Both the position numbers and the translations under genes were made by a program. From an uncultured Gammaproteobacteria bacterium (lineage in GTDB: Bacteria; Patescibacteriota; Patescibacteriia; Magasanikbacterales; GWA2-37-8), in assembly GCA_964496095.1 (NCBI GenBank), contig CAZBWU010000001.1:185474-249473 (forward strand): a stretch of 64,000 nucleotides of DNA, written 5' to 3'. Below, piece after piece: positions 1 to 64,000 of this stretch (position 1 is the first letter of the stretch; the number at the start of each line of letters is the position of its first letter). The notes under the pieces are model-generated. The model had not been told where the DNA came from and ran no database searches. It was given only the letters and a program-made list of their open reading frames with translations.

Positions 1-70
1 TGGATTCCCGCTGTTGCGAGAATGACAGTTGAGACAGGGATCCCTCGGGGCGAACCCCACTCGGGATGAT
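1..70. repeat. Copy of TGTCAT-TIR miniature element family (truncated by window edge)
   Basis: GAGAATGACAG + GACAGGGATCCCTCGGGGCGAACCCCACTCGGGATGA, near-identical to 54350-54394. Confidence 0.7.
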
Positions 71-80
71 ATTGAAGTGA

Positions 81-1427
81 CTATTTTAAAATCTGTTCAA
101 CCAGTTCTCTTACATTTTTTACGGGCGCAATTTTGAGGTCAGGAATTTTTGGTAAATTATTCGAGTGGGGAACAACGGCAAATTTGAATCCCATTTTTTT
201 AATTTCATTTAATCTTTTTTCTGTCTGAGATACAGGTCTGATTTCTCCACCGAGTCCGACCTCGCCAAAAGAAGCAATTTCTTTGGAGATAGTTTTGTTT
301 TTTAAAGCAGAGGCTAGAGCTAAAATTACAGCCAAATCAGCGGCTGGTTCTGAGGCTTCAATTCCACCAACTACATTTAAGAAAATATCATAGGCATCTA
401 GAGGTAGGTCAGCTCGTTTGGTCAGTACGCCAACAAGTACTTGGAGACGGTTGAGGTCAAATCCTGAAGCTCGTCGTTGCGGATATCCAAAATTTGTTTT
501 GGTCACTAGGGCTTGGATTTCTACTAGTAGTGATCGACTGCCTTCCATTAGACAAGTGACAGTAGATCCAGGCACAGCTTCACCTCGTCCAGCTAGGAAA
601 ACCGCCGAAGGATTTTTGACTTCTTCTAGACCGTGGCTTTCCATAGAAAATACGCCAATTTCATCCGTGGCGCCAAAACGATTTTTGGTAGTGCGTAAGA
701 TGCGGAAGATATGGTATTTATCACCCTCAAGGTACAAAACCGCGTCTACGAGGTGTTCTAGGGTCTTGGGGCCTGCCACAGCGCCATCCTTGGTCACTTG
801 GCCAATAAGAATAATAGTTTTACTAGTCATCTTGGCAGCTTCAAGAAGTTTGGTAGTACAAGCTCGGACTTGGTTGATATTTCCGGCTCCGCCTTCTATT
901 TCATCAGAATAGATGGTTTGGATTGAGTCTATAATAACCATTAAACATTCTTTGTTTTGTTTGATAGTTGATATGATATTATCAACGTTAGTAGCGTTGC
1001 CAATTTTGAGAGTATTTGTAGAAATTTTTAGACGTTCGGCCCTAAGCTTTATTTGTTCGGTTGATTCTTCGCCAGATATATATAGAGAGTGAGGAAGAAT
1101 AGCGGCCATTTGCAGGGCAAGGGTGGATTTACCAACACCTGGCTCGCCACCCAACAAAACAAGAGAGCCTGGCACCAGACCCCCTCCCAAAACTCTGTCT
1201 AGTTCGCTAATATTTGTCTTTATTCGTTCAAATTTTTTGTTATTTATATTTTTGAGGTCAGTCATTTCAACAGGGGCGTAGCTAGATGTATTTTGTGATT
1301 TGGATTTTTCACTTATGCCTTGTGATTCTTTAATCATGCCCCATTTTCCGCATTCTAAACATCTGCCAGTCCATTTGGAATATTGAGCGTCGCAGTTTGA
1401 GCAGGTGAAGGAGGGGGATTTGGGCAT
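81..1427 (-). CDS. radA: DNA repair protein RadA/Sms
   Basis: 448 aa; N-terminal C4 zinc finger (CSNCDAQYSKWTGRCLECGKWG), Walker A GEPGVGKST, RadA-specific KNRFG motif, Lon-like C-terminal domain. Confidence 0.93.
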   Translation of the reverse strand: MPKSPSFTCSNCDAQYSKWTGRCLECGKWGMIKESQGISEKSKSQNTSSYAPVEMTDLKNINNKKFERIKTNISELDRVLGGGLVPGSLVLLGGEPGVGKSTLALQMAAILPHSLYISGEESTEQIKLRAERLKISTNTLKIGNATNVDNIISTIKQNKECLMVIIDSIQTIYSDEIEGGAGNINQVRACTTKLLEAAKMTSKTIILIGQVTKDGAVAGPKTLEHLVDAVLYLEGDKYHIFRILRTTKNRFGATDEIGVFSMESHGLEEVKNPSAVFLAGRGEAVPGSTVTCLMEGSRSLLVEIQALVTKTNFGYPQRRASGFDLNRLQVLVGVLTKRADLPLDAYDIFLNVVGGIEASEPAADLAVILALASALKNKTISKEIASFGEVGLGGEIRPVSQTEKRLNEIKKMGFKFAVVPHSNNLPKIPDLKIAPVKNVRELVEQILK

Positions 1428-1429
1428 AT

Positions 1430-3514
1430 TTATTTTGGTCTAAAGATTCTAGATATTGGTTTGCGAGAAAATTTATCACTACACTTTTGTGTAATACAGA
1501 CAGCTCCATAGACAACTTGTCCATCGCTGTACCTCTGTTTTGGGTCATTAGTTGAAAATTGCTGAACCATTCCTTGAATAACTTGCGCTCTACCATCAGA
1601 TAGCCATTTATCAAAAATCATTGCATGATTACCTCTACACACACTGCCATTTGCGTTATATATCCAAAATGCGTCCCCTGGCCTTAATTGGTTGATTGCT
1701 TCTGTTAATTTCTCTTCAGTAAGGGCTAGAATTAAAGTATTCATAACTTTTTTAGTAGAAGCTGTTCTTGCGTCTGTACATTCTGTTCCTTTATTTTTAC
1801 ATATTTCTTCACATTCTGTTTGTTCTCTGGACATACGATTTATATTTGTTGGCCAACCGAAGATTGTTTTGGTGTTCTCTTGTGTTTTACATCCACCATT
1901 TGTATATAAGCATGTTTTTGGATATTTTTCTGTCACAACACCGGCAAGAGAATAGATCGTTCCATCAGTTCTTCCACAGGATCCAAAACGCACTCCGCAC
2001 TTAGCTGCGGCGTCAGCTACTTGTAGAATACGATCTGCCTGAGTTTGACCAGTAATCACTGGATCTATTTTTGAAAAAAATTCAAGAGTGCGAGCTTCCT
2101 GATTGGGCAGTTTGGCCTTGCTTTCAAGAGGGGATTCTAATGTTATAGGGCAACTTGTAAATTTAGGGGTATCGTTTATAATTTCAGTCGCATCTTCAGG
2201 AGCAATAGTTTCGTCTGTAGTTTGTTGTATTTCGTCAAAATTTGGCAAGTCTTGTTTCTCTGCGACTTTAACTTTTAAAGCATTAAATTCTATTAAATTA
2301 GGGTTTATATTATATAGAATTGCAAAAGATCCCCAAGCGATAAGTAGGCCTATGAGAGAGTGGGTGATTTTTTTATAGCCTTCGGCCTTATTCTCACCAC
2401 CACCTGAAATGATGATTTTTACGCCTTGAAGAATAATTATAATTACTGCTATTATACTTGTAATACCAACTCCAAATTTATAAAGTGCAGAAATAAATTG
2501 GGCAAGCCAAGGTATAAAAACATAAGTACCGGTACCATCGCTTTTAATAATAGAATTACTAAAATTTAGACCTGGAAAATTAATCTCCAGTTTTGGTTTT
2601 TTTGCATTTATCTCAGATATTATAGTGTCGAGTTGTGTATTTGCCGGGGGGGGTACTTCTGCTTTTGGGTTACAATTGTCATTTGTTATGTGGTCAAGAA
2701 AACATTTTTCAGTAATTTCGTATTGACCAAGGTTTGTTTTTAGAATTTTTGCCCCAATTTGAGAAAGAGGAATATTTCGTGTTAGATAGCGTAAACTTTC
2801 GCTGTGGTTTGTTCCATAAGTACCTCCATTTGGGTCTGTCTCAGGGTTTAGATAAAATATCTGTTTTTTTGTTGTCGGATACACATTTATCATTTCTTCG
2901 CACCAATTTTTATAACATCCATCAAATATCAGAATTGTTTCAGTGGGAAAATACTTTAAATATTCATTCATAATCCCTACACCTTTGCCCTGTCCTATGG
3001 CCACTGAGACGGCATCCGGTGAGTTAGGTATTTTTGAATGTAGTTCTGTTAAAGCTTCTCCCAGGTATCTTAAGAATTTTATTTGGGTAAAACTACCTGC
3101 AACCTCACCACTTTTTGGATCCATCTGTGGAATTAAAATGGCAATATTTTTTTTTGGAGCTACAATATCTTTTAATCCGTCGTTAACTAGCCATTGTTTT
3201 AAAGCAACTTTTTCACATATTTTAAACTCCTTACATATTGTATCTGGGTTTATAAAGTGACATTCTGTAGGTGCGTTACAAGCCGGCGGATTTAAACCAT
3301 GAAAAAAAATGTAAATCTCGTCTATTTTGTCCGCTCCAGATGGATAAATAATTCCATTTGTGTTTCTCAGGAATGATACTCCGTCTGTTACTGTGGATTG
3401 GTAGGTATAAAGAGTTGCACCATCAATATCTTCTTCTGTGGCATGAACAGAACCAGGTAACAAAAAAAATAAAGGCAAAAATAATAATAACAGTTTTTTA
3501 AAATTAAGCTTCAT
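1430..3514 (-). CDS. Large secreted/membrane protein of unknown function with VirB2/TrbC-pilin-like hydrophobic hairpin and Cys-rich C-terminal domain
   Basis: 694 aa; cleavable signal peptide (MKLNFKKLLLLFLPLFFLLPGSVHA); internal two-helix hydrophobic hairpin with Gly-rich charged turn (...SIIAVIIIILQGVKIIISGGGENKAEGYKKITHSLIGLLIAWGSFAIL...) reminiscent of T4SS pilins; many Cys in C-terminal third. Confidence 0.5.
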   Translation of the reverse strand: MKLNFKKLLLLFLPLFFLLPGSVHATEEDIDGATLYTYQSTVTDGVSFLRNTNGIIYPSGADKIDEIYIFFHGLNPPACNAPTECHFINPDTICKEFKICEKVALKQWLVNDGLKDIVAPKKNIAILIPQMDPKSGEVAGSFTQIKFLRYLGEALTELHSKIPNSPDAVSVAIGQGKGVGIMNEYLKYFPTETILIFDGCYKNWCEEMINVYPTTKKQIFYLNPETDPNGGTYGTNHSESLRYLTRNIPLSQIGAKILKTNLGQYEITEKCFLDHITNDNCNPKAEVPPPANTQLDTIISEINAKKPKLEINFPGLNFSNSIIKSDGTGTYVFIPWLAQFISALYKFGVGITSIIAVIIIILQGVKIIISGGGENKAEGYKKITHSLIGLLIAWGSFAILYNINPNLIEFNALKVKVAEKQDLPNFDEIQQTTDETIAPEDATEIINDTPKFTSCPITLESPLESKAKLPNQEARTLEFFSKIDPVITGQTQADRILQVADAAAKCGVRFGSCGRTDGTIYSLAGVVTEKYPKTCLYTNGGCKTQENTKTIFGWPTNINRMSREQTECEEICKNKGTECTDARTASTKKVMNTLILALTEEKLTEAINQLRPGDAFWIYNANGSVCRGNHAMIFDKWLSDGRAQVIQGMVQQFSTNDPKQRYSDGQVVYGAVCITQKCSDKFSRKPISRIFRPK

Positions 3515-3518
3515 GATT

Positions 3519-4175
3519 TTATTTTTTAATAAAGGTTTCTAACATATCCTTTAAATTTATATCAGCTTTAGTATTGATAAGTTTATTATTTACAAAAATA
3601 ATAGGTAGGGATTTTAGACCTAAACTTTTCATAAGCTGTGAAGATTCTTCGATTTTTTGTTTGGCCAAGTCGCTATTAGCGCACTGCCAAAATTTTTCTA
3701 CATCCAGGTTTAATCCTTGGGCAATATTTTTTAATCCGGACTCATTTAAATTAATTGTGTTTTGGCTAGCTGTATCTACAAATTGCCAGAATTTTTTTCC
3801 ATCTTGTTGAAATACGCACCAGCTAGCTCGGTGAGCCAGGGCTGAGTCCTTAGAAAATATTTTGGGTTGAGGAGCGTCTTTCCATATAAGGCGTATTTCT
3901 TGAGGGTGAGCAAGAATAAATTCTTTAGTTGTATTATAAAAAGATAAGCATTCTTTACAATTAAAATCCATGAACTGCACTACCGTAATGGGGGCTCCGG
4001 GATTGCCAAAGACTGAATCAGTATCAGAGATAGATATAGGCGTGCTTTTTTCAGAGATTAAAGCGATAGGGTTTCTGGTAACTGTAATTTGTTTTGATTC
4101 GCGAATTTGCAAAGCAAATAAAAGTCCAGCCAGAGCCACTATTGCCAAAAGTAGAAAGAAAGTTTTTTTATGCAT
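3519..4175 (-). CDS. DsbA-like thiol:disulfide oxidoreductase (thioredoxin fold)
   Basis: 218 aa; N-terminal membrane anchor, CxxC motif (FNCKEC) in thioredoxin-like context typical of the DsbA family. Confidence 0.6.
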   Translation of the reverse strand: MHKKTFFLLLAIVALAGLLFALQIRESKQITVTRNPIALISEKSTPISISDTDSVFGNPGAPITVVQFMDFNCKECLSFYNTTKEFILAHPQEIRLIWKDAPQPKIFSKDSALAHRASWCVFQQDGKKFWQFVDTASQNTINLNESGLKNIAQGLNLDVEKFWQCANSDLAKQKIEESSQLMKSLGLKSLPIIFVNNKLINTKADINLKDMLETFIKK

Positions 4176-4181
4176 ATACCT

Positions 4182-5411
4182 CTAAAGTTGTGATTCAAAG
4201 ACGCCGGTTTTATTTAGGTCGGTAAATATTACTTTATTTTTTGAAGCGTCGTAGAAAATATTGTTAATATTATAATCATCGTTTAGGGCGATTGGAGTTT
4301 TAGTATTGGTTTTTAAATCTATTTTGTATAAGCTGTCGTAGTTATACCTGGCTACTTCTCGAGAAAGTCCAGCACCAGTAGGCAGGTCATTTGGTACGGC
4401 GCAAAAGAGGGTCTCGTCATTGGAGAATGTACATTTATCTGCCCAGGTATTTAGTTGGAGTATTTTGCGGTTGTCACCGATGCTGTCTCCATAAGAATCT
4501 GTGAGCCAAAGTTCTGGTTTGAAATCACTGCGGGAACTGTAGACGCTGTAGAGCAATTTTTTACCCGTAGTAGACCATTGTGGAGTAAAGCCAGATCCGT
4601 CTACAATGGCAGATTTGAAATTTTCTCCGTTAAGACCGATGAATAAAACTTCGCGTCTTTCACCGCCCTGTGGTTCGCCAGTCTGAGAAAAAGCTACGAC
4701 TTGTTGGCTAGGTGACCAATTGACAGTTACTTTGTCTGCATTATTTCCCATCGGTTCAATGAATTTGGCGCCGGTAGCATCACTGTTGGCAGTTACAAGC
4801 CAGCGGTTAGAAGGGTCTAGGCCAAGGCTCTTGGCCGCAATTTGGTTACCGTCTCCGGAAAAAGAAAAATCTTGCCAATGTTTAGGTAGGCTAACTTGTT
4901 TATTTGTATCAAAATTATAGATTATTTTTGAGTTATCAGGATATTCAATGACAGCTTGATTTTTGCCTTTTGCCCAAGTGACTTTTTGAGCATCAAAGAA
5001 GACTTGGTCAGAAAGTTTTTTGATATCTCCGTTTGGAGTAACGCGGTAAAATTTACCATCATTAGCGCTATAATAACGAAGGTCGCCACCGATACTGAGG
5101 GATGGTTGAATGGCGGTTTCAGAGATAATTTGAGTAGTGGCCGAAGGTTTGTAGTATGAAGGATTGGTTGATTCTATAATATTAGCAGTCGGCAGAGTTT
5201 CTCCGTTTGGGCCTACCGTTGTGCCGGCAGTTGAGCTTGGTTTTGTACCAGATTCAGGAAATTGACCAGGGGTAAGGGTTGGATTATTTGTTTGGCCTTT
5301 ATCTGAGCCTATTTGTGATGTTCTGATGAAAAAATAATACAAACCATAGCCCACGAGTCCAGCTACTGCCAGCAGAAGAATGGCCAGGACAATTCTTTTG
5401 AAGATAGACAT
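4182..5411 (-). CDS. Membrane-anchored TolB-like beta-propeller (PD40/WD40-like repeats) protein
   Basis: 409 aa; N-terminal TM helix; repeated WSP(S/D)G-like motifs (VNWSPSQQVVAFS, FSGDGNQIAAKS, PQWSTTGKKLLYS). Confidence 0.4.
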   Translation of the reverse strand: MSIFKRIVLAILLLAVAGLVGYGLYYFFIRTSQIGSDKGQTNNPTLTPGQFPESGTKPSSTAGTTVGPNGETLPTANIIESTNPSYYKPSATTQIISETAIQPSLSIGGDLRYYSANDGKFYRVTPNGDIKKLSDQVFFDAQKVTWAKGKNQAVIEYPDNSKIIYNFDTNKQVSLPKHWQDFSFSGDGNQIAAKSLGLDPSNRWLVTANSDATGAKFIEPMGNNADKVTVNWSPSQQVVAFSQTGEPQGGERREVLFIGLNGENFKSAIVDGSGFTPQWSTTGKKLLYSVYSSRSDFKPELWLTDSYGDSIGDNRKILQLNTWADKCTFSNDETLFCAVPNDLPTGAGLSREVARYNYDSLYKIDLKTNTKTPIALNDDYNINNIFYDASKNKVIFTDLNKTGVFESQL

Positions 5412-5484
5412 ATAGTGAAATTACAAAAAGCAAACATCAAATTACAAACGATATTATACCACAAAAAAGCCTAGCAAGTCTTTT

Positions 5485-6372
5485 TTATTTTGTTTTCATG
5501 GCAGGCTTCGTCAGCGACGAAAACCGTCCTTGGATTTGATTTTTAGCATCGTTTAGTTGTTTAAGCTGTTTTTTTATGTCTAGTTTTTTCTTGAGTGTCT
5601 TTAGGTTTTGGCTCCAAGAATATTTTTGTCGTCGGAGTGTTTTTAGAAGTTTGGTAATTTGATCAGTTAGCGGCCCCTTTAGCAAAGGGAACTTTCCAAT
5701 CCATAATAACGGTATTAAAAATATTAGATAAATTGGGGATAGTATAATAAAAAGTATTGGTATGACAATAGTAGGTAGAGTAAAAACAATACCTCTTATT
5801 ACTGAGAATTTATAAAGTAATACAGCATCTAAAGTAGCGGTAAATATTTTAAATCCTTTTAGCGCCACCATAAGACTTCCTGCCATAGCTACTAGCGCCT
5901 CAAGTTTCTTTGCCTTTGCGTTGTCGTCTAAGTTTCTTAAAGGTTTTTTTGCTTCTTCTATAAGTCCATTTACTAGTGAGTCTATTGGCGACCGAAAAAA
6001 GCTGAGTAATTTTAAGCTTTTACCATTTTTAAAACTAGTTAAATTTCCCTCCAGTTCAGCCAGGTCTCTTTCTAAGTCTGTTTCTTGTTTGGCAATTTGA
6101 GCAAGCTGACGTTGCTTGTTATCTGACATTTGTCCGGCTATTTCAGCCTCTTCTTGTGGATTTATTCTGTCTTCAACTTGAATTTTATTGTTAGTAAGAT
6201 CTCCATTAGCCAAGCTCTGTTGCGCGGCCACTGTGTTTATCCAGTTTTGTTCGGACCTTTTAAGATTTCGCTCTTGTGCTAAATTTGAAGCGGCAGCGGC
6301 CTGCTCGCTTTCATCAAGAAGCCCTGGATTAAATTCAGGGCTTTCCAACGGTTGTGTTTGTAGGTTTGACAT
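5485..6372 (-). CDS. Hypothetical coiled-coil protein with C-terminal transmembrane segments
   Basis: 295 aa ORF directly downstream of clpC; Gln/Glu-rich coiled-coil N-half, hydrophobic C-half. Confidence 0.45.
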   Translation of the reverse strand: MSNLQTQPLESPEFNPGLLDESEQAAAASNLAQERNLKRSEQNWINTVAAQQSLANGDLTNNKIQVEDRINPQEEAEIAGQMSDNKQRQLAQIAKQETDLERDLAELEGNLTSFKNGKSLKLLSFFRSPIDSLVNGLIEEAKKPLRNLDDNAKAKKLEALVAMAGSLMVALKGFKIFTATLDAVLLYKFSVIRGIVFTLPTIVIPILFIILSPIYLIFLIPLLWIGKFPLLKGPLTDQITKLLKTLRRQKYSWSQNLKTLKKKLDIKKQLKQLNDAKNQIQGRFSSLTKPAMKTK

Positions 6373-6373
6373 A

Positions 6374-8872
6374 TTATTTTATGGCCAATTTGTTATTCTG
6401 AAGGACAAGTTGGTGGTGCGGTTTTATTTTTTCACCAATTATAAGTTCAGCCATTATTTTTTCAACATCACGACGGATTTGGCGCCTGATTTCTCGGGCG
6501 CTATTTTTTTCAGGGAGTTGGTCGACAAACCAAGTAAAAACTTTGTCGTTTGTTTTGAGATTGGTGTGGTAATTTTCTAACTGCTTATTTAGGTCAGTAA
6601 TTTCTAAAGATGCAATTTTAGCCAGATCAGATTTATCTAAACTTTTGAACAAAGAAATTTGGTCAATACGATTGATAAGTTCAGGTGAGAAGAATTCTTT
6701 TAATTTTTCAATGACAATTTTTTTGCTGTCGGCATGATTGGTATTTTTGTCAAAGCCAATTTGTGATTTTTTGATTTCGTTTGCGCCTAAAGATGTAGTC
6801 AGGATAACAATGGCGTGTTTGAGAGAAATAGTTTTACCAACCGAATCAGTGATAGTGCCATTTTCCAGAATTTGCAAAAGCAGTTTGCTGACGTCTTTGT
6901 GAGCTTTGTCTATTTCATCAAACAGAATTACACAGTATGGATTCATTTTAATACGGTCGGTAAATTGGTTAGTTTCTTTATAGCCTACATAACCGGCAGG
7001 GGAACCAAGGAGTTTGGAAACGCCAAAACTCTCGTTGAATTCACTCATATTGAGGTGAATAAGCGAATTTTGGTGAGGATAGAGAGAGTTTGCCAAGGTT
7101 TTTGCCAGTTCAGTTTTACCAACACCACTTTCACCAACAAACATAAACGAAGCTAGCGGTCGGTTCGGGCTGGATAATTCCAATTGAGTTTGGAGGATAA
7201 TCTGAGAAACTTCATGTACAACTTCGTCTTGGCCAATGATATGATTTTTTAATTCTAATTCCAAACCGGAAACATCAGTTTTGGCATCAAGAGAAATATT
7301 GTTCGCAGGGGAGTTAATCATTTTTGCTAGCTGAACAACTATGTCTTTGTCAGTAATAGTTTCAGTTTTTTGATTTTTGTTTTTGATGGCAGTGATCTTG
7401 TCTTCTAAAGTTTTAATTTCTTTAATTAGAGACATTTCTTTTTCTTTTAATTTTACCGCTTTATCAAAATCTTCTCCGCCAGCAGCTTCTTCTTTGTCTA
7501 GAATAACTTTTTTTAATTCTTGTTTTAGTTTTTGGAGATTTGATTGGGCGATGGTTGGCTTGGCTGACAAACGTTTGGCTGCGGCCGTTTCGTCCAGTAG
7601 ATCAATAGCCTTGTCCGGTAAAAGTTTGTTGGTGATATAGCGGTCGGCCAGAATTGCAGCTTTGGTAATGGCTGAATCGGTAATAGTGAGGTTGTGATAA
7701 TTTTCGTAATTTTTTTTGATGCCCATCATGATTTTAATGGTATCAGTGACCGAAGATTCTTTGACTTGAATTGGCTGGAAACGGCGTTCCAAGGCAGCGT
7801 CACTTTCAATATGTTTTTTAAATTCTGTGGGAGTGGTTGCGCCAATACAACGGATTTGTCCGCGTGCTAGGGCAGGTTTGAGGATATTGGCCGCATCCAT
7901 AGTGCCTTGGTTGGAACCGGCGCCGACAATATTATGTAATTCATCAATAAACAAAATTATATCTTCGTTTTGACTCGCTTCGTCAATCACTTGTTTAAGT
8001 CGGCCTTCAAATTCACCGCGATAGGCAGTGCCGGCAATCATCATGCCCATATCTAGGGCGTAGATTTTTTTATTTAATAAAATATCTGGCACATCACCGG
8101 CAGCAATTTTTTTGGCTAGGCCTTCGACGATGGCGGTTTTACCAACGCCAGGATCGCCGAGAAGAATCGGATTATTTTTGGTGCGACGGCAGAGGATTTG
8201 CATCATGCGTTCTATTTCGTGAGCGCGACCAATGACTGGATCTATGCTAGAGACAACGTCGGGGCTGGTGAGGTCAACACCAAAAAAATTCAAGGCTGAT
8301 TCTTTGTGGTGATTTTTTTTGTGAGCAATCATGGCCGGGTTGTTATTTGGTAACATCATATCGTCCGATAAACTTTCTTGAATGCGATCCATAACCTCGG
8401 GGATTTTGCTGGCCTGAGGAAACTGTGAGGCGTTAGTTAAAACAATATCTATTTGTTCTTCTAGTTCAGTTTTTTTGACTTTGCCGGTTTTTAAGAGCTG
8501 ATCTATTTTTTCGTCATTAGCGTCAAGTAAGCCGGCTAAAAGATGTTCGGTGCCAAGATAATTATGATTATTTTTTTGAGCGATAATAATAGCTTTTTCC
8601 AAAGCGGTTTTGGCGTTAGTAGAAAAAGGGGATAGCTTGATATATGGTTTGGCAGGCGAAGTTGATTTGAAATTGAGCAAAACAGACTCAATCTTTTTGG
8701 TATCAAGGTTATAGCGCTCCAGAATTTCATTGGCCATTGAGCCTTTTTGCAAAGATAAAGCCAACAATAAATGAGCCGGTTCAACGGAGATATTTTTGAG
8801 GTCAGTAGCCAGGCTAATGCTGTTGATAAGCACTTCGCGCAGGTTAGTAGAAAAGCGGTCAATAATGGACAT
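6374..8872 (-). CDS. clpC: ATP-dependent Clp protease ATP-binding subunit ClpC
   Basis: 832 aa; duplicated Clp_N repeats, two AAA+ modules with Walker [16 protein letters not shown] and [15 protein letters not shown], short middle (UVR-like) domain. Confidence 0.92.
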
Positions 8873-8957
8873 TTTAGAAAATATTTTTGACTTAGAATAA
8901 GGTCTAATATATACTAAATTGGCCTTTTAGTCAAAGATAATTTTATCTAAAAATTAT

Positions 8958-10328
8958 ATGGAAATAGTTCAACAAATATATAAGGCCTACGATGTTAGAG
9001 GGGTTTATCCAACAGAAATAAATGAAGAAGTAGCCTACAGAACTGGAAGGGCCTTTGCTGGGCTAATTAAAAGTGAGAATTCAGGTAAAGTGTTGACCAT
9101 TGCCGTTGGTCAGGATATGCGCACTTCTTCGCCAAGTTTATTTGCAAATGTAGTAAGAGGTATTACCGATCAAGGTGTAAACGTAGTTGATATTGGTTTG
9201 GTTTCCACTCCTACTTTTTATTTTGGAGTTAGTTTTTATGGGTATGATGCGGGTTTACAGGTTTCGGCTTCTCACAATCCTGGCAAATATAATGGTTTTA
9301 AGATGACACGCGCTGGGGCAGTGCCAGTTAGTGGTGATACCGGAATTATGACAGTTAGGGATATGGCGGTAGCCAATAATTTTCCAGAAGTAAAAGACAA
9401 AGGGTCTGTTTCAAAAAGAGAAGGGGTTCTGGAAGATCAGATAAAATTTGCTTTAGGATATGCAGAGACTAGCAAGATAAAACCTTTTAAAGTGGTAATT
9501 GACTCAGCCAATGGTATGGGCGGTCCGTTAATGGAAGAATTATTTAAATATTTACCTTGTGAGTTGGTGAAATTATATTTTGAACTTGATGGTAATTTTC
9601 CAAATCATGAAGCTGATCCTCTAAAAGACGAGAACAATAAATATTTACACGCCAAGGTATTAGAAGTGGGCGCAGACTTGGGAGTGGCGCTCGATGGTGA
9701 TGCCGATAGAATATTTTTTATAGATAATAAAGGCAAGACAGTAGAGCCGGCAATCATGCGCGGTATTTTGGCTAAGATTTTTTTGCAAGATAATCCGGGG
9801 TCAAAAATTTGTTATGATATACGTCCAGGAAAAATTACAATTGACATGATAGAACAATATGGGGGAGAGCCGGTTGTCACTAGAGTGGGTCATTCTTTGA
9901 TAAAAGAAAAAATGCGCGAAGTTGATTCGGTTTTTTCGGGTGAATCATCTGGTCATTTTTTCCTGAAAATGCCTCATGGTTCTTTTGAAGCTCCAGAAAT
10001 AATGTTGTTGAAAGTGTTGCAAGAATTATCTCAGAGTGGTCAGACAATGAGTGAATATATCGCGCCGTTACAAAAATATTTTCATTCGGGAGAAATAAAT
10101 TTTTCAGTTGAAGATAAAGAAGCGGTGTTTGCTAGATTAAAAGAAAAATATGGCGCTAATTTGCAATACGACTTTGATGGTTTGAGTTTTATGTGGCCAG
10201 ATTTTTGGTTTAATGTACGTCCGTCTAATACGGAAAATAAAGTGAGATTGAATTTGGAGTCAGTTAGCGCAGAGCTAACAAAAGAGAAAGTGGAAGAAGT
10301 AACTAATATTATTAATACTAGACAGTAA
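8958..10328 (+). CDS. Phosphomannomutase/phosphoglucomutase family protein
   Basis: 456 aa; active-site serine loop SASHNPGKYNGFK, Mg-binding DGDADR motif, GESSGH sugar-binding loop. Confidence 0.88.
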   Translation: MEIVQQIYKAYDVRGVYPTEINEEVAYRTGRAFAGLIKSENSGKVLTIAVGQDMRTSSPSLFANVVRGITDQGVNVVDIGLVSTPTFYFGVSFYGYDAGLQVSASHNPGKYNGFKMTRAGAVPVSGDTGIMTVRDMAVANNFPEVKDKGSVSKREGVLEDQIKFALGYAETSKIKPFKVVIDSANGMGGPLMEELFKYLPCELVKLYFELDGNFPNHEADPLKDENNKYLHAKVLEVGADLGVALDGDADRIFFIDNKGKTVEPAIMRGILAKIFLQDNPGSKICYDIRPGKITIDMIEQYGGEPVVTRVGHSLIKEKMREVDSVFSGESSGHFFLKMPHGSFEAPEIMLLKVLQELSQSGQTMSEYIAPLQKYFHSGEINFSVEDKEAVFARLKEKYGANLQYDFDGLSFMWPDFWFNVRPSNTENKVRLNLESVSAELTKEKVEEVTNIINTRQ

Positions 10329-10344
10329 TCAGATGCTATTTATT

Positions 10345-10773
10345 TTAGGCGTCAAAATAATTTTTTCCAGTACGCAAAGCTTCTAAATATTGAGGCATGG
10401 TGCCGTATAAAGGACTTGGTAAGTTATTAAGATCATACCAATCCCAACCTTCACATTTGTTAGGTTCAAGGTTTTGTGATTCTCCGCTTTTCCAGTCGGC
10501 TAACAAGCCGATATTAATATAATGTTTGTCGTATTTTTTTAGATTATATAAACTTAAAAATCTTACGTTTTCTATTTCTATTCCAGCCTCTTCTCTAGTT
10601 TCTCTTTTGGCACACTCTTCCAATGATTCCATATATTCTACATGTCCACCCGGATTGGCGTATTCATTTTCGCCGTCGTTATTTGTATTTTTTCTTTTTC
10701 CAAGAAGAACTTTTCCATCCTTAAAAATCATAACACCAATACCAACTTTTGGGCGTTGATTTTCAGAGTCCAT
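10345..10773 (-). CDS. NUDIX hydrolase
   Basis: 142 aa; Nudix box GGHVEYMESLEECAKRETREEAGIEI. Confidence 0.85.
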   Translation of the reverse strand: MDSENQRPKVGIGVMIFKDGKVLLGKRKNTNNDGENEYANPGGHVEYMESLEECAKRETREEAGIEIENVRFLSLYNLKKYDKHYINIGLLADWKSGESQNLEPNKCEGWDWYDLNNLPSPLYGTMPQYLEALRTGKNYFDA

Positions 10774-10781
10774 ATATAAAT

Positions 10782-11696
10782 TTAAACAACTACATTTCGT
10801 AGCTTGTTGATTCTGTCCTGAATCGGAGGATGAGTAGAAAATAAATTAGCTAATTTTTTGCCGGAGAATGGGTTGGCAAAAAAGAGATGAGCAGTTGCTT
10901 TGCTTGCATTTTGCATTGGCATATTTTGAGCGGCGATTTTTTCTAGAGCTTTAGCTAATGCTTCTGGATAGCGGGTAAGCAGAGATCCGGAGGCGTCGGC
11001 TAAGTATTCGCGACGGCGGGAAATAGCGAGCTTGATGAGTTCAGCTACGAGCGGGGATAGGACAGCTAAGATAATACCAACTAACATAAAAATTGCTAAA
11101 ACATTTCCGTTCCCACGATTGCGCCCACGAAAATGACCACTTCGCAAGAGAATATTGGATAATATAGCAATTGAACCAACTAGAATAGCCACAAGCATCA
11201 TGAATCGGATATCATAGTTTTGGATATGGGATATTTCATGGGCTAGCACACCTTCTAGTTCTTCGTTGGTTAATTGTTCTATAGCGCCGGTAGTGACGGC
11301 TACTGAGGCAGTTTCTGGGTTGCGACCAGTGGCAAAGGCGTTGATAGCTGGGTCGTTGATGATATAAATTTTTGGTACGGGCAGTCCACTGGTGATACAG
11401 AGGTTTTCGATCATTCTTGATACATAAGGATTTTCTTCTTTGGCAATGAGTTTGGCGCCATTTGTAGCCAGGGCAATCTTATCTCCCTTAAAATATGAAA
11501 CCATGGTAATGATAAAAGAAAGAATCGTGGCTAAAAATAGACCCGCAAGATCACCAATACCTGAAAGCATGCCAAATACATAGCCTAACACCAGAAGAAT
11601 AACAATAAATATGGTTATGAGGGCGACGGACTGTCTTTTGTTGGAGGTTATTTGGGAGTACATATACTTATTTTTTTGCTTCTTCGTTATACTCAC
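10782..11696 (-). CDS. htpX: Zinc metalloprotease HtpX (M48)
   Basis: 304 aa; HEISH zinc motif, multiple TM helices, HtpX-like organisation. Confidence 0.88.
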   Translation of the reverse strand: MSITKKQKNKYMYSQITSNKRQSVALITIFIVILLVLGYVFGMLSGIGDLAGLFLATILSFIITMVSYFKGDKIALATNGAKLIAKEENPYVSRMIENLCITSGLPVPKIYIINDPAINAFATGRNPETASVAVTTGAIEQLTNEELEGVLAHEISHIQNYDIRFMMLVAILVGSIAILSNILLRSGHFRGRNRGNGNVLAIFMLVGIILAVLSPLVAELIKLAISRRREYLADASGSLLTRYPEALAKALEKIAAQNMPMQNASKATAHLFFANPFSGKKLANLFSTHPPIQDRINKLRNVVV

Positions 11697-12033
11697 CTAT
11701 ATGGTAAACATAAAAACTATTATCATAAGTTATTACTTCTAACAAAAATTTTTTATTTTCATCCGTCCAACGAAGTGCACCCCCAATGCCATAGTTTATA
11801 TTTTTTGCTTGTTGAAATTTTAATATTCCAGTACTCTCAGAAAAGAAAACAATATCATCAAAAACGTATGATCCTATAGCAGCAAGATTGTTAAGCTCTT
11901 TAACTTCGTCTCCCTTTTTTAAGTTTTTTGGTAGCTCAAATCCAATTTTACCTTCTTCTGCTACTTGTTTTTTAATAGTTTCAAGAGGCATTTTTTGTTC
12001 GCCAGGCATTCTATATACTTCATCTCCTGTCAT
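11668..12033 (-). CDS. Hypothetical protein
   Basis: 121 aa ORF between lemA-like gene and htpX, same strand, 29-nt overlap with htpX start. Confidence 0.4.
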   Translation of the reverse strand: MTGDEVYRMPGEQKMPLETIKKQVAEEGKIGFELPKNLKKGDEVKELNNLAAIGSYVFDDIVFFSESTGILKFQQAKNINYGIGGALRWTDENKKFLLEVITYDNSFYVYHIGEYNEEAKK

Positions 12034-12036
12034 AAA

Positions 12037-12603
12037 TTAGAACTTCACTTGTACATTTTCTTTTTCTGTAGCATCAGCCTGGAAGAATTCATATTTCTTA
12101 AATCCTAATGAGTTGGCGATAAGGTTTGTAGGGAAGACTTGTATTTTGGTATTGAAATCGCGAGTATTGCCATTGTAGAAACGGCGGGAAGCTTGGATTT
12201 TGTTTTCTGTATCACTGATTTCATCTTGTAGTTGTAAGAAGTTTTGGCTGGCCTTTAAGTCTGGATAATTTTCAGTGACAGCAAACAAAGATTTCAAAGT
12301 TCCGGAAAGCATGTTTTCTGCTTGTTCACGTTCCTGTAATGTAGCGCCTGGTTTGCTCTGCAAAGCCATAGCGTTACTACGAGCTTCGGTAAGTTTTACC
12401 AAAGTTGCTTGTTCATGGGTCATGTAGCCTTTGACGGTTTCTACCAAATTTGGAATCAAATCATAACGGCGTTTGAGCTGGACATCAATGTCACTAAAAG
12501 CTTCTTCAACTTGGTTTTTTGAACGTACGAGACCGTTGTAAACTGCGACTAACCACAAGACGACTACGGCGACGGCGGCGAGGAGGATATATAATCCTGA
12601 CAT
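12037..12603 (-). CDS. LemA family protein
   Basis: 188 aa; N-terminal TM helix followed by LemA signature (VAVYNGLVRSKNQVEEAFSDIDVQLKRRYDLIPNLVETVKGY). Confidence 0.85.
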   Translation of the reverse strand: MSGLYILLAAVAVVVLWLVAVYNGLVRSKNQVEEAFSDIDVQLKRRYDLIPNLVETVKGYMTHEQATLVKLTEARSNAMALQSKPGATLQEREQAENMLSGTLKSLFAVTENYPDLKASQNFLQLQDEISDTENKIQASRRFYNGNTRDFNTKIQVFPTNLIANSLGFKKYEFFQADATEKENVQVKF

Positions 12604-12680
12604 ATGCGTATGAATAAATTAATAAGTTAAGCCTATTGGCTTTTTTACCTAATTATTATATACTTTAGTATATTATAGAG

Positions 12681-13895
12681 TTGCAGAAATTACAAGGATT
12701 TAAGCTTGTAATTTATTTTATCAAATTTATGGTTACTTTGTTAATTTTTATCGCTGTTTTGGCAGTACTAGTACTTTCTCATGAGTTTGGCCATTTTGTA
12801 TCGGCACGCAAAAGTGGTATGAAAGTCTATGAATTTGGCTTTGGTTTTCCACCCCGATTGTTTGGGGTTCAGGCTGTGCTAGATGAAGCGGGTAAGAGAA
12901 AATGTCGATTTATTTGGGGTAAAAAACCAGATGAAGCTAATTTTGGCACCGTTTATTCTTTTAATCTTCTGCCCTTAGGCGGATTTGTGCGTATCAAAGG
13001 TGAAGATGGTGAAGAAACCGGCGAAGATAGTTTTGCTGCTCAGAAATTCTGGAAAAAAGGAATTACCTTGCTCGCCGGGGTTGGTATGAATATTATTTTG
13101 GCCTTTGTTTTGTTGTCTGTTGGCTTCATGTGGGGCGCGCCTCAAGCGATAGATAGTCTGCCACCAGGTACAAAAATAGAAAATAGTCATTTGGAAATTA
13201 TGGAAGCCTTGGCAGGTAAGCCAGCAAACGTGGCTGGAATTGAGTCAGGCGATATTATTATCAGTCTTGATAATTTGCAAAATCCGAGCGTAAAATCATT
13301 GCGAGATTATGTAGATGCCAATAAAAACAAAGATATTAAAGTGACTGTAAAAAGAGGAAATGAAACTTTGGAAAAAAACATCCGACCATTTATTGACTCT
13401 GAAACTGGTAAAGGTGGAATAGGAGTCGCGCTCATTGAAGTCGGTACAGTGAAGTATCCTTGGTATATGGCTATCTACCAAGGGTTTATTATGACTGGGC
13501 TGTACTTAAAAGAAATTGTGGTATCTTTTTATACTTTGATTGCGGGATTGTTTAGAGGGGCACCAGTGGGAGAATCATTGTCTGGTCCGGTAGGTATTGC
13601 GGTGATGACTGGCAAAGTCGCTAAGCTTGGGTTTAGTTATTTGCTAAATTTTATGGCTTTATTGTCTCTCAATTTGGCTATTATAAATGTCTTGCCAATT
13701 CCAGCTTTGGATGGAGGTAGATTTTTATTTTTACTAATTGGTAAAATTACAGGCAAACCGCTTAATCAAAAATATGAACAGATTGCGCATGCGATTGGTT
13801 TTTTTGTTTTGATATCACTTGTTATTTTAATTACCGTAAAAGATTTAGGTAAGTTTGCAGGATTATTTTCTAGTTTGATACATAAGGTAATCTAA
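12681..13895 (+). CDS. rseP: Site-2 protease RseP (M50 zinc metalloprotease with PDZ domain)
   Basis: 404 aa; HEFGHF zinc motif in first TM, PDZ domain, C-terminal LDGG motif; alternative start at 12729. Confidence 0.88.
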   Translation: MQKLQGFKLVIYFIKFMVTLLIFIAVLAVLVLSHEFGHFVSARKSGMKVYEFGFGFPPRLFGVQAVLDEAGKRKCRFIWGKKPDEANFGTVYSFNLLPLGGFVRIKGEDGEETGEDSFAAQKFWKKGITLLAGVGMNIILAFVLLSVGFMWGAPQAIDSLPPGTKIENSHLEIMEALAGKPANVAGIESGDIIISLDNLQNPSVKSLRDYVDANKNKDIKVTVKRGNETLEKNIRPFIDSETGKGGIGVALIEVGTVKYPWYMAIYQGFIMTGLYLKEIVVSFYTLIAGLFRGAPVGESLSGPVGIAVMTGKVAKLGFSYLLNFMALLSLNLAIINVLPIPALDGGRFLFLLIGKITGKPLNQKYEQIAHAIGFFVLISLVILITVKDLGKFAGLFSSLIHKVI

Positions 13896-13901
13896 AATAC
13901 T

Positions 13902-14933
13902 ATGCAAGAAAAATTACAACAATTAAAAACGGAAGCGCTCACTGCTTTGAATTCTATCAAGGACAAGTTGCAGTTGGAAGAATTGGAAACAAAATTACTT
14001 GGTCGTAAGGGCGGGCAACTTACTGAAATGCTCAAAGGCCTAAAAGATCTCAGTGAAGATGCCAAGCGACAAGTAGGGCAACTAGCTAACGAAGTCAAAA
14101 AATCTGTAGAAGAGGCAATAGCAAACAAGAAAAAAGAATTTGTTCAGCAAGAGATGTCAGGATTGCTTGAGAAAGAATATATAGATATCACTCAGCCAGC
14201 CTTGCCAGCCAAAAATCTAGGGCATTTGCACCCAAACACTATCATTCAAAATGATTTAGAAGATTTGTTTACCTCTATGGGTTTTGCGGTGATTGATGGA
14301 CCAGAATTAGAGAGTGACTATTATAATTTTACCGCTTTAAATATCCCCGAAAATCATCCGGCGCGCGACATGCAAGATACTTTTTATATCAAAGGTCACT
14401 CGGACTGGCTGATGCGAACCCAAACTTCGCCGGTGCAAGTACGAGCTATGCAAAAACATGGTGTGCCTCTGCGGGTGATTGTGCCTGGCAAATGTTATCG
14501 TAATGAAGCAACCGATCCTCGCCATGAGCACACTTTTTATCAACTTGAAGGTTTGGTGGTAGACAAAGATATTAATTTTAGCCATCTCAAAGGTGTGTTA
14601 GAAGCGGTGGCCAAACATTTGTATGGTCCAAAAACTCAAATTCGTTTGTTGCCGAAATTTTATCCGTTTGTGGAGCCTGGTGTGCGCGGAGAAGTGACCT
14701 GTTTTTTGTGTGAAGGCAAAGGTTGCCGAGTTTGTAAACAAACTGGCTGGCTTGAGATCTTTGGTGCAGGTATGGTGCATCCAAGCGTACTTAAAGAAGG
14801 TGGAGTTGATCCTAATGTCTATCAAGGATTCGCTTTTGGTTTTGGTCTGACAAGACTAGTAATGCTTAAGTATGGAATAGAAGATATACGATTACTAGAA
14901 AGTGGAAATATGAAATTCTTGGAACAATTTTAA
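13902..14933 (+). CDS. pheS: Phenylalanine--tRNA ligase alpha subunit
   Basis: 343 aa; class II aaRS motifs (FNFTALNIPENHPARDMQDTFY, GAGMVHP), followed by pheT. Confidence 0.93.
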   Translation: MQEKLQQLKTEALTALNSIKDKLQLEELETKLLGRKGGQLTEMLKGLKDLSEDAKRQVGQLANEVKKSVEEAIANKKKEFVQQEMSGLLEKEYIDITQPALPAKNLGHLHPNTIIQNDLEDLFTSMGFAVIDGPELESDYYNFTALNIPENHPARDMQDTFYIKGHSDWLMRTQTSPVQVRAMQKHGVPLRVIVPGKCYRNEATDPRHEHTFYQLEGLVVDKDINFSHLKGVLEAVAKHLYGPKTQIRLLPKFYPFVEPGVRGEVTCFLCEGKGCRVCKQTGWLEIFGAGMVHPSVLKEGGVDPNVYQGFAFGFGLTRLVMLKYGIEDIRLLESGNMKFLEQF

Positions 14934-14942
14934 ATATTTTTT

Positions 14943-15137
14943 ATGGAATATTCATTATCTACAAAAAATTTTAGTATAAAAAGAGTAATTAAAACAGTTG
15001 CAATTATTATTGGTTTATTTTTATTAGCTTTAATTTTATTTTTGATGATTCTTTTTGTGTTAATAAGATTAGATGAAAAAGGTACACGGGAAGCGGTGTG
15101 TAAGGGAGCTATAAATGAAGAGGAGTGTTTGAATTAG
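14943..15137 (+). CDS. Small hypothetical membrane protein
   Basis: 64 aa ORF with one TM helix between pheS and pheT. Confidence 0.3.
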   Translation: MEYSLSTKNFSIKRVIKTVAIIIGLFLLALILFLMILFVLIRLDEKGTREAVCKGAINEEECLN

Positions 15138-15165
15138 TCCTTTTAAATGAAGTGATAATATATCT

Positions 15166-17601
15166 ATGTTAATATCCTATAACTGGCTCAAAAAATACGT
15201 TAATCTATCCGACTCCACTACGCCCGAAGAAGTTTCTGAAAAGCTCAAGGCTAGTACGGTGGAAGTAGAAAGAATAGAAGTCCAAGGCAAAAACTTGGAA
15301 AATATTGTGGTAGGAAAAATCCTGTCTGCGGAAAAACACCCAAATGCAGATAAATTAAAACTTTGTAAAGTAGATGTTGGTAATGAGCAATTACAAATTG
15401 TTTGTGGTGGCAGTAATGTGGCGGAAGGCATGCTAGTGGCGCTCGCCAAAGTGGGAGCAAAAGTAAAATGGCATGGAGAAGGTGAGTTGATAGAATTAAA
15501 ACCAACCAAGATTCGTGATGTAGAATCTGCGGGGATGATCTGTGCTTCTACCGAAATTGGTTTGGGAGAAATGTTCCCACTCAAAGACGAAAAAGAAATT
15601 TTAGATTTAACTTATACTAAGGCAAAGTCAGGAACTCCTATGGCTCAAGCTTTGGGCTTGCATGATGCAATTTTAGAAATAGATAATAAGTCGCTTAGTA
15701 ATCGCCCTGATTTGTGGGGGCATCATGGAATTGCGCGAGAGGTAGCCGTACTTTTTAATAAGCATTTAAAAGAATATAAAATAGAAAAGATTAAGCCTGG
15801 AAAGGAAATAAAAATTTCTGTGAATATTCAAGATAAAAAATTATGTCCGCGCTATATGGCGGTGGCCATTTCTGGAATTAAAGTTGAGGAATCTCCACAG
15901 TGGTTGAAAAAAAGTTTGTCAGCTGTAGGTCTACGAAGCATAAATAATATCGTGGATATTACCAATTTTGTCATGTTGGATTTGGGCCAGCCAATGCACG
16001 CTTTTGATGCTTCAAAAATAAAAAATTCTAAAATAGTAGTTCGTCTTGCCAAAGATGGGGAAGAGTTTATTACTTTAGATGAACAAACCAGAAAATTGGA
16101 TTCATCTATGCTTTTGATTGGGGATGAAGAAAAATCATTGGCGATTGCGGGTGTGATGGGTGGAATGGAAAGCGGTATTAGCGACCAGACAACTACAATT
16201 ATTTTTGAGTCAGCTAATTTTGAGCCAAGCTCTATTCGTACAACTTCTACAAAATTAGGATTACGTACCGATTCTTCGGCGAGATTTGAAAAAAGTTTGG
16301 ATCCAAACTTGACAATGACGGCTCTAGAAAAAGCCGTGGAACTTGTTTTGCAATGTTGCCCTGGAGCAAAAGTGGCTAGCAAAGTTATAGATGAATCAAA
16401 ATTTAGTTTGAAACAAGGTCCAATAAGTCTCAGTATTCAGCTGTTGGAGAAAAAAATTGGTATTAAACTGCATAACAAGGAAGTGGTGCATATTTTGGAA
16501 CAGTTGGGCTTTGAAGTAAAAATTAAAGGCGATGAATTATCTGTAAAAATTCCTACCTGGCGCGCAACTAAAGATATTTCTATTGCCGAAGATTTGGTGG
16601 AAGAAATTGTTCGTATCTATGGTTATGACAAGATTGTCGCGACCATGCCAAGTTTTTCTATTGCTCCGCCTGAGCAAAATAAATTACGAGTCTTAGAACG
16701 AGATATAAAAGATATTTTGGTGCAGACTTTGAATTATACCGAAGTTTATAATTATTCTTTTGTTAGTGGTGCACAGATAGAAAAGATGGGGGATGATATT
16801 TCTAAGTATATTGAACTTGATAATCCTTTATCAAAAGAAAAACCATATTTGCGTCGCTGTTTGTTATTAAATTTATTAGAAAACTTAGAAACAAACCAGG
16901 CAGGGAAAGATAGTCTGAAATTATTTGAAATTGGAAAGGTTTTCCGCAGTGAAGATCCGGGGTTGCGAGCCGAATCAAATAAGGATGAATTATTGCCAGG
17001 CCAGGACACTTGGCTTACCGCCGTTTGTTTAGAAAAAAAATCCCCAGTTCCTTTTTGGGAAGCAAAAAGTGTGGTAGAAATTTTATCGCAAACAAAATTA
17101 CCCGGTCTTTCAGTTTCAAAATCTGGCGCGGAAGGCATTGCCCGACACCCCTCTCGTTCGGCTAGTCTGATTATGGGAGAAAAAAACATCGGTTCTGTTT
17201 ATGAGCTACACCCAATTGTTGAAGATAATTTTCGTTTAGACGGTCGAGTAGGAGTAGTGAAAATAAATTTAAGCGTAGTGGTAGATTTACTAGAGGCAAA
17301 TAAAAAGTATTCACCAATTTGCGCTTTTCCTTCTATTGAAAGAGATGTGGCAATTGTGGTTAAAAAACAGGTAGCGCATCAAGATATTTTGTCGGCTGTG
17401 CTTGCGTCCGATCCATTATTAAAGACTGTTAGCTTGTTTGATGTGTTTGAAGGCGCAAATATTGGCGCGGAAAATAAAAGTATGGCGTATCGGTTTGTTT
17501 ATCAACACAACGAACGCACACTTGTGACTGAAGAAGTAGAAAAAGCACATGCAAATATTATAAAAATCTTAAAAGAGAAATTTAACGCAGAGGTACGATA
17601 A
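15166..17601 (+). CDS. pheT: Phenylalanine--tRNA ligase beta subunit
   Basis: 811 aa; N-terminal tRNA-binding domain, B3/B4 and B5 domains, C-terminal FDX-ACB domain; adjacent to pheS. Confidence 0.92.
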   Translation: MLISYNWLKKYVNLSDSTTPEEVSEKLKASTVEVERIEVQGKNLENIVVGKILSAEKHPNADKLKLCKVDVGNEQLQIVCGGSNVAEGMLVALAKVGAKVKWHGEGELIELKPTKIRDVESAGMICASTEIGLGEMFPLKDEKEILDLTYTKAKSGTPMAQALGLHDAILEIDNKSLSNRPDLWGHHGIAREVAVLFNKHLKEYKIEKIKPGKEIKISVNIQDKKLCPRYMAVAISGIKVEESPQWLKKSLSAVGLRSINNIVDITNFVMLDLGQPMHAFDASKIKNSKIVVRLAKDGEEFITLDEQTRKLDSSMLLIGDEEKSLAIAGVMGGMESGISDQTTTIIFESANFEPSSIRTTSTKLGLRTDSSARFEKSLDPNLTMTALEKAVELVLQCCPGAKVASKVIDESKFSLKQGPISLSIQLLEKKIGIKLHNKEVVHILEQLGFEVKIKGDELSVKIPTWRATKDISIAEDLVEEIVRIYGYDKIVATMPSFSIAPPEQNKLRVLERDIKDILVQTLNYTEVYNYSFVSGAQIEKMGDDISKYIELDNPLSKEKPYLRRCLLLNLLENLETNQAGKDSLKLFEIGKVFRSEDPGLRAESNKDELLPGQDTWLTAVCLEKKSPVPFWEAKSVVEILSQTKLPGLSVSKSGAEGIARHPSRSASLIMGEKNIGSVYELHPIVEDNFRLDGRVGVVKINLSVVVDLLEANKKYSPICAFPSIERDVAIVVKKQVAHQDILSAVLASDPLLKTVSLFDVFEGANIGAENKSMAYRFVYQHNERTLVTEEVEKAHANIIKILKEKFNAEVR

Positions 17602-17609
17602 TTTTTTTC

Positions 17610-17638
17610 TTGACATAAGTTTTTTTCAATGAGATAAT
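17610..17638 (+). promoter_or_regulatory. Sigma70-like promoter (TTGACA-17-GATAAT) for 17689 ORF
   Basis: TTGACA at 17610-17615, 17-nt spacer, GATAAT at 17633-17638; strong RBS AAAGGAGGGG at 17676-17685. Confidence 0.5.
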
Positions 17639-17688
17639 ATATCTATAAATTTTTCAATTCACATTTTATTTATTTAAAGGAGGGGAAT

Positions 17689-18075
17689 ATGATTGAAACA
17701 TCAAAAGATATTTTATATCTTGTCATCGCGTTCTGCGTTTTGTGGGTCACAGTTTTCTTGTGTTGGATGTTTTATTACGTCACCAGGATTTTAAAAAATG
17801 CAAACCAGATTGCGGAAGAGTTTCGTTCTCGCTTGCAGATGCTTACCGAAGGAATAAATTATCTACGAGGGAAAATAGAAAGCATTCATAGCTTGGTCAG
17901 TATGGCAAGCGGTGGAGTAGCGGGAATGGTAAAAAGCGCAGTTACCAAAAAAGCGACTGATTGGATAAATAAAGGCTCGGCTAGAGCCAACACTGCGGCT
18001 AGAGATGCGGTAGAAAAAGCAGTAGAAGCAACAGCCAAAAAAATGAAAAAAACTGCTAGAAACATCAAAAGATAA
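17689..18075 (+). CDS. Hypothetical membrane protein (N-terminal TM, Ala/Lys-rich C-terminus)
   Basis: 128 aa; own promoter, canonical SD, followed by strong terminator. Confidence 0.55.
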   Translation: MIETSKDILYLVIAFCVLWVTVFLCWMFYYVTRILKNANQIAEEFRSRLQMLTEGINYLRGKIESIHSLVSMASGGVAGMVKSAVTKKATDWINKGSARANTAARDAVEKAVEATAKKMKKTARNIKR

Positions 18076-18093
18076 TACAAATTTTAAATAAAA

Positions 18094-18119
18094 ATCCCCT
18101 AAATTTAGGGGATTTTTTA
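18094..18119 (+). terminator. Rho-independent terminator
   Basis: ATCCCCTAAATTTAGGGGAT hairpin followed by TTTTTT. Confidence 0.8.
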
Positions 18120-18177
18120 TGTTTGATTTTGTTATAGAGATAGGGTAAACTAGCGACAAGTTAATGCGCCCATGAAT

Positions 18178-18316
18178 TGTCATTCTGAGCTGAGCGAAGA
18201 ATCTCTGTCCGTGCAATTGTCATTCCCGCCAAAGCGGAAATCCAGACAATTTAAACACTGGATTCCCAATCAAGTTGGGAATGACAGAGATCCTTCGGCT
18301 ACGCTCAGGATGACAG
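18178..18316. repeat. Composite/nested copy of TGTCAT-TIR miniature element family (inner copy 18218-18286 with perfect 10-bp TIR TGTCATTCCC/GGGAATGACA)
   Basis: TGTCATTCTGAGC..GAAGAATCTCTGTCC module, then TGTCATTCCC...GGGAATGACA, then GAGATCCTTCGG...CTCAGGATGACAG; same modules recur at 11 other sites in the window. Confidence 0.8.
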
Positions 18317-18388
18317 GTAAATGTATGTCCGACCCCAGTACCAGAGCCACAAGAGTGGCTCGGTACGGGGCAAGTTTTGTTCACTATT

Positions 18389-21300
18389 ATGGATTTTGTC
18401 CATCTTCACGTTCATAGTCATTATTCTTTGCTTGATGCTCTGCCAAAAATAGACGAGCTAGTTGATCATGCCAAAAAACTTGGCTACAAATCTTTGGCTC
18501 TCACCGATCATGGTAACATGTATGGCACGATTGAGTTTTATGAGGCTTGTCAAAAAGCTGGCATCAAACCAATTATCGGGATGGAAGCATATCTAGTGGT
18601 AGGCAGTCGATTTGATAAAAATAATAGAGATGAAAAAATTTATCATCAAGTTCTTTTGGCTGAAAATAATATTGGTTATAAAAATTTGATGAAATTGGCG
18701 TCGCTGGCCAGTCTAGAGGGTTTTTCTGATAAGCCTCGTTTGGATAAAGAATTATTAAAACAATATCATGAAGGATTGGTTGCGCTTTCTGGATGTTTTG
18801 CCGGTGAAATTCCAACTATTTTACAAAGAGACGATAATTTTGATAAAGCCAAAAATGTAGCTTTGGAGTATCAAGAAATTTTTGGTAAAGATAATTTTTA
18901 TTTGGAACTAATGGATTTGCCTGCCTTGGAAGGTCAGATGGATATGAATACCAAGCTTATCCAATTATCGGCTGAGACAGGAATTCCAATGGTCGTCACT
19001 CGAGATTCTCATTATTTGGAAGAAGATGAAGCTGAGGCGCAAGATGTACTCACTTGTATTAGAGATGGTAAGACAATGGATGAGGATGGTCGAGCGACAA
19101 TGAACGGCGTAGATTATTCTCTCGCGCCTGCTAAAGAAATTATAAATCGTTTTAAGCATGTCCCAGAAGCGATTAGTAATACCGTAAAAATTGCCGACAG
19201 AGCGAATGTGACTATTGAATTAAATAAATGGCATTTTCCTCATCTAAATATTCCAGATGGCAAGACCGTTGATGAATACTTGCGAGAACAGGTTTATGAA
19301 AAATTGCCAAAGCGCATAGAGATGACCGAAGAAGTCAAAAAGCGCGCGGATTATGAGTTGGATATTATTGCTAAAAAAGGGTATTCGCCATATTTTCTCA
19401 CCGTGGCGGATTATATTAACTATGCCCGTGAGCATAGAATTATGGTGACCACTCGTGGTTCGGCAGCTGGCTCGGTAGTTTCTTTTGCGATGGGAATTGT
19501 GATGGATAATCCGCTTTATTTTAAACTTCCCTTTGAACGTTTTTTGAATCCGTTTCGTCCGAGTCCGCCTGATATTGACGGCGATTTTGCCGATGACAGA
19601 CGTGATGAGATGATTGCTTATGTGACCAAAAAGTATGGCGCAGACAAAGTGGCGCAGATTATTACGTTTGGGACAATGGCGGCTAGAGGTTCAGTGCGAG
19701 ATGTGGGTCGCGCGCTTGGTTATTCCTATTCTTTTTGTGATCAAATTTCCAAACTGATTCCTTTTGGCGCCCAAGGTTTTCAAATGACCATTGCCAAAGC
19801 ATTGACCTTGGAACCGGAATTAAAAAAACTATATGACAAGAACGCAGAGGTAAAACGTTTGCTTGATTTGGCGCAGAAGGTAGAAGGTTGCGCGCGCCAC
19901 ACTTCTATTCATGCAGCGGGAGTGGTTATCTCGCCAACGCCGCTGACAGATTTTACGCCTGTGCAACTTGAAACTGGTGGAGATAAAATCGTTACTCAGT
20001 ATGAAATGCATTCGGTAGAAACTGCCGGAGTTTTGAAGATGGACTTCTTGGGTATTCGCAACTTATCTATTTTAGGAAATGCAGTGGAGATAATCGAAAA
20101 AACTACTGACCAAAAAATAAATGTCTATAATTTGTATCCGTGGAATGACGCTAAGACATATGATATGTTGGCGCGCGGAGAGACTGTGGGTGTTTTTCAG
20201 TTAGCCAGTTCGGGTATGACAAGATATCTCAAAGAACTAAAGCCGAGCTCTATCTTTGATATCATGGCGATGGTAGCCCTTTTCCGTCCGGGTCCAATGG
20301 ATTCTATTCCTGACTATATTTTAAGAAAAAATAATCACGACCTGATAGAATACGAAGACCCAAGAATGAAAGATTATCTAGATCAATCTTTGGGGCTTAT
20401 TGTTTATCAAGATGATGTGTTGCTTACGGCTATAAATTTAGCAGGCTATAATTGGGAAGAAGCCGATAAGTTCCGCAAAGCCATGGGTAAAAAAATTCCT
20501 GAAGAAATGGCGAAACAAAAAGAGAAATTTTTTAAAGGGGCAAAAGAATTTGGAAAATTAACTAGTGAAACTATTAATAAACTTTGGGAACGCATTGAGC
20601 CTTTTGCGGCCTATGGTTTTAATAAAGCGCACGCTGCTAGTTATGCGGTCGTGGCGTATCAAACCGCTTATCTTAAGGCCAATTTTCCCGTGCAATATAT
20701 GACAGCGGTACTTATTGCCGAAAGTGGCGATATTGATAAGGTGCCAGAAATTATTCATGAATGTGAACGCATGGGCGTAAAAGTTTTGCCTCCTGATATT
20801 AATGAAAGCTTTAAGAGTTTTGCGATGACCCCAATAGCAGGGTCGCAGGAGCGACTCGCTACGGGGCAAGTTCCTTCTGCAGGTACGAGCGTAATTAGGT
20901 TCGGCTTAAATGGCATTAAAAATTTGGGTGAGAATATTGCCGAAGCAATTTACCAAGAACGTAAAGCCAATGGTAAATTCAAAGATCTGCAGGATTTTCT
21001 TACTAGAGTAAAAGATAAAGATTTAAATAAAAAATCTTTGGAAAGTTTGGCCAAGTGTGGAGCGTTGGATGGTTTTGGTTATGATAGGGGCGTACTATTG
21101 GCAAACATGGAAAACATTTTGTCATTTAGTAAACAAATAAAAGAAGGTGGCGCCAACACACAACATTCTTTGTTTTCCGGCACATCTTTAGACGCAGTTT
21201 CTGTATTAAAATTAGTAAATGCTAAGCCAGCCAACGAAGCCGATAAATTGACTTGGGAAAAAGAGTTGCTTGGTTTTTATATTACTTCACATCCTTTCAA

Positions 21301-21883
21301 GGCTTATCAAGAAATAATGAAAGACACTCTCATACCCCTCAAAGATTTGTCAGCTCAGCCTCGTAATCAGTGGGTGGTAGTAGGGGGAATGCTTGATTCA
21401 ACTAAGAAAAAAATTACGCGTAGTGGCAAGGCCATGATGTTTGCAAAATTGCTCGATACTACCAGCAGCTTGGAATTATTGGTTTTTCCAAAGACTTACG
21501 AAACCACAGCGGCTATTTGGGTGGAAGGTAGACCGGTGTGTGTGATTGGTCGCACTTCGGAAGAAGAAGGAGATGATAAATTGTTTGTAGAAAAAGCCTA
21601 TGTACTGACCAAAGAAAATGCGGCTACCTTGGCCAAGCAAATGTCTTTTGGTAAAAGTTATGAAACAAAAAAAGAGCCCGAACCAATTAGTTTTGCATTT
21701 GAAATTGCGGTTAGCCCAGAGCAATTAAAATCTCAAGCTGAAGCGATAAAAAATATTTTGAGTCAATATCCGGGGGATGAAGCTGTAATACTCAAGGTGG
21801 GAGATAAAATTATTCGAACTTCTTATAGAGTTGATGGTTCGGAAGAATTAAGAAACGAACTTGCAACCATTGTTTCCAATTAA
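18389..21883 (+). CDS. dnaE: DNA polymerase III alpha subunit
   Basis: 1165 aa from ATG 18389 (ORF track begins at an upstream TTG); N-terminal PHP domain (HLHVHSHYSLLDA), Pol III alpha core, OB-fold. Confidence 0.93.
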   Translation: MDFVHLHVHSHYSLLDALPKIDELVDHAKKLGYKSLALTDHGNMYGTIEFYEACQKAGIKPIIGMEAYLVVGSRFDKNNRDEKIYHQVLLAENNIGYKNLMKLASLASLEGFSDKPRLDKELLKQYHEGLVALSGCFAGEIPTILQRDDNFDKAKNVALEYQEIFGKDNFYLELMDLPALEGQMDMNTKLIQLSAETGIPMVVTRDSHYLEEDEAEAQDVLTCIRDGKTMDEDGRATMNGVDYSLAPAKEIINRFKHVPEAISNTVKIADRANVTIELNKWHFPHLNIPDGKTVDEYLREQVYEKLPKRIEMTEEVKKRADYELDIIAKKGYSPYFLTVADYINYAREHRIMVTTRGSAAGSVVSFAMGIVMDNPLYFKLPFERFLNPFRPSPPDIDGDFADDRRDEMIAYVTKKYGADKVAQIITFGTMAARGSVRDVGRALGYSYSFCDQISKLIPFGAQGFQMTIAKALTLEPELKKLYDKNAEVKRLLDLAQKVEGCARHTSIHAAGVVISPTPLTDFTPVQLETGGDKIVTQYEMHSVETAGVLKMDFLGIRNLSILGNAVEIIEKTTDQKINVYNLYPWNDAKTYDMLARGETVGVFQLASSGMTRYLKELKPSSIFDIMAMVALFRPGPMDSIPDYILRKNNHDLIEYEDPRMKDYLDQSLGLIVYQDDVLLTAINLAGYNWEEADKFRKAMGKKIPEEMAKQKEKFFKGAKEFGKLTSETINKLWERIEPFAAYGFNKAHAASYAVVAYQTAYLKANFPVQYMTAVLIAESGDIDKVPEIIHECERMGVKVLPPDINESFKSFAMTPIAGSQERLATGQVPSAGTSVIRFGLNGIKNLGENIAEAIYQERKANGKFKDLQDFLTRVKDKDLNKKSLESLAKCGALDGFGYDRGVLLANMENILSFSKQIKEGGANTQHSLFSGTSLDAVSVLKLVNAKPANEADKLTWEKELLGFYITSHPFKAYQEIMKDTLIPLKDLSAQPRNQWVVVGGMLDSTKKKITRSGKAMMFAKLLDTTSSLELLVFPKTYETTAAIWVEGRPVCVIGRTSEEEGDDKLFVEKAYVLTKENAATLAKQMSFGKSYETKKEPEPISFAFEIAVSPEQLKSQAEAIKNILSQYPGDEAVILKVGDKIIRTSYRVDGSEELRNELATIVSN

Positions 21884-23022
21884 TTATCAATCTTCCAATT
21901 TGGATCAGCGGTTATTTTATTCCAAGAAGTAAATTCTTTTTTTAGTGCATGGTGGTATCCAGCTGTGGCAATCATCGCGCCGTTATCCATGGCGTATTTT
22001 AATTCCGGAATTTGGAAACTAATTTCAGGGAATCTTTTGGTTATTTCTGTGGCTAAGGTTTCACGCAGTTTTTTGTTGGCGCTCACACCCCCACCTAAAA
22101 TAATAGTTTTGGGTTTATGCTCTTGCGCGGCTAGCATAGTTTTGACTACCAGTACATCAATAATTGCTTGTTCAAAACTAGCGCAAAAATCATTGATAGA
22201 AATGTTTGTGGCGACTTGTTTGTCATTCTGAGGAAGAGAAGCGATAGAAGAATCTATTCCTTTTAATTGAGATTGATTTGTTGTTTCGTTTAGGGTTGTA
22301 GGTAAAATGTGGTTATCCCTTAACCAATAAAGCGCTGAAGTTTTTAATCCTGAGAAACTAAAATTATAATCACCGCTATTTATCATCGGTCTAGGAAAGT
22401 TTATAGCATCAGTTTTGCCCTCTAAGGCAAGTTTGGAAATTTGTGGTCCGCCAGGATAGGTGAGGCCAATTAGTTTGGCCACTTTATCAAAACATTCACC
22501 AGCGGCGTCGTCTTTGGTAGAGCCAAGTATTTTGTAATCACCATGATTCTTCATGAGAATTAATTCGGTGTGTCCGCCACTAACGATTAAGGCTAGAGCC
22601 GGGAAATATATTTTTTTACTGTCATTCTGAGGGAGAGAAGCGGCTGAAGAATCTCTGTCTTGGATTTGTGTGGAGTATATGTGTCCTTCAATATGGTTGG
22701 TAGAAACAAGTGGAATATCCCAAGCATAAGAAAGAACGCGCGCGGCCTCAACGCCTACGAGCAGTCCCGTAATGAGTCCTGGCCCAGAAGTGACAGCTAT
22801 GGCGTCTGGCTTTGGTTGGTTTTCGAGCACTGCCTCAATAAGTGGGACGATTTTTTCCGCATGCATACGTCCAGCAATTTCTGGAACCACACCGCCATAT
22901 TTTTTATGCACATCAATTTGGGAAGCGGTTTTTTCTGATAAAACAAAACAGCCTTTGTCCGAACAATCGAGCAAGGCAATAGACGTGTCATCACAAGATG
23001 ATTCAATACCGAGGATTAGCAT
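21880..23022 (-). CDS. tsaD: tRNA N6-adenosine threonylcarbamoyltransferase TsaD
   Basis: 380 aa; MLILGIESSCDDTSIALL start, HxEGH metal motif (NHIEGHIY), SGGV..N motifs; contains two in-frame repeat-element insertions. Confidence 0.9.
   Translation of the reverse strand: MLILGIESSCDDTSIALLDCSDKGCFVLSEKTASQIDVHKKYGGVVPEIAGRMHAEKIVPLIEAVLENQPKPDAIAVTSGPGLITGLLVGVEAARVLSYAWDIPLVSTNHIEGHIYSTQIQDRDSSAASLPQNDSKKIYFPALALIVSGGHTELILMKNHGDYKILGSTKDDAAGECFDKVAKLIGLTYPGGPQISKLALEGKTDAINFPRPMINSGDYNFSFSGLKTSALYWLRDNHILPTTLNETTNQSQLKGIDSSIASLPQNDKQVATNISINDFCASFEQAIIDVLVVKTMLAAQEHKPKTIILGGGVSANKKLRETLATEITKRFPEISFQIPELKYAMDNGAMIATAGYHHALKKEFTSWNKITADPNWKIDN
22221..22260. repeat. TGTCAT-TIR element module, in-frame inside tsaD
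   Basis: TGTCATTCTGAGGAAGAGAAGCGATAGAAGAATCTATTCC; encodes extra peptide ...GIDSSIASLPQNDKQ... in TsaD. Confidence 0.8.
22620..22659. repeat. TGTCAT-TIR element module, in-frame inside tsaD
   Basis: TGTCATTCTGAGGGAGAGAAGCGGCTGAAGAATCTCTGTC; encodes extra peptide ...QDRDSSAASLPQNDSKK... after the HxEGH motif. Confidence 0.8.
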
Positions 23023-23027
23023 AGTTG

Positions 23028-23101
23028 TGTCAGGGGAGAGAGTTGAACTCTCGACCTCGGGGTTATGAATCCCGTGCTCTTACCAACTGAGCTACCCTGA
23101 C
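23028..23101 (-). tRNA. tRNA-Met (anticodon CAU; elongator Met or Ile2-lysidine type)
   Basis: Hand-folded cloverleaf: acceptor GTCAGGG/CCCTGAC, D-arm GCTC-AGTTGGTAA-GAGC, anticodon loop TTCATAA, T-arm GAGAG-TTCAACT-CTCTC, discriminator A; no encoded CCA. Confidence 0.8.
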
Positions 23102-23119
23102 CTGTCAAATGTAGTGATA

Positions 23120-23148
23120 ATGATACTAAAATATGGTCATAAAGTCAA
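23120..23148 (-). promoter_or_regulatory. Sigma70-like promoter for tRNA-Met (TTGACT-17-TATCAT on minus strand)
   Basis: Reverse complement of 23143-23148 = TTGACT, 17-nt spacer, reverse complement of 23120-23125 = TATCAT. Confidence 0.5.
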
Positions 23149-23181
23149 CTTTGTCTCGATGTATGCTTAATTAAAGGCTTA

Positions 23182-23209
23182 TTGACTTTTCTTTAAAATA
23201 AGATATACT
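23182..23209 (+). promoter_or_regulatory. Sigma70-like promoter for tRNA-Glu (TTGACT-16-TATACT)
   Basis: TTGACT 23182-23187, TATACT 23204-23209, about 18 nt upstream of tRNA 5' end. Confidence 0.5.
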
Positions 23210-23227
23210 ACTGGCACAAATAATGAC

Positions 23228-23299
23228 GGTCTCATCGTCTAATGGTTAGGACATTGCCCTTTCAAGGCGAAAATACGGGTTCAATTCCCGTTGGGACTA
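23228..23299 (+). tRNA. tRNA-Glu (anticodon UUC)
   Basis: Hand-folded: acceptor GGTCTCA/TGGGACT (two G-U pairs), D-arm GTC-TAATGGTTA-GGAC as in bacterial tRNA-Glu, anticodon stem TTGCC/GGCGA with loop CTTTCAA, T-arm ACGGG-TTCAATT-CCCGT, discriminator A. Confidence 0.8.
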
Positions 23300-23374
23300 C
23301 GACGATAACACTTTCCTGAAATAGGGGGGGGGTGTTTTTGTTTATGGTTACAGAAGAAACACCCTGTATACTCA

Positions 23375-23387
23375 GTTTGCCACCCTG
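23375..23387. repeat. Partial copy of cassette-boundary repeat (GTTTGCCACC-CTG)
   Basis: Matches the 5' half of the 30-nt repeat found at 25187, 25980, 27040, 29646. Confidence 0.4.
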
Positions 23388-23540
23388 TTTTTTATCTTTT
23401 TCTCACGTTTGTATCAATTCCTTCATTTCTCCTTTTGTTTACTGAATGTAAACGAGGTTTGCCAGATTTTTGTTTATTGCTTTGTAGAATGTAGACATTG
23501 GGCTTAGAAAGTCTTATAATGATTCTATCTTACAGCCCAG

Positions 23541-24386
23541 TTGTTTGTTATAAAAAGGAGTAATAATTCTAATTTTATGGACAGGGGAGAATTTCAACAA
23601 AACACAATCGAACAGTCACAAAATAACCCAGAGATTATTTGGCAATCACTTAGTGCTGAGGTTAGGGACAATTGTACTAAACTGCTTGAGCCACTTGTTA
23701 AGGAAAGTGAAGAAGTTCTTGGAGAAATTGTCAGCGATGAGAAACGTGCAGAGTGGATCTCTAAGGTAATGGAGGTAGAGAAAGTTTTCTTAACTCGGAT
23801 CATTGCAGAAACAGAACGAGCGCTTGCAGCTCGTCCTGGAGAAAAATTAATTACGCTTTTAGATATTGATGAGACAATCGGTGTTTCACCTGCTACTCCT
23901 GGTCCGCTGACAACAGTTTTACGTCCAAGCTTGGTTCCATTGTTGAGCCACCTCAAAAACCGTGGCGTACAACTAGGTTTTCTCACAAACCGAGGTGCCG
24001 CATTGAGGCAGCTTTCAGAAGAAAATCAGCTTCAACCTATTGCTGAGTGGATTGATCCGAATCTAATTTTTTCAGATAGGTCTTATGAGTATTGGGGTGA
24101 CGGCTCAATTGTGGATCTCAGTGAAAAGTTTGGTGGACCTGGTGGAATTATTGATGACTCAAAAATGACTGACAAAGGTGGCCCTATTAGATTTCGTCAG
24201 GGAGACTATAGAAAAATAATGGCTCTTGCTGATATTCGTACGAAATTTCCTACCGGAGCAATCATGGTAGTAGACGATTTTGACTATCCAAAGGTGCTTA
24301 ATAATCAAAATGGAATGTATGGAGTGTCTTTAAGATCCCCTAAAAGGAATGCGAGCCAGGGCATGTTTTTTCCTCCAGAACTTTAG
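23541..24386 (+). CDS. HAD-superfamily hydrolase-like protein (hypothetical)
   Basis: 281 aa (alternative start 23577); HAD motifs I LLDIDETIGV, II GFLTNRG, IV MVVDDFDYP. Confidence 0.45.
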   Translation: MFVIKRSNNSNFMDRGEFQQNTIEQSQNNPEIIWQSLSAEVRDNCTKLLEPLVKESEEVLGEIVSDEKRAEWISKVMEVEKVFLTRIIAETERALAARPGEKLITLLDIDETIGVSPATPGPLTTVLRPSLVPLLSHLKNRGVQLGFLTNRGAALRQLSEENQLQPIAEWIDPNLIFSDRSYEYWGDGSIVDLSEKFGGPGGIIDDSKMTDKGGPIRFRQGDYRKIMALADIRTKFPTGAIMVVDDFDYPKVLNNQNGMYGVSLRSPKRNASQGMFFPPEL

Positions 24387-24683
24387 CTCTTTCATTATAC
24401 TATTCTTAATAGTTGCTGCCTTTTATTAAATTAACAGCAAGCAGCATTCTGTAATTGGAGTGTTTTTTGTTTCTAGCCGTAATCAGCTCCTAAACTGATG
24501 TATAAAATTACTTGCCTTCTTCGCAATGAGATAAGACATCTTTTGGAGTAGGCAGGCGTTAAACTGACGATTTGAGCTTGATTACGGCTGATCTAGGAAC
24601 TGTTGTGGGTTTGATTTTCTTCAGATAGACAAAAGTAAATCAAAAAGATAGAATAGATTTATCAATTCAACTAAGCATAATTT

Positions 24684-25169
24684 ATGAAGCGTTTGTTAAG
24701 ACTTGTTGCAGTACTTTTATTATTAGGTGTTGGTTGCAGTTCAAATAAAATTAGCGCGCCTCAAACATATACTAATTCATTTCTTCAGATAACGATGGAG
24801 CTTCCAGTTGGTTGGTATGTAGGAGGTGAGGAGTACAAGCCTTATTTATATGCTAATCAGGAATGCGCTCAAGTTGAACATCTTGAATGTACAAGGATCG
24901 AAATAATCGAAGCTTTGAAGCTTGTTACTGGAGGCGTAAAAACTTTTGAGGAGGGATTGAAAAGAGACAAGACTCCGTATACAATTATTAGTCTTATTCC
25001 AAACGCGACAGTTTTTAAAACTGTTTTTGAGAAAAATACCGAAGATTATTCAAATCAATATTATATATTCTTTTCTCAAGAAGAAAGAGTATTCCTAGCT
25101 TCTGGCATTAGTGATGAAGGTGATAAGACAATCGAAGATGTGCTCGCTACCTTAAGGCTTTTAAAATAA
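24684..25169 (+). CDS. Lipoprotein of unknown function
   Basis: 161 aa; signal peptide with lipobox (LLLLGVGCSS). Confidence 0.55.
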   Translation: MKRLLRLVAVLLLLGVGCSSNKISAPQTYTNSFLQITMELPVGWYVGGEEYKPYLYANQECAQVEHLECTRIEIIEALKLVTGGVKTFEEGLKRDKTPYTIISLIPNATVFKTVFEKNTEDYSNQYYIFFSQEERVFLASGISDEGDKTIEDVLATLRLLK

Positions 25170-25186
25170 TCTCCCTAGCGAAATTT

Positions 25187-25216
25187 AAAAGTTTACCACC
25201 TGTCTCAATTAACCCC
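25187..25216. repeat. Cassette-boundary direct repeat copy A (AAAAGTTTACCACCTGTCTCAATTAACCCC)
   Basis: 18 nt after stop of 24684-25169; followed by hairpin AGTCCT...AGGACT. Confidence 0.8.
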
Positions 25217-25342
25217 ACAATCATGAAAAGCATCCAAAAGTGATGAAATTTTATTCCCTAGGTTTAATAGCAAGTCCTCTTTACTAAGGACTATATTTTA
25301 GCTATTATAAATAAAGTTTACTTATCCATTTATATTTATAAT

Positions 25343-25936
25343 ATGCCAAATTCAGGTGATCGGGAGGGTGGTTTAGAAAGGCAGAGGCAGGAGTTAATTG
25401 AGCGGTTAACTATGGAGCTTCATGAGGCAATGCAAACTATTTTTGGCGATCGATTAAACCGAGATGAGTCTAAAGAATTTGAAGTACTACCTGGAATTCC
25501 TAATCAAGATTTGACACTTGAGTTATGCGGTAAGATCCGTCAGTTGTTAGCGGCTCTGCATGAAGATAGTAAGTGGGAAGATTTTAATTCCCAACAGCGA
25601 CTCGCCACTGATGCTATGGAAGAACGAAGTTCAATAAAAATTGGTAAGAACATTACTCCAGAAAAATATAAGGAAGAGTGGGTTGAGTTCTCTGGTAATG
25701 ACAAATATGGTTTAGTGTATGGCCCTGGAATGAGTTCTGACGCTATACCCCAAATACAAAAAGATCGTGAATTAGAGCGCTTATATCTGGGGTGGTATAT
25801 CACTTTGTATAATGTTTATTTGCAAAGTTATCCAGATAGAATGAATAAAATAGTCGAAGCTCTTAAAAAGGCTGGCCTTCCCTTATTGCCAAATATTCAA
25901 AAACGTCTTTATGATCGTGTGAAGCCCAAATCGTAA
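25343..25936 (+). CDS. Hypothetical protein
   Basis: 197 aa ORF, no recognisable motifs; sits between two boundary repeats. Confidence 0.5.
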   Translation: MPNSGDREGGLERQRQELIERLTMELHEAMQTIFGDRLNRDESKEFEVLPGIPNQDLTLELCGKIRQLLAALHEDSKWEDFNSQQRLATDAMEERSSIKIGKNITPEKYKEEWVEFSGNDKYGLVYGPGMSSDAIPQIQKDRELERLYLGWYITLYNVYLQSYPDRMNKIVEALKKAGLPLLPNIQKRLYDRVKPKS

Positions 25937-25979
25937 CTTGATTTTTTATATATTAGGTAAGAGATTTGATCATTTACAG

Positions 25980-26009
25980 AAAAGTTTGCCACCTGTCTCG
26001 ATTAACCCT
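25980..26009. repeat. Cassette-boundary direct repeat copy B (AAAAGTTTGCCACCTGTCTCGATTAACCCT)
   Basis: 44 nt after stop of 25343-25936. Confidence 0.8.
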
Positions 26010-26026
26010 ACATAAACAGAAACCAC

Positions 26027-26050
26027 CCATTCACTGGATGGTTTTTTGTT
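26027..26050 (+). terminator. Rho-independent terminator
   Basis: CCATTCACTGGATGG hairpin followed by TTTTTTGTTT. Confidence 0.6.
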
Positions 26051-26158
26051 TAACGTTAGAGAAGGAAATGAGTTTACTATAAAATATAGATTAACGCCAT
26101 TGATAGTTTAGGAGTTAAGTAGTAATATTTCTGTATCTACTATTAACCTCAATTATTT

Positions 26159-27037
26159 ATGCCAACAGATAGAGAGTTGCCATTTGAATATGAAGATTTA
26201 ACTACACAAGGTGGGTTCGAGAGGGAGGCTCGTGCTGAAGCGGTTTTGTTTAAGATGGGGAATATTGATGTTTTAAAATTGAGTATGGCGGCCAGTAAAA
26301 CTGTCATCACTGTTGATTTAGAAGGTCGCCTTGCATCAGGAGGGGAAGAACCGGGCAGTTTAACAGTTGATGAGCTGTGGAACTACGGTTTGCAAAGTTT
26401 GCTTGAAAAAGAAGGTTGGATAGATAAGGATGATACCGCGTTAGCAGGTTGGACAGTTAACATTGAAACCAAACGGAAAGACCTGGGTTCAAAAGAATGG
26501 TTTGTTAGTTTTGTTTTAAAAAAGAATCAGAGGTCAGATTTGAAGGATATTGCCAGTATCCCACCATGGCCAGATATTCAGAGCAATCCATATTGGGATT
26601 CGACAGATAAAGTAGTTAGAGATATTTATAATAGAATTAATAAGATTATTAATCAGAGAGAAAGGCCTACGATTGATAGTGTAGTTTCGGATGTAAAAGA
26701 TTTTTGTGCTAGGGTAAAAATCGATTTAAAAAAAGAATTGGTAAATTTAGGAATTGCTCAAGATCATGTTGAGCAATTATTGAATAATCCGGACAAATTA
26801 TTGGAAAAAGTCCCTATTTATGATAGAACAAAAAAAGATTCCATGGGACATAAAATATTTCCTCGTAGTATTTTTGAACTTAGAACTTTAATGCTTTTAT
26901 TTTTGCCGTTGCAAAAGAAAATAGAAGGGGAAATTTCAAGTGATGATAAGGAGATTGTCAGTCAATTTAACTTGTTGGCTGACGATAATTTAGATTGGCT
27001 GAATGGTTTTGAGCGCAATCGATTTGATTATCCTTAA
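26159..27037 (+). CDS. Hypothetical protein
   Basis: 292 aa ORF, no recognisable motifs; followed directly by boundary repeat. Confidence 0.5.
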   Translation: MPTDRELPFEYEDLTTQGGFEREARAEAVLFKMGNIDVLKLSMAASKTVITVDLEGRLASGGEEPGSLTVDELWNYGLQSLLEKEGWIDKDDTALAGWTVNIETKRKDLGSKEWFVSFVLKKNQRSDLKDIASIPPWPDIQSNPYWDSTDKVVRDIYNRINKIINQRERPTIDSVVSDVKDFCARVKIDLKKELVNLGIAQDHVEQLLNNPDKLLEKVPIYDRTKKDSMGHKIFPRSIFELRTLMLLFLPLQKKIEGEISSDDKEIVSQFNLLADDNLDWLNGFERNRFDYP

Positions 27038-27039
27038 AT

Positions 27040-27069
27040 AAAAGTTTTCCACCTGTCTTGATTAACCCT
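27040..27069. repeat. Cassette-boundary direct repeat copy C (AAAAGTTTTCCACCTGTCTTGATTAACCCT)
   Basis: 3 nt after stop of 26159-27037. Confidence 0.8.
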
Positions 27070-27110
27070 GTAAAATAAAAAACACCCCGGTTAATCCAAG
27101 ATGTTTTTTG
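27058..27110. terminator. Bidirectional terminator-like hairpin between convergent genes
   Basis: CTTGATTAACC ... GGTTAATCCAAG inverted repeat (the 3' end of repeat C forms the left arm) followed by TTTTTT at 27104-27109. Confidence 0.45.
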
Positions 27111-27124
27111 TGTCAACAATTCTA

Positions 27125-29548
27125 TTAAAAAGGCAGATTTGAAGTATTAAAAACTATAATTCGACGACCAAAACTAGGGTCAGATATGTAAAGTTTTTTA
27201 TTGGCCTGGTCAAAAGTAAGCGAGTGAGGCATATTAATTGCCGATGTGTCATGTTGGAACCAGTTGTTGGCGGTAAAATCAGTTTGACCCAACACGCCTA
27301 TGGCTGGTTCGCCATTATTTATGGTATTTACATCAAATACTAACACTCGATTGCGGTAATCTGATACATATAAAATATTACTTTCCGAATCAAGTGCAAC
27401 GCCATCAGGAATCGCCATGTTGTTGTCGGAAGTAACTAGGCTATAAACGTTGCTATTAAAATCAGTTTGACCCAATACACCGATAGCTGGTTCGCCATTA
27501 TTTATGGTATTTACATCGAAAGCAAGTACTCGATTATTCACAAAATCTGCTGTGTAAAGAATGTTTCTATTTTTATCAAGAGTAAGCGCAGTTGGGCTCC
27601 ATAGAGTGGTCGCGTTGGGAGTAGCCATGCCTTGGTTTGGTAATCCGTTGTTAAAATCATTTTGTCCTAAGACTGCAATCGCTGGCTCGCCATTAGTTAC
27701 TTGGTGTATGTCAAAAATCATAACCCGACTATTTCCCCATTCAGATATATAAAGTAGTTGGCGTTTAATATCAATTGTTGCAGCTACAGGACCGTTAAAT
27801 GTGTTATTGCGTATACCTGGTTTATTAGTACCGGTAAAACTATCGTTTCCTAACACGGCAATTGCCGCCTCGCCATCGGTGATTGTGCTTACATCATAGA
27901 TTAGCACCCGGTTATTATAACCATCAACGACAATTAGTTGATTATTTTTGCCGTTATAAGCTACCCCCATTGGTTGAGACAGTGTTTTAGCAGTCATAAC
28001 TCCGCCTTGGTTGAATCCACTGGAATAGAAATTATTTTGTCCTAAAACGTTGTCGGCATGATAATCAATCAAGTTGTTATTAATGTCAAGATTAAAAACT
28101 AAGACACGATTGTCAAATGTATCAACCACAAATAGTCTATGATTTTTAATATCAATGGCGGTTCCGTATACAGAATCAAATCCGTAATCGTTTACTATTT
28201 CACTATTGGTCCCAGCTTGTTGGAATGATAATTGGCCAGTATGGTCAATTTGACCAAGGAGACCTATAGCCGGTTCATCATTATTTATAGTACTAACATC
28301 AAAAATCATTACTCGACTGTAGCTGGCATCGGCAACATATAATCTATTATGTCCATCAAGCGCAAGTCCTTTTGGTGATGCCATGGTATGGTTGCTTAAG
28401 GGTCGAGGTAAACTACTATTTAAATCAGGCTGGCCTAGTACGGCTATAGCACTGTCGCCATTATGAATATTACTTGCGTCAAAAATCATTACGCGGTCTG
28501 TTGGTGGATTTGCATCTGAAATGTATAACAGGTGGTTGGTATTGTCATAGACAATCCCAAGAGGTTCGCCAATGGTTGTTTTTGAGGTCGGTTGAAGATT
28601 GCCAGAAACAAAATCCTGTTGTCCCAAAACATATGTTGCTTCTTCGCCATTGGCTATATTGCTCGTGTCATATCCTAATGCACGGTGGTTGCCAAAGTCT
28701 ACAACAAAGAGAATATCGCGATCGAAATCATACGTGATATTGATAGGCATATATAAAGTTCGTGCAGATACAGGGCCACCTTGATTTTCTAGATGGGCAA
28801 GCAAATTATTTTGACCAAGCACCGCTATCGCAGGTTCGCCGTTATCGATAGTAGACACATCAAAAACCGCTACGCGATTTTTGCCTGTGTCTGCAACATA
28901 GAGAATACTACCTTTTGTATTTAGAGTGACTCCTTGAGGCAAAATGAGATGAGTAGTTTGTTCGGAGGTGTCATAGACAAAAGATGCGTCTGTGAATTCT
29001 TTTGGTCCGAGCACTGCCACGGCCTGTTCGCCATTATCTATAATAGCTGTGTCATATATCAATACGCGATTATTTCCTGAATCAGCGACATAGAGGAGAT
29101 TTCTATCTTGGTCAAACGCTAATTGGCGAGGGTAATCCAATGTATCTGCATTGGTCTGACCTCCTCGGTTTGCAAGATGCCCTTCGAAATCAGCTTGTCC
29201 TAACACGTAGCTTGCCGTATGGCTCAGTGGTTTGTAACTTTGTGGGTCAAGCAGGAAAACCATTACTCTACTATTTTGTGTATCGGATATAAACAATCTT
29301 GCATTATTTTTATCAATGATCATATTTTGTGCTTCATCAAAAGCAAAGTCACTGATAGGTGTGCCATGGTCTTGCCACTGGTTGAAATTTGGTTGTCCAG
29401 CCTGTGTTAGTTGGCCTATTACCTGTACAGCCGGCAAAAGTAGGGCATTAGCAGGGGATTGGAACCCAAACAATCCACTTGTGGCTAAAAGAGAAAAAAG
29501 ACTTAGATTAGCCAACATTTTAAAGGTCAAATTGTGTTTGTTTACCAT
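27125..29548 (-). CDS. Secreted NHL-repeat beta-propeller protein
   Basis: 807 aa; signal peptide; at least 15 tandem NHL-type repeats (YVADSGNNRVLIYD, YVADTGKNRVAVFD, FVVDFGNHRALGYD, YVADASYSRVMIFD, IVVDGYNNRVLIYD, YISEWGNSRVMIFD ...). Confidence 0.75.
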   Translation of the reverse strand: MVNKHNLTFKMLANLSLFSLLATSGLFGFQSPANALLLPAVQVIGQLTQAGQPNFNQWQDHGTPISDFAFDEAQNMIIDKNNARLFISDTQNSRVMVFLLDPQSYKPLSHTASYVLGQADFEGHLANRGGQTNADTLDYPRQLAFDQDRNLLYVADSGNNRVLIYDTAIIDNGEQAVAVLGPKEFTDASFVYDTSEQTTHLILPQGVTLNTKGSILYVADTGKNRVAVFDVSTIDNGEPAIAVLGQNNLLAHLENQGGPVSARTLYMPINITYDFDRDILFVVDFGNHRALGYDTSNIANGEEATYVLGQQDFVSGNLQPTSKTTIGEPLGIVYDNTNHLLYISDANPPTDRVMIFDASNIHNGDSAIAVLGQPDLNSSLPRPLSNHTMASPKGLALDGHNRLYVADASYSRVMIFDVSTINNDEPAIGLLGQIDHTGQLSFQQAGTNSEIVNDYGFDSVYGTAIDIKNHRLFVVDTFDNRVLVFNLDINNNLIDYHADNVLGQNNFYSSGFNQGGVMTAKTLSQPMGVAYNGKNNQLIVVDGYNNRVLIYDVSTITDGEAAIAVLGNDSFTGTNKPGIRNNTFNGPVAATIDIKRQLLYISEWGNSRVMIFDIHQVTNGEPAIAVLGQNDFNNGLPNQGMATPNATTLWSPTALTLDKNRNILYTADFVNNRVLAFDVNTINNGEPAIGVLGQTDFNSNVYSLVTSDNNMAIPDGVALDSESNILYVSDYRNRVLVFDVNTINNGEPAIGVLGQTDFTANNWFQHDTSAINMPHSLTFDQANKKLYISDPSFGRRIIVFNTSNLPF

Positions 29549-29645
29549 ATGGTAAAAATTAAGAAAAAGATTAATATTTTGAATATTAACATCGAATTGT
29601 ATATTAAAATAGGGTTATTGTCAACCTTAACTATGTCCCCCCGAT

Positions 29646-29675
29646 AAAAGTTTGCCACCTGTCTTGATTAACCCT
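29646..29675. repeat. Cassette-boundary direct repeat copy D (AAAAGTTTGCCACCTGTCTTGATTAACCCT)
   Basis: 98 nt beyond the start codon of the minus-strand NHL gene, same orientation as copies A-C. Confidence 0.8.
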
Positions 29676-29795
29676 ATAACAGCAAAAAATTGAACTCTTT
29701 TATTTTTCTTATAATCTGTTAAACTTACTGAGTACGCGCTTACTTATTTGGGAATACTAAACTGCATTTTAGTATTATCATTTTTTATTTCATAT

Positions 29796-30176
29796 ATGGC
29801 AAAAAATAAAGTCGGTTATGTCGATGGATTTGTATTGGTTGTGCCAAAAAACAAGCTGGCTCAGTATCGCAAAATGGCAAAAGGCGGATCTAAAGTTTGG
29901 TTAAAATATGGCGCGCTTGGTTATAAAGAATGTATGATTGATGATGCTAAGCCAGAACATGTTATGTTTACCTTTTTAAAAATGGTAAAAGCTAAGCCAA
30001 ATGAAACAGTATGGTTCTCGTATATAGAATATAAAAATAAAAAACATCGTAATCAAGTAAATGCGCGCGTGATGAAGGATCCATTTATGAAATCCGATAA
30101 TTCTGATATGACAAATATGCCATTTGATTTGAAACGCATGGCGTACGGTGGGTTTTCAGTTGTGGTAAGCGACTAA
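29796..30176 (+). CDS. DUF1428 (YbaA-like) family protein
   Basis: 126 aa from ATG 29796; conserved pattern YVDGFVLVVP...GALGYKEC..DD...MPFDLKRMAYGGF as in E. coli YbaA-type proteins. Confidence 0.6.
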   Translation: MAKNKVGYVDGFVLVVPKNKLAQYRKMAKGGSKVWLKYGALGYKECMIDDAKPEHVMFTFLKMVKAKPNETVWFSYIEYKNKKHRNQVNARVMKDPFMKSDNSDMTNMPFDLKRMAYGGFSVVVSD

Positions 30177-30234
30177 ATAGCCTAATTTAAATTCAAAAAT
30201 ATAAGCTACGAAAAAATTTACCAATAAAGAGGCG

Positions 30235-30774
30235 ATGGATGTTCATAAAGTTTACTTTAAAGTTTTTTATTATAATTATATGAAGGAAAATTTTAATCTT
30301 AAAACATGGGGAGAAAACCATAAAGTCATAGTCATAATATTAATTTTGGCTATTGTTGTCATCGGATCGAAGGTTATAAATAAAGATTACCGACAGTCTG
30401 TTTCTATTGTTTCAACTGAAGAAAAAAATAGCACTTCCACTCCTAAGACCGAACTATTACCTACGCAAGATTGGGTTAAAATTATTAGTTTAGATGCAGA
30501 AGCAAATAAGCAAAGTGAAATTTTCCATTTAGCGGGCGGCGAACAAAAGCTTGTTTATAAAGCAAGCGGGGGAAAATATTTATTGTGTTACATATATATT
30601 GTACCCAAAAATCAATCAATAGATTTAAATGGCGGTTTCCCTGAAGTCAAAATTGATGTGACAAGCGCTTCGGAGGTTTTTATAAAAAAGAACTCGGGAG
30701 ATTATTATTTGGATATTAAAGTTGTTAACGGAACTTGCGGGGCTGAATTACAAGAAATTAGACATGATAAGTAG
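30235..30774 (+). CDS. Hypothetical membrane-anchored protein
   Basis: 179 aa; N-terminal TM helix (VIVIILILAIVVIGS), no recognisable domain. Confidence 0.45.
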   Translation: MDVHKVYFKVFYYNYMKENFNLKTWGENHKVIVIILILAIVVIGSKVINKDYRQSVSIVSTEEKNSTSTPKTELLPTQDWVKIISLDAEANKQSEIFHLAGGEQKLVYKASGGKYLLCYIYIVPKNQSIDLNGGFPEVKIDVTSASEVFIKKNSGDYYLDIKVVNGTCGAELQEIRHDK

Positions 30775-30803
30775 GCAGTTAATACAAGCTAAAATATAAA
30801 TAT

Positions 30804-31667
30804 ATGAAACCGGCTGATTTAAAAACCAGGATTTTTCTTGATGGAGGGGATCCTCAGGAAACAAAGGATATAGTAGCTAAGCTTGGCTGGCTTGATGGCC
30901 AGACTACCAACCCGACGCTTATTTCAAAAAACCCGGAAGCTCAAAAAAAACTTGCCTCTGGTCTGAAATTTTCAACTAATGAAATATTAAATTTTTATCA
31001 TCAAGTTGTAGAGAGTATTTCGGCTGTGGTGCCTAAAGGTTCAGTTTCGGTTGAGGTCTATGCAGACAAAAATACCACAGCTAGAGAAATGCTAGAACAG
31101 GGTAAAAAAATGTATACTTGGATTCCTAACGCGCATATCAAGTTGCCAATTACTGGGGCAGGTCTAGAAACGGCCGAAGAAATGATTAAAGAAGGAATGA
31201 GAGTTAATATGACATTATGTTTTTCTCAAGAGCAGGCCGGCGCAGTCTATACCGCCACACAAGGGGCATTGCCTGGTCAAGTATTTTTATCGCCATTTGT
31301 GGGCAGGCTTGATGATACCAGTGAAAACGGTATGTCTTTGATAGAAAATATTTTGCGATTGTATAAAGATAGCGACCATCATGTGGATGTGCTTACTGCC
31401 AGTGTACGAAGCAAAGAACATTTTTTGCACGCCTTGCAAGTTGGTTCGGATATTATCACAGCGCCATACAAATTATTATCAGACTGGGCAGAAGGCGGAC
31501 AGGTTTTTCCGGCAGATGATTTTGTCTATCAACCAAACGGCCTCAAGCCAATTGATTATAAAGAACTAGATTTGAGTAAACCGTGGCAGTCTTTTGATAT
31601 TAGTCACCCCTTGACCACCAAAGGTCTGGAGAGGTTTGCGTCTGACTGGAATTCATTAATAGCTTAA
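30804..31667 (+). CDS. Transaldolase / fructose-6-phosphate aldolase family protein
   Basis: 287 aa; IFLDGGDPQETK...GQTTNPTLI and catalytic-Lys region KLPITGAGLETAEEM. Confidence 0.75.
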   Translation: MKPADLKTRIFLDGGDPQETKDIVAKLGWLDGQTTNPTLISKNPEAQKKLASGLKFSTNEILNFYHQVVESISAVVPKGSVSVEVYADKNTTAREMLEQGKKMYTWIPNAHIKLPITGAGLETAEEMIKEGMRVNMTLCFSQEQAGAVYTATQGALPGQVFLSPFVGRLDDTSENGMSLIENILRLYKDSDHHVDVLTASVRSKEHFLHALQVGSDIITAPYKLLSDWAEGGQVFPADDFVYQPNGLKPIDYKELDLSKPWQSFDISHPLTTKGLERFASDWNSLIA

Positions 31668-31686
31668 TTTATTTATATTTAAAAAT

Positions 31687-32295
31687 ATGAATACAGATTT
31701 TTCTTTTGTCTCCAAACATTACGCCGCTAGAGATCATGCCAAAATGCAGGAAGTGTTAATGAACCCAGAGGGAGTCGGACCTTCTATCCATTATTATATG
31801 ATCCGCGGAGGAAGCGATCAGCGCAATATTACTGTCTGGGAGCCGGGGACCATTAGCGACGAATATATAAAGACTTACGGACATTATCATATTGGCCAAC
31901 TTGATGAGACCTATTGGATATTATTTGGCGAAGGCATTGCCTTAAAACAAAAAATGGCAGTAGGGGAAGATGGAAAATCTTTGCCTGATGTGATTGAAGA
32001 GTTTTTGGCTATTCCGGTTAAGGCTGGAGACAGTGTCTATATGCCACCGGGTTATGGGCATTTGGTAGTTAATGTTGGTAGTACTTATTTTGTGACTGCG
32101 GATAACAGTCCAGTAAATTTTGATGAAGCTAATCCTGTGAGTATGCCCGGACATGCTGATTATGAAATTGTGAAAAAAATGCGCGGGTTCGCATATTATG
32201 TGGTGGAACACAATGGCAAACCAGCCTTAAAAAAGAATCCCTTGTATACCAAGATTCTCAAAGAAGAGTTAGCTGGGCTACCTGTAATTTCTTAA
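31687..32295 (+). CDS. Cupin-fold protein, putative cupin-type glucose-6-phosphate isomerase
   Basis: 202 aa; metal-binding cupin motifs TYGHYH ... GE ... YMPPGYGH; adjacent to transaldolase. Confidence 0.45.
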   Translation: MNTDFSFVSKHYAARDHAKMQEVLMNPEGVGPSIHYYMIRGGSDQRNITVWEPGTISDEYIKTYGHYHIGQLDETYWILFGEGIALKQKMAVGEDGKSLPDVIEEFLAIPVKAGDSVYMPPGYGHLVVNVGSTYFVTADNSPVNFDEANPVSMPGHADYEIVKKMRGFAYYVVEHNGKPALKKNPLYTKILKEELAGLPVIS

Positions 32296-32297
32296 AA

Positions 32298-34118
32298 TTA
32301 AACGCTAAGACCAAGTCTGCTAGCGCGCAAAGCATTAAAAATTACTAGCACGTCAATCACTTCTTGCAGGAGCGCGCCTAGTAGCGGTGGCACATAGCCA
32401 AAGGCAGCGCCAATCATCAGGATAATACTTAAGCCAATACCAAACCAAATACTTTCCAAAGCAATGCGGATAGTTTTTTTGGCTAGAGAAATTATAAAGG
32501 TGACTGAAGAAATGTCTCCGCCTAAGAAGACGATGTCAGCGGCTTCTGAGGCAGCGGTGTGTTCTTCGTTGCTAAATACTAGACCCACATCGGCAATGGC
32601 TAGCGCCGGCGCGTCGTTGATACCATCGCCGACCATTGCTACTACACTGCCTGATTTTTTTAAGTTCTCTACACCGATTTTTTTATCTTCTGGGGACAAG
32701 CCTGCTTGCACCGTTATCATACCGCCAGCCTCGCCAAGTTGAGCAACTATTTTTTCTGCATTTTCCTGACGGTCGCCGGTGAAAATAAATAAAGACAGTT
32801 TTAATTTTTTTAGAGCGCTGATAATGCCGGCAGAATCGTCTTTTAATTTATCTTCAAATTCAAATCGAGCAATTAGTCTATTTTGGTCGTGAAGTTCAAT
32901 GGCGTTGGTATGATGATTTTTGGACATTTTGGCCAACGAGTATTGGTGTCCTTCGATCACGGCTGAAATTCCAGAGCCAATTTTTTCATCTACTTTTTCG
33001 GCAATCATGTGAGGCGCGCCGATTTCTTTGGCGCCAGCGACAATAGCTTTGGCCAGAGGATGTAGAGAATTGCGCTCGATAGCTTCGGCAATGCTATATA
33101 TTTTTTTAAGATCAAAACTTTTATCAAATATTTCTACATTGCTCACAAGCGGTCGGCCAAGAGTAATAGTACCGGTTTTGTCTAGGACTACAGCCGTCAC
33201 TCTAGATAATATTTCTAAACTGGATAATTTTTTGGTCAAGATTCGGTTTTTGGCAGCGGAGTTCATGCCACCAAATAAGGCGATAGGTGTAGCTAGGATT
33301 AGCGGGCAAGGTGTAGCAACCACAAGCACTGCCAAAACTCGTTCGAGGCTGTGGCTCATCATAAATCCCCCCAGGGCTATGACAGCGGTGATAATAGTAA
33401 ATATTGTACTGTACCGGTCGGCCAAGCGAATGAGGGGCGCTTTTTCAGTCTGCGCTTTAGTGACCATGTCGATAATTTTTCTATAGGTTGAATCCCGGTC
33501 TGATTTTGTGACACGAAGCGCCAAAATATTTCCCATGTTAATAGTGCCACTACGAATCGGGTCGCCGGTCATTTTTTCTACGGTGTATGGTTCACCAGTC
33601 AGGGATGATTCATCAAGTATGGCTTCTTCAGAAATCAAGACGCCATCAAGCGGCACCACTTCTCCTTTTCTTACGACAATTTCTTCGCCAACATCTACTG
33701 TCTCAATGGCGCGACGACTGTCAATTTTTCCTTTGTTCCACAAAGTCACTTCGTTGGGTATGCGTTCGGTCAGAGCGGTGAGTGATTGTTTGGCTTTGGC
33801 CATGCCGTATTTTTCTAGGGTTTGTCCGCCGGAAAGCATGAAGACAATTATCAAAGAAACCAAAAATTGGCCGCTAATCAAACTAACGATAATGGCCAAG
33901 ATGGCGATATAGTCTAGGGCGAAATGTTTGTTTTTCAGAGCTAGGGCTGTTTCTTTTAATAAATCAAAACTGCCAATGGCGACAATAAGTCCTGCCCACC
34001 AGGCGCTGATAGTGGGTAGGTGGAAAAAATATAACAAAAAATTATAGACCACAATTCCTAGTAATACCAAGGCGGGGATTTGGAAAAAACCGACTAGTTT
34101 GGCAATTGATTTGAGCAT
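32298..34118 (-). CDS. P1B-type heavy-metal translocating P-type ATPase (6-TM, no N-terminal metal-binding domain)
   Basis: 606 aa; TGEP, phosphorylation motif DKTGTIT, hinge GDGINDAPAL, TPC in TM (P1B-4-like Co/Zn subgroup architecture). Confidence 0.8.
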   Translation of the reverse strand: MLKSIAKLVGFFQIPALVLLGIVVYNFLLYFFHLPTISAWWAGLIVAIGSFDLLKETALALKNKHFALDYIAILAIIVSLISGQFLVSLIIVFMLSGGQTLEKYGMAKAKQSLTALTERIPNEVTLWNKGKIDSRRAIETVDVGEEIVVRKGEVVPLDGVLISEEAILDESSLTGEPYTVEKMTGDPIRSGTINMGNILALRVTKSDRDSTYRKIIDMVTKAQTEKAPLIRLADRYSTIFTIITAVIALGGFMMSHSLERVLAVLVVATPCPLILATPIALFGGMNSAAKNRILTKKLSSLEILSRVTAVVLDKTGTITLGRPLVSNVEIFDKSFDLKKIYSIAEAIERNSLHPLAKAIVAGAKEIGAPHMIAEKVDEKIGSGISAVIEGHQYSLAKMSKNHHTNAIELHDQNRLIARFEFEDKLKDDSAGIISALKKLKLSLFIFTGDRQENAEKIVAQLGEAGGMITVQAGLSPEDKKIGVENLKKSGSVVAMVGDGINDAPALAIADVGLVFSNEEHTAASEAADIVFLGGDISSVTFIISLAKKTIRIALESIWFGIGLSIILMIGAAFGYVPPLLGALLQEVIDVLVIFNALRASRLGLSV

Positions 34119-34344
34119 AGGGCGTCTTTTTTGATTAACATATTATCAGCTTATTTTACTCGCATGCTTGTTTGTTGTCTAATTGAGGGTTGTTTTAAAC
34201 TTTAATTTGTTATATAACTAAAATTATATAAACAAGATCGAGGGGTTGTTTTAAGGTATTTTATGATTAATTTTAGTCTATGTATTGATAAAGAATCTGT
34301 TGATTTTTTTGAAGTTTATTTTTTGTATTAAAATCAAAAGTGGT

Positions 34345-35724
34345 ATGAAGAAACTTATAATATATCTTGATCAAAATTTTATTAGTAATATAGCAAAATT
34401 GAAAACATCTACTCAGAATACAGTTCTTAACCAAAAGCTTCAAGGAGTTTTTGAGATGATAAAAAACGGGGTGAATGAAGAGAAATTTGTAGTTCCAGAT
34501 AGCTTTATTCAGCATATGGAGACTGCAAAAATAGAAAACAATTTGGAGTTGATTGATTTGATATACGATCATTTAAAGTATCTTGGTCAAATTACTTTCT
34601 TACAGCCCTGGGAGATTGAAGATAGGCAGTTTTACGATGCTTTACTATCCTATTGTGGAAAACAAAAGCAAGGTGAAGAATCCTGGAAAGCTGCATTTAA
34701 CGAGAATCCAGATAAAAGAATGGAAAATTTTGACATTACTGTAAAGATGCCGAATATAGATTTTGATTTTAATACGAAACAGAAACTTCAAGAAATAAGA
34801 GATACTGAGCAGGAGTATGAAGTCCAATATCTAAGAGAGCTTGAAGTGGCGCGCACTAGCTATAAAGAAAATCTTCGTACTGAACACTCCTATACGTTAA
34901 GATATTACGGTGTTACTATTGAAGAAGCTGAAAAATTTATTGATTCTGACGAATTTGCAAAAATACCTTATTTAAATATCTATTCTCGTTTATGGGCCAA
35001 AAATATTTCTAAAGAGGGTAAAAAAGAAATGGGTGAAGGCGATTTTAACGATATACAAATGCTTTCGGCTTACTTACCATATTGTGATGTCTTGGCAACA
35101 GACAAGTATATGAAATCGCTAGTTGAAACATTGGGATTGGATAAGAAATATAATTGCAGTATCTTTTCAATGAAAACTGAGCAGTTGGATGATCTGATTT
35201 CTTTTCTAAAGAAAGAAATAGAAGGTAGAAAGCCAGCAAATCATAATCTATTTTCAGTTGTATGTTACTCAGAAGACGGGGAAAATGTTTATTCTTTTGA
35301 CGTATTAAAAAGACTGGTTACAGCAAAAAATAAGTTTGAGAATACTGGTAAATACTGTGATAAAGAAATAAACACGACAGTTTATTTGGTTAGAGATAAA
35401 GATGAGATTAAGATGCCAGACACGAATGTCATTTTACAGCACGGCCCATCAGTTCTAAATCTAGAACAAAGGAAAGAAATGTTTATCTTTTTATCTAATG
35501 GGATTAAAAATTTATTTAACCCAAATAATGAGGTGGTTGAATCTTTGATAAGGAAAATTCCTAAACATCTAATTGGCGAAGGGGTTGCTTTATTGGAAAA
35601 GAACACTCCATTTGATAAGGAGTTAATTGAATATGATAGTGACTTATTTTATGATATTGAAGCAGCTATAGAAAAGCACGCTGAGCTAACTGAGAAATAT
35701 AAGATAAAGATAATTTATTCTTAG
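34345..35724 (+). CDS. Hypothetical protein in AT-rich islet
   Basis: 460 aa from ATG 34345 (ORF track starts 34285); very AT-rich codon usage unlike neighbours; no recognisable motif. Confidence 0.5.
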   Translation: MKKLIIYLDQNFISNIAKLKTSTQNTVLNQKLQGVFEMIKNGVNEEKFVVPDSFIQHMETAKIENNLELIDLIYDHLKYLGQITFLQPWEIEDRQFYDALLSYCGKQKQGEESWKAAFNENPDKRMENFDITVKMPNIDFDFNTKQKLQEIRDTEQEYEVQYLRELEVARTSYKENLRTEHSYTLRYYGVTIEEAEKFIDSDEFAKIPYLNIYSRLWAKNISKEGKKEMGEGDFNDIQMLSAYLPYCDVLATDKYMKSLVETLGLDKKYNCSIFSMKTEQLDDLISFLKKEIEGRKPANHNLFSVVCYSEDGENVYSFDVLKRLVTAKNKFENTGKYCDKEINTTVYLVRDKDEIKMPDTNVILQHGPSVLNLEQRKEMFIFLSNGIKNLFNPNNEVVESLIRKIPKHLIGEGVALLEKNTPFDKELIEYDSDLFYDIEAAIEKHAELTEKYKIKIIYS

Positions 35725-35828
35725 GTACTGTCTGTGTACTTTAATTTTAAAAAATGTCTATTTGTGATTGATTTGAATTATCCAGATCAAAATAGCAAAC
35801 CAACAATATTTTTGCTATACTGAAAGCT

Positions 35829-36572
35829 ATGAAATACCTAATAATTATATTCACAGTCATAGCCATCGGCCTATATTCCAATTGGGCGTATGGTCGTATC
35901 TATGCCACTATTGGCGAAAAACATTTGCCCAATCCTACTATGCATCAGAAGATAATTTTGCCAGCCCCATCCAAAACTCATGTCAAAAAAATAGTCTATG
36001 TGGCTTTGGGAGATAGTTTGACTGCCGGAGTGGGGGCAAGCGGAGAAGATAAAACGTATCCATATTTATTGGCCAAAATGTTGGCTGAAAAACAAAATGC
36101 ACAAGTGACTTTGATAAATCTTGGTGTGCCTGGAGCAGTGGCAAGTGATGTATTAAAAAACCAAGTGCCACAGGTGGCACAGTTTCATCCAGATATTGTT
36201 TCGGTTGCTATCGGGGTCAACGATATGCACAATCAAGTGTCTGGCAAAATATTTTCTCAGACCATGTCAGAGATTGTTGATAAGCTAAACAGCACCACCA
36301 AACATTTAAATATTATTAACATTCCGTTTATCGGCGGTAGTAATGTATTTTTACCGCCATATAGATTGTATTTTGATTTGCAAACCAAACGTTATAATTC
36401 TTTGTTAAATAAAGCGTTGGTTGGTCGGCAAGCAAATATTATAGACCTGTATTCACTTACTCGTGAAAAAGCCTTTTATAATCAGTTGTATTATTCGGCT
36501 GATGGTTTTCATCCTGGGGATGCTGGGTACGATTTTTGGAGTAAAGCTTTGTATGATTATTTCGATTATTAA
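35829..36572 (+). CDS. SGNH/GDSL hydrolase family protein
   Basis: 247 aa; N-terminal TM/signal, catalytic block VALGDSLTAGVG, GVND, DGFHP. Confidence 0.8.
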   Translation: MKYLIIIFTVIAIGLYSNWAYGRIYATIGEKHLPNPTMHQKIILPAPSKTHVKKIVYVALGDSLTAGVGASGEDKTYPYLLAKMLAEKQNAQVTLINLGVPGAVASDVLKNQVPQVAQFHPDIVSVAIGVNDMHNQVSGKIFSQTMSEIVDKLNSTTKHLNIINIPFIGGSNVFLPPYRLYFDLQTKRYNSLLNKALVGRQANIIDLYSLTREKAFYNQLYYSADGFHPGDAGYDFWSKALYDYFDY

Positions 36573-37677
36573 TGCGATTGCAGAAACTCATATTGTGGAG
36601 GTGGTATTTTTAGTTGCCTTGATATTGTTTATCCGTCCTACCAAAGAATTTACTTTTTTTTCAATCGAAACCACGACCGAACTAAAAGGCTTGGCGATAC
36701 TAATGGTAGTTCTGTCTCACATTGGTTATTTTTTGGTCAGTGATAATCGATTCCTAGTACCTCTATCAAATTATGCGGGTGTGGGTGTGGATTTGTTTTT
36801 GATTTTGTCCGGATATGGACTAGTAGCTACAGCTTTGCGTCGACCATTATCAATTGGCAAGTTTTATCTCAAACGTTTGGCGCGCGTGTATGTGCCGGTA
36901 CTAATTACCGTAGTATTTTTCTTAGCCCTAGATTTTTTTGTATTACACAAAATCTATCCGACCAAAAATATAATACAAAGTCTGTTGGGATTTTTTCCAA
37001 ATGCAGATATCTATGGCGATCTCAATTCACCGCTTTGGTATATTACACCTTTGCTTATTTATTATCTTTTATTTCCAATTATCTTTTGGCGCAGATTTCC
37101 GCTACTGTCGGCTCTGGCGATGGTGATTATCGGTTGGTGGGGTGTGAAGTATGTGGGTGGGTCAAGCAGGTTTTTTGAAGTGGTGTTTAAGTTATATCGC
37201 TATCACTTTGTGGCCTTTCCAGTAGGTATGACTCTGGGCGCGCTGGTTAATAAACCACCAGTATTTATTACGCAGTTGATTGATTGGCTAAAGCCTTATT
37301 TTCAAAAAAAATATGTGGCTTCTATTTGTCGCTGGGCTTTGATTGCGGTAGCTAGCTATATTTTTATGTACATGTATTACCATCCAACGTATGGACAGAG
37401 TTGGAAGAGGGAAGTCGTGGCGAGCCTCATTACCGCTGGAGCAATTATGGTTATATTTTTGTTTAAGAAAATTAATTTTAAAATATTATACTGGTTCGGA
37501 TTATTTTCTTTTGAAATATATTTATTGCATTGGCCATTATTATATAGGTACAATTTTTTGTATGGCAAAATCCCGGCTGGGATAGCCACGATTATTTATC
37601 TAGGATTATTTTTGGGGGTAGGGTATCTGTATAATAGGGGAGTTGGAAGGTTGTTTGGCAAGAAACAGAAAGTTTAA
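36553..37677 (+). CDS. Acyltransferase family 3 (OafA-like) integral membrane protein
   Basis: About 375 aa from ATG 36553 (ORF track start 36463 overlaps the upstream gene by 110 nt); 10+ TM helices. Confidence 0.65.
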   Translation: MIISIINAIAETHIVEVVFLVALILFIRPTKEFTFFSIETTTELKGLAILMVVLSHIGYFLVSDNRFLVPLSNYAGVGVDLFLILSGYGLVATALRRPLSIGKFYLKRLARVYVPVLITVVFFLALDFFVLHKIYPTKNIIQSLLGFFPNADIYGDLNSPLWYITPLLIYYLLFPIIFWRRFPLLSALAMVIIGWWGVKYVGGSSRFFEVVFKLYRYHFVAFPVGMTLGALVNKPPVFITQLIDWLKPYFQKKYVASICRWALIAVASYIFMYMYYHPTYGQSWKREVVASLITAGAIMVIFLFKKINFKILYWFGLFSFEIYLLHWPLLYRYNFLYGKIPAGIATIIYLGLFLGVGYLYNRGVGRLFGKKQKV

Positions 37678-37680
37678 ATA

Positions 37681-37714
37681 AAAACCCCGCCCTTCGTGAA
37701 GAGCGGGGTTTTTA
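37681..37714. terminator. Bidirectional rho-independent terminator
   Basis: AAAACCCCGCCCTTCGTGAAGAGCGGGGTTTTT between convergent genes. Confidence 0.85.
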
Positions 37715-37726
37715 TTTGTATAATTT

Positions 37727-38464
37727 TTATTTTCTCATCATCCGTCCCATTCCTTTAAAAAATCCTTCTGGTTTGTCTTTTAAAGTCATGATATTTATTT
37801 TTGTAGCGCCGACAGTTTTGGCAGTGCTGTCTACTTTACCTGTGGCAATTATAATCTGACCAACAGTGAGATCTCCTAGTGAAGCAGTAGCGCCGTCTTT
37901 GGTGACAGTCGTATTACTGGTACTGTCTACCGTATAAGTTAAAGTTTCAGTTGAGGCTGGGGCATTCATCATGCGACCGCCAAATGGTTTTACTTCCAAT
38001 GTGAGAGAGAATGGGCTAACTGTGAGGATTTTGCCCACGACGTGAGTTTTTTCTTGGCCGTCTGCTTTTTTGTCGCGTAGCATACCCACGCCATCAATTA
38101 TAGTTTTGGCAGTAATGTTAGTGCCGGAGATTGTGCCCATAACACCGATTTTATCGCCTACCTTGATATCTGCTAGGGTCAGAGCTTCGGTATTTGGTCC
38201 AAAACCGCGTGTGATCTTGGCTTTGGTCGTATCTACTGTGTAAGTAGTGCCATCATGGCCTGTAATGGAGAGTGTTGTGCCGTTTATAGCTGCTACTGCC
38301 CCTCCCATTCCCGGTCTGCCGCCTTTAGGGCCATTCTTTGAATTAAAAGAAAATCCAGTATGATTTTTGCCACCCATTGCATGAGCAATAGCGCTACCAG
38401 AGGTAGTAAGCAAGGTGATAACTACAACGGCCGTTAAAATGATATATTTCTTCTTCTTTTGCAT
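37727..38464 (-). CDS. Secreted protein of unknown function with internal tandem repeat
   Basis: 245 aa; signal peptide; two similar segments (TYTVDTTKAKITRG...VGDKIGVMG / LTYTVDSTSNTTVTKDG...VGQIIIATG). Confidence 0.5.
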   Translation of the reverse strand: MQKKKKYIILTAVVVITLLTTSGSAIAHAMGGKNHTGFSFNSKNGPKGGRPGMGGAVAAINGTTLSITGHDGTTYTVDTTKAKITRGFGPNTEALTLADIKVGDKIGVMGTISGTNITAKTIIDGVGMLRDKKADGQEKTHVVGKILTVSPFSLTLEVKPFGGRMMNAPASTETLTYTVDSTSNTTVTKDGATASLGDLTVGQIIIATGKVDSTAKTVGATKINIMTLKDKPEGFFKGMGRMMRK

Positions 38465-38585
38465 AAAATTATGAAGTTAATTTCTGGGCTGGTGGCAGCC
38501 CATAAGTTAATACGTACAAAAAGTCGATAAGGGTGCAAACAAAAAAAGCCTATATTTTAAGGCTTATTAATTGGTAAAGTATTTG

Positions 38586-39203
38586 TTATTTTCTCGGATA
38601 GAAAAACAAGACTAGACTAATAATGGCAGCGAAAAAGCACCAGACAGAAGTAAAATTAACAGCGTAGAAATACCAGGTGATAAGAGAAAAGACTAAGATG
38701 AGTAGAGAGTATAATTTTACTATTGGTTTGCTAGAGGCAGCTCCAGCGCCGATGGTGGCGAGGATATATAAGTATCCAAGTAGGTGAGGGTATGGAGCCA
38801 GGTCGGGATAGTACAAACAGCGATTAACAATTTCCGCAGATTCGGGATTGCGTAAAAAGCTGGCGTAGAAAATAGCTCCTACTACTGTACCTGCAATGCT
38901 GAAAAAAGTGATAATAGTTCGTCTAGCTTTGTGGGTTTCTAGTGACAAGGCTGCTAGTGGTAAATATGTGGGCCAAAAGAATAAGGCAAAGAAAAGAAAT
39001 ACATGAGTGAGCGGGAGGACATATTGCGGATAGCTTTTGAGAGATATCCAGAGCAGGCCTTCAACAAATTGTTGTAAGGCAAAAAATAAAGGCATGGCCA
39101 TCAACGGCCAAGCTTTTTTGTTTTGAGTTTTGATTAATCCGGCAGTACCGACAAGACCGAGAACTGTGCTAGCGGTAAAACTGGCAGTAGCAGAAAAACA
39201 CAT
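38586..39203 (-). CDS. Hypothetical integral membrane protein
   Basis: 205 aa, about 6 predicted TM helices. Confidence 0.5.
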   Translation of the reverse strand: MCFSATASFTASTVLGLVGTAGLIKTQNKKAWPLMAMPLFFALQQFVEGLLWISLKSYPQYVLPLTHVFLFFALFFWPTYLPLAALSLETHKARRTIITFFSIAGTVVGAIFYASFLRNPESAEIVNRCLYYPDLAPYPHLLGYLYILATIGAGAASSKPIVKLYSLLILVFSLITWYFYAVNFTSVWCFFAAIISLVLFFYPRK

Positions 39204-39267
39204 GAGACTGTAATTAGGTGGGTATATTGTAGCTTGTTTGAGGTCTGTTGTCTACGTTAAAAACAAA

Positions 39268-39301
39268 AAATCCCCTGAGTCGAAACTCAAGGGATTTTTT
39301 T
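39268..39301. terminator. Bidirectional rho-independent terminator
   Basis: AAAAAATCCCCTGAGTCGAAACTCAAGGGATTTTTTT. Confidence 0.8.
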
Positions 39302-39314
39302 AATTTGTTTTAGA

Positions 39315-39596
39315 TTATACAACTGCTTCTTTGGCAGCTTTTGCAACGCGGAATTTAACTACAGTCTTAGCTGGGATTGAGATGGTAGCTCCGGTAGCTG
39401 GGTTGCGTCCCTGGCGAGCTTTGCGGTTTACTTTAACTAATTTTCCGAGTCCTGGTAAGATGAACACACCGTTCTTCTTAACTTCCTTGTACGCCATTTC
39501 TGTCATAGCGTCCAAGAATCCACCTACGTCTTTTTTGCTCATGCCCGTTTTATCCGCCATAGCGGCGAGCAAGGCTGATTTTGTTAAACCTGCCAT
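39315..39596 (-). CDS. hup: DNA-binding protein HU
   Basis: 93 aa; canonical HU/IHF fold sequence (GFGKF-like arm, RNPxTG motif: RKARQGRNPATGATISIPA). Confidence 0.9.
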   Translation of the reverse strand: MAGLTKSALLAAMADKTGMSKKDVGGFLDAMTEMAYKEVKKNGVFILPGLGKLVKVNRKARQGRNPATGATISIPAKTVVKFRVAKAAKEAVV

Positions 39597-39758
39597 ATGT
39601 TTATGGTTATGAATTAAACGTTAACCACTGTATATAATATACGATTTATCAAATAATGCAAGTCTTTTCAAAAGATGGTGTGTATATCTCATGTTTTGAC
39701 CTATCTTTTATTTTCAAAAAAGTATATAATATTCTCACTAAATTTAAGCAATTTTTCT

Positions 39759-40109
39759 ATGATAGACATTCAAGAAATATTCAATCGTATCCAAGAAACC
39801 AAGAAAAAACAAAAAGATATTCGTAGTTCTTATAAAGAAGCTTTGTCTGCCTCAGAAGAATATAAGGAAATCAAAGATAAACTAGAAACCTTGAAAGCCC
39901 GCAAAAAACAAATAGAAACTGCAATCAAAGAGAATTTCTCTAGCGAACTTACCAAACTTGATGACCTAAAGATTGACCTTGAGTCAGATGCGGTAATGCT
40001 TAGCGATATGGCGCTTTCCAAGCTGATGAAAGGGGAGACAGTGCAGGTGACTGATCAGTATAATAACAACTACGAACCATTGTTTACTGTACGATTCAAG
40101 AAGGCCTAA
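39759..40109 (+). CDS. Hypothetical coiled-coil protein
   Basis: About 116 aa from ATG 39759 (ORF track start 39675); Lys/Glu-rich heptad pattern; followed by terminator. Confidence 0.4.
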   Translation: MIDIQEIFNRIQETKKKQKDIRSSYKEALSASEEYKEIKDKLETLKARKKQIETAIKENFSSELTKLDDLKIDLESDAVMLSDMALSKLMKGETVQVTDQYNNNYEPLFTVRFKKA

Positions 40110-40130
40110 ATTTGAGAAATAACTTTATCT

Positions 40131-40166
40131 TTAAAACCCCGTCCCGCAATTGCGGGACGGGGTTTT
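40131..40166 (+). terminator. Rho-independent terminator
   Basis: AAAACCCCGTCCCGCAATTGCGGGACGGGGTTTTTG. Confidence 0.85.
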
Positions 40167-40235
40167 TGTTTATAATTATAGCCAGTTTAGCGTATATGAA
40201 AAACTAATATTTTCTGTTATAATATATTTGGCTTA

Positions 40236-41903
40236 TTGTGGCCACTTTGTTTTTATATTATGTCCGATCTGAACAAAGGCATTCTTAGAAAAATCTGCCA
40301 AATTTTTGCTAGATTATTTTTTGTGTTGGGTATTGGTATTGCTCAATTATTTTTTGTAAATATTGTATCTGCGGCCACTCTTTCTATCTCTCCAGCCACT
40401 GGAAATTTTACAACTCCAAATACAATTACCGTCAGTATTGAAGTTAATACCAATCAAGCCATCAATGGTGTGGAAGGTGTCTTGGAATTTCCAACCAATA
40501 AATTAGAGCTCGTTAGTTTTAGTAAGAGTAGATCTATAATGTCGTTGTGGGTGCAAGAACCGTCTTTTTCCAACAGTGGTCAAACAGGTGTTTTGCAATT
40601 TTCAGCTATCAAACTTAATCCTGGTTTTGTTGGTTCTAGAGGTAAAGTGCTCGATGTAGTTTTTCGAGTCAAAGACGCTGGTGTAGCTAACCTTACTTTT
40701 TCATCAGGTTCGGTGTTAGCCAACGATGGCAAGGGAAGTAATTTGCTTAGTTCTTTTGGTTCGGCAGTTTATACTTTAGGCAGAGGAAATACCACCCAAA
40801 CAATTTTGCCATCTAACCCAGGCGGTTCTATAAGTATTCCAAATTTACCTCACAATCAATTTTTGCCAACTCCACAAATAAAATATTGGGTGCAGGATAT
40901 GGCAGGCAAAGATGTTTTGTTTAATACCAGTGACGCAGATCCAAAATGGAGCAATAGTCCGTATGCCAAGATGACTTGGAATCTGCCAGGCGAGGCAACC
41001 GGAGTTGCGACAGTACTTGATGATAGTCCCGATACTGATCCGCCAGCAAAAAATAATAATATAACTACTAATAATTCTCAAGTCTTACCGTTTTTGAATG
41101 AAGGCAAACATTATTTCCATATTCGTTTTTATAACGCCGCTGGCGCTGGACCAACTCTACACTTTCCACTTTTTATAGATCTCAACGAACCAAAACATTT
41201 TACGATTGATTTTGCAGATGCGCAGACCAATAGTCGTGGTTTCCATTCTACTTCTAATCCTCGACCGCGAGCTATATTTTTTACCGAAGATAACATGTCG
41301 GGCGTTGATCGGTACGCTTACAGTTTGAATGGTTCTGATTATTTGGATATTCCTCTAGAAAGAGACAATACATTTATTTTGCCAAAACTTCCGTCTGAGA
41401 CCAGGCAAGATTTGGTAATTCGCGCTTTTGATTTGGCAGGTAATTCTGTAGATGCTAGTGTGTCTCTAACCGTAGAGCCGATTGTCTCGCCGGTTATTTC
41501 TTATTATCCGCATAATGCCGATACTCTCGGCACAGGGCTGGTGATTGATGGTAGGGCTGCGCCAGGCTCTCAGGTAGAGGTGGTGCTAGAGCGCAAAGAA
41601 CCCCTGGTTGTATCTGTAAAGACAGATGATAATGGTATTTGGCGTATGGTCTATGCCAAGGAAATGCAAGCTGGTGTTTATTCGGTGCGGGCTCGCCAAA
41701 TACTAGACAATGGCGCTGAGAGTTCGTTTACCGAACCGGTCACGATTCGTATTAATATGTGGTCAGGTAAATTATTTTCGTGGTTCTATCGTTTTTATGT
41801 TTATATAATCTTGTTTGTTTTGTTTGCTATTGCAGAACTTGTGACTTTGTATTATTATCGTCGGGCAGTACAGCAGATGCGCGCGCAGATGGATAAAAAG
41901 TAA
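40236..41903 (+). CDS. Secreted surface protein with C-terminal membrane anchor
   Basis: 555 aa (alternative start 40260); signal peptide, beta-rich middle, C-terminal TM helix (YIILFVLFAIAELVTLYYY) plus RRxxQQ tail. Confidence 0.5.
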   Translation: MWPLCFYIMSDLNKGILRKICQIFARLFFVLGIGIAQLFFVNIVSAATLSISPATGNFTTPNTITVSIEVNTNQAINGVEGVLEFPTNKLELVSFSKSRSIMSLWVQEPSFSNSGQTGVLQFSAIKLNPGFVGSRGKVLDVVFRVKDAGVANLTFSSGSVLANDGKGSNLLSSFGSAVYTLGRGNTTQTILPSNPGGSISIPNLPHNQFLPTPQIKYWVQDMAGKDVLFNTSDADPKWSNSPYAKMTWNLPGEATGVATVLDDSPDTDPPAKNNNITTNNSQVLPFLNEGKHYFHIRFYNAAGAGPTLHFPLFIDLNEPKHFTIDFADAQTNSRGFHSTSNPRPRAIFFTEDNMSGVDRYAYSLNGSDYLDIPLERDNTFILPKLPSETRQDLVIRAFDLAGNSVDASVSLTVEPIVSPVISYYPHNADTLGTGLVIDGRAAPGSQVEVVLERKEPLVVSVKTDDNGIWRMVYAKEMQAGVYSVRARQILDNGAESSFTEPVTIRINMWSGKLFSWFYRFYVYIILFVLFAIAELVTLYYYRRAVQQMRAQMDKK

Positions 41904-41917
41904 AATAGGATTAAAAT

Positions 41918-42721
41918 ATGCAGCTCTTCCGAAGAATAGCCGAGCGCCTGGTGGTAGCTATATTTAGCTTCGGTTTGTTGTGGTTGGCGGTAATACAGAT
42001 TTTTGAACGACTTGATGATCGAATGCCTGTTTTTTTGGCTGGAGTTCTTACTTACATTTTGGCCGCCTATATTATTTTCCCTCGTATTATTCAGTTTCTG
42101 CTCATGGTTATTCGTCGTGGCCGGATTCCTCGATTTACTAGAACGGCGGATGGGTTAGTGGCTGATCCGATTAATATTATTTTAGTTGGGTCAGAAGAGT
42201 CTTTGAAAAAAGCTTTTGTCTCCGCTGGCTGGTACGAGGCTGATAAACTTACCTGGACAACTAGTTTCAAAATGAGCTTGGCTTTTATTCGGAATACAAA
42301 TTATTTTACAGCGCCATTTAGTCATCAGTATCTTTTTGGTCGCCAACAAGATTTTGGTTTTCAACAACCTATTGGTAAAAGTCCTCGTCATCGTCATCAT
42401 ATCCGTTTGTGGGCAGCCAATCTTGATCCGGAAGTAGATTTATCAGACCTTAAGTATTGGTTGCGCAAACATGAAATTGATCCTAGTCAGGCGACGATGT
42501 GGGTAGGCAGTGGGAGCAAAGATATTGGTTTTGGGTTGACCAGGATGACATATCAGATTAGTCATAAGGTTGATAAGAATGTTGATGATGAACGAGATTA
42601 TATTATTTCATCTTTGCGTAATAGTGGACAAATATTAAAAGAAGAATATTTTGATTCTGGTAAATTTATTGTCAGAAAATATAAGTCCGATGGGCGGATT
42701 TTGGTGGCTTATTTAAAATAA
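41918..42721 (+). CDS. Hypothetical membrane protein, LssY-C-terminal-like
   Basis: 267 aa; two N-terminal TM helices then soluble domain; weak recollection of LssY_C-type family. Confidence 0.35.
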   Translation: MQLFRRIAERLVVAIFSFGLLWLAVIQIFERLDDRMPVFLAGVLTYILAAYIIFPRIIQFLLMVIRRGRIPRFTRTADGLVADPINIILVGSEESLKKAFVSAGWYEADKLTWTTSFKMSLAFIRNTNYFTAPFSHQYLFGRQQDFGFQQPIGKSPRHRHHIRLWAANLDPEVDLSDLKYWLRKHEIDPSQATMWVGSGSKDIGFGLTRMTYQISHKVDKNVDDERDYIISSLRNSGQILKEEYFDSGKFIVRKYKSDGRILVAYLK

Positions 42722-42772
42722 GTTTGTGAAATTAGGCTTTGTGTAATATTAAATATATTTATTCGTTTACCT

Positions 42773-44374
42773 ATGTCTCATAGAGAAGCTGCTTATAACT
42801 CAACGAGAACGAACGAAGTACAAGAAATAAAACCTTTAGAAATATCTAAACGAGTAGGTTTTTTTATTGATAGTATTGTTTCAGTTGCTCAAACTGCTGA
42901 AGTGGGTATTATGTCAGGTGATGAGATTGTATCTGTTGGTGGAAAAGAAGTAAAATCCGCTGAAGTTATAGATGAATTAATTGTTGGCAGTAATGGTGTC
43001 GCTATAGAGGTTGGGGTGCGCCGAGCTGATAATTTTTTTAATTATACTATAACTCCGGTTTTTAATGAGGCTTTAAGAAAATATGATGCTGGTTTTTCTA
43101 TAAAAGCAAAAGAATTAATTGCAAAAAAACGAGGAGATAAGGAGTATGAGTGTGAAAGAGGATATAAAGAGTGTAAAGACGTAAACGGCACATTAATATG
43201 TACGATGGTGCTTGATTTAGATCGGCAGAAAGTTATGATGCCGTCTTGTAGCAAAGATCTTGGGTCATATCCAGTAGACAGAGTTGACAGTTTAGTTCTT
43301 GTCGGCAAAGACGGCAAAGAGTTCGATGTGTTAGAAAGATTTAATAAGCACGAAGTTTTAGTTTTAGTAGACAAAGTTGCTGCCGACGCTAAATACGCAC
43401 ATTTTGTTTTAAAAGATGGCTCTGATGCAGAAGTTGTGTCTATAAGAAGTGAGGCGGTTCAATCTATGGTTTCAACCCTTCTTCATGAGTTTACTCATGT
43501 AGAGCAAGATCATTCAGATAATGAAAAAACTCAGAATTTATTAATTTTGTATGGTTCGGAGAAACAGGTTAAACATTATAATGAGTCTGGATATACTGCT
43601 ATAAGGTGGTATATTGACAGGATTCTTTTTGACGTACCAGAGGCAGAAAGTGGTACTGTGGGTATACTAGATGAGCTTAGAAAAGGCGAAGAAGAAAAAA
43701 AGGTAATAAAATTAAAGGTGGATAAATTTTTTGATTGTCATCATGATCCTGAGCATGCTTTGAAATCTCGTATTACGGCGTTTGATTGGGCAGAAGTAGC
43801 TTTAGATTTTATCTTAAAAAATAATTTATATAATAATCTCAATGCTGAATCATTAGAAAATGAATTTATAGAGGCCTTAAATAAAGTAGAAGCCTTTGAT
43901 TTATCTAATAGATCAGTTTTTGATGATTATATAAGTAGGGTACTTGCTTATAAATTAGAATATCAAGCCATAGAATTAAGACAGAAAGAATTAATAAAAA
44001 AAGGCAAGGTGCTTTCTATTTTATCCTTGCCAACCCAGATAATTGAGCGCGATGCTGAGAGAGGAAGTCTTGAAGGTTTGCGCGCCATTCGTCAAGAAAC
44101 TGGTTTTGATCTTTTGTCAGAATTTGAAAAAGAAGATTACTCCTTTGTCGAAGGCCCCATTTTTGAAGCCTATATGCATTGGAAAAGGGAAAGACAAGAA
44201 GATATTTTTGAAACAGGAGTTGAATTATCGAATACTGGAATAAAAGCAAGCACTGCGGGATGTTTAGTAAAAAGATATATGCAAAGCATAGGTGCTACTC
44301 TTGGTAATATGCGTCGCCCTGCTAAAGATGGTCAAATTGGAGAAATGCCAAAGATTAAAAAAGAAAAAAAGTAG
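42773..44374 (+). CDS. Hypothetical protein with HExxH metalloprotease-like motif and N-terminal PDZ-like segment
   Basis: 533 aa; GIMSGDEIVSVGGKEV (PDZ-like), LLHEFTHVEQDH (HExxH...D). Confidence 0.4.
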   Translation: MSHREAAYNSTRTNEVQEIKPLEISKRVGFFIDSIVSVAQTAEVGIMSGDEIVSVGGKEVKSAEVIDELIVGSNGVAIEVGVRRADNFFNYTITPVFNEALRKYDAGFSIKAKELIAKKRGDKEYECERGYKECKDVNGTLICTMVLDLDRQKVMMPSCSKDLGSYPVDRVDSLVLVGKDGKEFDVLERFNKHEVLVLVDKVAADAKYAHFVLKDGSDAEVVSIRSEAVQSMVSTLLHEFTHVEQDHSDNEKTQNLLILYGSEKQVKHYNESGYTAIRWYIDRILFDVPEAESGTVGILDELRKGEEEKKVIKLKVDKFFDCHHDPEHALKSRITAFDWAEVALDFILKNNLYNNLNAESLENEFIEALNKVEAFDLSNRSVFDDYISRVLAYKLEYQAIELRQKELIKKGKVLSILSLPTQIIERDAERGSLEGLRAIRQETGFDLLSEFEKEDYSFVEGPIFEAYMHWKRERQEDIFETGVELSNTGIKASTAGCLVKRYMQSIGATLGNMRRPAKDGQIGEMPKIKKEKK

Positions 44375-44405
44375 GATGATTTAGTTGTTATAACTTAAAC
44401 ATAAT

Positions 44406-44437
44406 AAAAAATCCTCAGATTGCTCCGAGGATTTTTT
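44406..44437. terminator. Bidirectional rho-independent terminator
   Basis: AAAAAATCCTCAGATTGCTCCGAGGATTTTTTG between convergent genes. Confidence 0.8.
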
Positions 44438-44452
44438 GTTTTGTTTAAGTTA

Positions 44453-44728
44453 TTATTTCAAAGCGTCTTTGAGAGCTTTGCCAGCTTTAAACTTCGGTAC
44501 GGTGACAGCTGCGATTTGGATTTTTTGAGTAGGGTTCTGTGGGTTAACGCCCTGTCTAGCAGCGCGTTGTTTGGCGGAGAAAGCGCCAAAACCTGTCAAA
44601 ACGACTTCTTCACCCTTTTTCAATTGGGCTACGATAGTGTCAAGGATACCGTTTAAAGTGTCTTCAACTTGGCGTTTTGGCAAATTTAAGCTTTCTGCTA
44701 CTGCTTGTGATAAATCTGCTTTATTCAT
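44453..44728 (-). CDS. hup: DNA-binding protein HU (second paralog)
   Basis: 91 aa; HU/IHF family (VLTGFGAFSAKQRAARQGVNPQNPTQKIQI). Confidence 0.88.
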   Translation of the reverse strand: MNKADLSQAVAESLNLPKRQVEDTLNGILDTIVAQLKKGEEVVLTGFGAFSAKQRAARQGVNPQNPTQKIQIAAVTVPKFKAGKALKDALK

Positions 44729-44784
44729 AGTTTCACCCCCTTTCTATATTATAGATATAAAATTATTATAATTAGTCCTATTTT

Positions 44785-46311
44785 TTATTTTGCATATTCT
44801 ACCACGCGTGTTTCGCGGATGATAGTGACGCGGATTTCACCAGGGTATTGCAATTCTTGTTCAATCTTGCGGGAAATGTCTTTGGCCAATTGGAAAGCAG
44901 AATAATCATCAACTTCATTTGGTTTGACAAAGACACGGATTTCACGGCCTGCTTGGATAGCGTAGACCTTATCAATACCAGGGAAAGTTTTGGCTGTGTT
45001 TTCTAATTCTTCTAAACGAGCGACAAACTGTTCGTAGCTGTCCTTGCGAGCACCGACGCGAGCACCAGAGATAGCGTCAGCAGCTTTGGCAATAGAAGAA
45101 TAGATGTTGTATGGTTTGTCTTGGTGGTGAGTAAGAGCAGCTTGGCAGATATCTTCATCCATGTTGAATTTCTTGAGGATGAGATGGCCAATTTCAGGAT
45201 GGGATCCTTGAGTTTCTTGGTCAACCGCTTTACCGATATCGTGGAAGAAGCCACATTTTTTGGCTTTAGCAGCATCGAGTCCGAGTTCGCTAGCAATCAT
45301 CCCAGCCAAGTAACCAGTTTCCATGGAGTGGTTGATAATATTTTGACCATAACTAGTGCGGTATTTGAGACGACCAACGATGCTCACAAGTTTTGGATCA
45401 ATACCGGTAATGCCCATTTTGTAGAGCGCTTCTTCACCGGCTTTTTTGATATCAAGCGCCAAATCTTGTTTGGCTTTTTCGACAAACTCTTCGATGCGCG
45501 CTGGTTGGATACGGCCATCAGCCATAAGTTTTTCAAGAGCTAGTTTGGCAATTTGACGGCGGATAGGGGAGAAGCCAGAAACTAAGATTGCATCTGGGGT
45601 GTCATCAATGATAAGTTCACAGCCTGTAAGTTTTTCAATAGTTTTGATGTTGCGTCCTTCTTTACCGATAATACGTCCTTTCATATCTTCACTAGTAAGT
45701 TGGACGGTAGTAGAAGTAATTTCCGCAGCATGAGAAGAAGCGCAACGCTGGACAGCGTCGGCGATAAGGTTTCGAGCTTTTTCTTCGTAGACTTCGTTTG
45801 ATTCTTTGTCCAATTTCAAAACTCGGGACATTAAATCAGTCTTACTATCTTCTTCAACGCGTTTGAGTAATTCTTCTTTAGCCTCGTCTTTGGTGAGGTT
45901 AGAAATGGTTTGTAGTTTTAAGACGCCTTGTTCGTGAAGTTTTTCGATGTTTACTTTTATCTGTTGGATCTGATCGGCTTTCTCTTGGAGCTTTTTCTTG
46001 TCGTTGTCGATTTCCACTATTTTTTGGTCAAACAAAGTTTCGCGACGCTCCAGTCTTTCTTGCGCACTATGTAGGTCTTGGCGAATTTGTTTTTCTTCCT
46101 TTTTGACCTCCTCAAGGACTTGAGCGGCCTTTTCTTTGCCTTGGAGGATTAGTTCCTGTTGCTGGGTCTTGGCGTCTGCTAAGATTTTTTCTGCCTTAGC
46201 CTCTATAGAATTTGCCTGAGCTTGAGCTAGTTTTTTTCTTAAAACATAACCCGCTCCAACTCCGGCGCCTGTACCGGCAATTACCAGTATTGCCCAAATT
46301 ACACTGTTCAT
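44785..46311 (-). CDS. rny: Ribonuclease Y
   Basis: 508 aa; N-terminal TM, coiled coil, KH domain, HD domain (HH...D motifs). Confidence 0.9.
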   Translation of the reverse strand: MNSVIWAILVIAGTGAGVGAGYVLRKKLAQAQANSIEAKAEKILADAKTQQQELILQGKEKAAQVLEEVKKEEKQIRQDLHSAQERLERRETLFDQKIVEIDNDKKKLQEKADQIQQIKVNIEKLHEQGVLKLQTISNLTKDEAKEELLKRVEEDSKTDLMSRVLKLDKESNEVYEEKARNLIADAVQRCASSHAAEITSTTVQLTSEDMKGRIIGKEGRNIKTIEKLTGCELIIDDTPDAILVSGFSPIRRQIAKLALEKLMADGRIQPARIEEFVEKAKQDLALDIKKAGEEALYKMGITGIDPKLVSIVGRLKYRTSYGQNIINHSMETGYLAGMIASELGLDAAKAKKCGFFHDIGKAVDQETQGSHPEIGHLILKKFNMDEDICQAALTHHQDKPYNIYSSIAKAADAISGARVGARKDSYEQFVARLEELENTAKTFPGIDKVYAIQAGREIRVFVKPNEVDDYSAFQLAKDISRKIEQELQYPGEIRVTIIRETRVVEYAK

Positions 46312-46723
46312 ATATGCATATATAATCTCGTTCGCTCAGAAATACCCAGCTCAATATTTATAATCTGTAAACGATTATAAATATTTCACCGACTATTTCA
46401 TTCACTCACTTCGATTATACAAAAAATTTCTCAAAATCTTGAGTCATTACTGCTTATACTTAAAGAAGATTTGCTAGCCTTAGGCTTTTTTTACCGATAA
46501 AACACAAAAGATTTCAGACAAATTTGTCTGAATTAGGAAGTTTTGGAAGTTTTTTTGTAGTTTTGTTGGCATAAAACCGGCTTGGCGTTGATCTTTTCCA
46601 GATTCTTCTTGTAAAGATAAGGTAATTACCCTAAGATCATTAATTATTTAATCTGGGAATATGGTACCATCGCTGGCCTGTTTTGTCAAACTAATGTATT
46701 GTGAGAAAAAATTAAATTAAGGA

Positions 46724-46930
46724 TTAGTTTACTTCCGGTGGTATTATGGGCTGCTTGTCATCGTCTTTTTTGGGATTAGGATTATCTACTACAGGTACTA
46801 TCCCAATTTCAAGTGGCACTTGTGCAGGATTTTCTATCTCTCTTTGCCTTCTGTTTCTATCGGCTTTCTCACCATCGGGAATTTCTGGCATAATCTTAGG
46901 CATCCACCATTCTGGTTTTGGAATAGACAT
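46724..46930 (-). CDS. Small Pro-rich hypothetical protein
   Basis: 68 aa ORF immediately downstream of truB on same strand; weak. Confidence 0.25.
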   Translation of the reverse strand: MSIPKPEWWMPKIMPEIPDGEKADRNRRQREIENPAQVPLEIGIVPVVDNPNPKKDDDKQPIIPPEVN

Positions 46931-46934
46931 ATAT

Positions 46935-47675
46935 TTATTTTAAAGTATCTAAGTTAATAGCATTAGTTAGTAAGTAGTCACCAATCTGAGTACGAACCAA
47001 TTCTTGGCAAAAGGCGCCGGTGCCAAGCTTTTGGCCAAGGTCGTGAGCAAGGGTCCGGATATATGTTCCTGCCGAACATTGTACCTCTATTTTTAAAACA
47101 GGCCAAGTGTAATCCAAAAGTTTAATTTCATAAATTTCTATCTCGTTTGGTTGGCGTTCTACTTCTATGCCTTTGCGGGCGAGGGTGTATAATCTTTGGC
47201 CGTTTATTTTTTTAGCAGAAAACATCGGCGGGATTTGGAGTTGTTTGCCTGTAAAAGATTTTATTGCCTCTAGGATTTGCTCTTCGGTTATTGTTTTTGG
47301 GTTATTCGTTTTTTCTATTTTTCCAGTTTTGTCGTAAGTATCGCTAGTTTCTCCGAATTTGATGGTGGCAATATAAATTTTTTTCATTCTTTTAAATTCG
47401 TCTAAGTTTCTGGTAGATTCTCGTCCAACGCCGATAATTAATAATCCAGTGGCAAAAGGATCAAGTGTTCCTGCATGACCGACTCGGAGTTTTTTTGGGC
47501 TGTTATTCTGAGGCTCTGCCGAAGAATCCCTTTCGTTTGGTTTTAAGGGATCCTTTACGGAGTTTATCCCCTTTGGGGGGTTCAGGATGACACCGTTCCT
47601 AACTTTATTACGTACAAAAGCTACAGCATCAAAGCTGGTCCAACCTTCGGGTTTGTTGATGAGTAGGAATGACAT
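46935..47675 (-). CDS. truB: tRNA pseudouridine(55) synthase TruB
   Basis: 246 aa; catalytic motif GHAGTLDPFATG; contains an in-frame repeat-element insertion upstream of the catalytic Asp region. Confidence 0.88.
   Translation of the reverse strand: MSFLLINKPEGWTSFDAVAFVRNKVRNGVILNPPKGINSVKDPLKPNERDSSAEPQNNSPKKLRVGHAGTLDPFATGLLIIGVGRESTRNLDEFKRMKKIYIATIKFGETSDTYDKTGKIEKTNNPKTITEEQILEAIKSFTGKQLQIPPMFSAKKINGQRLYTLARKGIEVERQPNEIEIYEIKLLDYTWPVLKIEVQCSAGTYIRTLAHDLGQKLGTGAFCQELVRTQIGDYLLTNAINLDTLK
47501..47592. repeat. TGTCAT-TIR element copy, in-frame inside truB
   Basis: TGTTATTCTGAGGCTCTGCCGAAGAATCCC...GGGATCCTTTACGG...TTCAGGATGACA; encodes extra loop ...ILNPPKGINSVKDPLKPNERDSSAEPQNNSPKK... 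in TruB. Confidence 0.8.
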
Positions 47676-47782
47676 ATGTTTATAACCATATTATGGATGA
47701 ATTTTGGAGAAAGGGCAATGGGGTAAAATTGACTTTTCATCCTTTATTCTATATACTTAGATTTATTCTAATCTAAAATCCT

Positions 47783-49804
47783 GTGAACGTCTCCGAACTA
47801 GCCAGACAACTCCGCATCCACCCGCAAAAGCTTTTGCAAATATTGCCTGAGTTTGGTTTTGATATTGGCGCCCGCGCGGTGAAAATCGATGATCGTGTGG
47901 CTCAGCAAATCCAACGTCAATGGAAGCGCATTAAGTTTGTCATGGAAGAAAGAGAGCAGAAAGAAAAGGAAAAGCAAAAAGAATTAGAAAAAGAAGCTCG
48001 CCAGAGTAGTGGGGTGACGGTTTCTATTGGCGACAAGATGACAGTGAGAGAATTGGCTGATTTGTTGCAAGTGCCAGTGACCAAGCTGATTATGGAATTC
48101 ATGAAAAACGGCATCTTGGCTACGCAAAATGAAAATGTAGATCATGATACTGCAGCACTAGTGGCGCAAGAAATGGGCTTTACTGTGGCCGAGGCTCATG
48201 CTGAAACCAAAGTTGAAGAATTTGATACTGCTCATGTAGAAAATCTCGAAAGTATTCTTACTAAAGATGCGACTACGGCTCGTCCGCCAGTGATTGTCGT
48301 AATGGGCCACGTTGATCATGGTAAAACAAAATTGTTGGACTCTATCCGTAATGCCAATGTGATGGGCGGAGAAGCTGGTGGTATCACTCAGCATATCGGT
48401 GCGTATCAAGTAATCTGGACAAATCCAAAAACCAAAGAAAAATCTCCTTTAACTTTTATTGATACTCCTGGTCACGAAGCTTTTTCAGTAATGCGTGGTC
48501 GTGGCGCCAAAGTAGCCGATATTGCGGTGCTTGTCGTTGCAGCTGATGATAGTGTGAAACCGCAAACAGTAGAAGCAATCAAGATTATTAAAGCCGTGAA
48601 GTTGCCGATTGTGGTCGCCATAAACAAAATTGATAAAGAAGGTGCTGATCCAAAAAAAGTTCGCGCTGATTTGTCTCAACATGATGTGCTGGTAGAAGAA
48701 TGGGGCGGGGATACGCCAGTGGTTGAAATTTCCGCTAAACAAAATCTTAATATTGATAAACTTTTGGATGTCTTGTTGCTTGTTGCTGATGTGCATGCGG
48801 GTGAAATTATGGCCAATCCAGACAGAGCGGCGGCTGGTACTGTGATCGAAGCCCACGTTGACAAAGGGGAAGGACCAGTGGCAACTGTCTTGGTACAAAC
48901 TGGTACACTCAAACTCAATGATCCGCTCGTGGTCAATGGTGAAATTTACGGCAAAGTGCGCGCCATGAAAAATTATAAGGGAGAAAATTTGTTAGTTGCG
49001 CCTCCAAGTTGTCCGGTGAGAATTCTTGGTTTTAAAGTCGCTCCGCAAGTCGGAGATATTTTGGATGTGGGTAGCGCGGCGGGGGCCAGTCTTATTAGTA
49101 TAAAAGAAAAGAAAAATATTCAATCTGGCGCGGAAAGAAAAGTTGTCTCTATGACGGCTGACCCAGAAGATGAAGAGCAGAAAAAAGTTTTGAATTTGGT
49201 TATTAAGGCTGATACTCTTGGGTCACTAGAAGCGATTATCGGGTCTTTGGAAAAAATAAAAAATGAAGAAGTGGGAGTGCGTATTATCGGCAAAGGTTTG
49301 GGTAATGTGATGGCTGATGATGTGGCCAAAGCTGAGACAGCTCACGCCATTGTTTGTGGGTTTAATGTGGTACCAGTACCGCTTGCCAAAAATATGATTC
49401 AAGATAAGAATATCCAATTTTTGCAGTTTAACGTAATTTATGATTTAATGGATTTTGTAAAAGTAGAACTTAAAAAACTTCTTAATCCGGAAAAAGTGGT
49501 TACTGAACTCGGTAGTATCCGTGTGGCCGCCATTTTCCGCACGGCCAAAGGTAGTATGATTATTGGTGGTCGCGTAGAATCAGGCAAGCTCAAAAAAGAC
49601 GCGCGCGTGCGAGTAAAAAGAGACAGAGAAGTAATTGGTCTGGGGAAAATCGGCCAATTGCAATCTGGCAAACAAATGGTTAATGAATTGCCTCAAGGTA
49701 ATGAAGGCGGTTTGCAGTTTGATGGAAAAATAAAACTGGAAGTTGGGGATGTTTTGGAAGCTTATACGGAAGAAGAGAAAGAGAAGAAGCTGATTTTGGA
49801 GTAA
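47783..49804 (+). CDS. infB: Translation initiation factor IF-2
   Basis: 673 aa from GTG start; GTPase motifs GHVDHGKT, DTPGH, NKID; IF-2 domain order. Confidence 0.92.
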   Translation: MNVSELARQLRIHPQKLLQILPEFGFDIGARAVKIDDRVAQQIQRQWKRIKFVMEEREQKEKEKQKELEKEARQSSGVTVSIGDKMTVRELADLLQVPVTKLIMEFMKNGILATQNENVDHDTAALVAQEMGFTVAEAHAETKVEEFDTAHVENLESILTKDATTARPPVIVVMGHVDHGKTKLLDSIRNANVMGGEAGGITQHIGAYQVIWTNPKTKEKSPLTFIDTPGHEAFSVMRGRGAKVADIAVLVVAADDSVKPQTVEAIKIIKAVKLPIVVAINKIDKEGADPKKVRADLSQHDVLVEEWGGDTPVVEISAKQNLNIDKLLDVLLLVADVHAGEIMANPDRAAAGTVIEAHVDKGEGPVATVLVQTGTLKLNDPLVVNGEIYGKVRAMKNYKGENLLVAPPSCPVRILGFKVAPQVGDILDVGSAAGASLISIKEKKNIQSGAERKVVSMTADPEDEEQKKVLNLVIKADTLGSLEAIIGSLEKIKNEEVGVRIIGKGLGNVMADDVAKAETAHAIVCGFNVVPVPLAKNMIQDKNIQFLQFNVIYDLMDFVKVELKKLLNPEKVVTELGSIRVAAIFRTAKGSMIIGGRVESGKLKKDARVRVKRDREVIGLGKIGQLQSGKQMVNELPQGNEGGLQFDGKIKLEVGDVLEAYTEEEKEKKLILE

Positions 49805-49814
49805 TTTTTTCGTC

Positions 49815-49922
49815 TGTCATTCCGAACCCTTATTTTTATGGGGTGAGGAATCTATTCCTATTAAATTATAAAATAATTCAGTATAGATCCCTCGTCGGCT
49901 ACGGCCTCGCTCGGGATGACAA
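49815..49922. repeat. TGTCAT-TIR element copy (intergenic infB-trxA)
   Basis: TGTCATTCCGAACCC...GAGGAATCTATTCC...GATCCCTCGTCGGCTACGGCCTCGCTCGGGATGACAA. Confidence 0.8.
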
Positions 49923-49959
49923 TTTTAATTATAAATTTTAATTCTTAACTCTATTTTGT

Positions 49960-50286
49960 ATGGAACACACATTTACCGACGCAAATTTTAATGAAGAAGT
50001 TTTGAAATCAAGCACCCCAGTGTTTGTCGATTTTTGGGCTCCTTGGTGTGGTCCTTGTCAGATTATGGGTCCGATTGTAGAAGAAATGGCCAAGACTTAT
50101 GAAGGCAAAAATATTAAAATCGGCAAATGTAATGTAGATGAGAATCCTGAGATTGCCGGCAAGTATAATATAATGAGCATTCCTTCGTTTTTGGTGTTCA
50201 AAAACGGCGAAGCGGTTGATCAGGTTGTTGGCGGTGTGCAAAAAGAAAAACTTACTGCTATGGTTGATAAACAGATTGCAGGATAA
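49960..50286 (+). CDS. trxA: Thioredoxin
   Basis: 108 aa; WAPWCGPCQ active site. Confidence 0.93.
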   Translation: MEHTFTDANFNEEVLKSSTPVFVDFWAPWCGPCQIMGPIVEEMAKTYEGKNIKIGKCNVDENPEIAGKYNIMSIPSFLVFKNGEAVDQVVGGVQKEKLTAMVDKQIAG

Positions 50287-50324
50287 AGGTGAGTGGTATA
50301 AGTTTAAAGTATATATTAAAGAAG

Positions 50325-50347
50325 ACAGGCGAAAGCCTGTTTTTTCT
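50325..50347 (+). terminator. Rho-independent terminator after trxA
   Basis: ACAGGCGAAAGCCTGT hairpin + TTTTTT. Confidence 0.7.
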
Positions 50348-50411
50348 TGATTATTTATGGAAAAGTAATTATACTAACATAACTACTCAATTTATTTAAG
50401 GCTTAGTTAGG

Positions 50412-50460
50412 TGTCATTCTGAACAGAGTGAAGAATCCCTCCACTACGGTCGGGATGACA
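50412..50460. repeat. Minimal (49-nt) TGTCAT-TIR element copy immediately 5' of leuS
   Basis: TGTCATTCTGAACAGAGTGAAGAATCCCTCCACTACGGTCGGGATGACA - both termini present. Confidence 0.8.
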
Positions 50461-50469
50461 AAAAAATCT

Positions 50470-53400
50470 ATGAAGAAATACGACCCAAAAAAAATAGAAG
50501 CAAAATGGCAAAAGTATTGGGAGAAAAATAAAACTTTTGAAGTTACGGAAGATCCAAAGCGTGAGAAGTTTTATGGTTTGATTGAGTTTCCTTATCCAAG
50601 TGGGGAAGGTTTGCACGTCGGGCATCCGCGTTCAAACACAGCGATGGATGTTATTTCCCGTAAGAAAAGAATGGAAGGAAAAAATGTTTTGTTCCCGATC
50701 GGGTTTGATGCGTTTGGATTACCAACTGAAAATTTTGCAATCAAAACAGGTAAGCCACCAGCCGAAGTGACCAAAAAAAATATTGCCAATTTTACTCGTC
50801 AGCTCAAAATGCTTGGTTTTAGTTTTGACTGGTCCAGGCAAGTTGACACTACCGATCCGCAATACTACAAATGGACTCAGTGGTTATTTTTGCAATTTTT
50901 CAAACACGGACTAGCTTATAAAAAAAATCAACCGATTAACTGGTGTCCGAAAGATAAAATTGGTTTGGCTAATGAAGAAGTTGTGGGCGGTTGTTGTGAG
51001 CGGTGTGGTACGCCGGTAGAAACAAAAAATAAAGAACAGTGGATGCTCGCTATTACCAAGTATGCTGACAAGCTTTTGGCAGGCCTAAAAGATGTAGATT
51101 ATATTGAGCGCGCTCGATTGCAACAAGAAAATTGGATTGGTAAAAGTGAAGGCGCCGAAGTTGTTTTTCCTTTGCGTGTGTCTGGACAAGTTGACGGCAA
51201 ATACACCGTAAAAGTTTTTACTACTCGTCCTGATACTATTTTTGGCGCAACTTTTATTGCTATCTCCGCCGACTTGGCCAAGGAGTGGGTTGGAGCTGGT
51301 TGGAGTCCAAGCGAAGAAATAAAAAATTATATTACTGAAGTTTTAAAAGTCCGCACTACGACCAACACTCGTGAAGAGCAAGAAAAAACTGGAGTCAGTG
51401 CTGGGGTAATGGCTATCAATCCAGTTTCAAAAGAAGAAATTCCAGTTTGGATTACCAATTATGTAATGGGTGGAGTAGGCACGGGTGCGATTATGGGAGT
51501 ACCAGCGCACGATGAACGCGATTTTGATTTTGCGAAGAAGTTTGGCTTGTCTGTTAAGCAAGTAGTAAAAAATCTAAATGAAAAACCAAAGTATTTAGTT
51601 TTTGATTTTGATGGGGTGATTGGGGATACGATTGAAGAGGGCGTTAAGGTAAATATGGCTCTTGATACAATTTCTGAAGAACAAGCAAGAAAAAATATAC
51701 ATGAGTATTTTAGCAGGAAGCCAAGCCATGCAAAGGGCCATACTTTGACTGATGATGAGTTAGAGAAGAGAGCTGATTGGATAAAAAGGTATGGTGAAAT
51801 AATGTTTAAATTAAACCCACCTCTGTTTGATGATTTTATTAAGGCTATAAAAAATATATCAAACATAAAGATTGCGGTAATTTCCGCCGGTTCAGGTTTG
51901 TATATCAAAAATCGTATGCCTGAGACTGATTTAAACCCGACTCATGTTTTGACATACGAAGACCACCATTCAAAGGAACAAAAAATCGAGCAGGTATGTA
52001 AGGATTGGGGAGTGTCTATGCAAGATGTATATTATTTTACTGATACCAAAGCGGATGTCTATGAACTAGAAAATTGCTTAGATAGAAAAAAAATTATTGG
52101 TTGTGCTTGGGGTTATTCCGGTTATGATGGTTTGCGTGAACTTTTGCCGGAAAATCAAGTGTTGAAAAATTTTACTGATATAAATAATCTGTTTACAGAT
52201 GGACCGTATACCGAAGATGGTGTAGCGGTTAATTCCGATTTTCTCAATGGTCTAAAAACAGATGAAGCTAAAATAAAAATGATAAGTTGGTTGGAAGAAA
52301 ATAAAATTGGTAAGAAACAAATAAATTATAAACTACGTGATTGGGTATTTTCTCGCCAGCGTTATTGGGGTGAGCCGATTCCACTTGTATATTGTGAAAA
52401 ATGTGCTGGCTGGATTCCGCTACCTGAGAGCGAACTACCTCTTAAACTTCCTAAAGTAGAAAAATATCAACCAACAGACAATGGCGAATCACCGCTCGCC
52501 GCCATGGAAAAATGGGTAAAGACAAAATGTCCGCAGTGTGGCGGTCCGGCCAGAAGAGAAACAGATACGATGCCAAATTGGGCAGGCTCTTCTTGGTATT
52601 TCTTGGCCTATGCTTTGGGTGGGGAAAAAGGTTTGAAAGAGAGAGGTGATAAGTTTTGGGATAAAGAATTATTAAAACAGTGGATGCCGATAGATTGGTA
52701 TAATGGGGGAATGGAACATACGGTTTTACACCTACTTTATTCTCGTTTTTGGAATATATTTTTGCATGATATTGGACTGGTGCCTACAAGTGAGCCGTAT
52801 AAAAAACGCACTTCCCACGGCATGATCTTGGCCAAAGGCGGAGAGAAGATGAGCAAGTCAAAAGGCAATGTGGTGAATCCCGATGAGATGGTAGAGCAGT
52901 TTGGCGCGGATGCCCTGCGTACCTATATTATGTTTATGGGTCCGTTTGATCAGGCAGTGGAGTGGGATACGAATGGGTTAATAGGAGTGAAACGATTTTT
53001 GGATAAGGTGTGGAATTATGCTATCGATAGATTACCTTCGGTTCCCAAGGAACGGAGGGATACAAGTGCCTTGACTAAGCTTCATCAAACAATTAAGAAA
53101 GTTAGTGAAGGTATTGATTCTATGAAATTCAATACCGCAATTGCATCGATGATGGAGTTTATGAATACTATTTATAAACCACTTGAAGATGGTAAGGTTG
53201 TTAGCGAGCCAGCGCCACTTATCGGTGAGCAAGATTTTATTAAGTTTTTAAAATTACTTTCTCCTTTTGCTCCACATATGTGTGAAGAAATTTGGAGTCA
53301 GCTTGGAAACAAAAACACTTTGGTCTTTGAACCTTGGCCAGAATACGATGAGGCCTTGACCAAAGAAAGTGAAATTACACTAGCTGTACAAGTAAATGGG

Positions 53401-53556
53401 AAATTGCGCGATACGATAACGGTACAGGCTGATATCTCGGAGGAAGAAGCAAAGAAAATAGTTTTGGCTAGTGAGAAAATTCAGAAGTGGTTGGAAGGCA
53501 AAGAACCCAAGAAAATTATTTACGTAAAAGGGAAGTTGGTGAGTATGGTTGTTTAA
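50470..53556 (+). CDS. leuS: Leucine--tRNA ligase with inserted HAD-like domain
   Basis: 1028 aa from ATG 50470 (MKKYDPKKIEAKWQKYW; ORF track start 50428 lies inside the repeat element); HIGH-region (PYPSGEGLHVGH), editing domain (TTRPDT), KMSKS; extra about 200-aa HAD-like segment between VPAHDERDFDFA and the NYKLRDW region. Confidence 0.9.
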   Translation: MKKYDPKKIEAKWQKYWEKNKTFEVTEDPKREKFYGLIEFPYPSGEGLHVGHPRSNTAMDVISRKKRMEGKNVLFPIGFDAFGLPTENFAIKTGKPPAEVTKKNIANFTRQLKMLGFSFDWSRQVDTTDPQYYKWTQWLFLQFFKHGLAYKKNQPINWCPKDKIGLANEEVVGGCCERCGTPVETKNKEQWMLAITKYADKLLAGLKDVDYIERARLQQENWIGKSEGAEVVFPLRVSGQVDGKYTVKVFTTRPDTIFGATFIAISADLAKEWVGAGWSPSEEIKNYITEVLKVRTTTNTREEQEKTGVSAGVMAINPVSKEEIPVWITNYVMGGVGTGAIMGVPAHDERDFDFAKKFGLSVKQVVKNLNEKPKYLVFDFDGVIGDTIEEGVKVNMALDTISEEQARKNIHEYFSRKPSHAKGHTLTDDELEKRADWIKRYGEIMFKLNPPLFDDFIKAIKNISNIKIAVISAGSGLYIKNRMPETDLNPTHVLTYEDHHSKEQKIEQVCKDWGVSMQDVYYFTDTKADVYELENCLDRKKIIGCAWGYSGYDGLRELLPENQVLKNFTDINNLFTDGPYTEDGVAVNSDFLNGLKTDEAKIKMISWLEENKIGKKQINYKLRDWVFSRQRYWGEPIPLVYCEKCAGWIPLPESELPLKLPKVEKYQPTDNGESPLAAMEKWVKTKCPQCGGPARRETDTMPNWAGSSWYFLAYALGGEKGLKERGDKFWDKELLKQWMPIDWYNGGMEHTVLHLLYSRFWNIFLHDIGLVPTSEPYKKRTSHGMILAKGGEKMSKSKGNVVNPDEMVEQFGADALRTYIMFMGPFDQAVEWDTNGLIGVKRFLDKVWNYAIDRLPSVPKERRDTSALTKLHQTIKKVSEGIDSMKFNTAIASMMEFMNTIYKPLEDGKVVSEPAPLIGEQDFIKFLKLLSPFAPHMCEEIWSQLGNKNTLVFEPWPEYDEALTKESEITLAVQVNGKLRDTITVQADISEEEAKKIVLASEKIQKWLEGKEPKKIIYVKGKLVSMVV

Positions 53557-53914
53557 ATTTATGAATTCTCTTAAGCAAATTTTAAAGCTTATATTAGTTG
53601 CTCTTGCTACTATTATATCAACCGTAGTCATTATGGTAGGCGGTATGTTTGGAATTACAAAATTTATGGCCTACCGTAATACCATGTATGCGGAACATTT
53701 TAATCAAGGGACTTTTGATTCTATCTTTGTAGGAATTTCTATGGATGATGTCCAAAAAATATTAGGACAACCTCTATCTATCTCCAAAAATGATGCTGGT
53801 TTTGAGTATCATTGGTATTCAAAACCTAAAAAAAGCAGTGATTATTATATAAAATTAATAATCTATCAAAATAATAGAGTGATTGACATGCAGGAGAAAT
53901 ATTATGTAGATTAG
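53549..53914 (+). CDS. Small hypothetical membrane protein
   Basis: 121 aa; N-terminal TM helix; 8-nt overlap with leuS end. Confidence 0.4.
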   Translation: MFKFMNSLKQILKLILVALATIISTVVIMVGGMFGITKFMAYRNTMYAEHFNQGTFDSIFVGISMDDVQKILGQPLSISKNDAGFEYHWYSKPKKSSDYYIKLIIYQNNRVIDMQEKYYVD

Positions 53915-53916
53915 TT

Positions 53917-55545
53917 ATGCTCAAGGAGGGGCTAGAACAAATCATCAAGAGCAAAAGTAAAACATTTCTCGCGTTTTGTTTTTGTTTTATTTTAGGCGCA
54001 GGTATTTTTTCTTTGTTTGAAGGCAAAGAATTTTTGTTTTATCTCCATATTTTATTATTTGCAATTTTGTTTTTTGTTATTATCTTCTGGTCAAAAAAAG
54101 AGTATCGGTTTTATTGTCTATGTCTGTTAGTTTTTGTGTTAGGTGGAATTAGATTTTTCCTGACAATTCCTGGGAAAGATGCAGATAGGATAGATTTTTA
54201 TAATGGTAGTAAAAAGATTATTAAAGGGTTTGTGGTGCGTGAACCGGATATTGGAGTAAGTGATGCGAGGTATGTGGTGCGGGTAGAAGCAATCGCTAAT
54301 CAGCCTGTCATTACGATGACGAAGGAGGAATCTCTGTCCAAATCAAAAATTAGACAGAGATCCCTCCGGGGCGTAAACCCCACTCAGGATGACAATCAGA
54401 GAGAGCGAGCCTCGGGAAATATTATGATTAAGACGTTAATTTATCCCGAATATAAATATGGCGATCAATTGGAAGTTAGTTGCCTTCTTCAAGAACCAAC
54501 AAATTTTGCAGATAGTGATTTCAATTATAAAAAATATCTAGCCAAACAAGATGTGTGGTCAACTTGTGCCAATCCGCAAATAAAAAAGGTGGGTGCAGGT
54601 AAAGGCAATTTTTTTATCAGTGCAATGTTGAAAATGAAAAGTAGAATAACTTTGCAGATGGCCAAACTTTGGCCTGAGCCAAGCAATAGTCTGATGGCCG
54701 GGATTTTATATGGCGCTCGCAGCGGTTTGCCCGATGATTTAACAACTAATTTTAGTCGTACGGGTGTGACTCATATTGTCGCTGTTTCCGGATATAATGT
54801 GAGTATCATAGTTGTAGTTTTAAATTCAATTTTAATTTATCTTGGATTATTTCGTAAACAATCTTTTTGGTCCTTAGTATTTTTGATTTTAGCCTTTGTC
54901 TTTTTCACTGGCGCTACCGCTTCGGTCGTGCGAGCGGGAATAATGGCGGTGATTGTTTTATTGTCTCAATATTTGGGTCGGCTATCGGCGGTGGGTAGGG
55001 TACTTGTCTATGCGGTTGTGGTGATGCTTATTTTTAATCCCTATCTGTTGATGTGGGATGCGGGCTTTCAGTTATCATTCCTGTCTACTTTGGGGTTGGT
55101 TTATTTGGTGCCTATTTTTGAGCCATTGACTGAAAAGATAAAAGTGACTGGTACTAGCGTGATGTTACTTGAAGTTTTTACGACCACGATGGCTGCGATT
55201 ATGGCTACTATGCCGTTAATTATGCATCAGTTTGGGAGGTTTTCGGTGGTGGCGCCTTTAGTAAATATTTTGGTTTTGTGGATTATTCCTTGGCTGATGT
55301 TGTTTGGGTTTTTGTCTTTGATTTTAAGCCTTGTATTTTTTCCGTTGGGTCAGCTGGTTGCCTGGGTGGCGGGTTTGGGAGTACGATATGTTATAATTGT
55401 TGTAGATTGGTTTGGAAATAAAAGTTGGAGTGCGGTTGATATGAAGATTTCTTTATTAACGATGATATTTATTTATCTCGTACTTATACTTTTTGTCACC
55501 AAAAAGTATCAAAAAGTGTTGGGGCGGCAGAACTCGCCTCATTAA
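53917..55545 (+). CDS. comEC: ComEC/Rec2 competence channel protein (membrane part; DUF4131 + competence domain)
   Basis: 542 aa; many TM helices; competence-domain signature region GILYGARSGLPDDL...TGVTHIVAVSGYNVSII; carries in-frame repeat-element insertion. Confidence 0.8.
   Translation: MLKEGLEQIIKSKSKTFLAFCFCFILGAGIFSLFEGKEFLFYLHILLFAILFFVIIFWSKKEYRFYCLCLLVFVLGGIRFFLTIPGKDADRIDFYNGSKKIIKGFVVREPDIGVSDARYVVRVEAIANQPVITMTKEESLSKSKIRQRSLRGVNPTQDDNQRERASGNIMIKTLIYPEYKYGDQLEVSCLLQEPTNFADSDFNYKKYLAKQDVWSTCANPQIKKVGAGKGNFFISAMLKMKSRITLQMAKLWPEPSNSLMAGILYGARSGLPDDLTTNFSRTGVTHIVAVSGYNVSIIVVVLNSILIYLGLFRKQSFWSLVFLILAFVFFTGATASVVRAGIMAVIVLLSQYLGRLSAVGRVLVYAVVVMLIFNPYLLMWDAGFQLSFLSTLGLVYLVPIFEPLTEKIKVTGTSVMLLEVFTTTMAAIMATMPLIMHQFGRFSVVAPLVNILVLWIIPWLMLFGFLSLILSLVFFPLGQLVAWVAGLGVRYVIIVVDWFGNKSWSAVDMKISLLTMIFIYLVLILFVTKKYQKVLGRQNSPH
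54306..54394. repeat. TGTCAT-TIR element copy, in-frame inside comEC
   Basis: TGTCATTACGATGACGAAGGAGGAATCTCTGTCC...GACAGAGATCCCTCCGGGGCGTAAACCCCACTCAGGATGACAA; encodes ...EESLSKSKIRQRSLRGVNPTQDDNQ... Confidence 0.8.
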
Positions 55546-55626
55546 AATGCTTGTTTTGCAAATGTGTGAGCTCAGACAGCTGCCACCCCAAACCCCATGT
55601 ACAAGTAGTAATGTTTTTACATTTAT

Positions 55627-56235
55627 ATGTCAAAAAAAATAAAAGTATTTTCTTCAGACCAGGGCTATGATTTGGCTGCGGAGTTTTATGATCAAAAAGA
55701 AAAGTACCTCAATAGTTTTGAGCAGAATAAAATTTTGCCACTGTTGGGAGATGTTAAGAATAAAAAAGTTTTGGATATTGGAGCGGGGACTGGTCGTCTG
55801 TCTTTGCAACTGGCAAAAGGCGGAGCGCAAGTAATGGCTTTGGATGTGTCGGAAAAAATGCTAGAGCTGGTTAAAAGAAAAAATCACAAGGTTCAAACAA
55901 CGGTAGCTGATGCCGAGAATTTACCTTTTGAAAATAATAGTTTTGATGTAGTGACCGCGGCTTTTTTGATTGTCCATCTCAAAGATCCAGCCAGATTTTT
56001 TGATGAAGTCTATAGAATTCTTAAAGACGGGGGAAAATTTGTAGTAACAAATATTAATCAAAAAGATCCTCCAGAAGTAAAAACCAAAGAGGGGAATATT
56101 ATTATTGAATCTTTTTATCATCGGCCAGAAAAAATAAAAGAGATCCTGGAGTCACTGGCTTTTCAAGTTGAACAAGAAATTTTTGTAAAAGAAAATGAGA
56201 TTTGGGTTAATCAAATTTTATTGGTAAGAAAGTAA
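55627..56235 (+). CDS. Class I SAM-dependent methyltransferase
   Basis: 202 aa; motif I VLDIGAGTGRLS, motif post-I LDVSEKM, acidic D at ADAENLPF. Confidence 0.8.
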   Translation: MSKKIKVFSSDQGYDLAAEFYDQKEKYLNSFEQNKILPLLGDVKNKKVLDIGAGTGRLSLQLAKGGAQVMALDVSEKMLELVKRKNHKVQTTVADAENLPFENNSFDVVTAAFLIVHLKDPARFFDEVYRILKDGGKFVVTNINQKDPPEVKTKEGNIIIESFYHRPEKIKEILESLAFQVEQEIFVKENEIWVNQILLVRK

Positions 56236-56240
56236 ATATT

Positions 56241-56828
56241 ATGAAGTTGCTCAAACACAGTACAAAAAATAAAGTTATTTTTATATGGCTATTAGTTTTA
56301 GCCACGGTTCTTTATTTATATTTTTTTAAAAGTGATTTTATAATGGCGCAAATTACTAACATTCGCCACTTGCCACTGTTTTGGCTGTGCACGGTCTATC
56401 TTGTTATCAATTGTTTAAGGGGTTTCACATTTATACCAGTTACCTATACTATGATTCTCGGGTTGGTATTTTTACCAGCGCCAGCCGTGTATATTTTGAC
56501 CATTATCGGAGTCGGAACTTCCGCAACCTCTATTTACTATTTTTCTGAGTATTTGAGCCTAGGAAATTATTTCAAACAGAATTATCCGACAGTCATTGCC
56601 AAGTTAACCAATATTTTAAAAAAATACGAACTTCCGATTATCACCGTTTGGAGCTTCTTACCATTTTTAGCAACCGATGCTATGTGTTATGTATGTGGCA
56701 CACTGCGGATTAATTTTAAGAAATTTATTATTGGGGTTTTGTTGGGTGAAGGAGTTTTTTGCGCCCTTTTTATTTTTTTAGGCAAAGATTTTGCAGTTTT
56801 TATTACTCGTAAAATTTTTGGTTTATAA
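56241..56828 (+). CDS. DedA/TVP38 (VTT-domain) family membrane protein
   Basis: 195 aa; multiple TM, conserved FLPFLATDAMCYVCG-type segment. Confidence 0.6.
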   Translation: MKLLKHSTKNKVIFIWLLVLATVLYLYFFKSDFIMAQITNIRHLPLFWLCTVYLVINCLRGFTFIPVTYTMILGLVFLPAPAVYILTIIGVGTSATSIYYFSEYLSLGNYFKQNYPTVIAKLTNILKKYELPIITVWSFLPFLATDAMCYVCGTLRINFKKFIIGVLLGEGVFCALFIFLGKDFAVFITRKIFGL

Positions 56829-56831
56829 ACC

Positions 56832-57695
56832 ATGTCCAAAGACAAAAAAATACTTCTAATCCCGTTTATATTTCTCATCTTGCTTTTAGGGTGTGTTTTT
56901 TATTATCACTATAATAATCTTCGCCCATCTGAGTTCAAAGTCAATTTTTTGGATATTGGTCAGGGTGACGCAACTCTTATTCTATTTAACAATGGCCAAA
57001 AAATGTTGGTAGATTGTGGTAAAGACAAAAAGATTTTATCCAGACTTGGTGAGGCTATGCCTTTTTATGATCGCACGATAGATTTTTTGATAGCTACTCA
57101 TCCTGATTTGGATCATTATGGTGGCTGTATTGATGTGCTCAAAAATTACAAAGTCAAAGAAATTATTCTTAATGGCGGTCAGAAACAATATGACCCATAT
57201 TGGCGGACGTGGGATCAAGCCGTGCAAAATGAAGGCGCAATCATAAAAATTATAAATAAGGCGGAAGTTTGGACAATCGGTAGTTCCACTTTGGAATTTT
57301 TATCGCCTGATAAGTCTTTGGTTTTAAATGTTCCGGCAGACGACAGTAATAATTATTCAATTGTTTTTAGATTAAAAAATAATGGTGAGAATTTCTTGTT
57401 TACAGCTGATATGGAAGTGCCGCTAGAAAATGCATTATTAAATAAGTATTGCATTGTCACTTCTACCGAACCCTGTCCCGCCCTCCAAGCATATATTCTC
57501 AAAGTCGGCCATCACGGTAGTGACAGTTCTTCGGGTGAAGATTTTTTGCGAGCAGTGGGAGCTAAGATCGGTATTATTTCTGTGGGTGTAAATAACAAGT
57601 ACGGTCATCCGTCTCGACGCGTGATGAAGAAATTAGAAAGAGCGGGAATGGAGATTTTGCGGACGGATCAGTTAGGGAGTATTTTTGAATATTAA
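56832..57695 (+). CDS. ComEC-type metallo-beta-lactamase domain protein (stand-alone C-terminal ComEC nuclease-like domain)
   Basis: 287 aa; N-terminal TM; MBL motif DFLIATHPDLDHYGG, later KVGHHGSDSS; resembles the C-terminal lactamase_B domain of ComEC/Rec2. Confidence 0.7.
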   Translation: MSKDKKILLIPFIFLILLLGCVFYYHYNNLRPSEFKVNFLDIGQGDATLILFNNGQKMLVDCGKDKKILSRLGEAMPFYDRTIDFLIATHPDLDHYGGCIDVLKNYKVKEIILNGGQKQYDPYWRTWDQAVQNEGAIIKIINKAEVWTIGSSTLEFLSPDKSLVLNVPADDSNNYSIVFRLKNNGENFLFTADMEVPLENALLNKYCIVTSTEPCPALQAYILKVGHHGSDSSSGEDFLRAVGAKIGIISVGVNNKYGHPSRRVMKKLERAGMEILRTDQLGSIFEY

Positions 57696-58602
57696 TTTTA
57701 TGTTAGAAAAATGTTCAGTTATACTTTGTACCTTCAACCGGATTGATTATTTAAAAAAATCTATTCCAGCCCTATTAAGTTTGGATTATTTAGATTATGA
57801 AATAATTATAGTAAATGACGGATCAAGTGATGGCACAAAAATTTATTTAGATAGTTTGATAAATAATCCTAAAATTAAAGTTATCCATAATGAAAAAAAT
57901 TTAGGACTGAGCCTTTCCAGAAATATTGGTATACGTAAGGCTAGTTATGAAGTGGTGGCTTTTACTGACGATGATTGTGTGGTTGATAAAAATTGGTTAA
58001 AGTTTTTATTAAAAGGGTTTGAAGATAAAAGTGTTGGATTTGTGATTGGTCAAACTTTTTATGTGGCGCAAAATTATAAGGGTTATTTCCCCGAGAGGTT
58101 AGTGCAAAATATTGGAGCTAAGTGGCCAATGGGTTGCAATATCGCTTATAGAAAAAATGTTTTTGAAAAGTTTGGTTATTTTGAAGACAGATTTTTTAGA
58201 TTTGGTAACGAAGATTCAGAGATGGCTATTCGGGTTGTGGCGAGTGGATTAACTTTTACTAGGGAAGTAGAGGCTGTTATTTTTCACCAGGCGATGAATT
58301 GGCAAGTGCCACAACTATTGCGGTCGGCGCATAATTTTTCTGTATGGCCTTTATTAAAAAAAATGTATCCCAATCATTATTTATGCTTTGGGCCAAAAAT
58401 TAAATTTGGTTTTATTGTTGATGCCCGCGATTATCTGTATTTTTTGTTTTTGCCTATTTTTCTGCCTGTCTTATTTGCCCGTTATTTGTTACACGGCAAA
58501 AGGGATTTGAAAATATTTTTTACCAAATGGCCGGTTTATCTATTGTTAAAAAGGTACTATATTTACCGGGAGGCTGTTCGTCAAAGAACCTTTATGATTT
58601 AA
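57685..58602 (+). CDS. Family 2 glycosyltransferase
   Basis: 305 aa; CSVILCTFNR...EIIIVNDGSSDGT, DDD region FTDDDC. Confidence 0.8.
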   Translation: MNINFMLEKCSVILCTFNRIDYLKKSIPALLSLDYLDYEIIIVNDGSSDGTKIYLDSLINNPKIKVIHNEKNLGLSLSRNIGIRKASYEVVAFTDDDCVVDKNWLKFLLKGFEDKSVGFVIGQTFYVAQNYKGYFPERLVQNIGAKWPMGCNIAYRKNVFEKFGYFEDRFFRFGNEDSEMAIRVVASGLTFTREVEAVIFHQAMNWQVPQLLRSAHNFSVWPLLKKMYPNHYLCFGPKIKFGFIVDARDYLYFLFLPIFLPVLFARYLLHGKRDLKIFFTKWPVYLLLKRYYIYREAVRQRTFMI

Positions 58603-58645
58603 CGCTTGACTTTCTGGTCTGAGTATGTTATTCTTTAAGTATCAA

Positions 58646-58677
58646 AAAGAGCTTTCATAAAGAAATGCTCTTTTTTG
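58646..58677 (+). terminator. Rho-independent terminator
   Basis: AAAGAGCTTTCATAAAGAAATGCTCTTTTTTG. Confidence 0.55.
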
Positions 58678-58727
58678 TTAGCCATTTTTATGGTATCATT
58701 TATTAACTTAAGTAATAAAGTAAAAAT

Positions 58728-59948
58728 ATGTCAGAGATAACAAAAGCAATTCAGATGTTATGCGAGGAAAAAGGTCTTTCTACCGAATCGGTCATGGAGG
58801 CAATTGAGTTTGCTTTAGCTGCTGCTTATCGCAAAGATTTTGGTAATAAACAGCAAAATATCAAAGTGCAATTCAATCCAGAAAACGGCGATATGAAAGC
58901 TTGGGATGTCAAAACGGTAGTAGAGGATATTTCTGAAGAAGATCTAGAAGCAGCTCAGACCGAGCTTGCAGCGCGACGTGAAAAAGCCAAGGAAGAAAAA
59001 AGAGAGTTGACTGAAGAAGAAACTGCGGATTTGGTTCACTTTAATCCAAAAACAGAATTGATGATTACCTCTGCCAAAGAGATTGATAAGAAAGTAAAAT
59101 TGGGAGAGGTGATGGAAATTCCTTTGGAGATTACCCATGAGTTTGGTCGTATGGCTGCTCAGACTGCCAAGCAGGTAATTATCCAAAAAATCCGTGAAGC
59201 GGAAAGAGGTATCATGTTTAATGACTTCAAAGGCCAAGAAGGCCAATTGGTTATGGGTACAATTCAGCGCGCTGAAGCTCGCAAAGTTTTGGTTGATTTT
59301 GGTAAAGTGACCGGTGTATTGTTAGCTGATCAACAAAATAGCCGTGATAGATATAAACCAGGCGCTCGCATGAAGTTTTATTTATTATCTGTACAGATGA
59401 GTCCTCGCGGACTTGAGGTTCTATTGTCTCGCAGTGATGTGGGTATGGTTCGTGAAATTTTCAAACAAGAAATTCCTGAAATTAATGATGGTCTAATAGA
59501 AATAAAAGGTGTGGCTCGTGAAGCCGGTTTCCGTTCCAAAGTATCTGTCTCAACCAATGACAAATCTATTGATCCAATCGGATCTTGTATCGGTCAAAGA
59601 GGTAGTAGAATAAACACTATTATTGAAGAGTTGGGCGGAGAAAAGATTGATATTATTCAGTATAGTGAAAATACGGCTGAATATATTGCTCACGCTTTGG
59701 CGCCAGCAAAAATCTTGAATGTAAAATTAGATGAAGCTAATAAAGTGGCGGAAGTGAGTGTGGCTGCCGATCAATTTTCTTTAGCCATTGGTCGTAGCGG
59801 ACAAAATGTACGTCTCGCTGCTGATATGACTGGTTGGAGAATAGATGTGGTTGAAGATGGAGGTAAGCAGGAACTATCCAGTGATGAAGTGAAAGCGGAA
59901 GAAGTCGCTCCTGAAGTTGTTGAGGTAGAAGAAAAAAAGGAGGAGTAA
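58728..59948 (+). CDS. nusA: Transcription termination/antitermination protein NusA
   Basis: 406 aa; N-terminal RNAP-binding domain, S1 domain, two KH domains (GxxG: IGQRGSRI, IGRSGQNV), acidic tail. Confidence 0.92.
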   Translation: MSEITKAIQMLCEEKGLSTESVMEAIEFALAAAYRKDFGNKQQNIKVQFNPENGDMKAWDVKTVVEDISEEDLEAAQTELAARREKAKEEKRELTEEETADLVHFNPKTELMITSAKEIDKKVKLGEVMEIPLEITHEFGRMAAQTAKQVIIQKIREAERGIMFNDFKGQEGQLVMGTIQRAEARKVLVDFGKVTGVLLADQQNSRDRYKPGARMKFYLLSVQMSPRGLEVLLSRSDVGMVREIFKQEIPEINDGLIEIKGVAREAGFRSKVSVSTNDKSIDPIGSCIGQRGSRINTIIEELGGEKIDIIQYSENTAEYIAHALAPAKILNVKLDEANKVAEVSVAADQFSLAIGRSGQNVRLAADMTGWRIDVVEDGGKQELSSDEVKAEEVAPEVVEVEEKKEE

Positions 59949-59968
59949 ATTTAAATAATTAAAGCGTT

Positions 59969-60062
59969 TGTCATCCCGAGCGAGCCCTCAAGGGCGACGA
60001 GGGATCTTTCCGAGAAAGAGTTCTACTAACGGAAAGATTCTTCACTCCGTTCAGAATGACAG
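59969..60062. repeat. Full-length (94-nt) TGTCAT-TIR element copy (intergenic nusA-yidC)
   Basis: TGTCATCCCGAGCGAGCCCTCAAGGGCGACGAGGGATCTTTCCGAG...CGGAAAGATTCTTCACTCCGTTCAGAATGACAG; about 94 percent identical to 62676-62768. Confidence 0.85.
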
Positions 60063-60080
60063 TTAACCATTAACTTCTCT

Positions 60081-60833
60081 ATGTTTGCTCTCTTTCATAC
60101 TGTTCTCTATTTGCCAATTTTTAATCTTTTTGTTTGGTTGTACAATGTTATTCCCGGACATGATGTTGGTTTGGTAATTTTGGCGATTACTATTTTAGTT
60201 CGCTTAGCTTTATATCCGCTCACTAGCGCCTCTATCAAATCACAGCGTGCGTTACAAGATTTACAACCAAAAATGGCGGCTATCAAATTGCAATATGCGG
60301 ATGATAAGCAAAAGCAGACTCAGGCTATAATGGAAATGTATAAAAATAACAAAGTTAATCCGATGGCTTCCTGTTTACCGATGCTTATTCAGTTGCCAAT
60401 TTTGATTGCTCTTTATCAGGTTTTACAAGACGGATTACATTCCAAAAATTTGGTTGATTCTCTCTATCCGTTTATCCACAACCCAGGCACTATCAGTCAA
60501 ATCTCTCTTGGGTTTTTGAATATGGCTTCTCCTAATACGGTTTTGGCAATTTTAGCTGGTGCCGCCCAATTTTTCCAAGCTAAAACCATGATGAGAAAAT
60601 CTCCGCCAGCGCAAGCAGGCGAAGGCGCTAAAGATGAAGCGATGATGGCAATGATGAATAAACAAATGCTTTATCTTATGCCGGTAATGACTGTAATAAT
60701 CGGGTTTAAATTACCGGGTGGTTTGACTCTGTATTGGTTCTTCGGCACATTGTTGATGGTGTTGCAGCAAATACTTCTTACTAAAAAAAATACGCCTAAA
60801 GATGGAGTGATTGAGGGCGAACTCGTTAAATAA
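60081..60833 (+). CDS. yidC: Membrane protein insertase YidC/Oxa1 family (short form)
   Basis: 250 aa; 5 TM core with conserved region KMAAIKLQY...MEMYKNNKVNPMASCLPMLIQLPILIALY. Confidence 0.88.
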   Translation: MFALFHTVLYLPIFNLFVWLYNVIPGHDVGLVILAITILVRLALYPLTSASIKSQRALQDLQPKMAAIKLQYADDKQKQTQAIMEMYKNNKVNPMASCLPMLIQLPILIALYQVLQDGLHSKNLVDSLYPFIHNPGTISQISLGFLNMASPNTVLAILAGAAQFFQAKTMMRKSPPAQAGEGAKDEAMMAMMNKQMLYLMPVMTVIIGFKLPGGLTLYWFFGTLLMVLQQILLTKKNTPKDGVIEGELVK

Positions 60834-60862
60834 TTAGTAGTCGGCATTAGGCAAATACGCGT

Positions 60863-61126
60863 ATGATAATTAATCTTCAAAAATTTTTACGCTTGCCGGT
60901 GTATACGGAATCAGGTATTAAGCTTGGTAAAATTGTTGATTTTGAAATGGATGTTGATAGTCAGACAGTGGTGCGATATTATGTTCGGCCAATTTTGTTT
61001 AGTGTAAAATCTTTTCTGATTCAGAATAGCCAAATCAAAGAAATTAAGGATGATAAGATAGTAGTCTATGATAGTGTTGTTTCCGACTATCAAGGCAAAA
61101 CTTCGGGTATGGCTTTAGAAGAGTAA
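60863..61126 (+). CDS. PRC-barrel domain protein (YlmC/YmxH-like)
   Basis: 87 aa; LPVYTESGIKLGKIVDFEMD pattern typical of small PRC-barrel proteins. Confidence 0.5.
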   Translation: MIINLQKFLRLPVYTESGIKLGKIVDFEMDVDSQTVVRYYVRPILFSVKSFLIQNSQIKEIKDDKIVVYDSVVSDYQGKTSGMALEE

Positions 61127-61131
61127 AATCT

Positions 61132-62187
61132 ATGAATACTTCCGACTCTTTGCAATTATCGCTAAAAAAAACTTTGGCCTATTTTGATTTAGCTAATTTC
61201 CCATTGACCAAAGAAGAGTTGTATAATTTTTTGTGGGAACCGCCACAGGTTAGTTACGCTGAATTCCTGTTGTCATTGCGAGACTACACCTTTGGTGAAG
61301 GCGAAGCAATCCCACTGTTTGGTAGTGCTAACAATGGGATTGCCGCGTCGTCTCAAAAAATTGGGACTCCTCGCAATGACACAGTGAAGTCGTTCATGAT
61401 GACAGAGCAAAATGGTTATTATTTTTTATCTGGCAGAGAAGAATTGGTTGAGACCAGGCGTTGTCGGTTGCTTATTTCTGAAAATAAATTAAAGATTGCG
61501 CGTCGAGCGGCTAGGATAGTACGGTCCGTGCCATTTTTAAAAGCGATTTTTGTCTGCAATACTGTAGGTGCGGAGCAGGCAACAGAGGATAGTGATATTG
61601 ATTTTTTTATTGTAACTGAAAAAAACAGGATTTGGATTGCCCGATTGTGGGTGACTTTTTTGTTAGGACTTTTTAGATTAAGGCGAGTAAATAATCGCAT
61701 TAAGAATAAAATTTGTTTGAGTTTTTATGTGACGGCCGATAGTCTGAATCTGGCGAATTTAAGAGTGGTTGATGACGATATTCACTTTGCTTATTGGATT
61801 AATCAGATGTTACCACTATATGACCCAGAAAATTATTATGCCAAATTTTTACAAGCCAATAGTTGGACAAAAAAATATTTGCCTAATATAAAATCTGAGA
61901 AAATGAGTTCGTATATTTTTAAGATTAGCGAATCAAAGTTAGGCAGAGTTTGGAAAAGAGCTTGGGAAAAAATGTGGACTGGCGCTTATGGTGATTTGAT
62001 TAATGGTGAAGCTAAAAAAATTCAGATTTCAAAGATGAAGTTTTCCGGCAAGAAAATAGTTAGGGGAGAAGATAAGGGTGTAGTTATTTCTGATCAGATT
62101 TTGAAGTTTCACGAAAAGGATACAAGGTTGGAATATAGAGAGGCTTGGTTAAATAAAGTTAATGTTATTCCGAACGAAGGAGCTTGA
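61132..62187 (+). CDS. Hypothetical protein with Pol-beta-type nucleotidyltransferase motif
   Basis: 351 aa; G[AS]x9-13 DxD pattern (VGAEQATEDSDIDFFIV). Confidence 0.4.
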   Translation: MNTSDSLQLSLKKTLAYFDLANFPLTKEELYNFLWEPPQVSYAEFLLSLRDYTFGEGEAIPLFGSANNGIAASSQKIGTPRNDTVKSFMMTEQNGYYFLSGREELVETRRCRLLISENKLKIARRAARIVRSVPFLKAIFVCNTVGAEQATEDSDIDFFIVTEKNRIWIARLWVTFLLGLFRLRRVNNRIKNKICLSFYVTADSLNLANLRVVDDDIHFAYWINQMLPLYDPENYYAKFLQANSWTKKYLPNIKSEKMSSYIFKISESKLGRVWKRAWEKMWTGAYGDLINGEAKKIQISKMKFSGKKIVRGEDKGVVISDQILKFHEKDTRLEYREAWLNKVNVIPNEGA

Positions 62188-62200
62188 GCGATTGAGTTGA

Positions 62201-62300
62201 GCCTGCCTGCGGTAGGCAGGGAATCCCTTAAACACGGTATTTGCAATTACTATGCATAAGGGATCTTTCGACTCAGCTAAAGCCTCGCTCAAGATGACAA
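62201..62300. repeat. Hairpin (CCTGCC..GGCAGG) plus TGTCAT-TIR element module (intergenic)
   Basis: GGGAATCCCTTAAACA...ATAAGGGATCTTTCGACTCAGCTAAAGCCTCGCTCAAGATGACAA; same module as 63218-63304. Confidence 0.75.
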
Positions 62301-62307
62301 CAAACGT

Positions 62308-63801
62308 ATGATTCTTAAAAAAATAGAAAATTTATTATTGTTAGCCTTTTTGTTTTTATTGCCTTGGCAAACTAGATATATCTGGCAGGAAGGGCAATTG
62401 AGCGGCGGGCATTGGGAGTATGGCACGTTTAGTATTTATGGGACCGAGATTTTGCTTTGGATAATTATTTTATTATTTTTTTTTCGTCATTTGTTTAATA
62501 AAGAAATGCGGCAGGGCTTTTTAACTAAAAAGAAGTTTTTTATTTTTCCAGTTATTTTTTTAGGGTTAATATGGTTGTCGCTTGGTTTCAGTGAAAATTT
62601 TTGGGTGTCATATCAGTATGTATTTAGATGGTTGGGGGCGATAGCCATGGCGATTGTGTTAACCAACCACACAAATGTCATCCCGAGCGAGCCCTCAAGG
62701 GCGACGAGGGATCTTTCCGAGAAAGAGCCTGTTAACGGAAAGATTCTTCACTCTGTTCAGAATGACAGTAAATTGTTTGCCTTATGGCTTAGCGCTGTAG
62801 TCCAAGGCCTGCTGGCAGTTTATCAATTTTTAACTCAGCATGTCTTTGCGAGTAAGTGGTTGGGAATGTCGGCGCAAGATGCGATGCAGGGCGGAGCGAG
62901 TGTGGTGGAGTTTGCAGATCAAAGATGGCTGCGCGCTTATGGTAGTTTTGGTTCGCCAAATTCTTTGGGGATATATTTGGCAGTGTTGTTAGTCTTGGGT
63001 TTTATTTTATATGTTAAAACCGAACGACCGTTTTATAAAATTTTAATTAGTGTCGGGCAATTAATTATTTTATCTGGCTTGCTGTTTTCTTTTTCTCGAG
63101 GAGCCTGGCTATCGGCTATAGTGGGCATAATTTGTTTGGCTGTCATTGTTTTTGTTGCCGGCTGTCATTCTGAGCAAGGCGAAGAATCTCTGTCCAACCA
63201 CTTGTCATTCCGACCGAAGTGGAGGAATCCCTTAAACAAAATACTTGCAAAGACGATGGATAAGGGATCCCTCGGCTTCGCTACGGTTCCGCTCGAGATG
63301 ACAATGCGAAAAGATTTTATTAAACAAGTTATTTTTATTTTAGTCTTAACTGGTTTTTGGGTAGGAATATTTTTTCCTATATTTAGCGCGCGATTTAATA
63401 TTCATAATCGGTTAGAAGTTTATTCTATCGCTGAAAGACAAAGCCAATATAAAGAATCTTTATCATTTATAAAGAACAAACCATTTTTTGGAGTAGGGCC
63501 AGCTCTCTATACATATACAGTCTCAAAAAAATATCCTAAATTAGCCTCATGGCAATTCCAGCCGGTTCATAATATTTATGTGTTGGCTGCGGTGGATTTC
63601 GGTGTTGTTTTTGTATTATTTTTGGGTTTAATTTTCTTAAGTTTAATTAAAAAAGTTTTTAAAAATAATCTTATTTTTCTTCCAGTTTTATTTACCTTGC
63701 TTATGGCCGGGCTCTTCGACCACTGGCTTTTTAGCATGTTTACAGGCCTTGTTTTTTACTGGGCTATTATTGGTTTAGGACAGGATAAGGTGAACTCTTG
63801 A
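62308..63801 (+). CDS. O-antigen ligase/polymerase (Wzy_C)-like integral membrane protein
   Basis: 497 aa; about 10 TM helices; periplasmic loop with FSRGAWLS-type Wzy_C signature; two in-frame repeat-element insertions. Confidence 0.6.
   Translation: MILKKIENLLLLAFLFLLPWQTRYIWQEGQLSGGHWEYGTFSIYGTEILLWIIILLFFFRHLFNKEMRQGFLTKKKFFIFPVIFLGLIWLSLGFSENFWVSYQYVFRWLGAIAMAIVLTNHTNVIPSEPSRATRDLSEKEPVNGKILHSVQNDSKLFALWLSAVVQGLLAVYQFLTQHVFASKWLGMSAQDAMQGGASVVEFADQRWLRAYGSFGSPNSLGIYLAVLLVLGFILYVKTERPFYKILISVGQLIILSGLLFSFSRGAWLSAIVGIICLAVIVFVAGCHSEQGEESLSNHLSFRPKWRNPLNKILAKTMDKGSLGFATVPLEMTMRKDFIKQVIFILVLTGFWVGIFFPIFSARFNIHNRLEVYSIAERQSQYKESLSFIKNKPFFGVGPALYTYTVSKKYPKLASWQFQPVHNIYVLAAVDFGVVFVLFLGLIFLSLIKKVFKNNLIFLPVLFTLLMAGLFDHWLFSMFTGLVFYWAIIGLGQDKVNS
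62676..62768. repeat. TGTCAT-TIR element copy (93 nt = 31 codons), in-frame inside Wzy-like gene
   Basis: Near-identical to intergenic copy 59969-60062; encodes ...VIPSEPSRATRDLSEKEPVNGKILHSVQNDSK... Confidence 0.85.
63163..63304. repeat. Composite TGTCAT-TIR element copy (142 nt), in-frame inside Wzy-like gene
   Basis: TGTCATTCTGAGCAAGGCGAAGAATCTCTGTCC + TGTCATTCCGACC...GGAATCCCTTAAACA...GGGATCCCTCGGCTTCGCTACGGTTCCGCTCGAGATGACAA; encodes ...CHSEQGEESLSNHLSFRPKWRNPLNKILAKTMDKGSLGFATVPLEMTMRKD... Confidence 0.85.
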
Positions 63802-63912
63802 CAGTTTTTTTCTTTGTAGTAAAATGGCTCTACAATTATCACTCGTATTTATTGAGTGATAAAAATTTATTAATTATTCGCCCCGCTGAGTAGGGCCTAA
63901 TTCATTTCGAAT

Positions 63913-64000
63913 ATGAACATTAAACCATTAGGAGACAACGTATTGGTCAAACAAATTAAGGCAGATGAAGTCACATCTTTCGGTTTGGTTTTACCGGAAA
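63913..64000 (+). CDS. groES: Co-chaperonin GroES (5' partial, runs off window)
   Basis: MNIKPLGDNVLVKQIKADEVTSFGLVLPE - canonical GroES N-terminus. Confidence 0.85.
   Translation, partial: MNIKPLGDNVLVKQIKADEVTSFGLVLPE

Follow-up and report, generated by a model that had tools for sequence, protein, structure and literature searches.

Few proteins are as conserved as aminoacyl-tRNA synthetases, and extra domains in them usually signal new functions. The leuS gene in the stretch of DNA analyzed here (64 kb, referred to as the window) codes for a leucyl-tRNA synthetase (LeuRS) of 1028 residues which encloses a phosphohydrolase-type domain of the HAD superfamily. This raises the question of how such a domain relates to the synthetase: as an accessory to aminoacylation, as a guest with an activity of its own, as a selfish passenger, as a mere spacer, or as an artefact of assembly.

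The synthetase and the site of the insertion

The gene forms a single unbroken open reading frame on the forward strand (50428-53556). Translation from the in-frame upstream GTG at 50428 gives 1042 residues, and translation from the ATG at 50470 gives the 1028 residues referred to throughout (CDS 50470-53556), which exactly match a database protein (P0121). With 968 bits against the NCBIfam model TIGR00396 (leuS_bact, cut-off 548), the protein is a bacterial leucine--tRNA ligase. It does not correspond to the catalogued synthetase fusion NF040702 (IleRS with a GNAT domain), against which it scored 60.5 bits at a cut-off of 1999. A motif scan located both class I signatures, HIGH (as HVGH, residues 49-52, 50614-50625) and KMSKS (residues 793-797, 52846-52860), and the hallmarks of the CP1 editing domain, the threonine-rich motif TTRPDT (residues 251-256, 51220-51237) and the conserved editing Asp region VPAHDERD (residues 344-351, 51499-51522). 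All of these are intact, and the editing-domain model PF13603 scored 183 bits.

Bacterial LeuRS of known structure (Thermus thermophilus, 1h3n; Escherichia coli, 4aq7) have the same motifs and are colinear with the protein over its full length outside the insert (E=2e-209). They differ from it in two respects. The leucine-specific domain is missing from the protein encoded in the window: its residue 793 pairs with T. thermophilus residue 637, and T. thermophilus residues ~594-636 have no counterpart. The second difference is a HAD domain of 207 residues (372-578, 51583-52203) in place of an 8-residue loop of the editing domain. Residues 1-371 (50470-51582), which comprise the N-terminal catalytic half and the first ~145 residues of CP1, align to T. 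thermophilus residues 1-367, and residues 579-802 align to 376-593. Because the alignment to 1h3n resumes only at residue 579, residues 372-578 are extra and stand in for about eight residues. The rest of CP1 (residues 579-625, 52204-52344) extends up to NYKLRDW (residues 619-625) and is followed by the C-terminal catalytic half, the anticodon-binding domain (Pfam Anticodon_1), and the C-terminal domain (52345-53556).

The original prediction had assigned an extra HAD domain to 51551-52200, which is essentially right, and had considered it an addition to the synthetase and not a replacement, which is borne out by the TIGR00396 score and the intact signatures. It had, however, placed the domain after the editing domain. 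The insert is nested inside CP1: it breaks the PF13603 model at about position 150 of 185, and ~45 residues of the editing domain follow it. It sits in a surface loop between the conserved segments ..VKQVV and ..YTEDGVAVNS. None of the 17 LeuRS of solved structure that were matched at E<=1e-50 has a domain at this position, and in P0146, a relative lacking the insert, a short loop (HGEKSNDQV) stands in its place. Apart from the insert, the host is an ordinary bacterial-type LeuRS of a CPR/Patescibacteria organism, the nearest named relatives of which are Candidatus Magasanikbacteria.

The genome is of the metagenome type, and a chimeric contig can produce a mosaic of sequence identities; likewise, two genes might have been taken as one. 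We regard the probability of such an artefact as negligible. The frame is unbroken, and the two junctions preserve it and fall at conserved boundaries. The identical 1028-residue protein is encoded on a 457 kb NCBI genome contig and on Logan contigs of SRR10036082 and SRR10036080, which are separate runs. Furthermore, the 33 inserted copies that were analyzed come from NCBI, ENA, JGI, and Logan assemblies.

Fold, motifs, and conservation of the nested domain

Pfam HAD_2 (gathering threshold 23.8) scored 38 bits on the whole LeuRS and 41 bits when the segment was taken alone. The AF2 model of the excised domain (pLDDT 97, pTM 0.93) shows the Rossmannoid core of the HAD fold, and the domain retains a pLDDT of 92-98 when LeuRS is modeled at full length. 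Helices at domain positions 16-89, between strands 1 and 2, form an alpha-helical cap between motifs I and II. Such a C1 cap suggests a small-molecule substrate. All of the best 50 matches listed by Foldseek are HAD-superfamily enzymes, mostly of the IA type, with a probability of 1.00 at 10-18% sequence identity.

The four HAD motifs occur in order, and those named in the original prediction (I, II, and IV) are where it had placed them. Motif I (LVFDFDGVIGDT, residues 376-387, 51595-51630) carries the nucleophile D379 and the general acid/base D381 within FDFDGV (residues 378-383), a DxDx(T/V) pattern at the end of strand 1. Motif II is IAVISAGSG (residues 468-476, 51871-51897) with S472. The motif III region, HHSKEQK (51964-51984), contains K502 and belongs to a family-specific EDHHSKE signature. 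Motif IV is YYFTDTKAD (residues 521-529, 52030-52056) with the acidic pair D525 and D529. The seven catalytic positions (D379, D381, T387, S472, K502, D525, D529) are conserved to 100% in the 33 inserted copies and to at least 99% in 120 other, mostly free-standing family members, except for T387 (95%). The Ser, Lys, and acidic pair of motifs II to IV, at 99-100% conservation, are those of HAD-IA enzymes.

Some of the enzyme domains inserted in synthetases have lost their activity, and a degenerate domain, a non-catalytic spacer that does no more than make the editing domain larger, had been suggested as one possibility. We consider this highly improbable and have rejected it. The four motifs are invariant in the inserted copies, these copies are conserved no differently from free-standing members, and dN/dS is 0.08-0.12 (i.e., about 0.1), which reflects purifying selection. 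Because the catalytic residues are conserved and dN/dS is this low, the activity is predicted to have been retained. Judged by these two observations, the insert is apparently a complete and catalytically competent HAD-IA phosphohydrolase.

Homology did not yield a substrate for this enzyme: no NCBIfam HAD subfamily scored above its cut-off for the insert. A phmmer search of PDB with the single insert sequence gave no match, and a search with the family profile gave one weak match (3mc1, E=0.0013). No close characterized homologue was found by the PDB profile search or by Foldseek. Among the structural matches is BT2127, the HAD-family inorganic pyrophosphatase from Bacteroides thetaiotaomicron (3qu5, 3qxg), which has the same HAD-IA core and C1 cap (TM 0.62-0.67). 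Its chemistry would be plausible for a synthetase partner. However, it is only 12-14% identical, appears first at Foldseek rank 19, and was not detected by the family sequence profile in the PDB search. These values do not by themselves place the nested domain in the BT2127 group.

Free-standing relatives, hosts, and exchange

The nearest matches to the excised insert are stand-alone HAD proteins of ~205 residues (Pfam HAD_2) and HAD-NUDIX fusions of ~375 residues, which are 40-53% identical to it over its entire length. The stand-alone proteins equal the insert in length, share its motifs (the EDHHSKE signature among them), and carry no annotation beyond 'HAD hydrolase-like protein', 'FMN phosphatase YigB' or 'phosphoglycolate phosphatase-like'. 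Judged from its sequence, which matches the family HMM over positions 2-204 of 205 (E=1e-87), the insert is a whole copy of this stand-alone CPR gene family. The free genes often stand in a NUDIX-HAD-leuS cluster, as in Paceibacteria, whereas the copy in the window is nested in frame within leuS. Three loci have the stand-alone gene upstream of leuS at a distance of 65-71 bp, and in one of them a NUDIX gene precedes it by 12 bp; in a fourth locus, it lies ~1 kb upstream with one to two genes intervening. Elsewhere, the gene shares 4 bp with a HisRS-core gene or stands near GlyRS. The window itself was not found to contain a second HAD of the family; an ORF of 205 residues at 38586-39203 was considered and rejected, being a DUF6629 protein. 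Genome contigs were also scanned with the pattern IFDFDGV[IL], which proved too general: it hit at least 22 loci, with ~6 true family members among the matches listed.

Nested copies are not confined to the loop used in the window. The family occurs at no fewer than five different LeuRS loops, and an exhaustive HMMER search also retrieved nested copies from EngA, PNPase, CTP synthase, ValRS, AlaRS, and an AspRS/LysRS-type enzyme. Dozens of homologues have the same LeuRS-HAD architecture, and among the 119 closest LeuRS relatives, 35 or more have none of the four inserted-domain types. The architectures are intermixed on a neighbour-joining tree of the LeuRS core (calculated without support values). 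The nested-HAD architecture is common among public CPR metagenome proteins, though undescribed: in agreement with the original prediction, our literature search turned up no paper on a LeuRS-HAD fusion. The only precedent found is a one-sentence remark on IleRS from SR1, whose sequence is broken up by a NUDIX domain and by two domains of the phosphoglycerate-mutase type, a phosphatase fold (Kantor et al., 2013, mBio, PMC3812714). Both cases concern a class Ia synthetase from CPR bacteria in which small-molecule hydrolase domains are lodged in frame. The synthetase is a different one, however, the phosphatase fold in SR1 is that of histidine phosphatases, and that report does not go into how the domains are distributed, whether they are exchanged, or what they do.

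The nested HAD acts as an exchangeable cassette. When the LeuRS from the window is compared to a close relative (P0122), residues 1-371 are 98-100% identical and residues 579-800 are 96-97% identical, whereas the HAD domain is only 67% identical. At the nucleotide level, the HAD is an island of 59-81% identity amid flanks with 91-99% identity, and dS against the nearest relative is 1.87 in the HAD but 0.26 and 0.44 in the flanks. In one pair of loci (L037 and L038), the DNA around the gene is 98-99% identical, yet one LeuRS contains the HAD and the other a NUDIX domain. The boundaries, VV and FTE-G on either side of the cassette, are the same for both variants.

These features resemble those of inteins, which also reside in frame in conserved essential genes, are patchily distributed among close relatives, and have a history unlike that of the host gene. 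A selfish cassette of this kind, with HAD, NUDIX, and Ser-hydrolase domains as passengers of essential genes, could persist as imprecise deletion would be lethal and could spread via homologous recombination; in a variant of this explanation, the domains would be exchanged at a fast pace and would counter toxins or phage signals directed at translation or at nucleotide pools. The polymorphism in presence and type among near-identical strains, with sharp boundaries, is consistent with this, as is the fact that all hosts are very conserved essential genes. The cassette has a slightly lower GC and GC3 content (0.348 and 0.295, against about 0.41 and 0.35), and a relative whose neighbouring genes are only 84-92% identical matches the N-terminal half of leuS with a nucleotide identity of 93-99%. 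We nevertheless consider a selfish or conflict-driven origin quite improbable. Unlike an intein, the insert has neither a Hint/splicing domain nor a homing endonuclease, and as an enzyme it remains part of the mature protein; there was no Pfam match to Hint, LAGLIDADG or HNH on the whole LeuRS. A signature of a transposase or recombinase was not found either, nor were repeats at the cassette boundaries beyond chance, and no Rfam family or intron-like RNA was detected in 49800-54000. Strict catalytic conservation and the low dN/dS argue that the enzyme activity itself is under selection, and in Paceibacteria the stand-alone gene belongs to a stable syntenic operon.

Probable role of the nested domain and consequences

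The alternative closest to the original prediction is a coupling to aminoacylation. The HAD might clear PPi, AMP or, together with NUDIX, Ap4A-type dinucleotides next to the synthetase, which would draw amino-acid activation forward or remove inhibitory nucleotides. In support of this, the stand-alone HAD is conserved directly upstream of leuS and is elsewhere adjacent to other synthetase genes (the overlap with HisRS-core and the proximity to GlyRS described above). Many or most of the nested hosts are synthetases (LeuRS, ValRS, AlaRS, AspRS-type), a pyrophosphatase (BT2127) is among the structural matches, and the IleRS from SR1 represents a similar NUDIX-plus-phosphatase theme. On the other hand, EngA, PNPase, and CTP synthase release neither PPi nor AMP, and BT2127 is distant in sequence and is not the top structural match. 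Since at least five LeuRS loops are used, the HAD does not keep a constant position with respect to the active sites. At least 35 close relatives manage without any of the four inserted-domain types, and HAD and NUDIX interchange in backgrounds that are about 99% identical. With the same family found in many other enzymes, coupling as a LeuRS-specific mechanism is therefore unlikely, although a broader connection to synthetase chemistry retains some probability. Detoxification of LeuRS-targeting Trojan-horse inhibitors was considered as well and was dropped as a main hypothesis, as no support was found.

We thus think that the domain is probably an autonomous small-molecule phosphatase, a portable guest module riding on LeuRS and not an accessory specific to it. 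It would act as a Mg2+-dependent phosphomonoesterase that is co-expressed with LeuRS and tethered to it, while LeuRS would charge and edit normally. Several LeuRS loops and other conserved NTP-using housekeeping enzymes serve as hosts of the module, which would be gained, lost, and swapped through recombination in conserved flanks of the host gene. As to its substrate, the partner domains of the family are NUDIX and Ham1/ITPase (no NUDIX equivalog scored above the NCBIfam cut-off for the partner domains), and NDK is encoded nearby. For this reason, we tentatively propose a nucleotide-derived substrate, which may be an NMP or a phosphomonoester released by the NUDIX or Ham1 partners.

On a more general level, genes for HAD, NUDIX, Ser-hydrolase, and related small enzymes of CPR bacteria could constitute a pool of exchangeable in-frame cassettes, with LeuRS, ValRS, AlaRS, EngA, PNPase, and CTP synthase as landing pads. 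Near-invariant flanks would provide the homology for uptake and recombination between diverged lineages of bacteria that are naturally competent and poor in mobile elements. We put this forward as a speculation that we ourselves hold to be doubtful. If true, the pool would represent a hitherto unrecognized way in which accessory genes move and strains come to differ within their essential proteins.

What the locus presents is a complete second enzyme within the proofreading domain of an essential synthetase, replaced by another enzyme between strains with flanks that are about 99% identical. LeuRS and other marker genes of CPR bacteria are mosaics, which affects phylogenomics, and such genes often carry a wrong annotation ('hypothetical protein', 'alpha/beta fold hydrolase'). 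If confirmed, the proposed explanation would mean that modular guest enzymes are tolerated, and perhaps exploited, by essential CPR proteins. It would also provide a concrete handle on a phosphatase family that is widespread in CPR bacteria, and on the NUDIX partner of this family, and would suggest a route of horizontal transfer that needs no mobile-element machinery.

Insertion of a HAD domain into the LeuRS editing domain

The gene leuS (50470-53556, forward strand) is part of a single unbroken ORF (50428-53556) and codes, from the ATG at 50470, for a protein of 1028 aa which is identical to database protein P0121. By its sequence, it is unambiguously a bacterial leucyl-tRNA synthetase (LeuRS; TIGR00396, 968 bits, cut-off 548). 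Public names of such proteins are 'leucine--tRNA ligase', 'hypothetical protein', and even 'alpha/beta fold hydrolase'. An assembly artefact was ruled out, the identical protein being recorded on a 457-kb NCBI genome contig and retrieved from the assemblies of two separate sequencing runs.

Upon alignment to the LeuRS from T. thermophilus (Tt; 1h3n), residues 1-371 correspond to Tt 1-367 and residues 579-802 to Tt 376-593; the leucine-specific domain is absent. The intervening aa 372-578 (nt 51583-52203) are thus an insertion, which replaces about eight residues. The original prediction had placed it after the editing domain, but it is located inside the CP1 editing domain: the Pfam model is interrupted at position ~150/185 and ~45 residues of the editing domain come after the insert. 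The editing hallmark TTRPDT (aa 251-256) is still present upstream, as predicted, and VPAHDERD (aa 344-351), HVGH (aa 49-52), and KMSKS (aa 793-797) are also kept. The LeuRS itself looks fully functional.

The predicted HAD motifs were found at aa 376-387, 468-476, and 521-529, and Pfam HAD_2 exceeds its gathering score (23.8 bits) in the whole protein (38 bits) and in the excised segment (41 bits). An AlphaFold2 model of the domain, built with an 80-sequence alignment (A1), has an intact HAD fold (pLDDT 97, pTM 0.93), in which motifs I and II of a Rossmannoid core are separated by a helical cap; in the full-length model, the domain has pLDDT 92-98 (mean of the whole 82). The best 50 Foldseek matches in the PDB are all members of the HAD superfamily, mostly of IA type (probability 1.00), at identities of only 10-18% and TM <=0.72. 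Most are uncharacterised; those named include AlnB and the pyrophosphatase BT2127. Sequence searches for solved or curated relatives of the insert returned no close one.

Residues D379, D381, T387, S472, K502, D525, and D529 show 100% conservation across 33 copies inserted in LeuRS and reach at least 99% each in 120 other, mostly free-standing family members, except T387 (95%). Because of this conservation and a dN/dS of 0.08-0.12, a degenerate spacer, which the original prediction had considered as an option, was rejected. An antisense ORF of 149 aa (51459-51908, reverse strand) inside the HAD-coding region, in AT-rich sequence, is most likely spurious, since purifying selection acts on the sense strand.

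Exchange of guest domains between LeuRS genes

The closest relative (P0122, at locus L040) is 100% identical to our LeuRS over aa 1-225, 98% over aa 226-371, 97% over aa 579-640, and 96% over aa 641-800, compared to 67% in the HAD domain (aa 372-578) and 74% over aa 801-1028. Nucleotide identity is 93-99% over 50049-51548 (88% in one 150-nt segment), 59-81% over 51549-52145, and 91-93% over 52146-52745. The HAD domain has a synonymous divergence of 1.87 and its flanks of 0.26 and 0.44, so this island has a different history, by recombination, and does not reflect faster protein evolution. GC and GC3 of the cassette are slightly lower, and the nearest HAD (84% identity) resides in a different protein, P0124. 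A second divergent island (52896-53309, aa ~810-947, anticodon-binding region) contains indels and has 48-71% nucleotide and 74% aa identity at a dS of 0.77, so that leuS is mosaic at more than one site. With its 93-99% nucleotide identity to L040 (apart from the one segment at 88%), the N-terminal half of leuS exceeds the neighbouring genes (infB, comEC, and others; only 84-92%), which suggests recent inter-lineage recombination inside leuS itself.

Two sister-lineage loci, L037 and L038, share the gene order of the window (truB-infB-trx-leuS-comEC-methyltransferase) and are 99.3% identical over 5.1 kb, as far as leuS codon 365. There, a HAD cassette (651 nt) in one locus corresponds to a NUDIX cassette (468 nt) in the other, with shared boundaries (..RQVV | cassette | FTEDGVSVNS..). 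They then have 317 nt in common (89% identity), followed by Ser_hydrolase inserts of equal length and completely different nucleotide sequence, and are again 98% identical to the end. L038 has, between leuS and comEC, a gene (7455-8090) for a 211-aa metallo-beta-lactamase-fold protein with a faint match to Anti-Pycsar Apyc1, which is missing from the otherwise ~98-99% identical L037. The cassette boundaries are not marked by repeats or by intron RNA, intein, or recombinase signatures. That the cassette is selfish or conflict-driven is conceivable but quite improbable: it comes with no mobility machinery, and the strong purifying selection for catalysis fits poorly with this reading.

Guest domains form a mosaic across the LeuRS relatives. 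When the 119 closest LeuRS clusters were classified with our own HMMs for four inserted-domain types, 35 had none of these, 28 only NUDIX, 13 only HAD, 12 HAD and Ser_hydrolase, 10 NUDIX and Ser_hydrolase, nine only Ser_hydrolase, and five NUDIX and HAD; seven had other combinations, including a ~185-aa domain. The latter recurs at one site, after the ..WAGSSWYFLRY motif (P0166, P0199, P0219, P0231, P0236), and has no significant Pfam match (weakly NTP_transf_5, E=0.006). Numbered on a minimal LeuRS of 769 aa (P0155), there are at least six insert positions (~238-247, 360-374, ~406, 451-454, 480-495, and the start of the anticodon-binding domain); ours is 360-374, and HAD occurs at five of them. 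At this same editing-domain site, relative P0210 carries a nested methyltransferase domain (Pfam). A Methyltransf_11 gene (55627-56235, forward strand) is located two genes downstream of leuS, with synteny conserved in L037, L038, and L040. Together, these hint that inserts may derive from captured neighbouring genes.

Stand-alone HAD genes and other host proteins

The excised insert best matches HAD-NUDIX fusions (~375 aa) and, at 40-53% identity, stand-alone proteins (~205 aa) encoded in Parcubacteria-type CPR genomes. The family HMM covers the insert over positions 2-204/205; an entire HAD gene is thus nested. A neighbour-joining tree (no support values) places inserted HADs in several clades, interleaved with stand-alone ones, which suggests several independent insertions. 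The window also contains a stand-alone NUDIX hydrolase gene 40 kb from leuS (10345-10773, reverse strand, 142 aa; E=6e-16 to an HMM built from NUDIX partners of HAD), which matched no NCBIfam equivalog.

In Paceibacteria-type genomes, a stand-alone HAD shortly precedes leuS on the same strand: 71 bp away in Kaiserbacteria (L004), 65 bp in L029 (with NUDIX another 12 bp upstream), 70 bp in L034, where leuS has its own nested NUDIX domain, and separated by a small ORF and in part NUDIX in Nomurabacteria (L030/L031). As synteny is common to these loci, they are not independent observations. Elsewhere (L001:4970-6618), there is a 4-bp overlap between a stand-alone HAD of this family and a HisRS catalytic-core gene (344 aa; TIGR00442, 295 bits), which matches model positions 2-317/406 and therefore has no anticodon-binding domain. 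In another locus, near GlyRS, NUDIX and HAD form a pair of overlapping genes.

When 1.84 billion representatives were searched exhaustively with HMMER, 108 matches were obtained at E<=1e-30. Many of the 48 newly returned matches of at least 300 aa are not LeuRS: hosts include EngA/Der GTPases (several, some with two HAD copies), ValRS (one also with Ham1/ITPase), PNPase, a class II AspRS/LysRS-type enzyme, AlaRS, a ThrRS/AlaRS-type fragment, and CTP synthase. Most of these keep motifs I and IV. The EngA/Der homologues P0243 and P0245 (1092 and 1157 aa) have two copies each, and P0243 also scores, outside its two copies, with the generic Hydrolase (HAD) model of Pfam; all of these sit between and inside the two G domains. 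On L036 (1506-6980; 8.6-kb contig from ENA ERZ27248453), ValRS fragments flank HAD-NUDIX, HAD, and Ham1 ORFs. This ValRS is seemingly split into separate ORFs (212-aa middle and 432-aa C-terminal piece), between which lie an unrelated 368-aa ORF, the HAD-NUDIX fusion, the second HAD, and Ham1/ITPase, with NDK nearby; one of the LeuRS insertion sites is homologous to the split point.

The hosts have strong conservation, essentiality, and nucleotide use in common. Coupling of the HAD to synthetase chemistry (PPi, AMP, Ap4A) is a live rival, if an unlikely one, given that the HAD gene is linked to leuS in operons and that synthetases are overrepresented among the hosts; the breadth of hosts (EngA, PNPase, CTP synthase, and others) counts against a mechanism specific to leucine charging.

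A proposed portable guest enzyme

In a full-text literature search, neither the LeuRS-HAD architecture, for which the original prediction knew of no described case, nor the cassette behaviour was found described. The only precedent found is one sentence on an SR1 IleRS with NUDIX and phosphatase-fold domains (Kantor et al., 2013, PMC3812714); in a survey of domain insertions from 2026, the LeuRS editing domain figures only as insert, never as host. LeuRS-HAD resembles known synthetases with accreted domains, here in a nested-domain architecture. The exchangeable-cassette behaviour is possibly new.

The best-supported interpretation is a portable guest enzyme nested in LeuRS. The HAD would be an autonomous, selected phosphatase, expressed as part of LeuRS and exchangeable through conserved host flanks. 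Its C1 cap suggests a small molecule as substrate. Given the recurrent partners (NUDIX, Ham1, and those in the SR1 IleRS) and the nucleotide-using hosts, the most plausible substrate would, tentatively, be a nucleotide-derived phosphomonoester.

Follow-up and report, generated by a model that had tools for sequence, protein, structure and literature searches.

An in-frame palindromic repeat of a TGTC-tagged family in comEC of a Magasanikbacteria-like bacterium, probably a tolerated selfish-DNA insertion

Results

The comEC gene and its repeat element

The window, by which we mean the whole 64-kb stretch (the analysis is based throughout on metagenome-assembled sequence), contains a comEC gene that carries a repeat element in frame (Table 1). 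The gene product has the architecture of ComEC, with N-terminal transmembrane helices, an OB fold (DUF4131) and the competence channel domain, and Pfam locates the beta-lactamase-like domain in a separate ORF (56832-57695) outside the comEC frame. The reading frame is uninterrupted, and Pfam recognises strong matches to either side of the insert (PF13567 at 1.2e-16, PF03772 at 8.2e-50). A homologue search returned 1436 homologues, and the PDB ComEC entries 30bt and 9vc6 are sequence matches of the window protein.

The element is a complete inverted dimer (89 bp) of two TGTC-tagged hairpins, bounded by terminal inverted repeats, TGTCATYCYGAG and the matching complement. It keeps the frame of the gene and introduces no stop codon; the ORF encodes exactly EESLSKSKIRQRSLRGVNPTQDDNQ, the peptide that the initial annotation had read as a translated copy of the repeat. 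In the left arm the stem is degraded (ATTAC against GGAAT); the corresponding module reads TGTCATTCCGACGAC...GGAGGAATCTCTGTC in the related loci L081 and L008, and the L081 orthologue keeps the spacer, as AAAATCAAAAACAG. The segment 54300-54400 folds as RNA at -36.9 kcal/mol (z -4.55), the values for the comEC dimer ranging from -34.4 to -36.9 kcal/mol, and as DNA at -19.9 (z -4.42). Positions 54306-54394 are presumably transcribed and translated along with the gene. The insert peptide, with six K/R and four D/E residues, has a GRAVY of -1.14 versus +0.62 for the whole of ComEC.

Table 1. Coordinates of the comEC element, its parts and related elements in the window
Feature	Coordinates	Strand	Remarks
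ComEC competence-channel ORF, host gene	53917..55545	+	542 aa, DUF4131/OB fold and Competence domain
Whole comEC element, read in frame as aa 130-160 (PVITMTKEESLSKSKIRQRSLRGVNPTQDDN)	54306..54394	+	termini TGTCAT...ATGACA
Left hairpin module TGTCATTACGATGACGAAGGAGGAATCTCTGTC	54306..54338	+	stem decayed: ATTAC vs ATTCC in orthologues
AT-rich spacer CAAATCAAAAATTA, apical loop of the long hairpin	54339..54352	+	14 nt, between both modules
Right hairpin module GACAGAGATCCCTCCGGGGCGTAAACCCCACTCAGGATGACA, part matching the window-start copy	54353..54394	+	alignment
Apical mini-hairpin GGGGCGTAAACCCC, defining the subfamily	54368..54381	+	14 nt; within the window common only to 47-58
Right-module paralogue in intergenic DNA downstream of radA (GACAGGGATCCCTCGGGGCGAACCCCACTCGGGATGA)	33..69	+	alignment
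Second-type (CGTC-1-like) hairpin TGGATTCCCGCTGTTGCGAGAATGACA	1..27	+	belongs to a composite truncated at the window start
Intergenic composite, complete, upstream of dnaE	18178..18315	+	RNA fold -64.5 kcal/mol, z -7.1
tsaD module of one hairpin, in frame at aa 255-268 (GIDSSIASLPQNDK)	22221..22260	-	
tsaD module of one hairpin, in frame at aa 122-135 (DRDSSAASLPQNDS)	22620..22659	-	
Member in frame in truB, aa 28-59, directly before the GHxGTLDP motif	47501..47592	-	
Member in the nusA-yidC intergenic region, closely paralogous to the Wzy copy	59969..60061	+	
ATTGCGAG-type member in frame in ORF 61132-62187, aa 47-84	61271..61381	+	
Member in frame in the Wzy_C-like ORF, aa 123-154	62676..62767	+	86/93 identical to intergenic 59969-60061
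Composite within the Wzy_C-like ORF, in frame at aa 286-332	63163..63303	+	

The related copy at the window start

The initial annotation described the comEC repeat as nearly identical to a copy at the window start. Gapped local alignment upholds the relationship: positions 32-69 and 54352-54392 share 36 identities over 41 columns, the remainder being two mismatches and three gap positions (in-window blastn E 6e-8), so that near-identity amounts to about 88%, and the similarity is limited to the right arm, about 41 nt. Both sequences quoted for the pair, GACAGAGATCC...GGATGACA in comEC and GACAGGGATCC...GGGATGA at the start, are present in the window, with coordinates corrected by at most 4 nt (54353-54394 instead of 54350-54394, and 33-69 instead of 29-70). 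An ungapped search allowing three mismatches recovered the query alone, because the two copies differ by indels. When the ComEC right arm was scanned over the whole window on both strands, the start copy scored 52 and the next best site 29; the two are mutual best matches in the window. They are also the only places in the window with the apical hairpin GGGGCG(T)AA(A)CCCC, and both have the family-conserved flanks GACAG.GATCCCTC and CTC.GGATGA. Their likeness would reflect a common subfamily with an extra apical GGGGCG..CCCC hairpin.

As originally stated, the start copy lies downstream of radA: it adjoins the radA/sms stop (81-83, minus strand) and is thus intergenic. It belongs to another composite, which the window edge truncates, and the hairpin at 1-27 parallels 18258-18287 within the complete composite 18178-18315.

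A dispersed family in the window

At least 13 elements of the family are found in the 64 kb, six of them non-coding and seven in frame in intact genes (ComEC, TruB, ORF 61132, and two each in TsaD and the Wzy_C-like protein), which bears out the initial proposal that one repeat family has both intergenic and coding copies. Exact complements of their own ATxyz stem follow 22 of the 64 TGTCAT sites in the window within 6-50 nt, versus an average of 5.5 and a maximum of 12 in permuted controls. The stem triplets covary (TCT, CCC, TCC, TGC, CCT), giving the family stems ATTCT/AGAAT, ATCCC/GGGAT, ATTGC/GCAAT and ATTCCCGC/GCGGGAAT. The canonical unit, ATTCTGAGC-GAA-GCGAAGAAT, occurs in more than 117 metagenome contigs; a scan of viral contigs gave no match to it. 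Rfam at gathering thresholds reported two tRNAs alone and no family for the comEC element.

Dimers and composites in the window comprise nine intact copies and one truncated at its left end, with fold z-scores of -3.1 to -8.8 in eight of the nine intact ones and -2.2 for the left-truncated one. The composite 18178-18315, in which a type-1 dimer encloses two CGTC-1-like hairpins, serves as our reference for how the family is built. The lengths bounded by TGT...ACA (89, 92, 92, 111 and 141 nt) are not all multiples of three, so that the true insertion boundaries may differ from the TGT/ACA limits or frame-restoring indels may have come later. Across the related loci, 59 of 93 hairpin units fall within long open frames. 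Both Wzy_C-like sites (62676-62767 and 63163-63303) are empty in the syntenic relative L081, and E. coli TsaD (4ydu) has 13 gap positions where it is aligned with the segment around the tsaD module at 22620-22659.

The insert lies in a loop of the ComEC OB fold

The insert had been placed between DUF4131 and the competence domain. Instead, it lies inside DUF4131, whose Pfam match (aa 42-216) contains about 26 extra residues, and occupies the OB-fold loop that joins beta2 to beta3, the flanking strands being aa 117-128 and 163-173. Hence, the original interpretation stands as to a dispersed, in-frame repeat with intergenic and coding copies, and fails as to an interdomain position. Conserved OB strands are found on both flanks of the insert. 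In a domain-only AlphaFold model of the OB fold (mean pLDDT 87.8), the strands beside the loop have a pLDDT of 95 or more and the insert is a low-pLDDT coil, with loop blocks at 56-75; Foldseek matched this model best to OB folds of SSB and to the OB domain of ComEC (9iew) in the PDB, all at E >0.001. The modelled position in a surface loop is fold-compatible, as for Rickettsia palindromic elements (RPE), and the insert lengthens the loop by about 30 hydrophilic residues that are probably disordered. Since beta2-beta3 (L23) loops in OB folds often adjoin the nucleic-acid-binding face, neutrality of the insert for ComEC function is an assumption. Topology was checked as well: three helices are predicted N-terminal to the OB fold, and as the OB fold is periplasmic in a solved homologous ComEC structure (PMC13539106), we infer that the insert-bearing loop is extracytoplasmic.

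Distribution and age of the ComEC insert

Among 119 ComEC sequences, the beta2-beta3 loop has a modal length of 10 residues versus 40 in the window ComEC. Element-derived inserts are present in this loop in about 15-20 of 118 homologues, scattered among insert-free relatives, and L001, L002, L005, L007 and L011 have a short loop at the insert site. Most ComEC homologues lack a counterpart of 54306-54394, which marks the segment as an insertion. An in-frame element occupies the same ComEC site in four independent assemblies from other samples (L081, L084, L082 and L008). In the L081 orthologue, whose ComEC is 67% identical, the element sits at identical junctions, and the insertion in comEC is thus old; the flanks there match those in the window (GATCAGCC/TGTCATT and GGATGACA/GTCA), and spacer and loop type are also alike. 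The peptide 'GVNP' or 'GRNP' of the right arm, where the apical mini-hairpin lies, recurs in the ComEC inserts of P0003, P0008 and P0104. In-frame inserts are likewise carried by LeuS and ComEC of relatives; at least four sites are occupied in ComEC, and LeuS, TsaD and TruB are also affected. A clean empty site for the comEC element was sought in relatives and not found, flank divergence being too great, even between L082 and L083 (90% identical), for gain to be told from loss.

Search for signs of mobility

Beside 12 copies we saw no direct repeat that recurs consistently and would indicate a target-site duplication. Among about 55 window ORFs scanned, none had a transposase-family Pfam match at E <= 1e-5, and Pfam revealed no RAYT (Y1 HUH transposase) gene in the 64-kb window. 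Widely spaced termini in L004 and L011 were considered as the ends of an autonomous parent, and were rejected as such; both loci are leuS with several separate in-frame inserts.

Relation to known palindromic repeats

The architecture of the window family matches that published for the CGTC/TGTC-tagged REP superfamily. This superfamily includes RPE-4 and RPE-6 of Rickettsia conorii (CGTC-4 and CGTC-1, respectively) and Neisseria dRS3; in many repeats the CGTC tag is changed, with TGTC or CCTC as variants, and intragenic dimers encode 20-30 residues in hosts that include truB, aminoacyl-tRNA synthetase genes and dnaE (Di Nocera et al. 2013, PMC3733652). As far as that description goes, shared features are the unpaired 4-nt tag, A-T-initiated stems, short units, frequent inverted dimers, in-frame copies inside genes and the lack of a known dedicated transposase. 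The comEC element ends in TGTC.../...GACA, 22 TGTCAT units in the window are stem-verified, the stems agree with the 8-9 bp and the two initial A-T pairs described for the superfamily and show covariation, and inverted dimers form larger hairpins.

Loop and tail divide the family. The superfamily has loops of 4-5 nt and a tail near CCA, whereas loops of 7-25 nt and a CTC(TGTC) tail characterise the comEC copy and all other type-1 units; only type-2 units, such as 18218-18245 (TGTC-ATTCCCGC-CAAA-GCGGAAAT-CCAG; loop CAAA, tail CCAG), agree. That unit fits CGTC-1 as published (8-bp stem, 4-nt loop, CCA tail; PMC3733652). The likeness extends, for type-2 units only, to the peptides: those at 18218-18287 are LSFPPKRKS and HWIPNQVGND, and WIPAFAGMT occurs in the L014 ComEC insert, to be compared with the REP-encoded peptides VIPAKAGI, SFPRKRES, WIPAFAGMT and DSRFRGND (PMC3733652, supplementary file 4), where SFP.KRKS and WIPAFAGMT are the points of resemblance. 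The comEC unit differs from CGTC REPs in its ATTC(T/C)GAG-type stem with tandem G.A mismatches, its CTCTGTC tail in place of CCA, its enlarged variable loops and the 14-nt apical hairpin of its right arm. Further differences are the high intragenic share (7 of 13 window elements) and the host, a member of the Patescibacteria, which lies beyond the five phyla that the 2013 work lists (PMC3733652).

RPE-1-type elements, palindromic repeats of ~100 bp (105-150 bp) that form a long hairpin, are described as occurring both in intergenic DNA and in frame in conserved housekeeping genes, at fold-compatible positions, and are interpreted as selfish DNA tolerated in proteins (Ogata et al. 2000, via PMC10969869 and PMC2229807). 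The window family likewise has palindromic repeats in frame in conserved genes and in intergenic DNA. By description, however, the comEC element is shorter (89 versus 105-150 bp), and the window family is modular, with single units also in frame (TsaD). The RPE-bearing guanylate kinase of R. conorii (gmk) was shown experimentally to be translated and active (PMC2229807), whereas translation of the ComEC insert is presumed.

Two other classes share parts of this architecture. REPINs are inverted doublets of REP hairpins with a GTAG tag, the single-copy RAYT gene being flanked by REPs. They resemble the window family in the inverted doublets that form a larger hairpin, in the coexistence of singlets and doublets and in the lack of a target-site duplication, yet their tag is GTAG and that of the window family TGTC. 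Typical MITEs have a target-site duplication (often TA) and a recognisable parent IS. MITEs with coding copies (ERIC, Correia/NEMIS, Coxiella QMITE1) resemble the window family in their small size, lack of autonomy, terminal inverted repeats and stable RNA hairpins, and at times they too are fused in frame to host ORFs; in contrast, the window family showed neither a target-site duplication (12 copies) nor a parent IS (64 kb).

Discussion

Altogether, we consider it likely that the comEC segment is an in-frame, non-autonomous palindromic repeat of a TGTC-tagged REP family that is tolerated in a ComEC loop; the insertion itself is real and old, and as selfish DNA it is probably tolerated. The element consists of two REPs, inverted around a 14-nt spacer, in each of which a stem that starts with AT follows the unpaired TGTC tag. 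It would have entered comEC as DNA and would persist because the beta2-beta3 loop of the extracytoplasmic OB fold tolerates the extra length, while copies landing elsewhere or out of frame would have been lost to selection. Removal of the insert at the RNA level, intron-like or RNase III-like, was rejected as unsupported, because 7 of 7 intragenic copies keep the frame and have no stops, which would be needless if they were excised.

How the loop came to be occupied in several lineages admits a further reading, namely that it is a hot spot, hit independently many times by different family members, instead of the site of one ancient insertion with later turnover and loss. We regard such recurrent targeting as possible, though on balance doubtful. 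In a neighbour-joining tree, which carries no support values, insert-bearing ComECs are scattered among insert-free sisters. Moreover, the L084 and L081 proteins are 80% identical and have different element subtypes at the same nucleotide junctions, while the L084 element resembles that of L082, whose protein is only 65% identical; gene conversion between a resident element and a paralogue would, however, explain identical junctions with differing interiors equally well. L014 has a different, CGTC-1-like hairpin in the same loop, L008 (42% identical) has a type-1 dimer with a different frame at its right end, and further ComEC loops are occupied in several lineages. Against independent hits, the 'GVNP' or 'GRNP' signature common to P0001, P0003, P0008 and P0104 favours common ancestry, and the flanks have no evident target motif.

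The insert could also have been co-opted, and be kept because its basic, flexible loop aids DNA capture by the OB fold, because an mRNA hairpin regulates the translation or stability of comEC, or because the repeat is a DNA-level uptake or recombination signal. Its persistence across species whose ComEC is 59-67% identical to that of the window and its very stable RNA hairpin are what such a function would predict. Yet the peptide is not conserved between lineages, with subtypes, frames and lengths differing, the insert is absent from many close relatives, the same family occurs in unrelated genes and in intergenic DNA, and the left-arm stem of the comEC copy has decayed; we thus find co-option unlikely. 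Even less credible is that there is no working protein at all, owing to a pseudogene, two ORFs fused by annotation or a repeat assembly artefact. Repeats can cause chimeric joins in a metagenome assembly such as this one, but the ORF is uninterrupted, with strong Pfam matches and conserved OB strands beside the insert, and the four independent assemblies place an in-frame element at the same site. Finally, a chance or compositional likeness of two GC-rich patches in an AT-rich genome, to which the shortness of the match, its three gap positions and the failure of the ungapped search might point, is refuted by the gapped alignment, the whole-window scoring and the stem-complement test, and is further opposed by the family flanks of both copies and the wide occurrence of the canonical unit in metagenome contigs.

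Selfish palindromic DNA inside genes is already known; what is new here is the lineage, Patescibacteria, and the high density. Translated palindromic repeats in essential proteins have so far been seen mainly in Rickettsia and in a few proteobacteria. The tolerated REP insertion that we favour for comEC extends the phenomenon to a streamlined lineage of the candidate phyla radiation (CPR), in genes that include ComEC, LeuS, TsaD and TruB; a literature search for in-frame palindromic repeats in CPR found no report, which does not prove absence. More tentatively, TGTC-tagged REP dimers may be an ongoing, genome-wide source of protein-loop insertions in this Magasanikbacteria-like lineage, with permissive loops repeatedly gained, replaced and cleanly lost. 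If this is true, their density, seven in-frame copies per 64 kb, would be far above that described for Rickettsia, and it would imply either site-selective, footprint-free insertion and excision without a known transposase or allele exchange by natural transformation.

The inserts inflate and distort alignments, domain boundaries and structure predictions of CPR proteins, and yield many spurious 'hypothetical' peptides. Filled, differently filled and empty orthologous loops in close relatives would offer a natural system for studying movement without a transposase, and the ComEC loop variants could reveal how far a membrane DNA channel tolerates an extra loop.

The element in comEC and its counterpart downstream of radA

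The initial annotation described an in-frame stretch of comEC as near-identical to a copy at the window start, downstream of radA. Both sequences are present, with exact spans of 33-69 and 54353-54394 (at most 4 nt from the coordinates first read), and their similarity is real and far above chance: pairwise alignment of 32-69 with 54352-54392 gives 36 of 41 identities, 2 mismatches and 3 gap positions, and in-window blastn (gapped local alignment) an E-value of 6e-8. Near-identity here stands for about 88%, and since indels separate the copies, an ungapped search missed the pair. A comparison of the ComEC right arm with both strands of the entire window gives a score of 52 for the start copy and 29 for the runner-up place; an apical hairpin, GGGGCG(T)AA(A)CCCC, is common, in the window, only to these two copies.

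The ComEC copy is a complete element with ends TGTCAT...ATGACA, built from two hairpin units and a spacer (Table), and folds with -36.9 kcal/mol as RNA (z -4.55) and -19.9 kcal/mol as DNA (z -4.42). Units of this family consist of TGTC, an AT-initiated stem, a variable loop, the complementary stem and CTCTGTC, and occur as singles, as inverted dimers or nested inside composites. An exact complement of the site's own five-base stem follows 6-50 nt on at 22 of the 64 TGTCAT sites in the window (permuted control: mean 5.5, maximum 12). Furthermore, the stem triplets of the window units covary (TCT, CCC, TCC, TGC, CCT), which points to a hairpin under selection. In the ComEC copy the left-arm stem reads ATTAC, compared with ATTCC in the related loci L081 and L008, and has decayed since the split from L081. 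In the composites 18178-18315, 63163-63303 and 1-71, the arms of a type-1 dimer enclose CGTC-1-like hairpins (TGTCATTCCCGC...GGGAATGACA) in a nested arrangement.

Position of the insert in ComEC

The host ORF 53917-55545 (542 aa) matches Pfam DUF4131 at aa 42-216 (149 profile positions aligned) and Competence at aa 264-527, and has 1436 homologues at E <= 1e-20, the named ones belonging to Candidatus Magasanikbacteria or Patescibacteria, on which the organism assignment rests. Typical relatives comprise 505-515 aa; across 119 aligned sequences, the commonest length of the β2-β3 segment is 10 residues, versus 40 in the window protein. In a domain-only AlphaFold model (mean pLDDT 87.8), the order is strand (aa 99-106), strand (117-128), coil, strand (168-173), strand (184-192), helix (204-210) and strand (213-226); 10-residue blocks over the insert reach pLDDT 56-75 and flanking blocks at least 95. 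Its closest PDB matches are SSB OB folds and 9iew, a ComEC OB domain solved by NMR, each at E >0.001, and therefore lend the fold weak support. Three helices are predicted ahead of the OB domain, matching solved ComEC, whose periplasmic OB fold follows three transmembrane helices and serves as DNA-binding platform (PMC13539106). Taken together, these data place the insert inside DUF4131, in the β2-β3 loop of an OB fold predicted to be extracytoplasmic. The core reading of the initial annotation was right except for this placement, as it had assigned the insert to a loop linking the DUF4131 region to the competence domain. The insert peptide is hydrophilic (GRAVY -1.14 vs +0.62 for whole ComEC) and slightly basic.

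ComEC is split here: the membrane-anchored metallo-β-lactamase domain forms a separate ORF (56832-57695), beyond a methyltransferase gene (55627-56235) and a VTT-domain gene (56241-56828). The related loci L081, L082, L083 and L084 share this arrangement.

Copies in the window and beyond

The 64-kb window holds 13 elements (Table).

Units of the ComEC copy and repeat elements of the window
Feature	Position (nt)	Residues	Remark
Left hairpin unit, ComEC copy	54306-54338		
AT-rich spacer, ComEC copy	54339-54352		14 nt
Right hairpin unit, ComEC copy	54353-54394		
Non-coding element	1-71		cut by window edge
Non-coding element	18178-18315		just upstream of dnaE
Non-coding element	49815-49921		
Non-coding element	50412-50460		ends 9 nt upstream of probable leuS start, ATG 50470
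Non-coding element	59969-60061		between nusA and yidC
Non-coding element	62199-62299		
tsaD (21880-23022, -)	22221-22260	aa 255-268	single unit, in frame, stop-free
tsaD (21880-23022, -)	22620-22659	aa 122-135	single unit, in frame, stop-free
truB (46935-47675, -)	47501-47592	aa 28-59	dimer, in frame, stop-free
comEC	54306-54394		in frame
ORF 61132-62187 (+), unannotated, 351 aa	61271-61381	aa 47-84	in frame, stop-free
Wzy_C-like membrane protein ORF 62308-63801 (+)	62676-62767	aa 123-154	in frame, stop-free
Wzy_C-like membrane protein ORF 62308-63801 (+)	63163-63303	aa 286-332	in frame, stop-free

A second intergenic/coding pair, 59969-60061 and 62676-62767, is tighter than the start/ComEC pair (86 of 93 identical) and presumably younger; its similarity runs precisely from the left terminus TGTCAT to two bases beyond the right one, just past ATGACAGT. 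Both Wzy sites are empty in the syntenic L081. The copy upstream of dnaE gives rise to a spurious 81-aa ORF (18172-18417), and two divergent tRNA genes adjoining tsaD (23028-23101, -; 23228-23299, +) are the sole Rfam matches of the window at the gathering threshold. For leuS the listed start, GTG 50428, is probably wrong, because homologues begin with MKKYDPK, equivalent to ATG 50470. In LeuS itself (50470-53556), the editing domain is followed by an inserted HAD_2 hydrolase-like domain (aa 377-530); in the L081, L082 and L083 orthologues this place is taken by NUDIX domains or a Ser_hydrolase domain.

In-frame repeat inserts, three each, are found in LeuS of the related loci L004 (2945-5944) and L011 (1768-4941), examples being VIARSEATKQS...SRNDN and VIPSEARADEESLS. 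In related loci that hold three or more units, 59 of the 93 units sit in a frame that remains open over 40 codons or more to each side. The canonical 32-nt unit, TGTCATTCTGAG-CGAAGC-GAAGAATCTCTGTC, usually not within a long open frame, was found in at least 117 contigs of metagenomes (L085-L201) with a GC of 0.32-0.64, from many environments, and is therefore not specific to the candidate phyla radiation (CPR); a search of viral contigs for it found none.

The ComEC loop in relatives

In L081 (GCA_964514995.1), whose ComEC is 67% identical, an element with the same spacer and loop type sits at the same junctions; the comEC insertion therefore predates the split from L081. Element-derived peptides of the form VI[PLT]...[QR]DD or ...MT occupy the β2-β3 loop in about 15-20 of 118 homologues, and in a neighbour-joining tree insert-bearing ComECs are interleaved with insert-free ones. 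L084 and L081 (80% identical) share identical junctions and carry different element subtypes. The ComECs of L082 (3001-4626, filled) and L083 (3001-4539, empty) are 90% identical and differ by 87 nt at this loop; since the immediate flanks are also rewritten, this is no simple insertion or clean deletion, and the altered junction is compatible with a gain or a loss. In L008 (42% identical) a closely similar dimer occupies the same loop, its right end being read in another frame; in L014 the loop holds a different hairpin type, encoding WIPAFAGMT.

ComECs of L008 (2431-4311), L011 (6001-7827), L007 and L014 have repeat inserts at three further loop sites, namely between TM1 and TM2, after the OB fold and near aa 400, and at the C-terminus. 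C-terminal residues (VIARSE...) are repeat-supplied in L011, L007 and L081 (11600-11629).

Relation to known repeats and possible history

Di Nocera et al. (PMC3733652) defined a superfamily of CGTC-tagged short hairpin repeats (REPs), often tagged TGTC, with 8-9 bp stems starting with A-T pairs, loops of 4-5 nt and tails near CCA; they form mostly inverted dimers, have no known dedicated transposase and include RPE-4/-6 of R. conorii and dRS3 of Neisseria. The ComEC-copy unit resembles them in tag, AT start and dimer form but differs in its enlarged loops and different tail, because of which we file it as a relative within the superfamily, outside its four defined families. Intragenic CGTC REPs encode 20-30 residues in truB, tRNA synthetase genes, dnaE and others, with tabulated peptides VIPAKAGI, SFPRKRES, WIPAFAGMT and DSRFRGND (PMC3733652). 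These match the second unit type, seen as LSFPPKRKS...HWIPNQVGND at 18218-18287 and as WIPAFAGMT in L014 ComEC. Proteins bearing Rickettsia palindromic elements can be translated and active, as exemplified by gmk (PMC2229807; reviewed in PMC10969869).

Altogether, the comEC element is a member of the repeat family of the window and an old, in-frame insertion, relative to the protein family, in a loop. It would be translated with its host gene and tolerated owing to its position, selection acting as a filter that removes copies lying out of frame, containing stops or falling outside permissive loops. In either orientation the element can be read through in two of the three frames; the 'VI...' and '...QND/QDD' frames are those used by most coding copies. 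No target-site duplication was seen at the element flanks, and among the about 55 window ORFs scanned none has a transposase-family Pfam match at E <= 1e-5. For identical junctions with differing interiors, gene conversion among paralogues fits at least as well as repeated insertion.

Translation of selfish palindromic DNA as part of proteins is a phenomenon already known; a full-text literature search found no report of in-frame palindromic repeats in CPR bacteria. New here are the lineage, an unusually high density of intragenic copies and the fact that one and the same ComEC loop is occupied repeatedly; loop insertions may also turn over actively, leaving no footprint, across a CPR proteome.

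What the first reader, a model, noticed from the sequence alone, without database searches (positions are those of the whole stretch)
59969..63304. Evidence of recent mobility: a 94-nt intergenic copy and a 93-nt in-frame coding copy are about 94 percent identical
The copy between nusA and yidC (59969-60062) and the copy inside the Wzy-like ORF (62676-62768) differ at only about 5 positions. The coding copy is exactly 93 nt, a multiple of three, whereas the intergenic copy is 94 nt. This is what one expects if only frame-preserving insertions survive in genes. The same ORF holds a second, composite 142-nt copy at 63163-63304, which is not a multiple of three and so presumably sits in frame together with target-site changes. 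The Wzy-like protein therefore carries about 78 extra residues derived from the element.
Basis: seen in the sequence. Interest (0 to 1): 0.7.

Follow-up and report, generated by a model that had tools for sequence, protein, structure and literature searches.

The report
Selfish palindromic repeats inside CPR genes
The two near-identical 93/94-nt sequences are real copies of a short hairpin-forming repeat family (TGTC-tagged REP doublets, the kind first seen as "palindromic elements" in Rickettsia) that litters this small candidate-phyla-radiation genome and is translated in frame inside several housekeeping genes; the kind is known, its presence and density in this phylum apparently is not.

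Summary
59969-60062 and 62676-62768 share 89 of 93 aligned bases plus a 1-nt gap. Every other element pair in the window is at most 70% identical. They belong to about 13 copies of one modular family in 64 kb. Each module has an unpaired TGTC tag and a hairpin stem that starts A-T and is followed by a covarying triplet. Two inverted modules plus a spacer form a 50-140-nt palindrome. There is no target-site duplication, and none of the 54 ORFs has a transposase domain. Seven or eight insertion sites lie inside genes (TsaD, TruB, ComEC, an unknown protein, Wzy), all in frame.

The nearest syntenic relative (about 90% nt identity) has no module in 21 kb. Another relative has different elements at four of the same sites. 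Among 119 Wzy homologues, about a quarter carry such inserts in each of the same two loops.

Architecture, tag, dimer form and encoded peptides (VIP.., CHSE.., SFR.., ..ND, ..MT) match the CGTC/TGTC-tagged REP superfamily of Di Nocera 2013, which includes Rickettsia RPE-4 and RPE-6. This is a new member of a known kind. The span-length argument and the "142 nt" inference do not hold.

The parts
59969..60062 (+). E8: intergenic 'type A' doublet between nusA and yidC. The left module GTCATCCCGAGCGA[GCCCTCAAGGGC]GACGAGGGATC carries a 12-nt mini-hairpin. It is followed by the central stem TTTCCG..CGGAAA and the right module GATTCTTCACTCCGTTCAGAATGAC.
   Evidence: RNA fold -38.6 kcal/mol, z = -4.6. 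The site is empty in L001 and in the P0004 contig.
62676..62768 (+). E11: coding 'type A' doublet, in frame in loop 1 of the Wzy-family ORF (31 codons, 62677-62769).
   Evidence: The insert is a low-confidence coil between helices 98-123 and 147-184 in the AF2 model. Its junction differs from that of the elements in the same loop of L001, L002 and L005.
63163..63202 (+). E12: solo left module (TGTCATTCTGAGCAAGGCGAAGAATC) plus TCTGTC and a spacer, in frame in Wzy loop 2. It is 82% identical to the left part of the nested element at 18178.
   Evidence: (D6, D7).
63203..63303 (+). E13: complete 'type B' doublet (…GGAATCCCTTAAACA…TAAGGGATC…), in frame in Wzy loop 2. With E12 it spans 141 nt, or 47 codons.
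   Evidence: (D5). Loop 2 is truly empty in L001 and L005 (21-aa loop).
62163..62299 (+). E10: 'type B' doublet with a GC-rich mini-hairpin. It overlaps the 3' end of ORF 61132-62187, supplying VIPNEGA and the stop, and fills the spacer before Wzy.
   Evidence: An orthologous copy in L002 is about 96% identical in the centre and right arm. The element is absent in L001 and L005.
61271..61381 (+). E9: homodimeric doublet of the TGC/GCA type, in frame in the unknown conserved ORF 61132-62187. It adds 34 residues.
   Evidence: Absent in L001, L002, L005, L006 and L007.
54306..54394 (+). E7: doublet in frame in ComEC (ORF 53917-55545). It adds 28 residues.
   Evidence: Absent in L001, L006 and L007.
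50412..50460 (.). E6: minimal 49-nt doublet (two modules fused, no spacer), upstream of leuS.
   Evidence: (I2, I5).
49815..49921 (.). E5: intergenic doublet between infB and the thioredoxin gene.
47501..47592 (.). E4: doublet in frame in truB (gene on the - strand). Its 31 residues lie between the NKPEGWTS and GHAGTLDP motifs.
22620..22654 (.). E3: half element (one module plus half a central stem), in frame in tsaD (- strand). It is read as DRDSSAASLPQNDS.
   Evidence: (D12).
22221..22255 (.). E2: half element, in frame in tsaD (- strand). It is read as IDSSIASLPQNDK.
   Evidence: (D12).
18178..18315 (.). E1: nested element upstream of dnaE. The outer doublet encloses an inner doublet. The inner left module, TGTCATTCCCGCCAAAGCGGAAATCCAG, has an 8-position stem with one mismatch (the DNA fold pairs only the inner 4 bp), a 4-nt loop and a CCA tail.
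   Evidence: D6, I8; -65.3 kcal/mol, z = -9.5.
62308..63801 (+). Host gene: Wzy_C / O-antigen-ligase-family membrane protein, 497 aa. Homologues without inserts are 424-432 aa.

Best explanation
The two sequences are copies of a non-autonomous, hairpin-forming repeat family of the REP/REPIN/RPE type.

**Shown: anatomy**
- The basic unit is a module of about 25 nt: an unpaired TGTC tag, a stem that begins A-T, T-A and continues with three covarying pairs, an internal G/A-rich loop, and a short tail.
- Two modules in inverted orientation, tags outward, plus a variable central stem make a 50-140-nt palindrome.
- Modules, spacers and small GC-rich mini-hairpins are reshuffled among copies.

**Shown: dynamics**
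- The family is dense here: about 13 copies, 1.7% of the window.
- It is absent from 21 kb of the nearest syntenic relative.
- It is patchily present in other relatives, so copies are gained and lost quickly.
- The E8/E11 pair is the product of a copying event younger than the split from that relative.

**Inferred: how it works**
- Copies probably spread as single-stranded DNA hairpins, copied or moved in trans.
- The agent is most likely an HUH/Y1-type enzyme of the kind that mobilises REPINs, or template switching at replication forks. No such gene lies in the window.
- Insertions land anywhere. Selection then removes those that break genes.
- The termini are stop-free in five of six frames and the elements are short. 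Insertions that keep the phase and fall in permissive surface loops therefore survive and are translated as disordered linkers.
- This explains why two loops of Wzy, and loops of TruB, TsaD, ComEC and KsgA, are hit again and again in different lineages.
For: **Pair identity and outlier status.**

**Family and structure**
- The terminal motif occurs 19 times against 0.9 expected.
- TGTYAT-NNN-GA occurs 28 times. In 19 cases rc(NNN)+AT follows within 55 nt, against 1.3 for random triplets. Six different triplets are used, which is covariation.
- Doublets fold significantly better than shuffled sequence, with z between -3 and -9.5 for 8 of the 9 folds; the exception is a partial-element fold (z = -1.4).
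- Single modules fold as a free tag plus a 5-bp stem.

**Mosaicism.** The type-A left module occurs at only two other public loci. Each time it is joined to a different right half, once in frame in a MiaA-like gene.

**Presence/absence**
- L001 is 90-91% nt identical in nusA, yidC and the unknown ORF, and has 0 modules in 21 kb.
- L005 and L007 also have none. L002 has 12 modules in 16.6 kb and L006 has 6 (three doublets).
- The E7 and E9 insertions are window-specific.

**Age.** Four-fold sites differ by 32% between the window and L001, against about 5% between E8 and E11.

**Frame filter**
- All genic copies are open.
- The intergenic twin has TAA in the frame used in Wzy.
- Genic sites are depleted relative to 92% coding density.

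**Recurrent hits.** Of 119 Wzy homologues, 30 have at least 28 aa in loop 1 (mode 18-19) and 31 have at least 30 aa in loop 2 (mode 21). The inserts are of many types, frames and junctions.

**Loop location.** Both inserts are low-pLDDT coils between helices.

**Other hosts.** The same peptide type occurs in unrelated proteins elsewhere, for example five times in P0125 (DUF2341) and once in P0136.

**Match to a known kind.** The CGTC REP superfamily is described with the tag variant TGTC, stems starting A-T, head-to-head dimers, 20-100-bp spacers, intragenic dimers encoding 20-30 aa, and no linked transposase. Its peptides include VIPAKAGI, CHSRESGNP, SFPRKRES, DSRFRGND and IPAFAGMT, in hosts including TruB, DnaE and KsgA.
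Against: - No mobilising enzyme was found. None of the 54 window ORFs has a transposase, recombinase or HUH domain, and the rest of the genome could not be examined.
- No target-site duplication or constant target sequence was found. The integration chemistry is unknown.
- At nusA-yidC the window and L002 share exact junctions but have different interiors. In Wzy loop 1, L001 and L005 carry 48-nt decayed versions. Some similarity between copies may therefore come from replacement or conversion at already occupied sites rather than new insertion.
- Translation of the inserts is inferred from intact frames only. No expression or peptide data were available.
- The AF2 model is of modest quality (mean pLDDT 61, 20-sequence alignment).
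Confidence: 0.7

Rival explanations
1. Concerted evolution rather than transposition. Both sites were already occupied by older family members, and one copy overwrote the other recently by gene conversion or template switching. The conserved termini served as homology, so no new insertion took place.
For: - The nusA-yidC site in L002 has the same left and right junctions as the window but a different interior.
- Wzy loop 1 holds element-derived sequence in L001, L002 and L005 and in many distant homologues.
- Modules are mosaic among copies.
- Nested and composite arrangements occur (E1, E12/E13).
Against: - The E11 left junction lies 8 codons from the junction used in L001, L002 and L005. It is not a simple overwrite of that resident copy.
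- The nusA-yidC site is empty in the closest relative and in the P0004 contig.
- The shared termini are only about 13 nt long.
- E7, E9 and the loop 2 insert lie in sites that are truly empty in relatives. De novo insertion therefore does occur in this lineage.
Confidence: 0.15
2. A classical DDE-transposon-derived MITE. The 13-nt imperfect terminal inverted repeats TGTCATYCYGAGC are bound by an IS-encoded transposase elsewhere in the genome, and the element moves by cut-and-paste.
For: The elements have terminal inverted repeats, are small, are non-coding on their own, and are dispersed in many copies.
Against: - None of the 13 copies has a target-site duplication.
- Solo modules and half elements are common.
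- Each terminus is itself a hairpin with internal covariation, as in REPs and not as in a simple protein-binding TIR.
- Left and right modules usually differ (heterodimers).
- No IS with these ends lies in the window or in 100 kb of related loci.
Confidence: 0.08
3. Host-selected functional elements. The intergenic copies would act as RNA hairpins that stabilise or punctuate operon mRNAs. The genic copies would be selected linker peptides, for example variable surface loops of Wzy.
For: - The intergenic copies lie between co-directional genes and fold stably as RNA.
- The terminus ATGACA resembles a -35 box. A promoter-like match at 60056-60085 lies just upstream of yidC.
- The same two Wzy loops are expanded in a quarter of homologues.
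Against: - The nearest relative functions without any copy in the same operon.
- The encoded peptides differ by frame, orientation and subtype, so no peptide is conserved.
- No T-run terminators accompany the hairpins.
- The inserts are predicted to be disordered.
Confidence: 0.05
4. Assembly artefact: repeat-induced chimeric joins placed repeat copies inside genes.
For: None directly. Repeats are a known source of MAG misassembly, and reads were not available.
Against: - All genic copies keep the frame and are flanked by colinear, conserved gene sequence.
- An independent assembly (L002) has orthologous copies at four of the same sites.
- Dozens of independently assembled Wzy homologues carry such inserts.
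Confidence: 0.02

Closest known systems
CGTC-tagged REP superfamily (Di Nocera, De Gregorio and Rocco 2013, BMC Genomics 14:522, PMC3733652). It includes Rickettsia conorii RPE-4 and RPE-6.
   Same: - An unpaired tag at one end. The paper states that CGTC is changed to TGTC in many repeats.
- Stems that almost always start with A-T, T-A.
- Predominantly head-to-head dimers, with spacers of 20-100 bp.
- Heterodimers are common.
- Intragenic singlets and dimers encode about 8-30 aa.
- Identical peptide signatures in the same frames: VIP.., CHS.., SF.R.., ..ND, ..MT. Homologue P0028 even reads VIPAKAGIQ…DSRFRGND.
- Hosts such as TruB, DnaE and KsgA.
- No linked transposase.
   Different: - The major module type here has only a 5-bp perfect stem, followed by a G/A internal loop and 1-2 further pairs. 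The described families have 8-9 bp.
- The tail is C plus pyrimidines rather than CCA, except in the inner module of E1.
- Loops are often expanded by inserted GC-rich mini-hairpins.
- The host phylum (Patescibacteria/CPR) is not among the five phyla listed.
- The genic share is much higher (7-8 of 12 sites).
Rickettsia palindromic elements (RPE; Ogata et al. 2000, Science 290:347, as summarised in PMC10969869)
   Same: - Palindromic elements of about 100-150 nt in a small, reduced genome.
- Inserted in frame in many unrelated housekeeping genes, and thought to be tolerated on protein surfaces.
- The mobilising enzyme is unknown.
   Different: - Sequence relationship to RPE-1 was not tested, because no Rickettsia sequence was available here.
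- The elements here are clearly modular doublets of short tagged hairpins.
- RPE translation has experimental support; translation here is inferred.
REPINs mobilised by RAYT transposases (Bertels and Rainey 2011, PMC3116915)
   Same: - The replicative unit is two inverted REPs plus a spacer, forming a hairpin in ssDNA or RNA.
- Singlets are remnants of doublets.
- Spacer sequence is free, while its pairing is kept.
   Different: - REPINs carry a GTAG tag and are almost exclusively extragenic (14 of 1,067 16-mers overlap genes in SBW25).
- They are linked to a single-copy RAYT gene flanked by REPs.
- Here the tag is TGTC, more than half of the sites are genic, and no RAYT was seen.
Bacterial MITEs such as Correia elements or Nezha (recalled from own knowledge; the general class is reviewed in PMC10969869)
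   Same: Short, non-autonomous and dispersed, with terminal inverted repeats. Occasional in-frame fusions with host ORFs.
   Different: MITEs derive from a recognisable IS and usually make target-site duplications. Neither feature is seen here.

Membership tests
CGTC/TGTC-tagged REP superfamily | Unpaired tetranucleotide tag CGTC (variants TGTC, CCTC) at one end of the hairpin | tested here: met
   All 19 module hits of the scan also pass the scan, which requires a T before GTYAT, so the tag is TGTC. DNA folds of three of the five single modules tested leave GTC unpaired.
CGTC/TGTC-tagged REP superfamily | Stem of 8-9 bp whose first two pairs are A-T and T-A | tested here: inconclusive
   AT/AT as the first two pairs is met in every module. 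The continuous stem is only 5 bp (AT plus a covarying triplet). It is followed by a G·A/A·G internal loop and 1-2 more pairs in the major type. The inner module of E1 has 8 stem positions with one mismatch.
CGTC/TGTC-tagged REP superfamily | Loop of 4-5 nt and a 3-nt unpaired tail close to CCA | tested here: inconclusive
   The inner module of E1 (TGTCATTCCCGCCAAAGCGGAAATCCAG) has a 4-nt loop and a CCA tail. Most other modules have 3-5-nt loops, or loops expanded by mini-hairpins, and tails of the form C[CT][CT].
CGTC/TGTC-tagged REP superfamily | Mostly head-to-head dimers with 20-100-bp spacers; heterodimers frequent | tested here: met
   10 of the 13 window copies are doublets with the tags outward, and spacers range from 0 to about 60 nt. 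The left and right triplets differ in all but E9.
CGTC/TGTC-tagged REP superfamily | Intragenic units translated in frame, giving peptides such as VIPAKAGI, CHSRESGNP, SFPRKRES, DSRFRGND, IPAFAGMT | tested here: met
   The window gives VIPSE…QNDS, CHSEQGEES, LSFRPKWRNP and …LEMT. Homologues give VIPAKAGIQ…DSRFRGND and SFPPQAGIQ…AAGMT.
CGTC/TGTC-tagged REP superfamily | No dedicated transposase gene flanked by the repeats | not testable with these tools
   None of the 54 ORFs in the window has such a domain. The rest of the genome is not available.
REPIN-RAYT system | GTAG tag cleaved by a RAYT (HUH/Y1) transposase encoded by a single-copy gene flanked by REPs | tested here: not met
   The tag is TGTC, not GTAG. 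No Y1_Tnp-like ORF lies in the window or in the annotated related loci. Genome-wide absence could not be tested.
REPIN-RAYT system | Doublet of inverted REPs plus a spacer that folds as one hairpin; extragenic location | tested here: inconclusive
   The doublet-hairpin architecture is met. Extragenic location is not met: 7-8 of 12 sites are genic.
Rickettsia palindromic elements (RPE) | Palindromic element of about 100-150 nt, inserted in frame in many unrelated genes of one genome | tested here: met
   Five of 54 genes in the window carry in-frame copies: TsaD, TruB, ComEC, the unknown ORF and Wzy.
Rickettsia palindromic elements (RPE) | Sequence homology to RPE-1 to RPE-10 consensus sequences | not tested
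   No Rickettsia sequence was at hand. The only link is indirect: the paper equates RPE-4 and RPE-6 with CGTC REPs.
MITE (IS-derived) | Terminal inverted repeats plus a fixed-length target-site duplication, and a cognate autonomous IS | tested here: not met
   Terminal inverted repeats are present. No consistent direct repeat flanks any of the 13 copies. No cognate IS was seen.

The most novel reading that the evidence does not exclude
A TGTC-tagged REP/RPE-type family may be active now in a lineage of tiny CPR genomes. Syntenic sister genomes of about 90% nt identity either teem with it (the window; L002, GCA_964363685.1) or lack it entirely over more than 20 kb (L001, L005, L007). If the difference reflects gain or loss of a single mobilising gene, comparing these roughly 1-Mb genomes could identify the enzyme that moves CGTC REPs and Rickettsia-type palindromic elements. 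That enzyme has been unknown since 2000 and 2013. The E8 to E11 pair would serve as a fresh donor-target example.
Probability: 0.25. Interest if true: 0.7.

Novelty: new member of a known kind. Interest (0 to 1): 0.42.

Why it matters
This shows that the "selfish DNA inside protein-coding genes" phenomenon, classically tied to Rickettsia, is also common in a candidate-phyla-radiation lineage.

- About 9% of the genes in this window carry translated repeat-derived linkers.
- A quarter of Wzy-family homologues carry such linkers in each of the same two loops.

Practical consequences:
- Such inserts inflate and fragment protein families.
- They create spurious "hypothetical" ORFs.
- They confuse homology searches and length-based quality checks in CPR metagenome bins.

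Conceptually, element-rich and element-free sister genomes offer a clean comparative test for the still unknown mobilisation mechanism of CGTC-type REPs.

Tried and rejected
- **Rfam.** A scan at gathering thresholds found only two tRNAs and no RNA family at any copy.
- **Target-site duplications.** None is consistent. One 5-nt ATCAG repeat flanks E7 with an offset.
- **A TGTC target.** I tested whether elements insert 3' of a pre-existing TGTC or TGTCAT in the host. The empty alleles at E9 (TTGTCATTG in L002) and at nusA-yidC (TTGTC in L001) look that way. The empty alleles at E7, Wzy loop 2, E10 and L006 ksgA do not. I left this as a lead, not a rule.
- **Near-identical type-A copies elsewhere.**
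  - The left-module pattern found only two loci in genome contigs, and the same two in metagenome contigs.
  - A 40-aa peptide query found nothing.
  - The source genome itself is not in the collections, so a genome-wide census and tree were impossible.
- **Intrinsic terminators.** There is no hairpin-plus-T-run at E8 or E10.
- **Transposase in the window.** None was found.
- **Profile search with the insert peptide.** It returned only 21 hits. Two of the six hits I read are coiled-coil false positives (P0121, P0123), and short profiles lack power.
- **Literature.** Searches for such elements in CPR, Patescibacteria or Parcubacteria found nothing relevant. A sequence-string search returned only primers.

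Full report
**1. The observation**

I aligned 59969-60062 (94 nt, between nusA and yidC) with 62676-62768 (93 nt, inside the Wzy-family ORF). The alignment has 89 matches, 4 mismatches and one 1-nt gap. The first 52 nt are identical and the last 40 nt are 95% identical. Three of the four substitutions and the indel lie in the central loop.

- NusA at 58728-59948.
- YidC/60KD_IMP at 60081-60833.
- A PRC-barrel protein at 60863-61126.
- A conserved unknown ORF at 61132-62187.
- Wzy_C at 62308-63801.

The best homologues are O-antigen-ligase-family proteins of Candidatus Magasanikbacteria and other Patescibacteria. The window therefore comes from a CPR bacterium, with 38% G+C. In Wzy the copy is read as VIPSEPSRATRDLSEKEPVNGKILHSVQNDS. 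A second insert is read as CHSEQGEESLSNHLSFRPKWRNPLNKILAKTMDKGSLGFATVPLEMT.

**2. The family**

The pair belongs to a family.
- GTCATYCYGASC, allowing one mismatch, occurs 19 times against 0.9 expected.
- Reading the hits and scanning for modules gives about 13 elements, totalling 1,119 nt.
- Locations:
  - 18178-18315 is a nested element upstream of dnaE.
  - 22221 and 22620 are half elements inside tsaD.
  - 47501-47592 lies inside truB.
  - 49815-49921 is intergenic.
  - 50412-50460 is a minimal 49-nt form.
  - 54306-54394 lies inside comEC.
  - 59969-60062 is the intergenic twin.
  - 61271-61381 lies inside the unknown ORF.
  - 62163-62299 supplies that ORF's last seven codons and its stop.
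  - 62676-62768, 63163-63189 and 63203-63303 lie inside Wzy.

**3. Anatomy**

Each end is a module of 25 nt or more: TGTC, then AT, a triplet, GA(G/A/C)C…GA, the complementary triplet, AT, then C.

I took all 28 occurrences of TGTYAT-NNN-GA. In 19 of them the reverse complement of NNN followed by AT lies within 55 nt. Random triplets give 1.3. Six triplet types are used: TCT, TCC, CCC, CCT, CTT and TGC. This is covariation of a short stem.

Three of the five single modules tested fold as a free GTC tag plus a 5-bp stem, an internal loop and two further pairs, but not better than shuffled sequence; only the inner module of E1 beats its shuffles (z = -3.2). Whole doublets fold well, at -35 to -65 kcal/mol with z between -3 and -9.5; a fold covering only part of E4 was not significant (-28.7 kcal/mol, z = -1.4).

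The left and right modules of one element usually carry different triplets, making heterodimers. Many modules are expanded by GC-rich mini-hairpins such as GCCCTCAAGGGC in type A. No direct repeats flank the copies. No T-run terminators accompany them. Rfam has no match.

**4. Is the pair special, and how recent is it?**

Among ten full-length elements, E8/E11 are 95% identical. All other pairs are at most 70% identical.

The type-A left module exists in the two large public collections at only two other loci, both from the same groundwater study. Each time it is joined to a different right half. One of these copies is in frame in a MiaA-like gene. Modules therefore recombine.

Syntenic loci from relatives were recovered.
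- L001 is the closest: nusA 91%, yidC 90% and the unknown ORF 91% nt identity. It has no module in 21 kb, a 21-nt nusA-yidC spacer and a 5-nt spacer before wzy.
- L005 and L007 also have none.
- L002 has 12 modules in 16.6 kb, and L006 has three elements.

Four-fold degenerate sites differ by 32% between the window and L001, against about 5% between E8 and E11. The copying event behind the pair is therefore clearly younger than the split from the nearest sampled relative. The inserts in ComEC (28 aa) and at 61271-61381 (34 aa) are absent from every relative examined.

**5. Complications for a simple "new insertion" story**

L002 has elements at four of the same sites as the window.
- At the unknown-ORF/wzy junction, the two copies are about 96% identical in the centre and right arm. 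That is higher than the flanking gene, at 83%.
- At nusA-yidC, the junctions are the same but the interiors are unrelated.
- In Wzy loop 1, L002 carries another element with a junction 8 codons upstream. L001 and L005 carry 48-nt sequences that look like decayed minimal elements, for example GTCgTTCTGAG…TCAGAGAAcGACA.

Sites are thus re-used and interiors are replaced. Loop 2 in L001 and L005 is truly empty.

**6. The frame argument**

Read in the Wzy frame, the intergenic twin runs into TAC-TAA. The 1-nt deletion and three substitutions in the loop remove the stop and join the open left-arm frame to the open right-arm frame.

Spans between the conserved termini are not informative, however. 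E11 is 92 or 93 nt, and E12+E13 is 141 or 142 nt, depending on whether one flanking base is counted. Net gains relative to empty alleles are 84, 102 and 135 nt for spans of 89, 111 and 141 nt.

The termini are open in five of six frames, because ATGAC contains TGA in one frame. Whole elements have one to four open frames out of six, usually one or two.

With 91.7% of the window coding, 7-8 genic sites out of 12 is a significant deficit (P = 0.002-0.014). This is as expected if most genic insertions are purged.

**7. Recurrence**

I aligned 119 Wzy homologues.
- Loop 1 is 18-19 residues in 64 of them, and at least 28 residues in 30.
- Loop 2 is 21 residues in 52 of them, and at least 30 residues in 31.
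- The inserts differ in type, frame and exact junction. Examples are VILSKAKNPLNQNERDSSVASLPQNDR, VIPAKAGIQSPVNLDSRFRGND, CHSERSRAESKNPLN…, SFPPQAGIQ…AAGMT, and a second repeat type, VISPLPRGSEEGVAE….

In an AlphaFold2 model (mean pLDDT 61), both inserts are low-confidence coils between helices of higher confidence. A profile of the insert peptide finds the same peptide in unrelated proteins elsewhere: five times in a 999-aa DUF2341 protein and once in a 342-aa protein. It also returns some coiled-coil false positives.

The simplest reading is a high insertion rate combined with a few permissive loops.

**8. What it is**

Di Nocera et al. 2013 (PMC3733652) define a CGTC-tagged REP superfamily with these features:
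- The tag is often TGTC.
- Stems almost always start with A-T, T-A.
- There is a short tail.
- Head-to-head dimers predominate, with 20-100-bp spacers.
- Heterodimers are frequent.
- Intragenic singlets and dimers encode up to 20-30 aa.
- There is no associated transposase.
- R. conorii RPE-4 and RPE-6 are members.

Their table of intragenic units lists VIPAKAGI, CHSRESGNP, SFPRKRES, DSRFRGND and IPAFAGMT, in genes including truB, dnaE and the dimethyladenosine transferase gene. The window's peptides are the same three left-end and two right-end frames of the same termini. The L006 relative even has an insert in ksgA.

The fit is good on tag, AT-first stem, dimer form, intragenic behaviour and peptides. 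It is imperfect on stem length (5 bp plus non-canonical pairs, rather than 8-9 bp) and on the tail.

- In architecture it resembles REPINs, but it lacks the GTAG tag, the extragenic habit and a visible RAYT.
- In behaviour it resembles Rickettsia RPEs.
- It is not a classical MITE, because there is no target-site duplication and no cognate IS.

**9. Mechanism**

*Shown:* modular hairpins with covarying stems; mosaic copies; rapid gain and loss between close relatives; one very young pair; in-frame survival in loops.

*Inferred:* copying through single-stranded hairpin intermediates by an enzyme acting in trans, or by template switching, followed by selection on frame and position.

No enzyme candidate lies among the 54 ORFs of the window. 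The published superfamily also has none.

**10. Novelty**

The kind is known. I found no report of it in CPR or Patescibacteria in the searchable literature. That is an absence of hits, not proof. I rate it a new member of a known kind, of moderate interest. Its main value is the contrast between element-rich and element-free sister genomes, which could expose the mobilising factor.

Noticed in passing
window 50428-53556 (leuS): The leucyl-tRNA synthetase ORF carries a HAD_2 hydrolase-like domain (residues 391-544) inserted after the editing domain. The same domain mix is listed for the orthologue on the JGI contig of P0004.
   Followed up: no
window 25185-25229, 25978-26022, 27038-27082, 29644-29688: There are four copies of a ~45-nt motif, AAAAGTTTgCCACCTGTCTygATTAACCCy. 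Three lie just past the ends of ORFs without Pfam hits (24684-25169, 25343-25936, 26159-27037). One lies upstream of the NHL-repeat ORF. At least one is followed by a hairpin plus T-run. The motif is unrelated to the TGTC elements.
   Followed up: partly
window 27125-29548 (- strand): An NHL-repeat / beta-propeller protein is built from nine tandem DNA repeats of ~183-195 nt, 61-87% identical to the reference copy.
   Followed up: no
window ~63846-63872: A CIRCE-like inverted repeat, TTATCACTCGTATTTATTGAGTGATAA, lies behind a TTGACA…TAAAAT promoter upstream of groES. It is conserved in all five related loci. In L002 a TGTC doublet has inserted just downstream of it.
   Followed up: partly
window 60056-60085 and 62653-62681: The element terminus ATGACA matches 5 of 6 bases of the -35 hexamer. 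A promoter-like match (ATGACA-18 nt-TATGTT) formed by the right end of E8 lies directly upstream of the yidC start. Insertions could therefore donate -35 boxes.
   Followed up: no
Wzy homologues P0012, P0015, P0020, P0037 (loops 1 and 2): A second, different repeat-derived peptide type (VISPLPRGSEEGVAE… / …PPLTPPWKGGDDTR) occupies the same two Wzy loops in other Magasanikbacteria-like genomes. At least two unrelated repeat families therefore exploit these loops.
   Followed up: no
L001 (whole 21,284 nt), L005, L007 versus window, L002, L006: Closely related syntenic genomes either have no TGTC modules at all or have one every 3-7 kb. L001 is the window's closest relative, at ~90% nt identity, yet has none. 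The PRC-barrel gene of the window is closer to L002 (93% nt) than to L001 (89%), which hints at recombination between lineages.
   Followed up: partly
window 61132-62187: The conserved ORF between the PRC-barrel gene and wzy has no Pfam hit. It contains a GxEQATEDSDIDFFIV stretch that resembles a nucleotidyltransferase-fold motif, and it is syntenic in all relatives.
   Followed up: no
L003 2880-3120 (= L008): In the genome that holds L002, a MiaA-like gene (…ISADSRQVYKKMDIGTAK…) carries an in-frame doublet. Its left module is identical to type A of the window, and its right half matches the element in that genome's Wzy loop 1. This is a clear case of module shuffling.
   Followed up: partly
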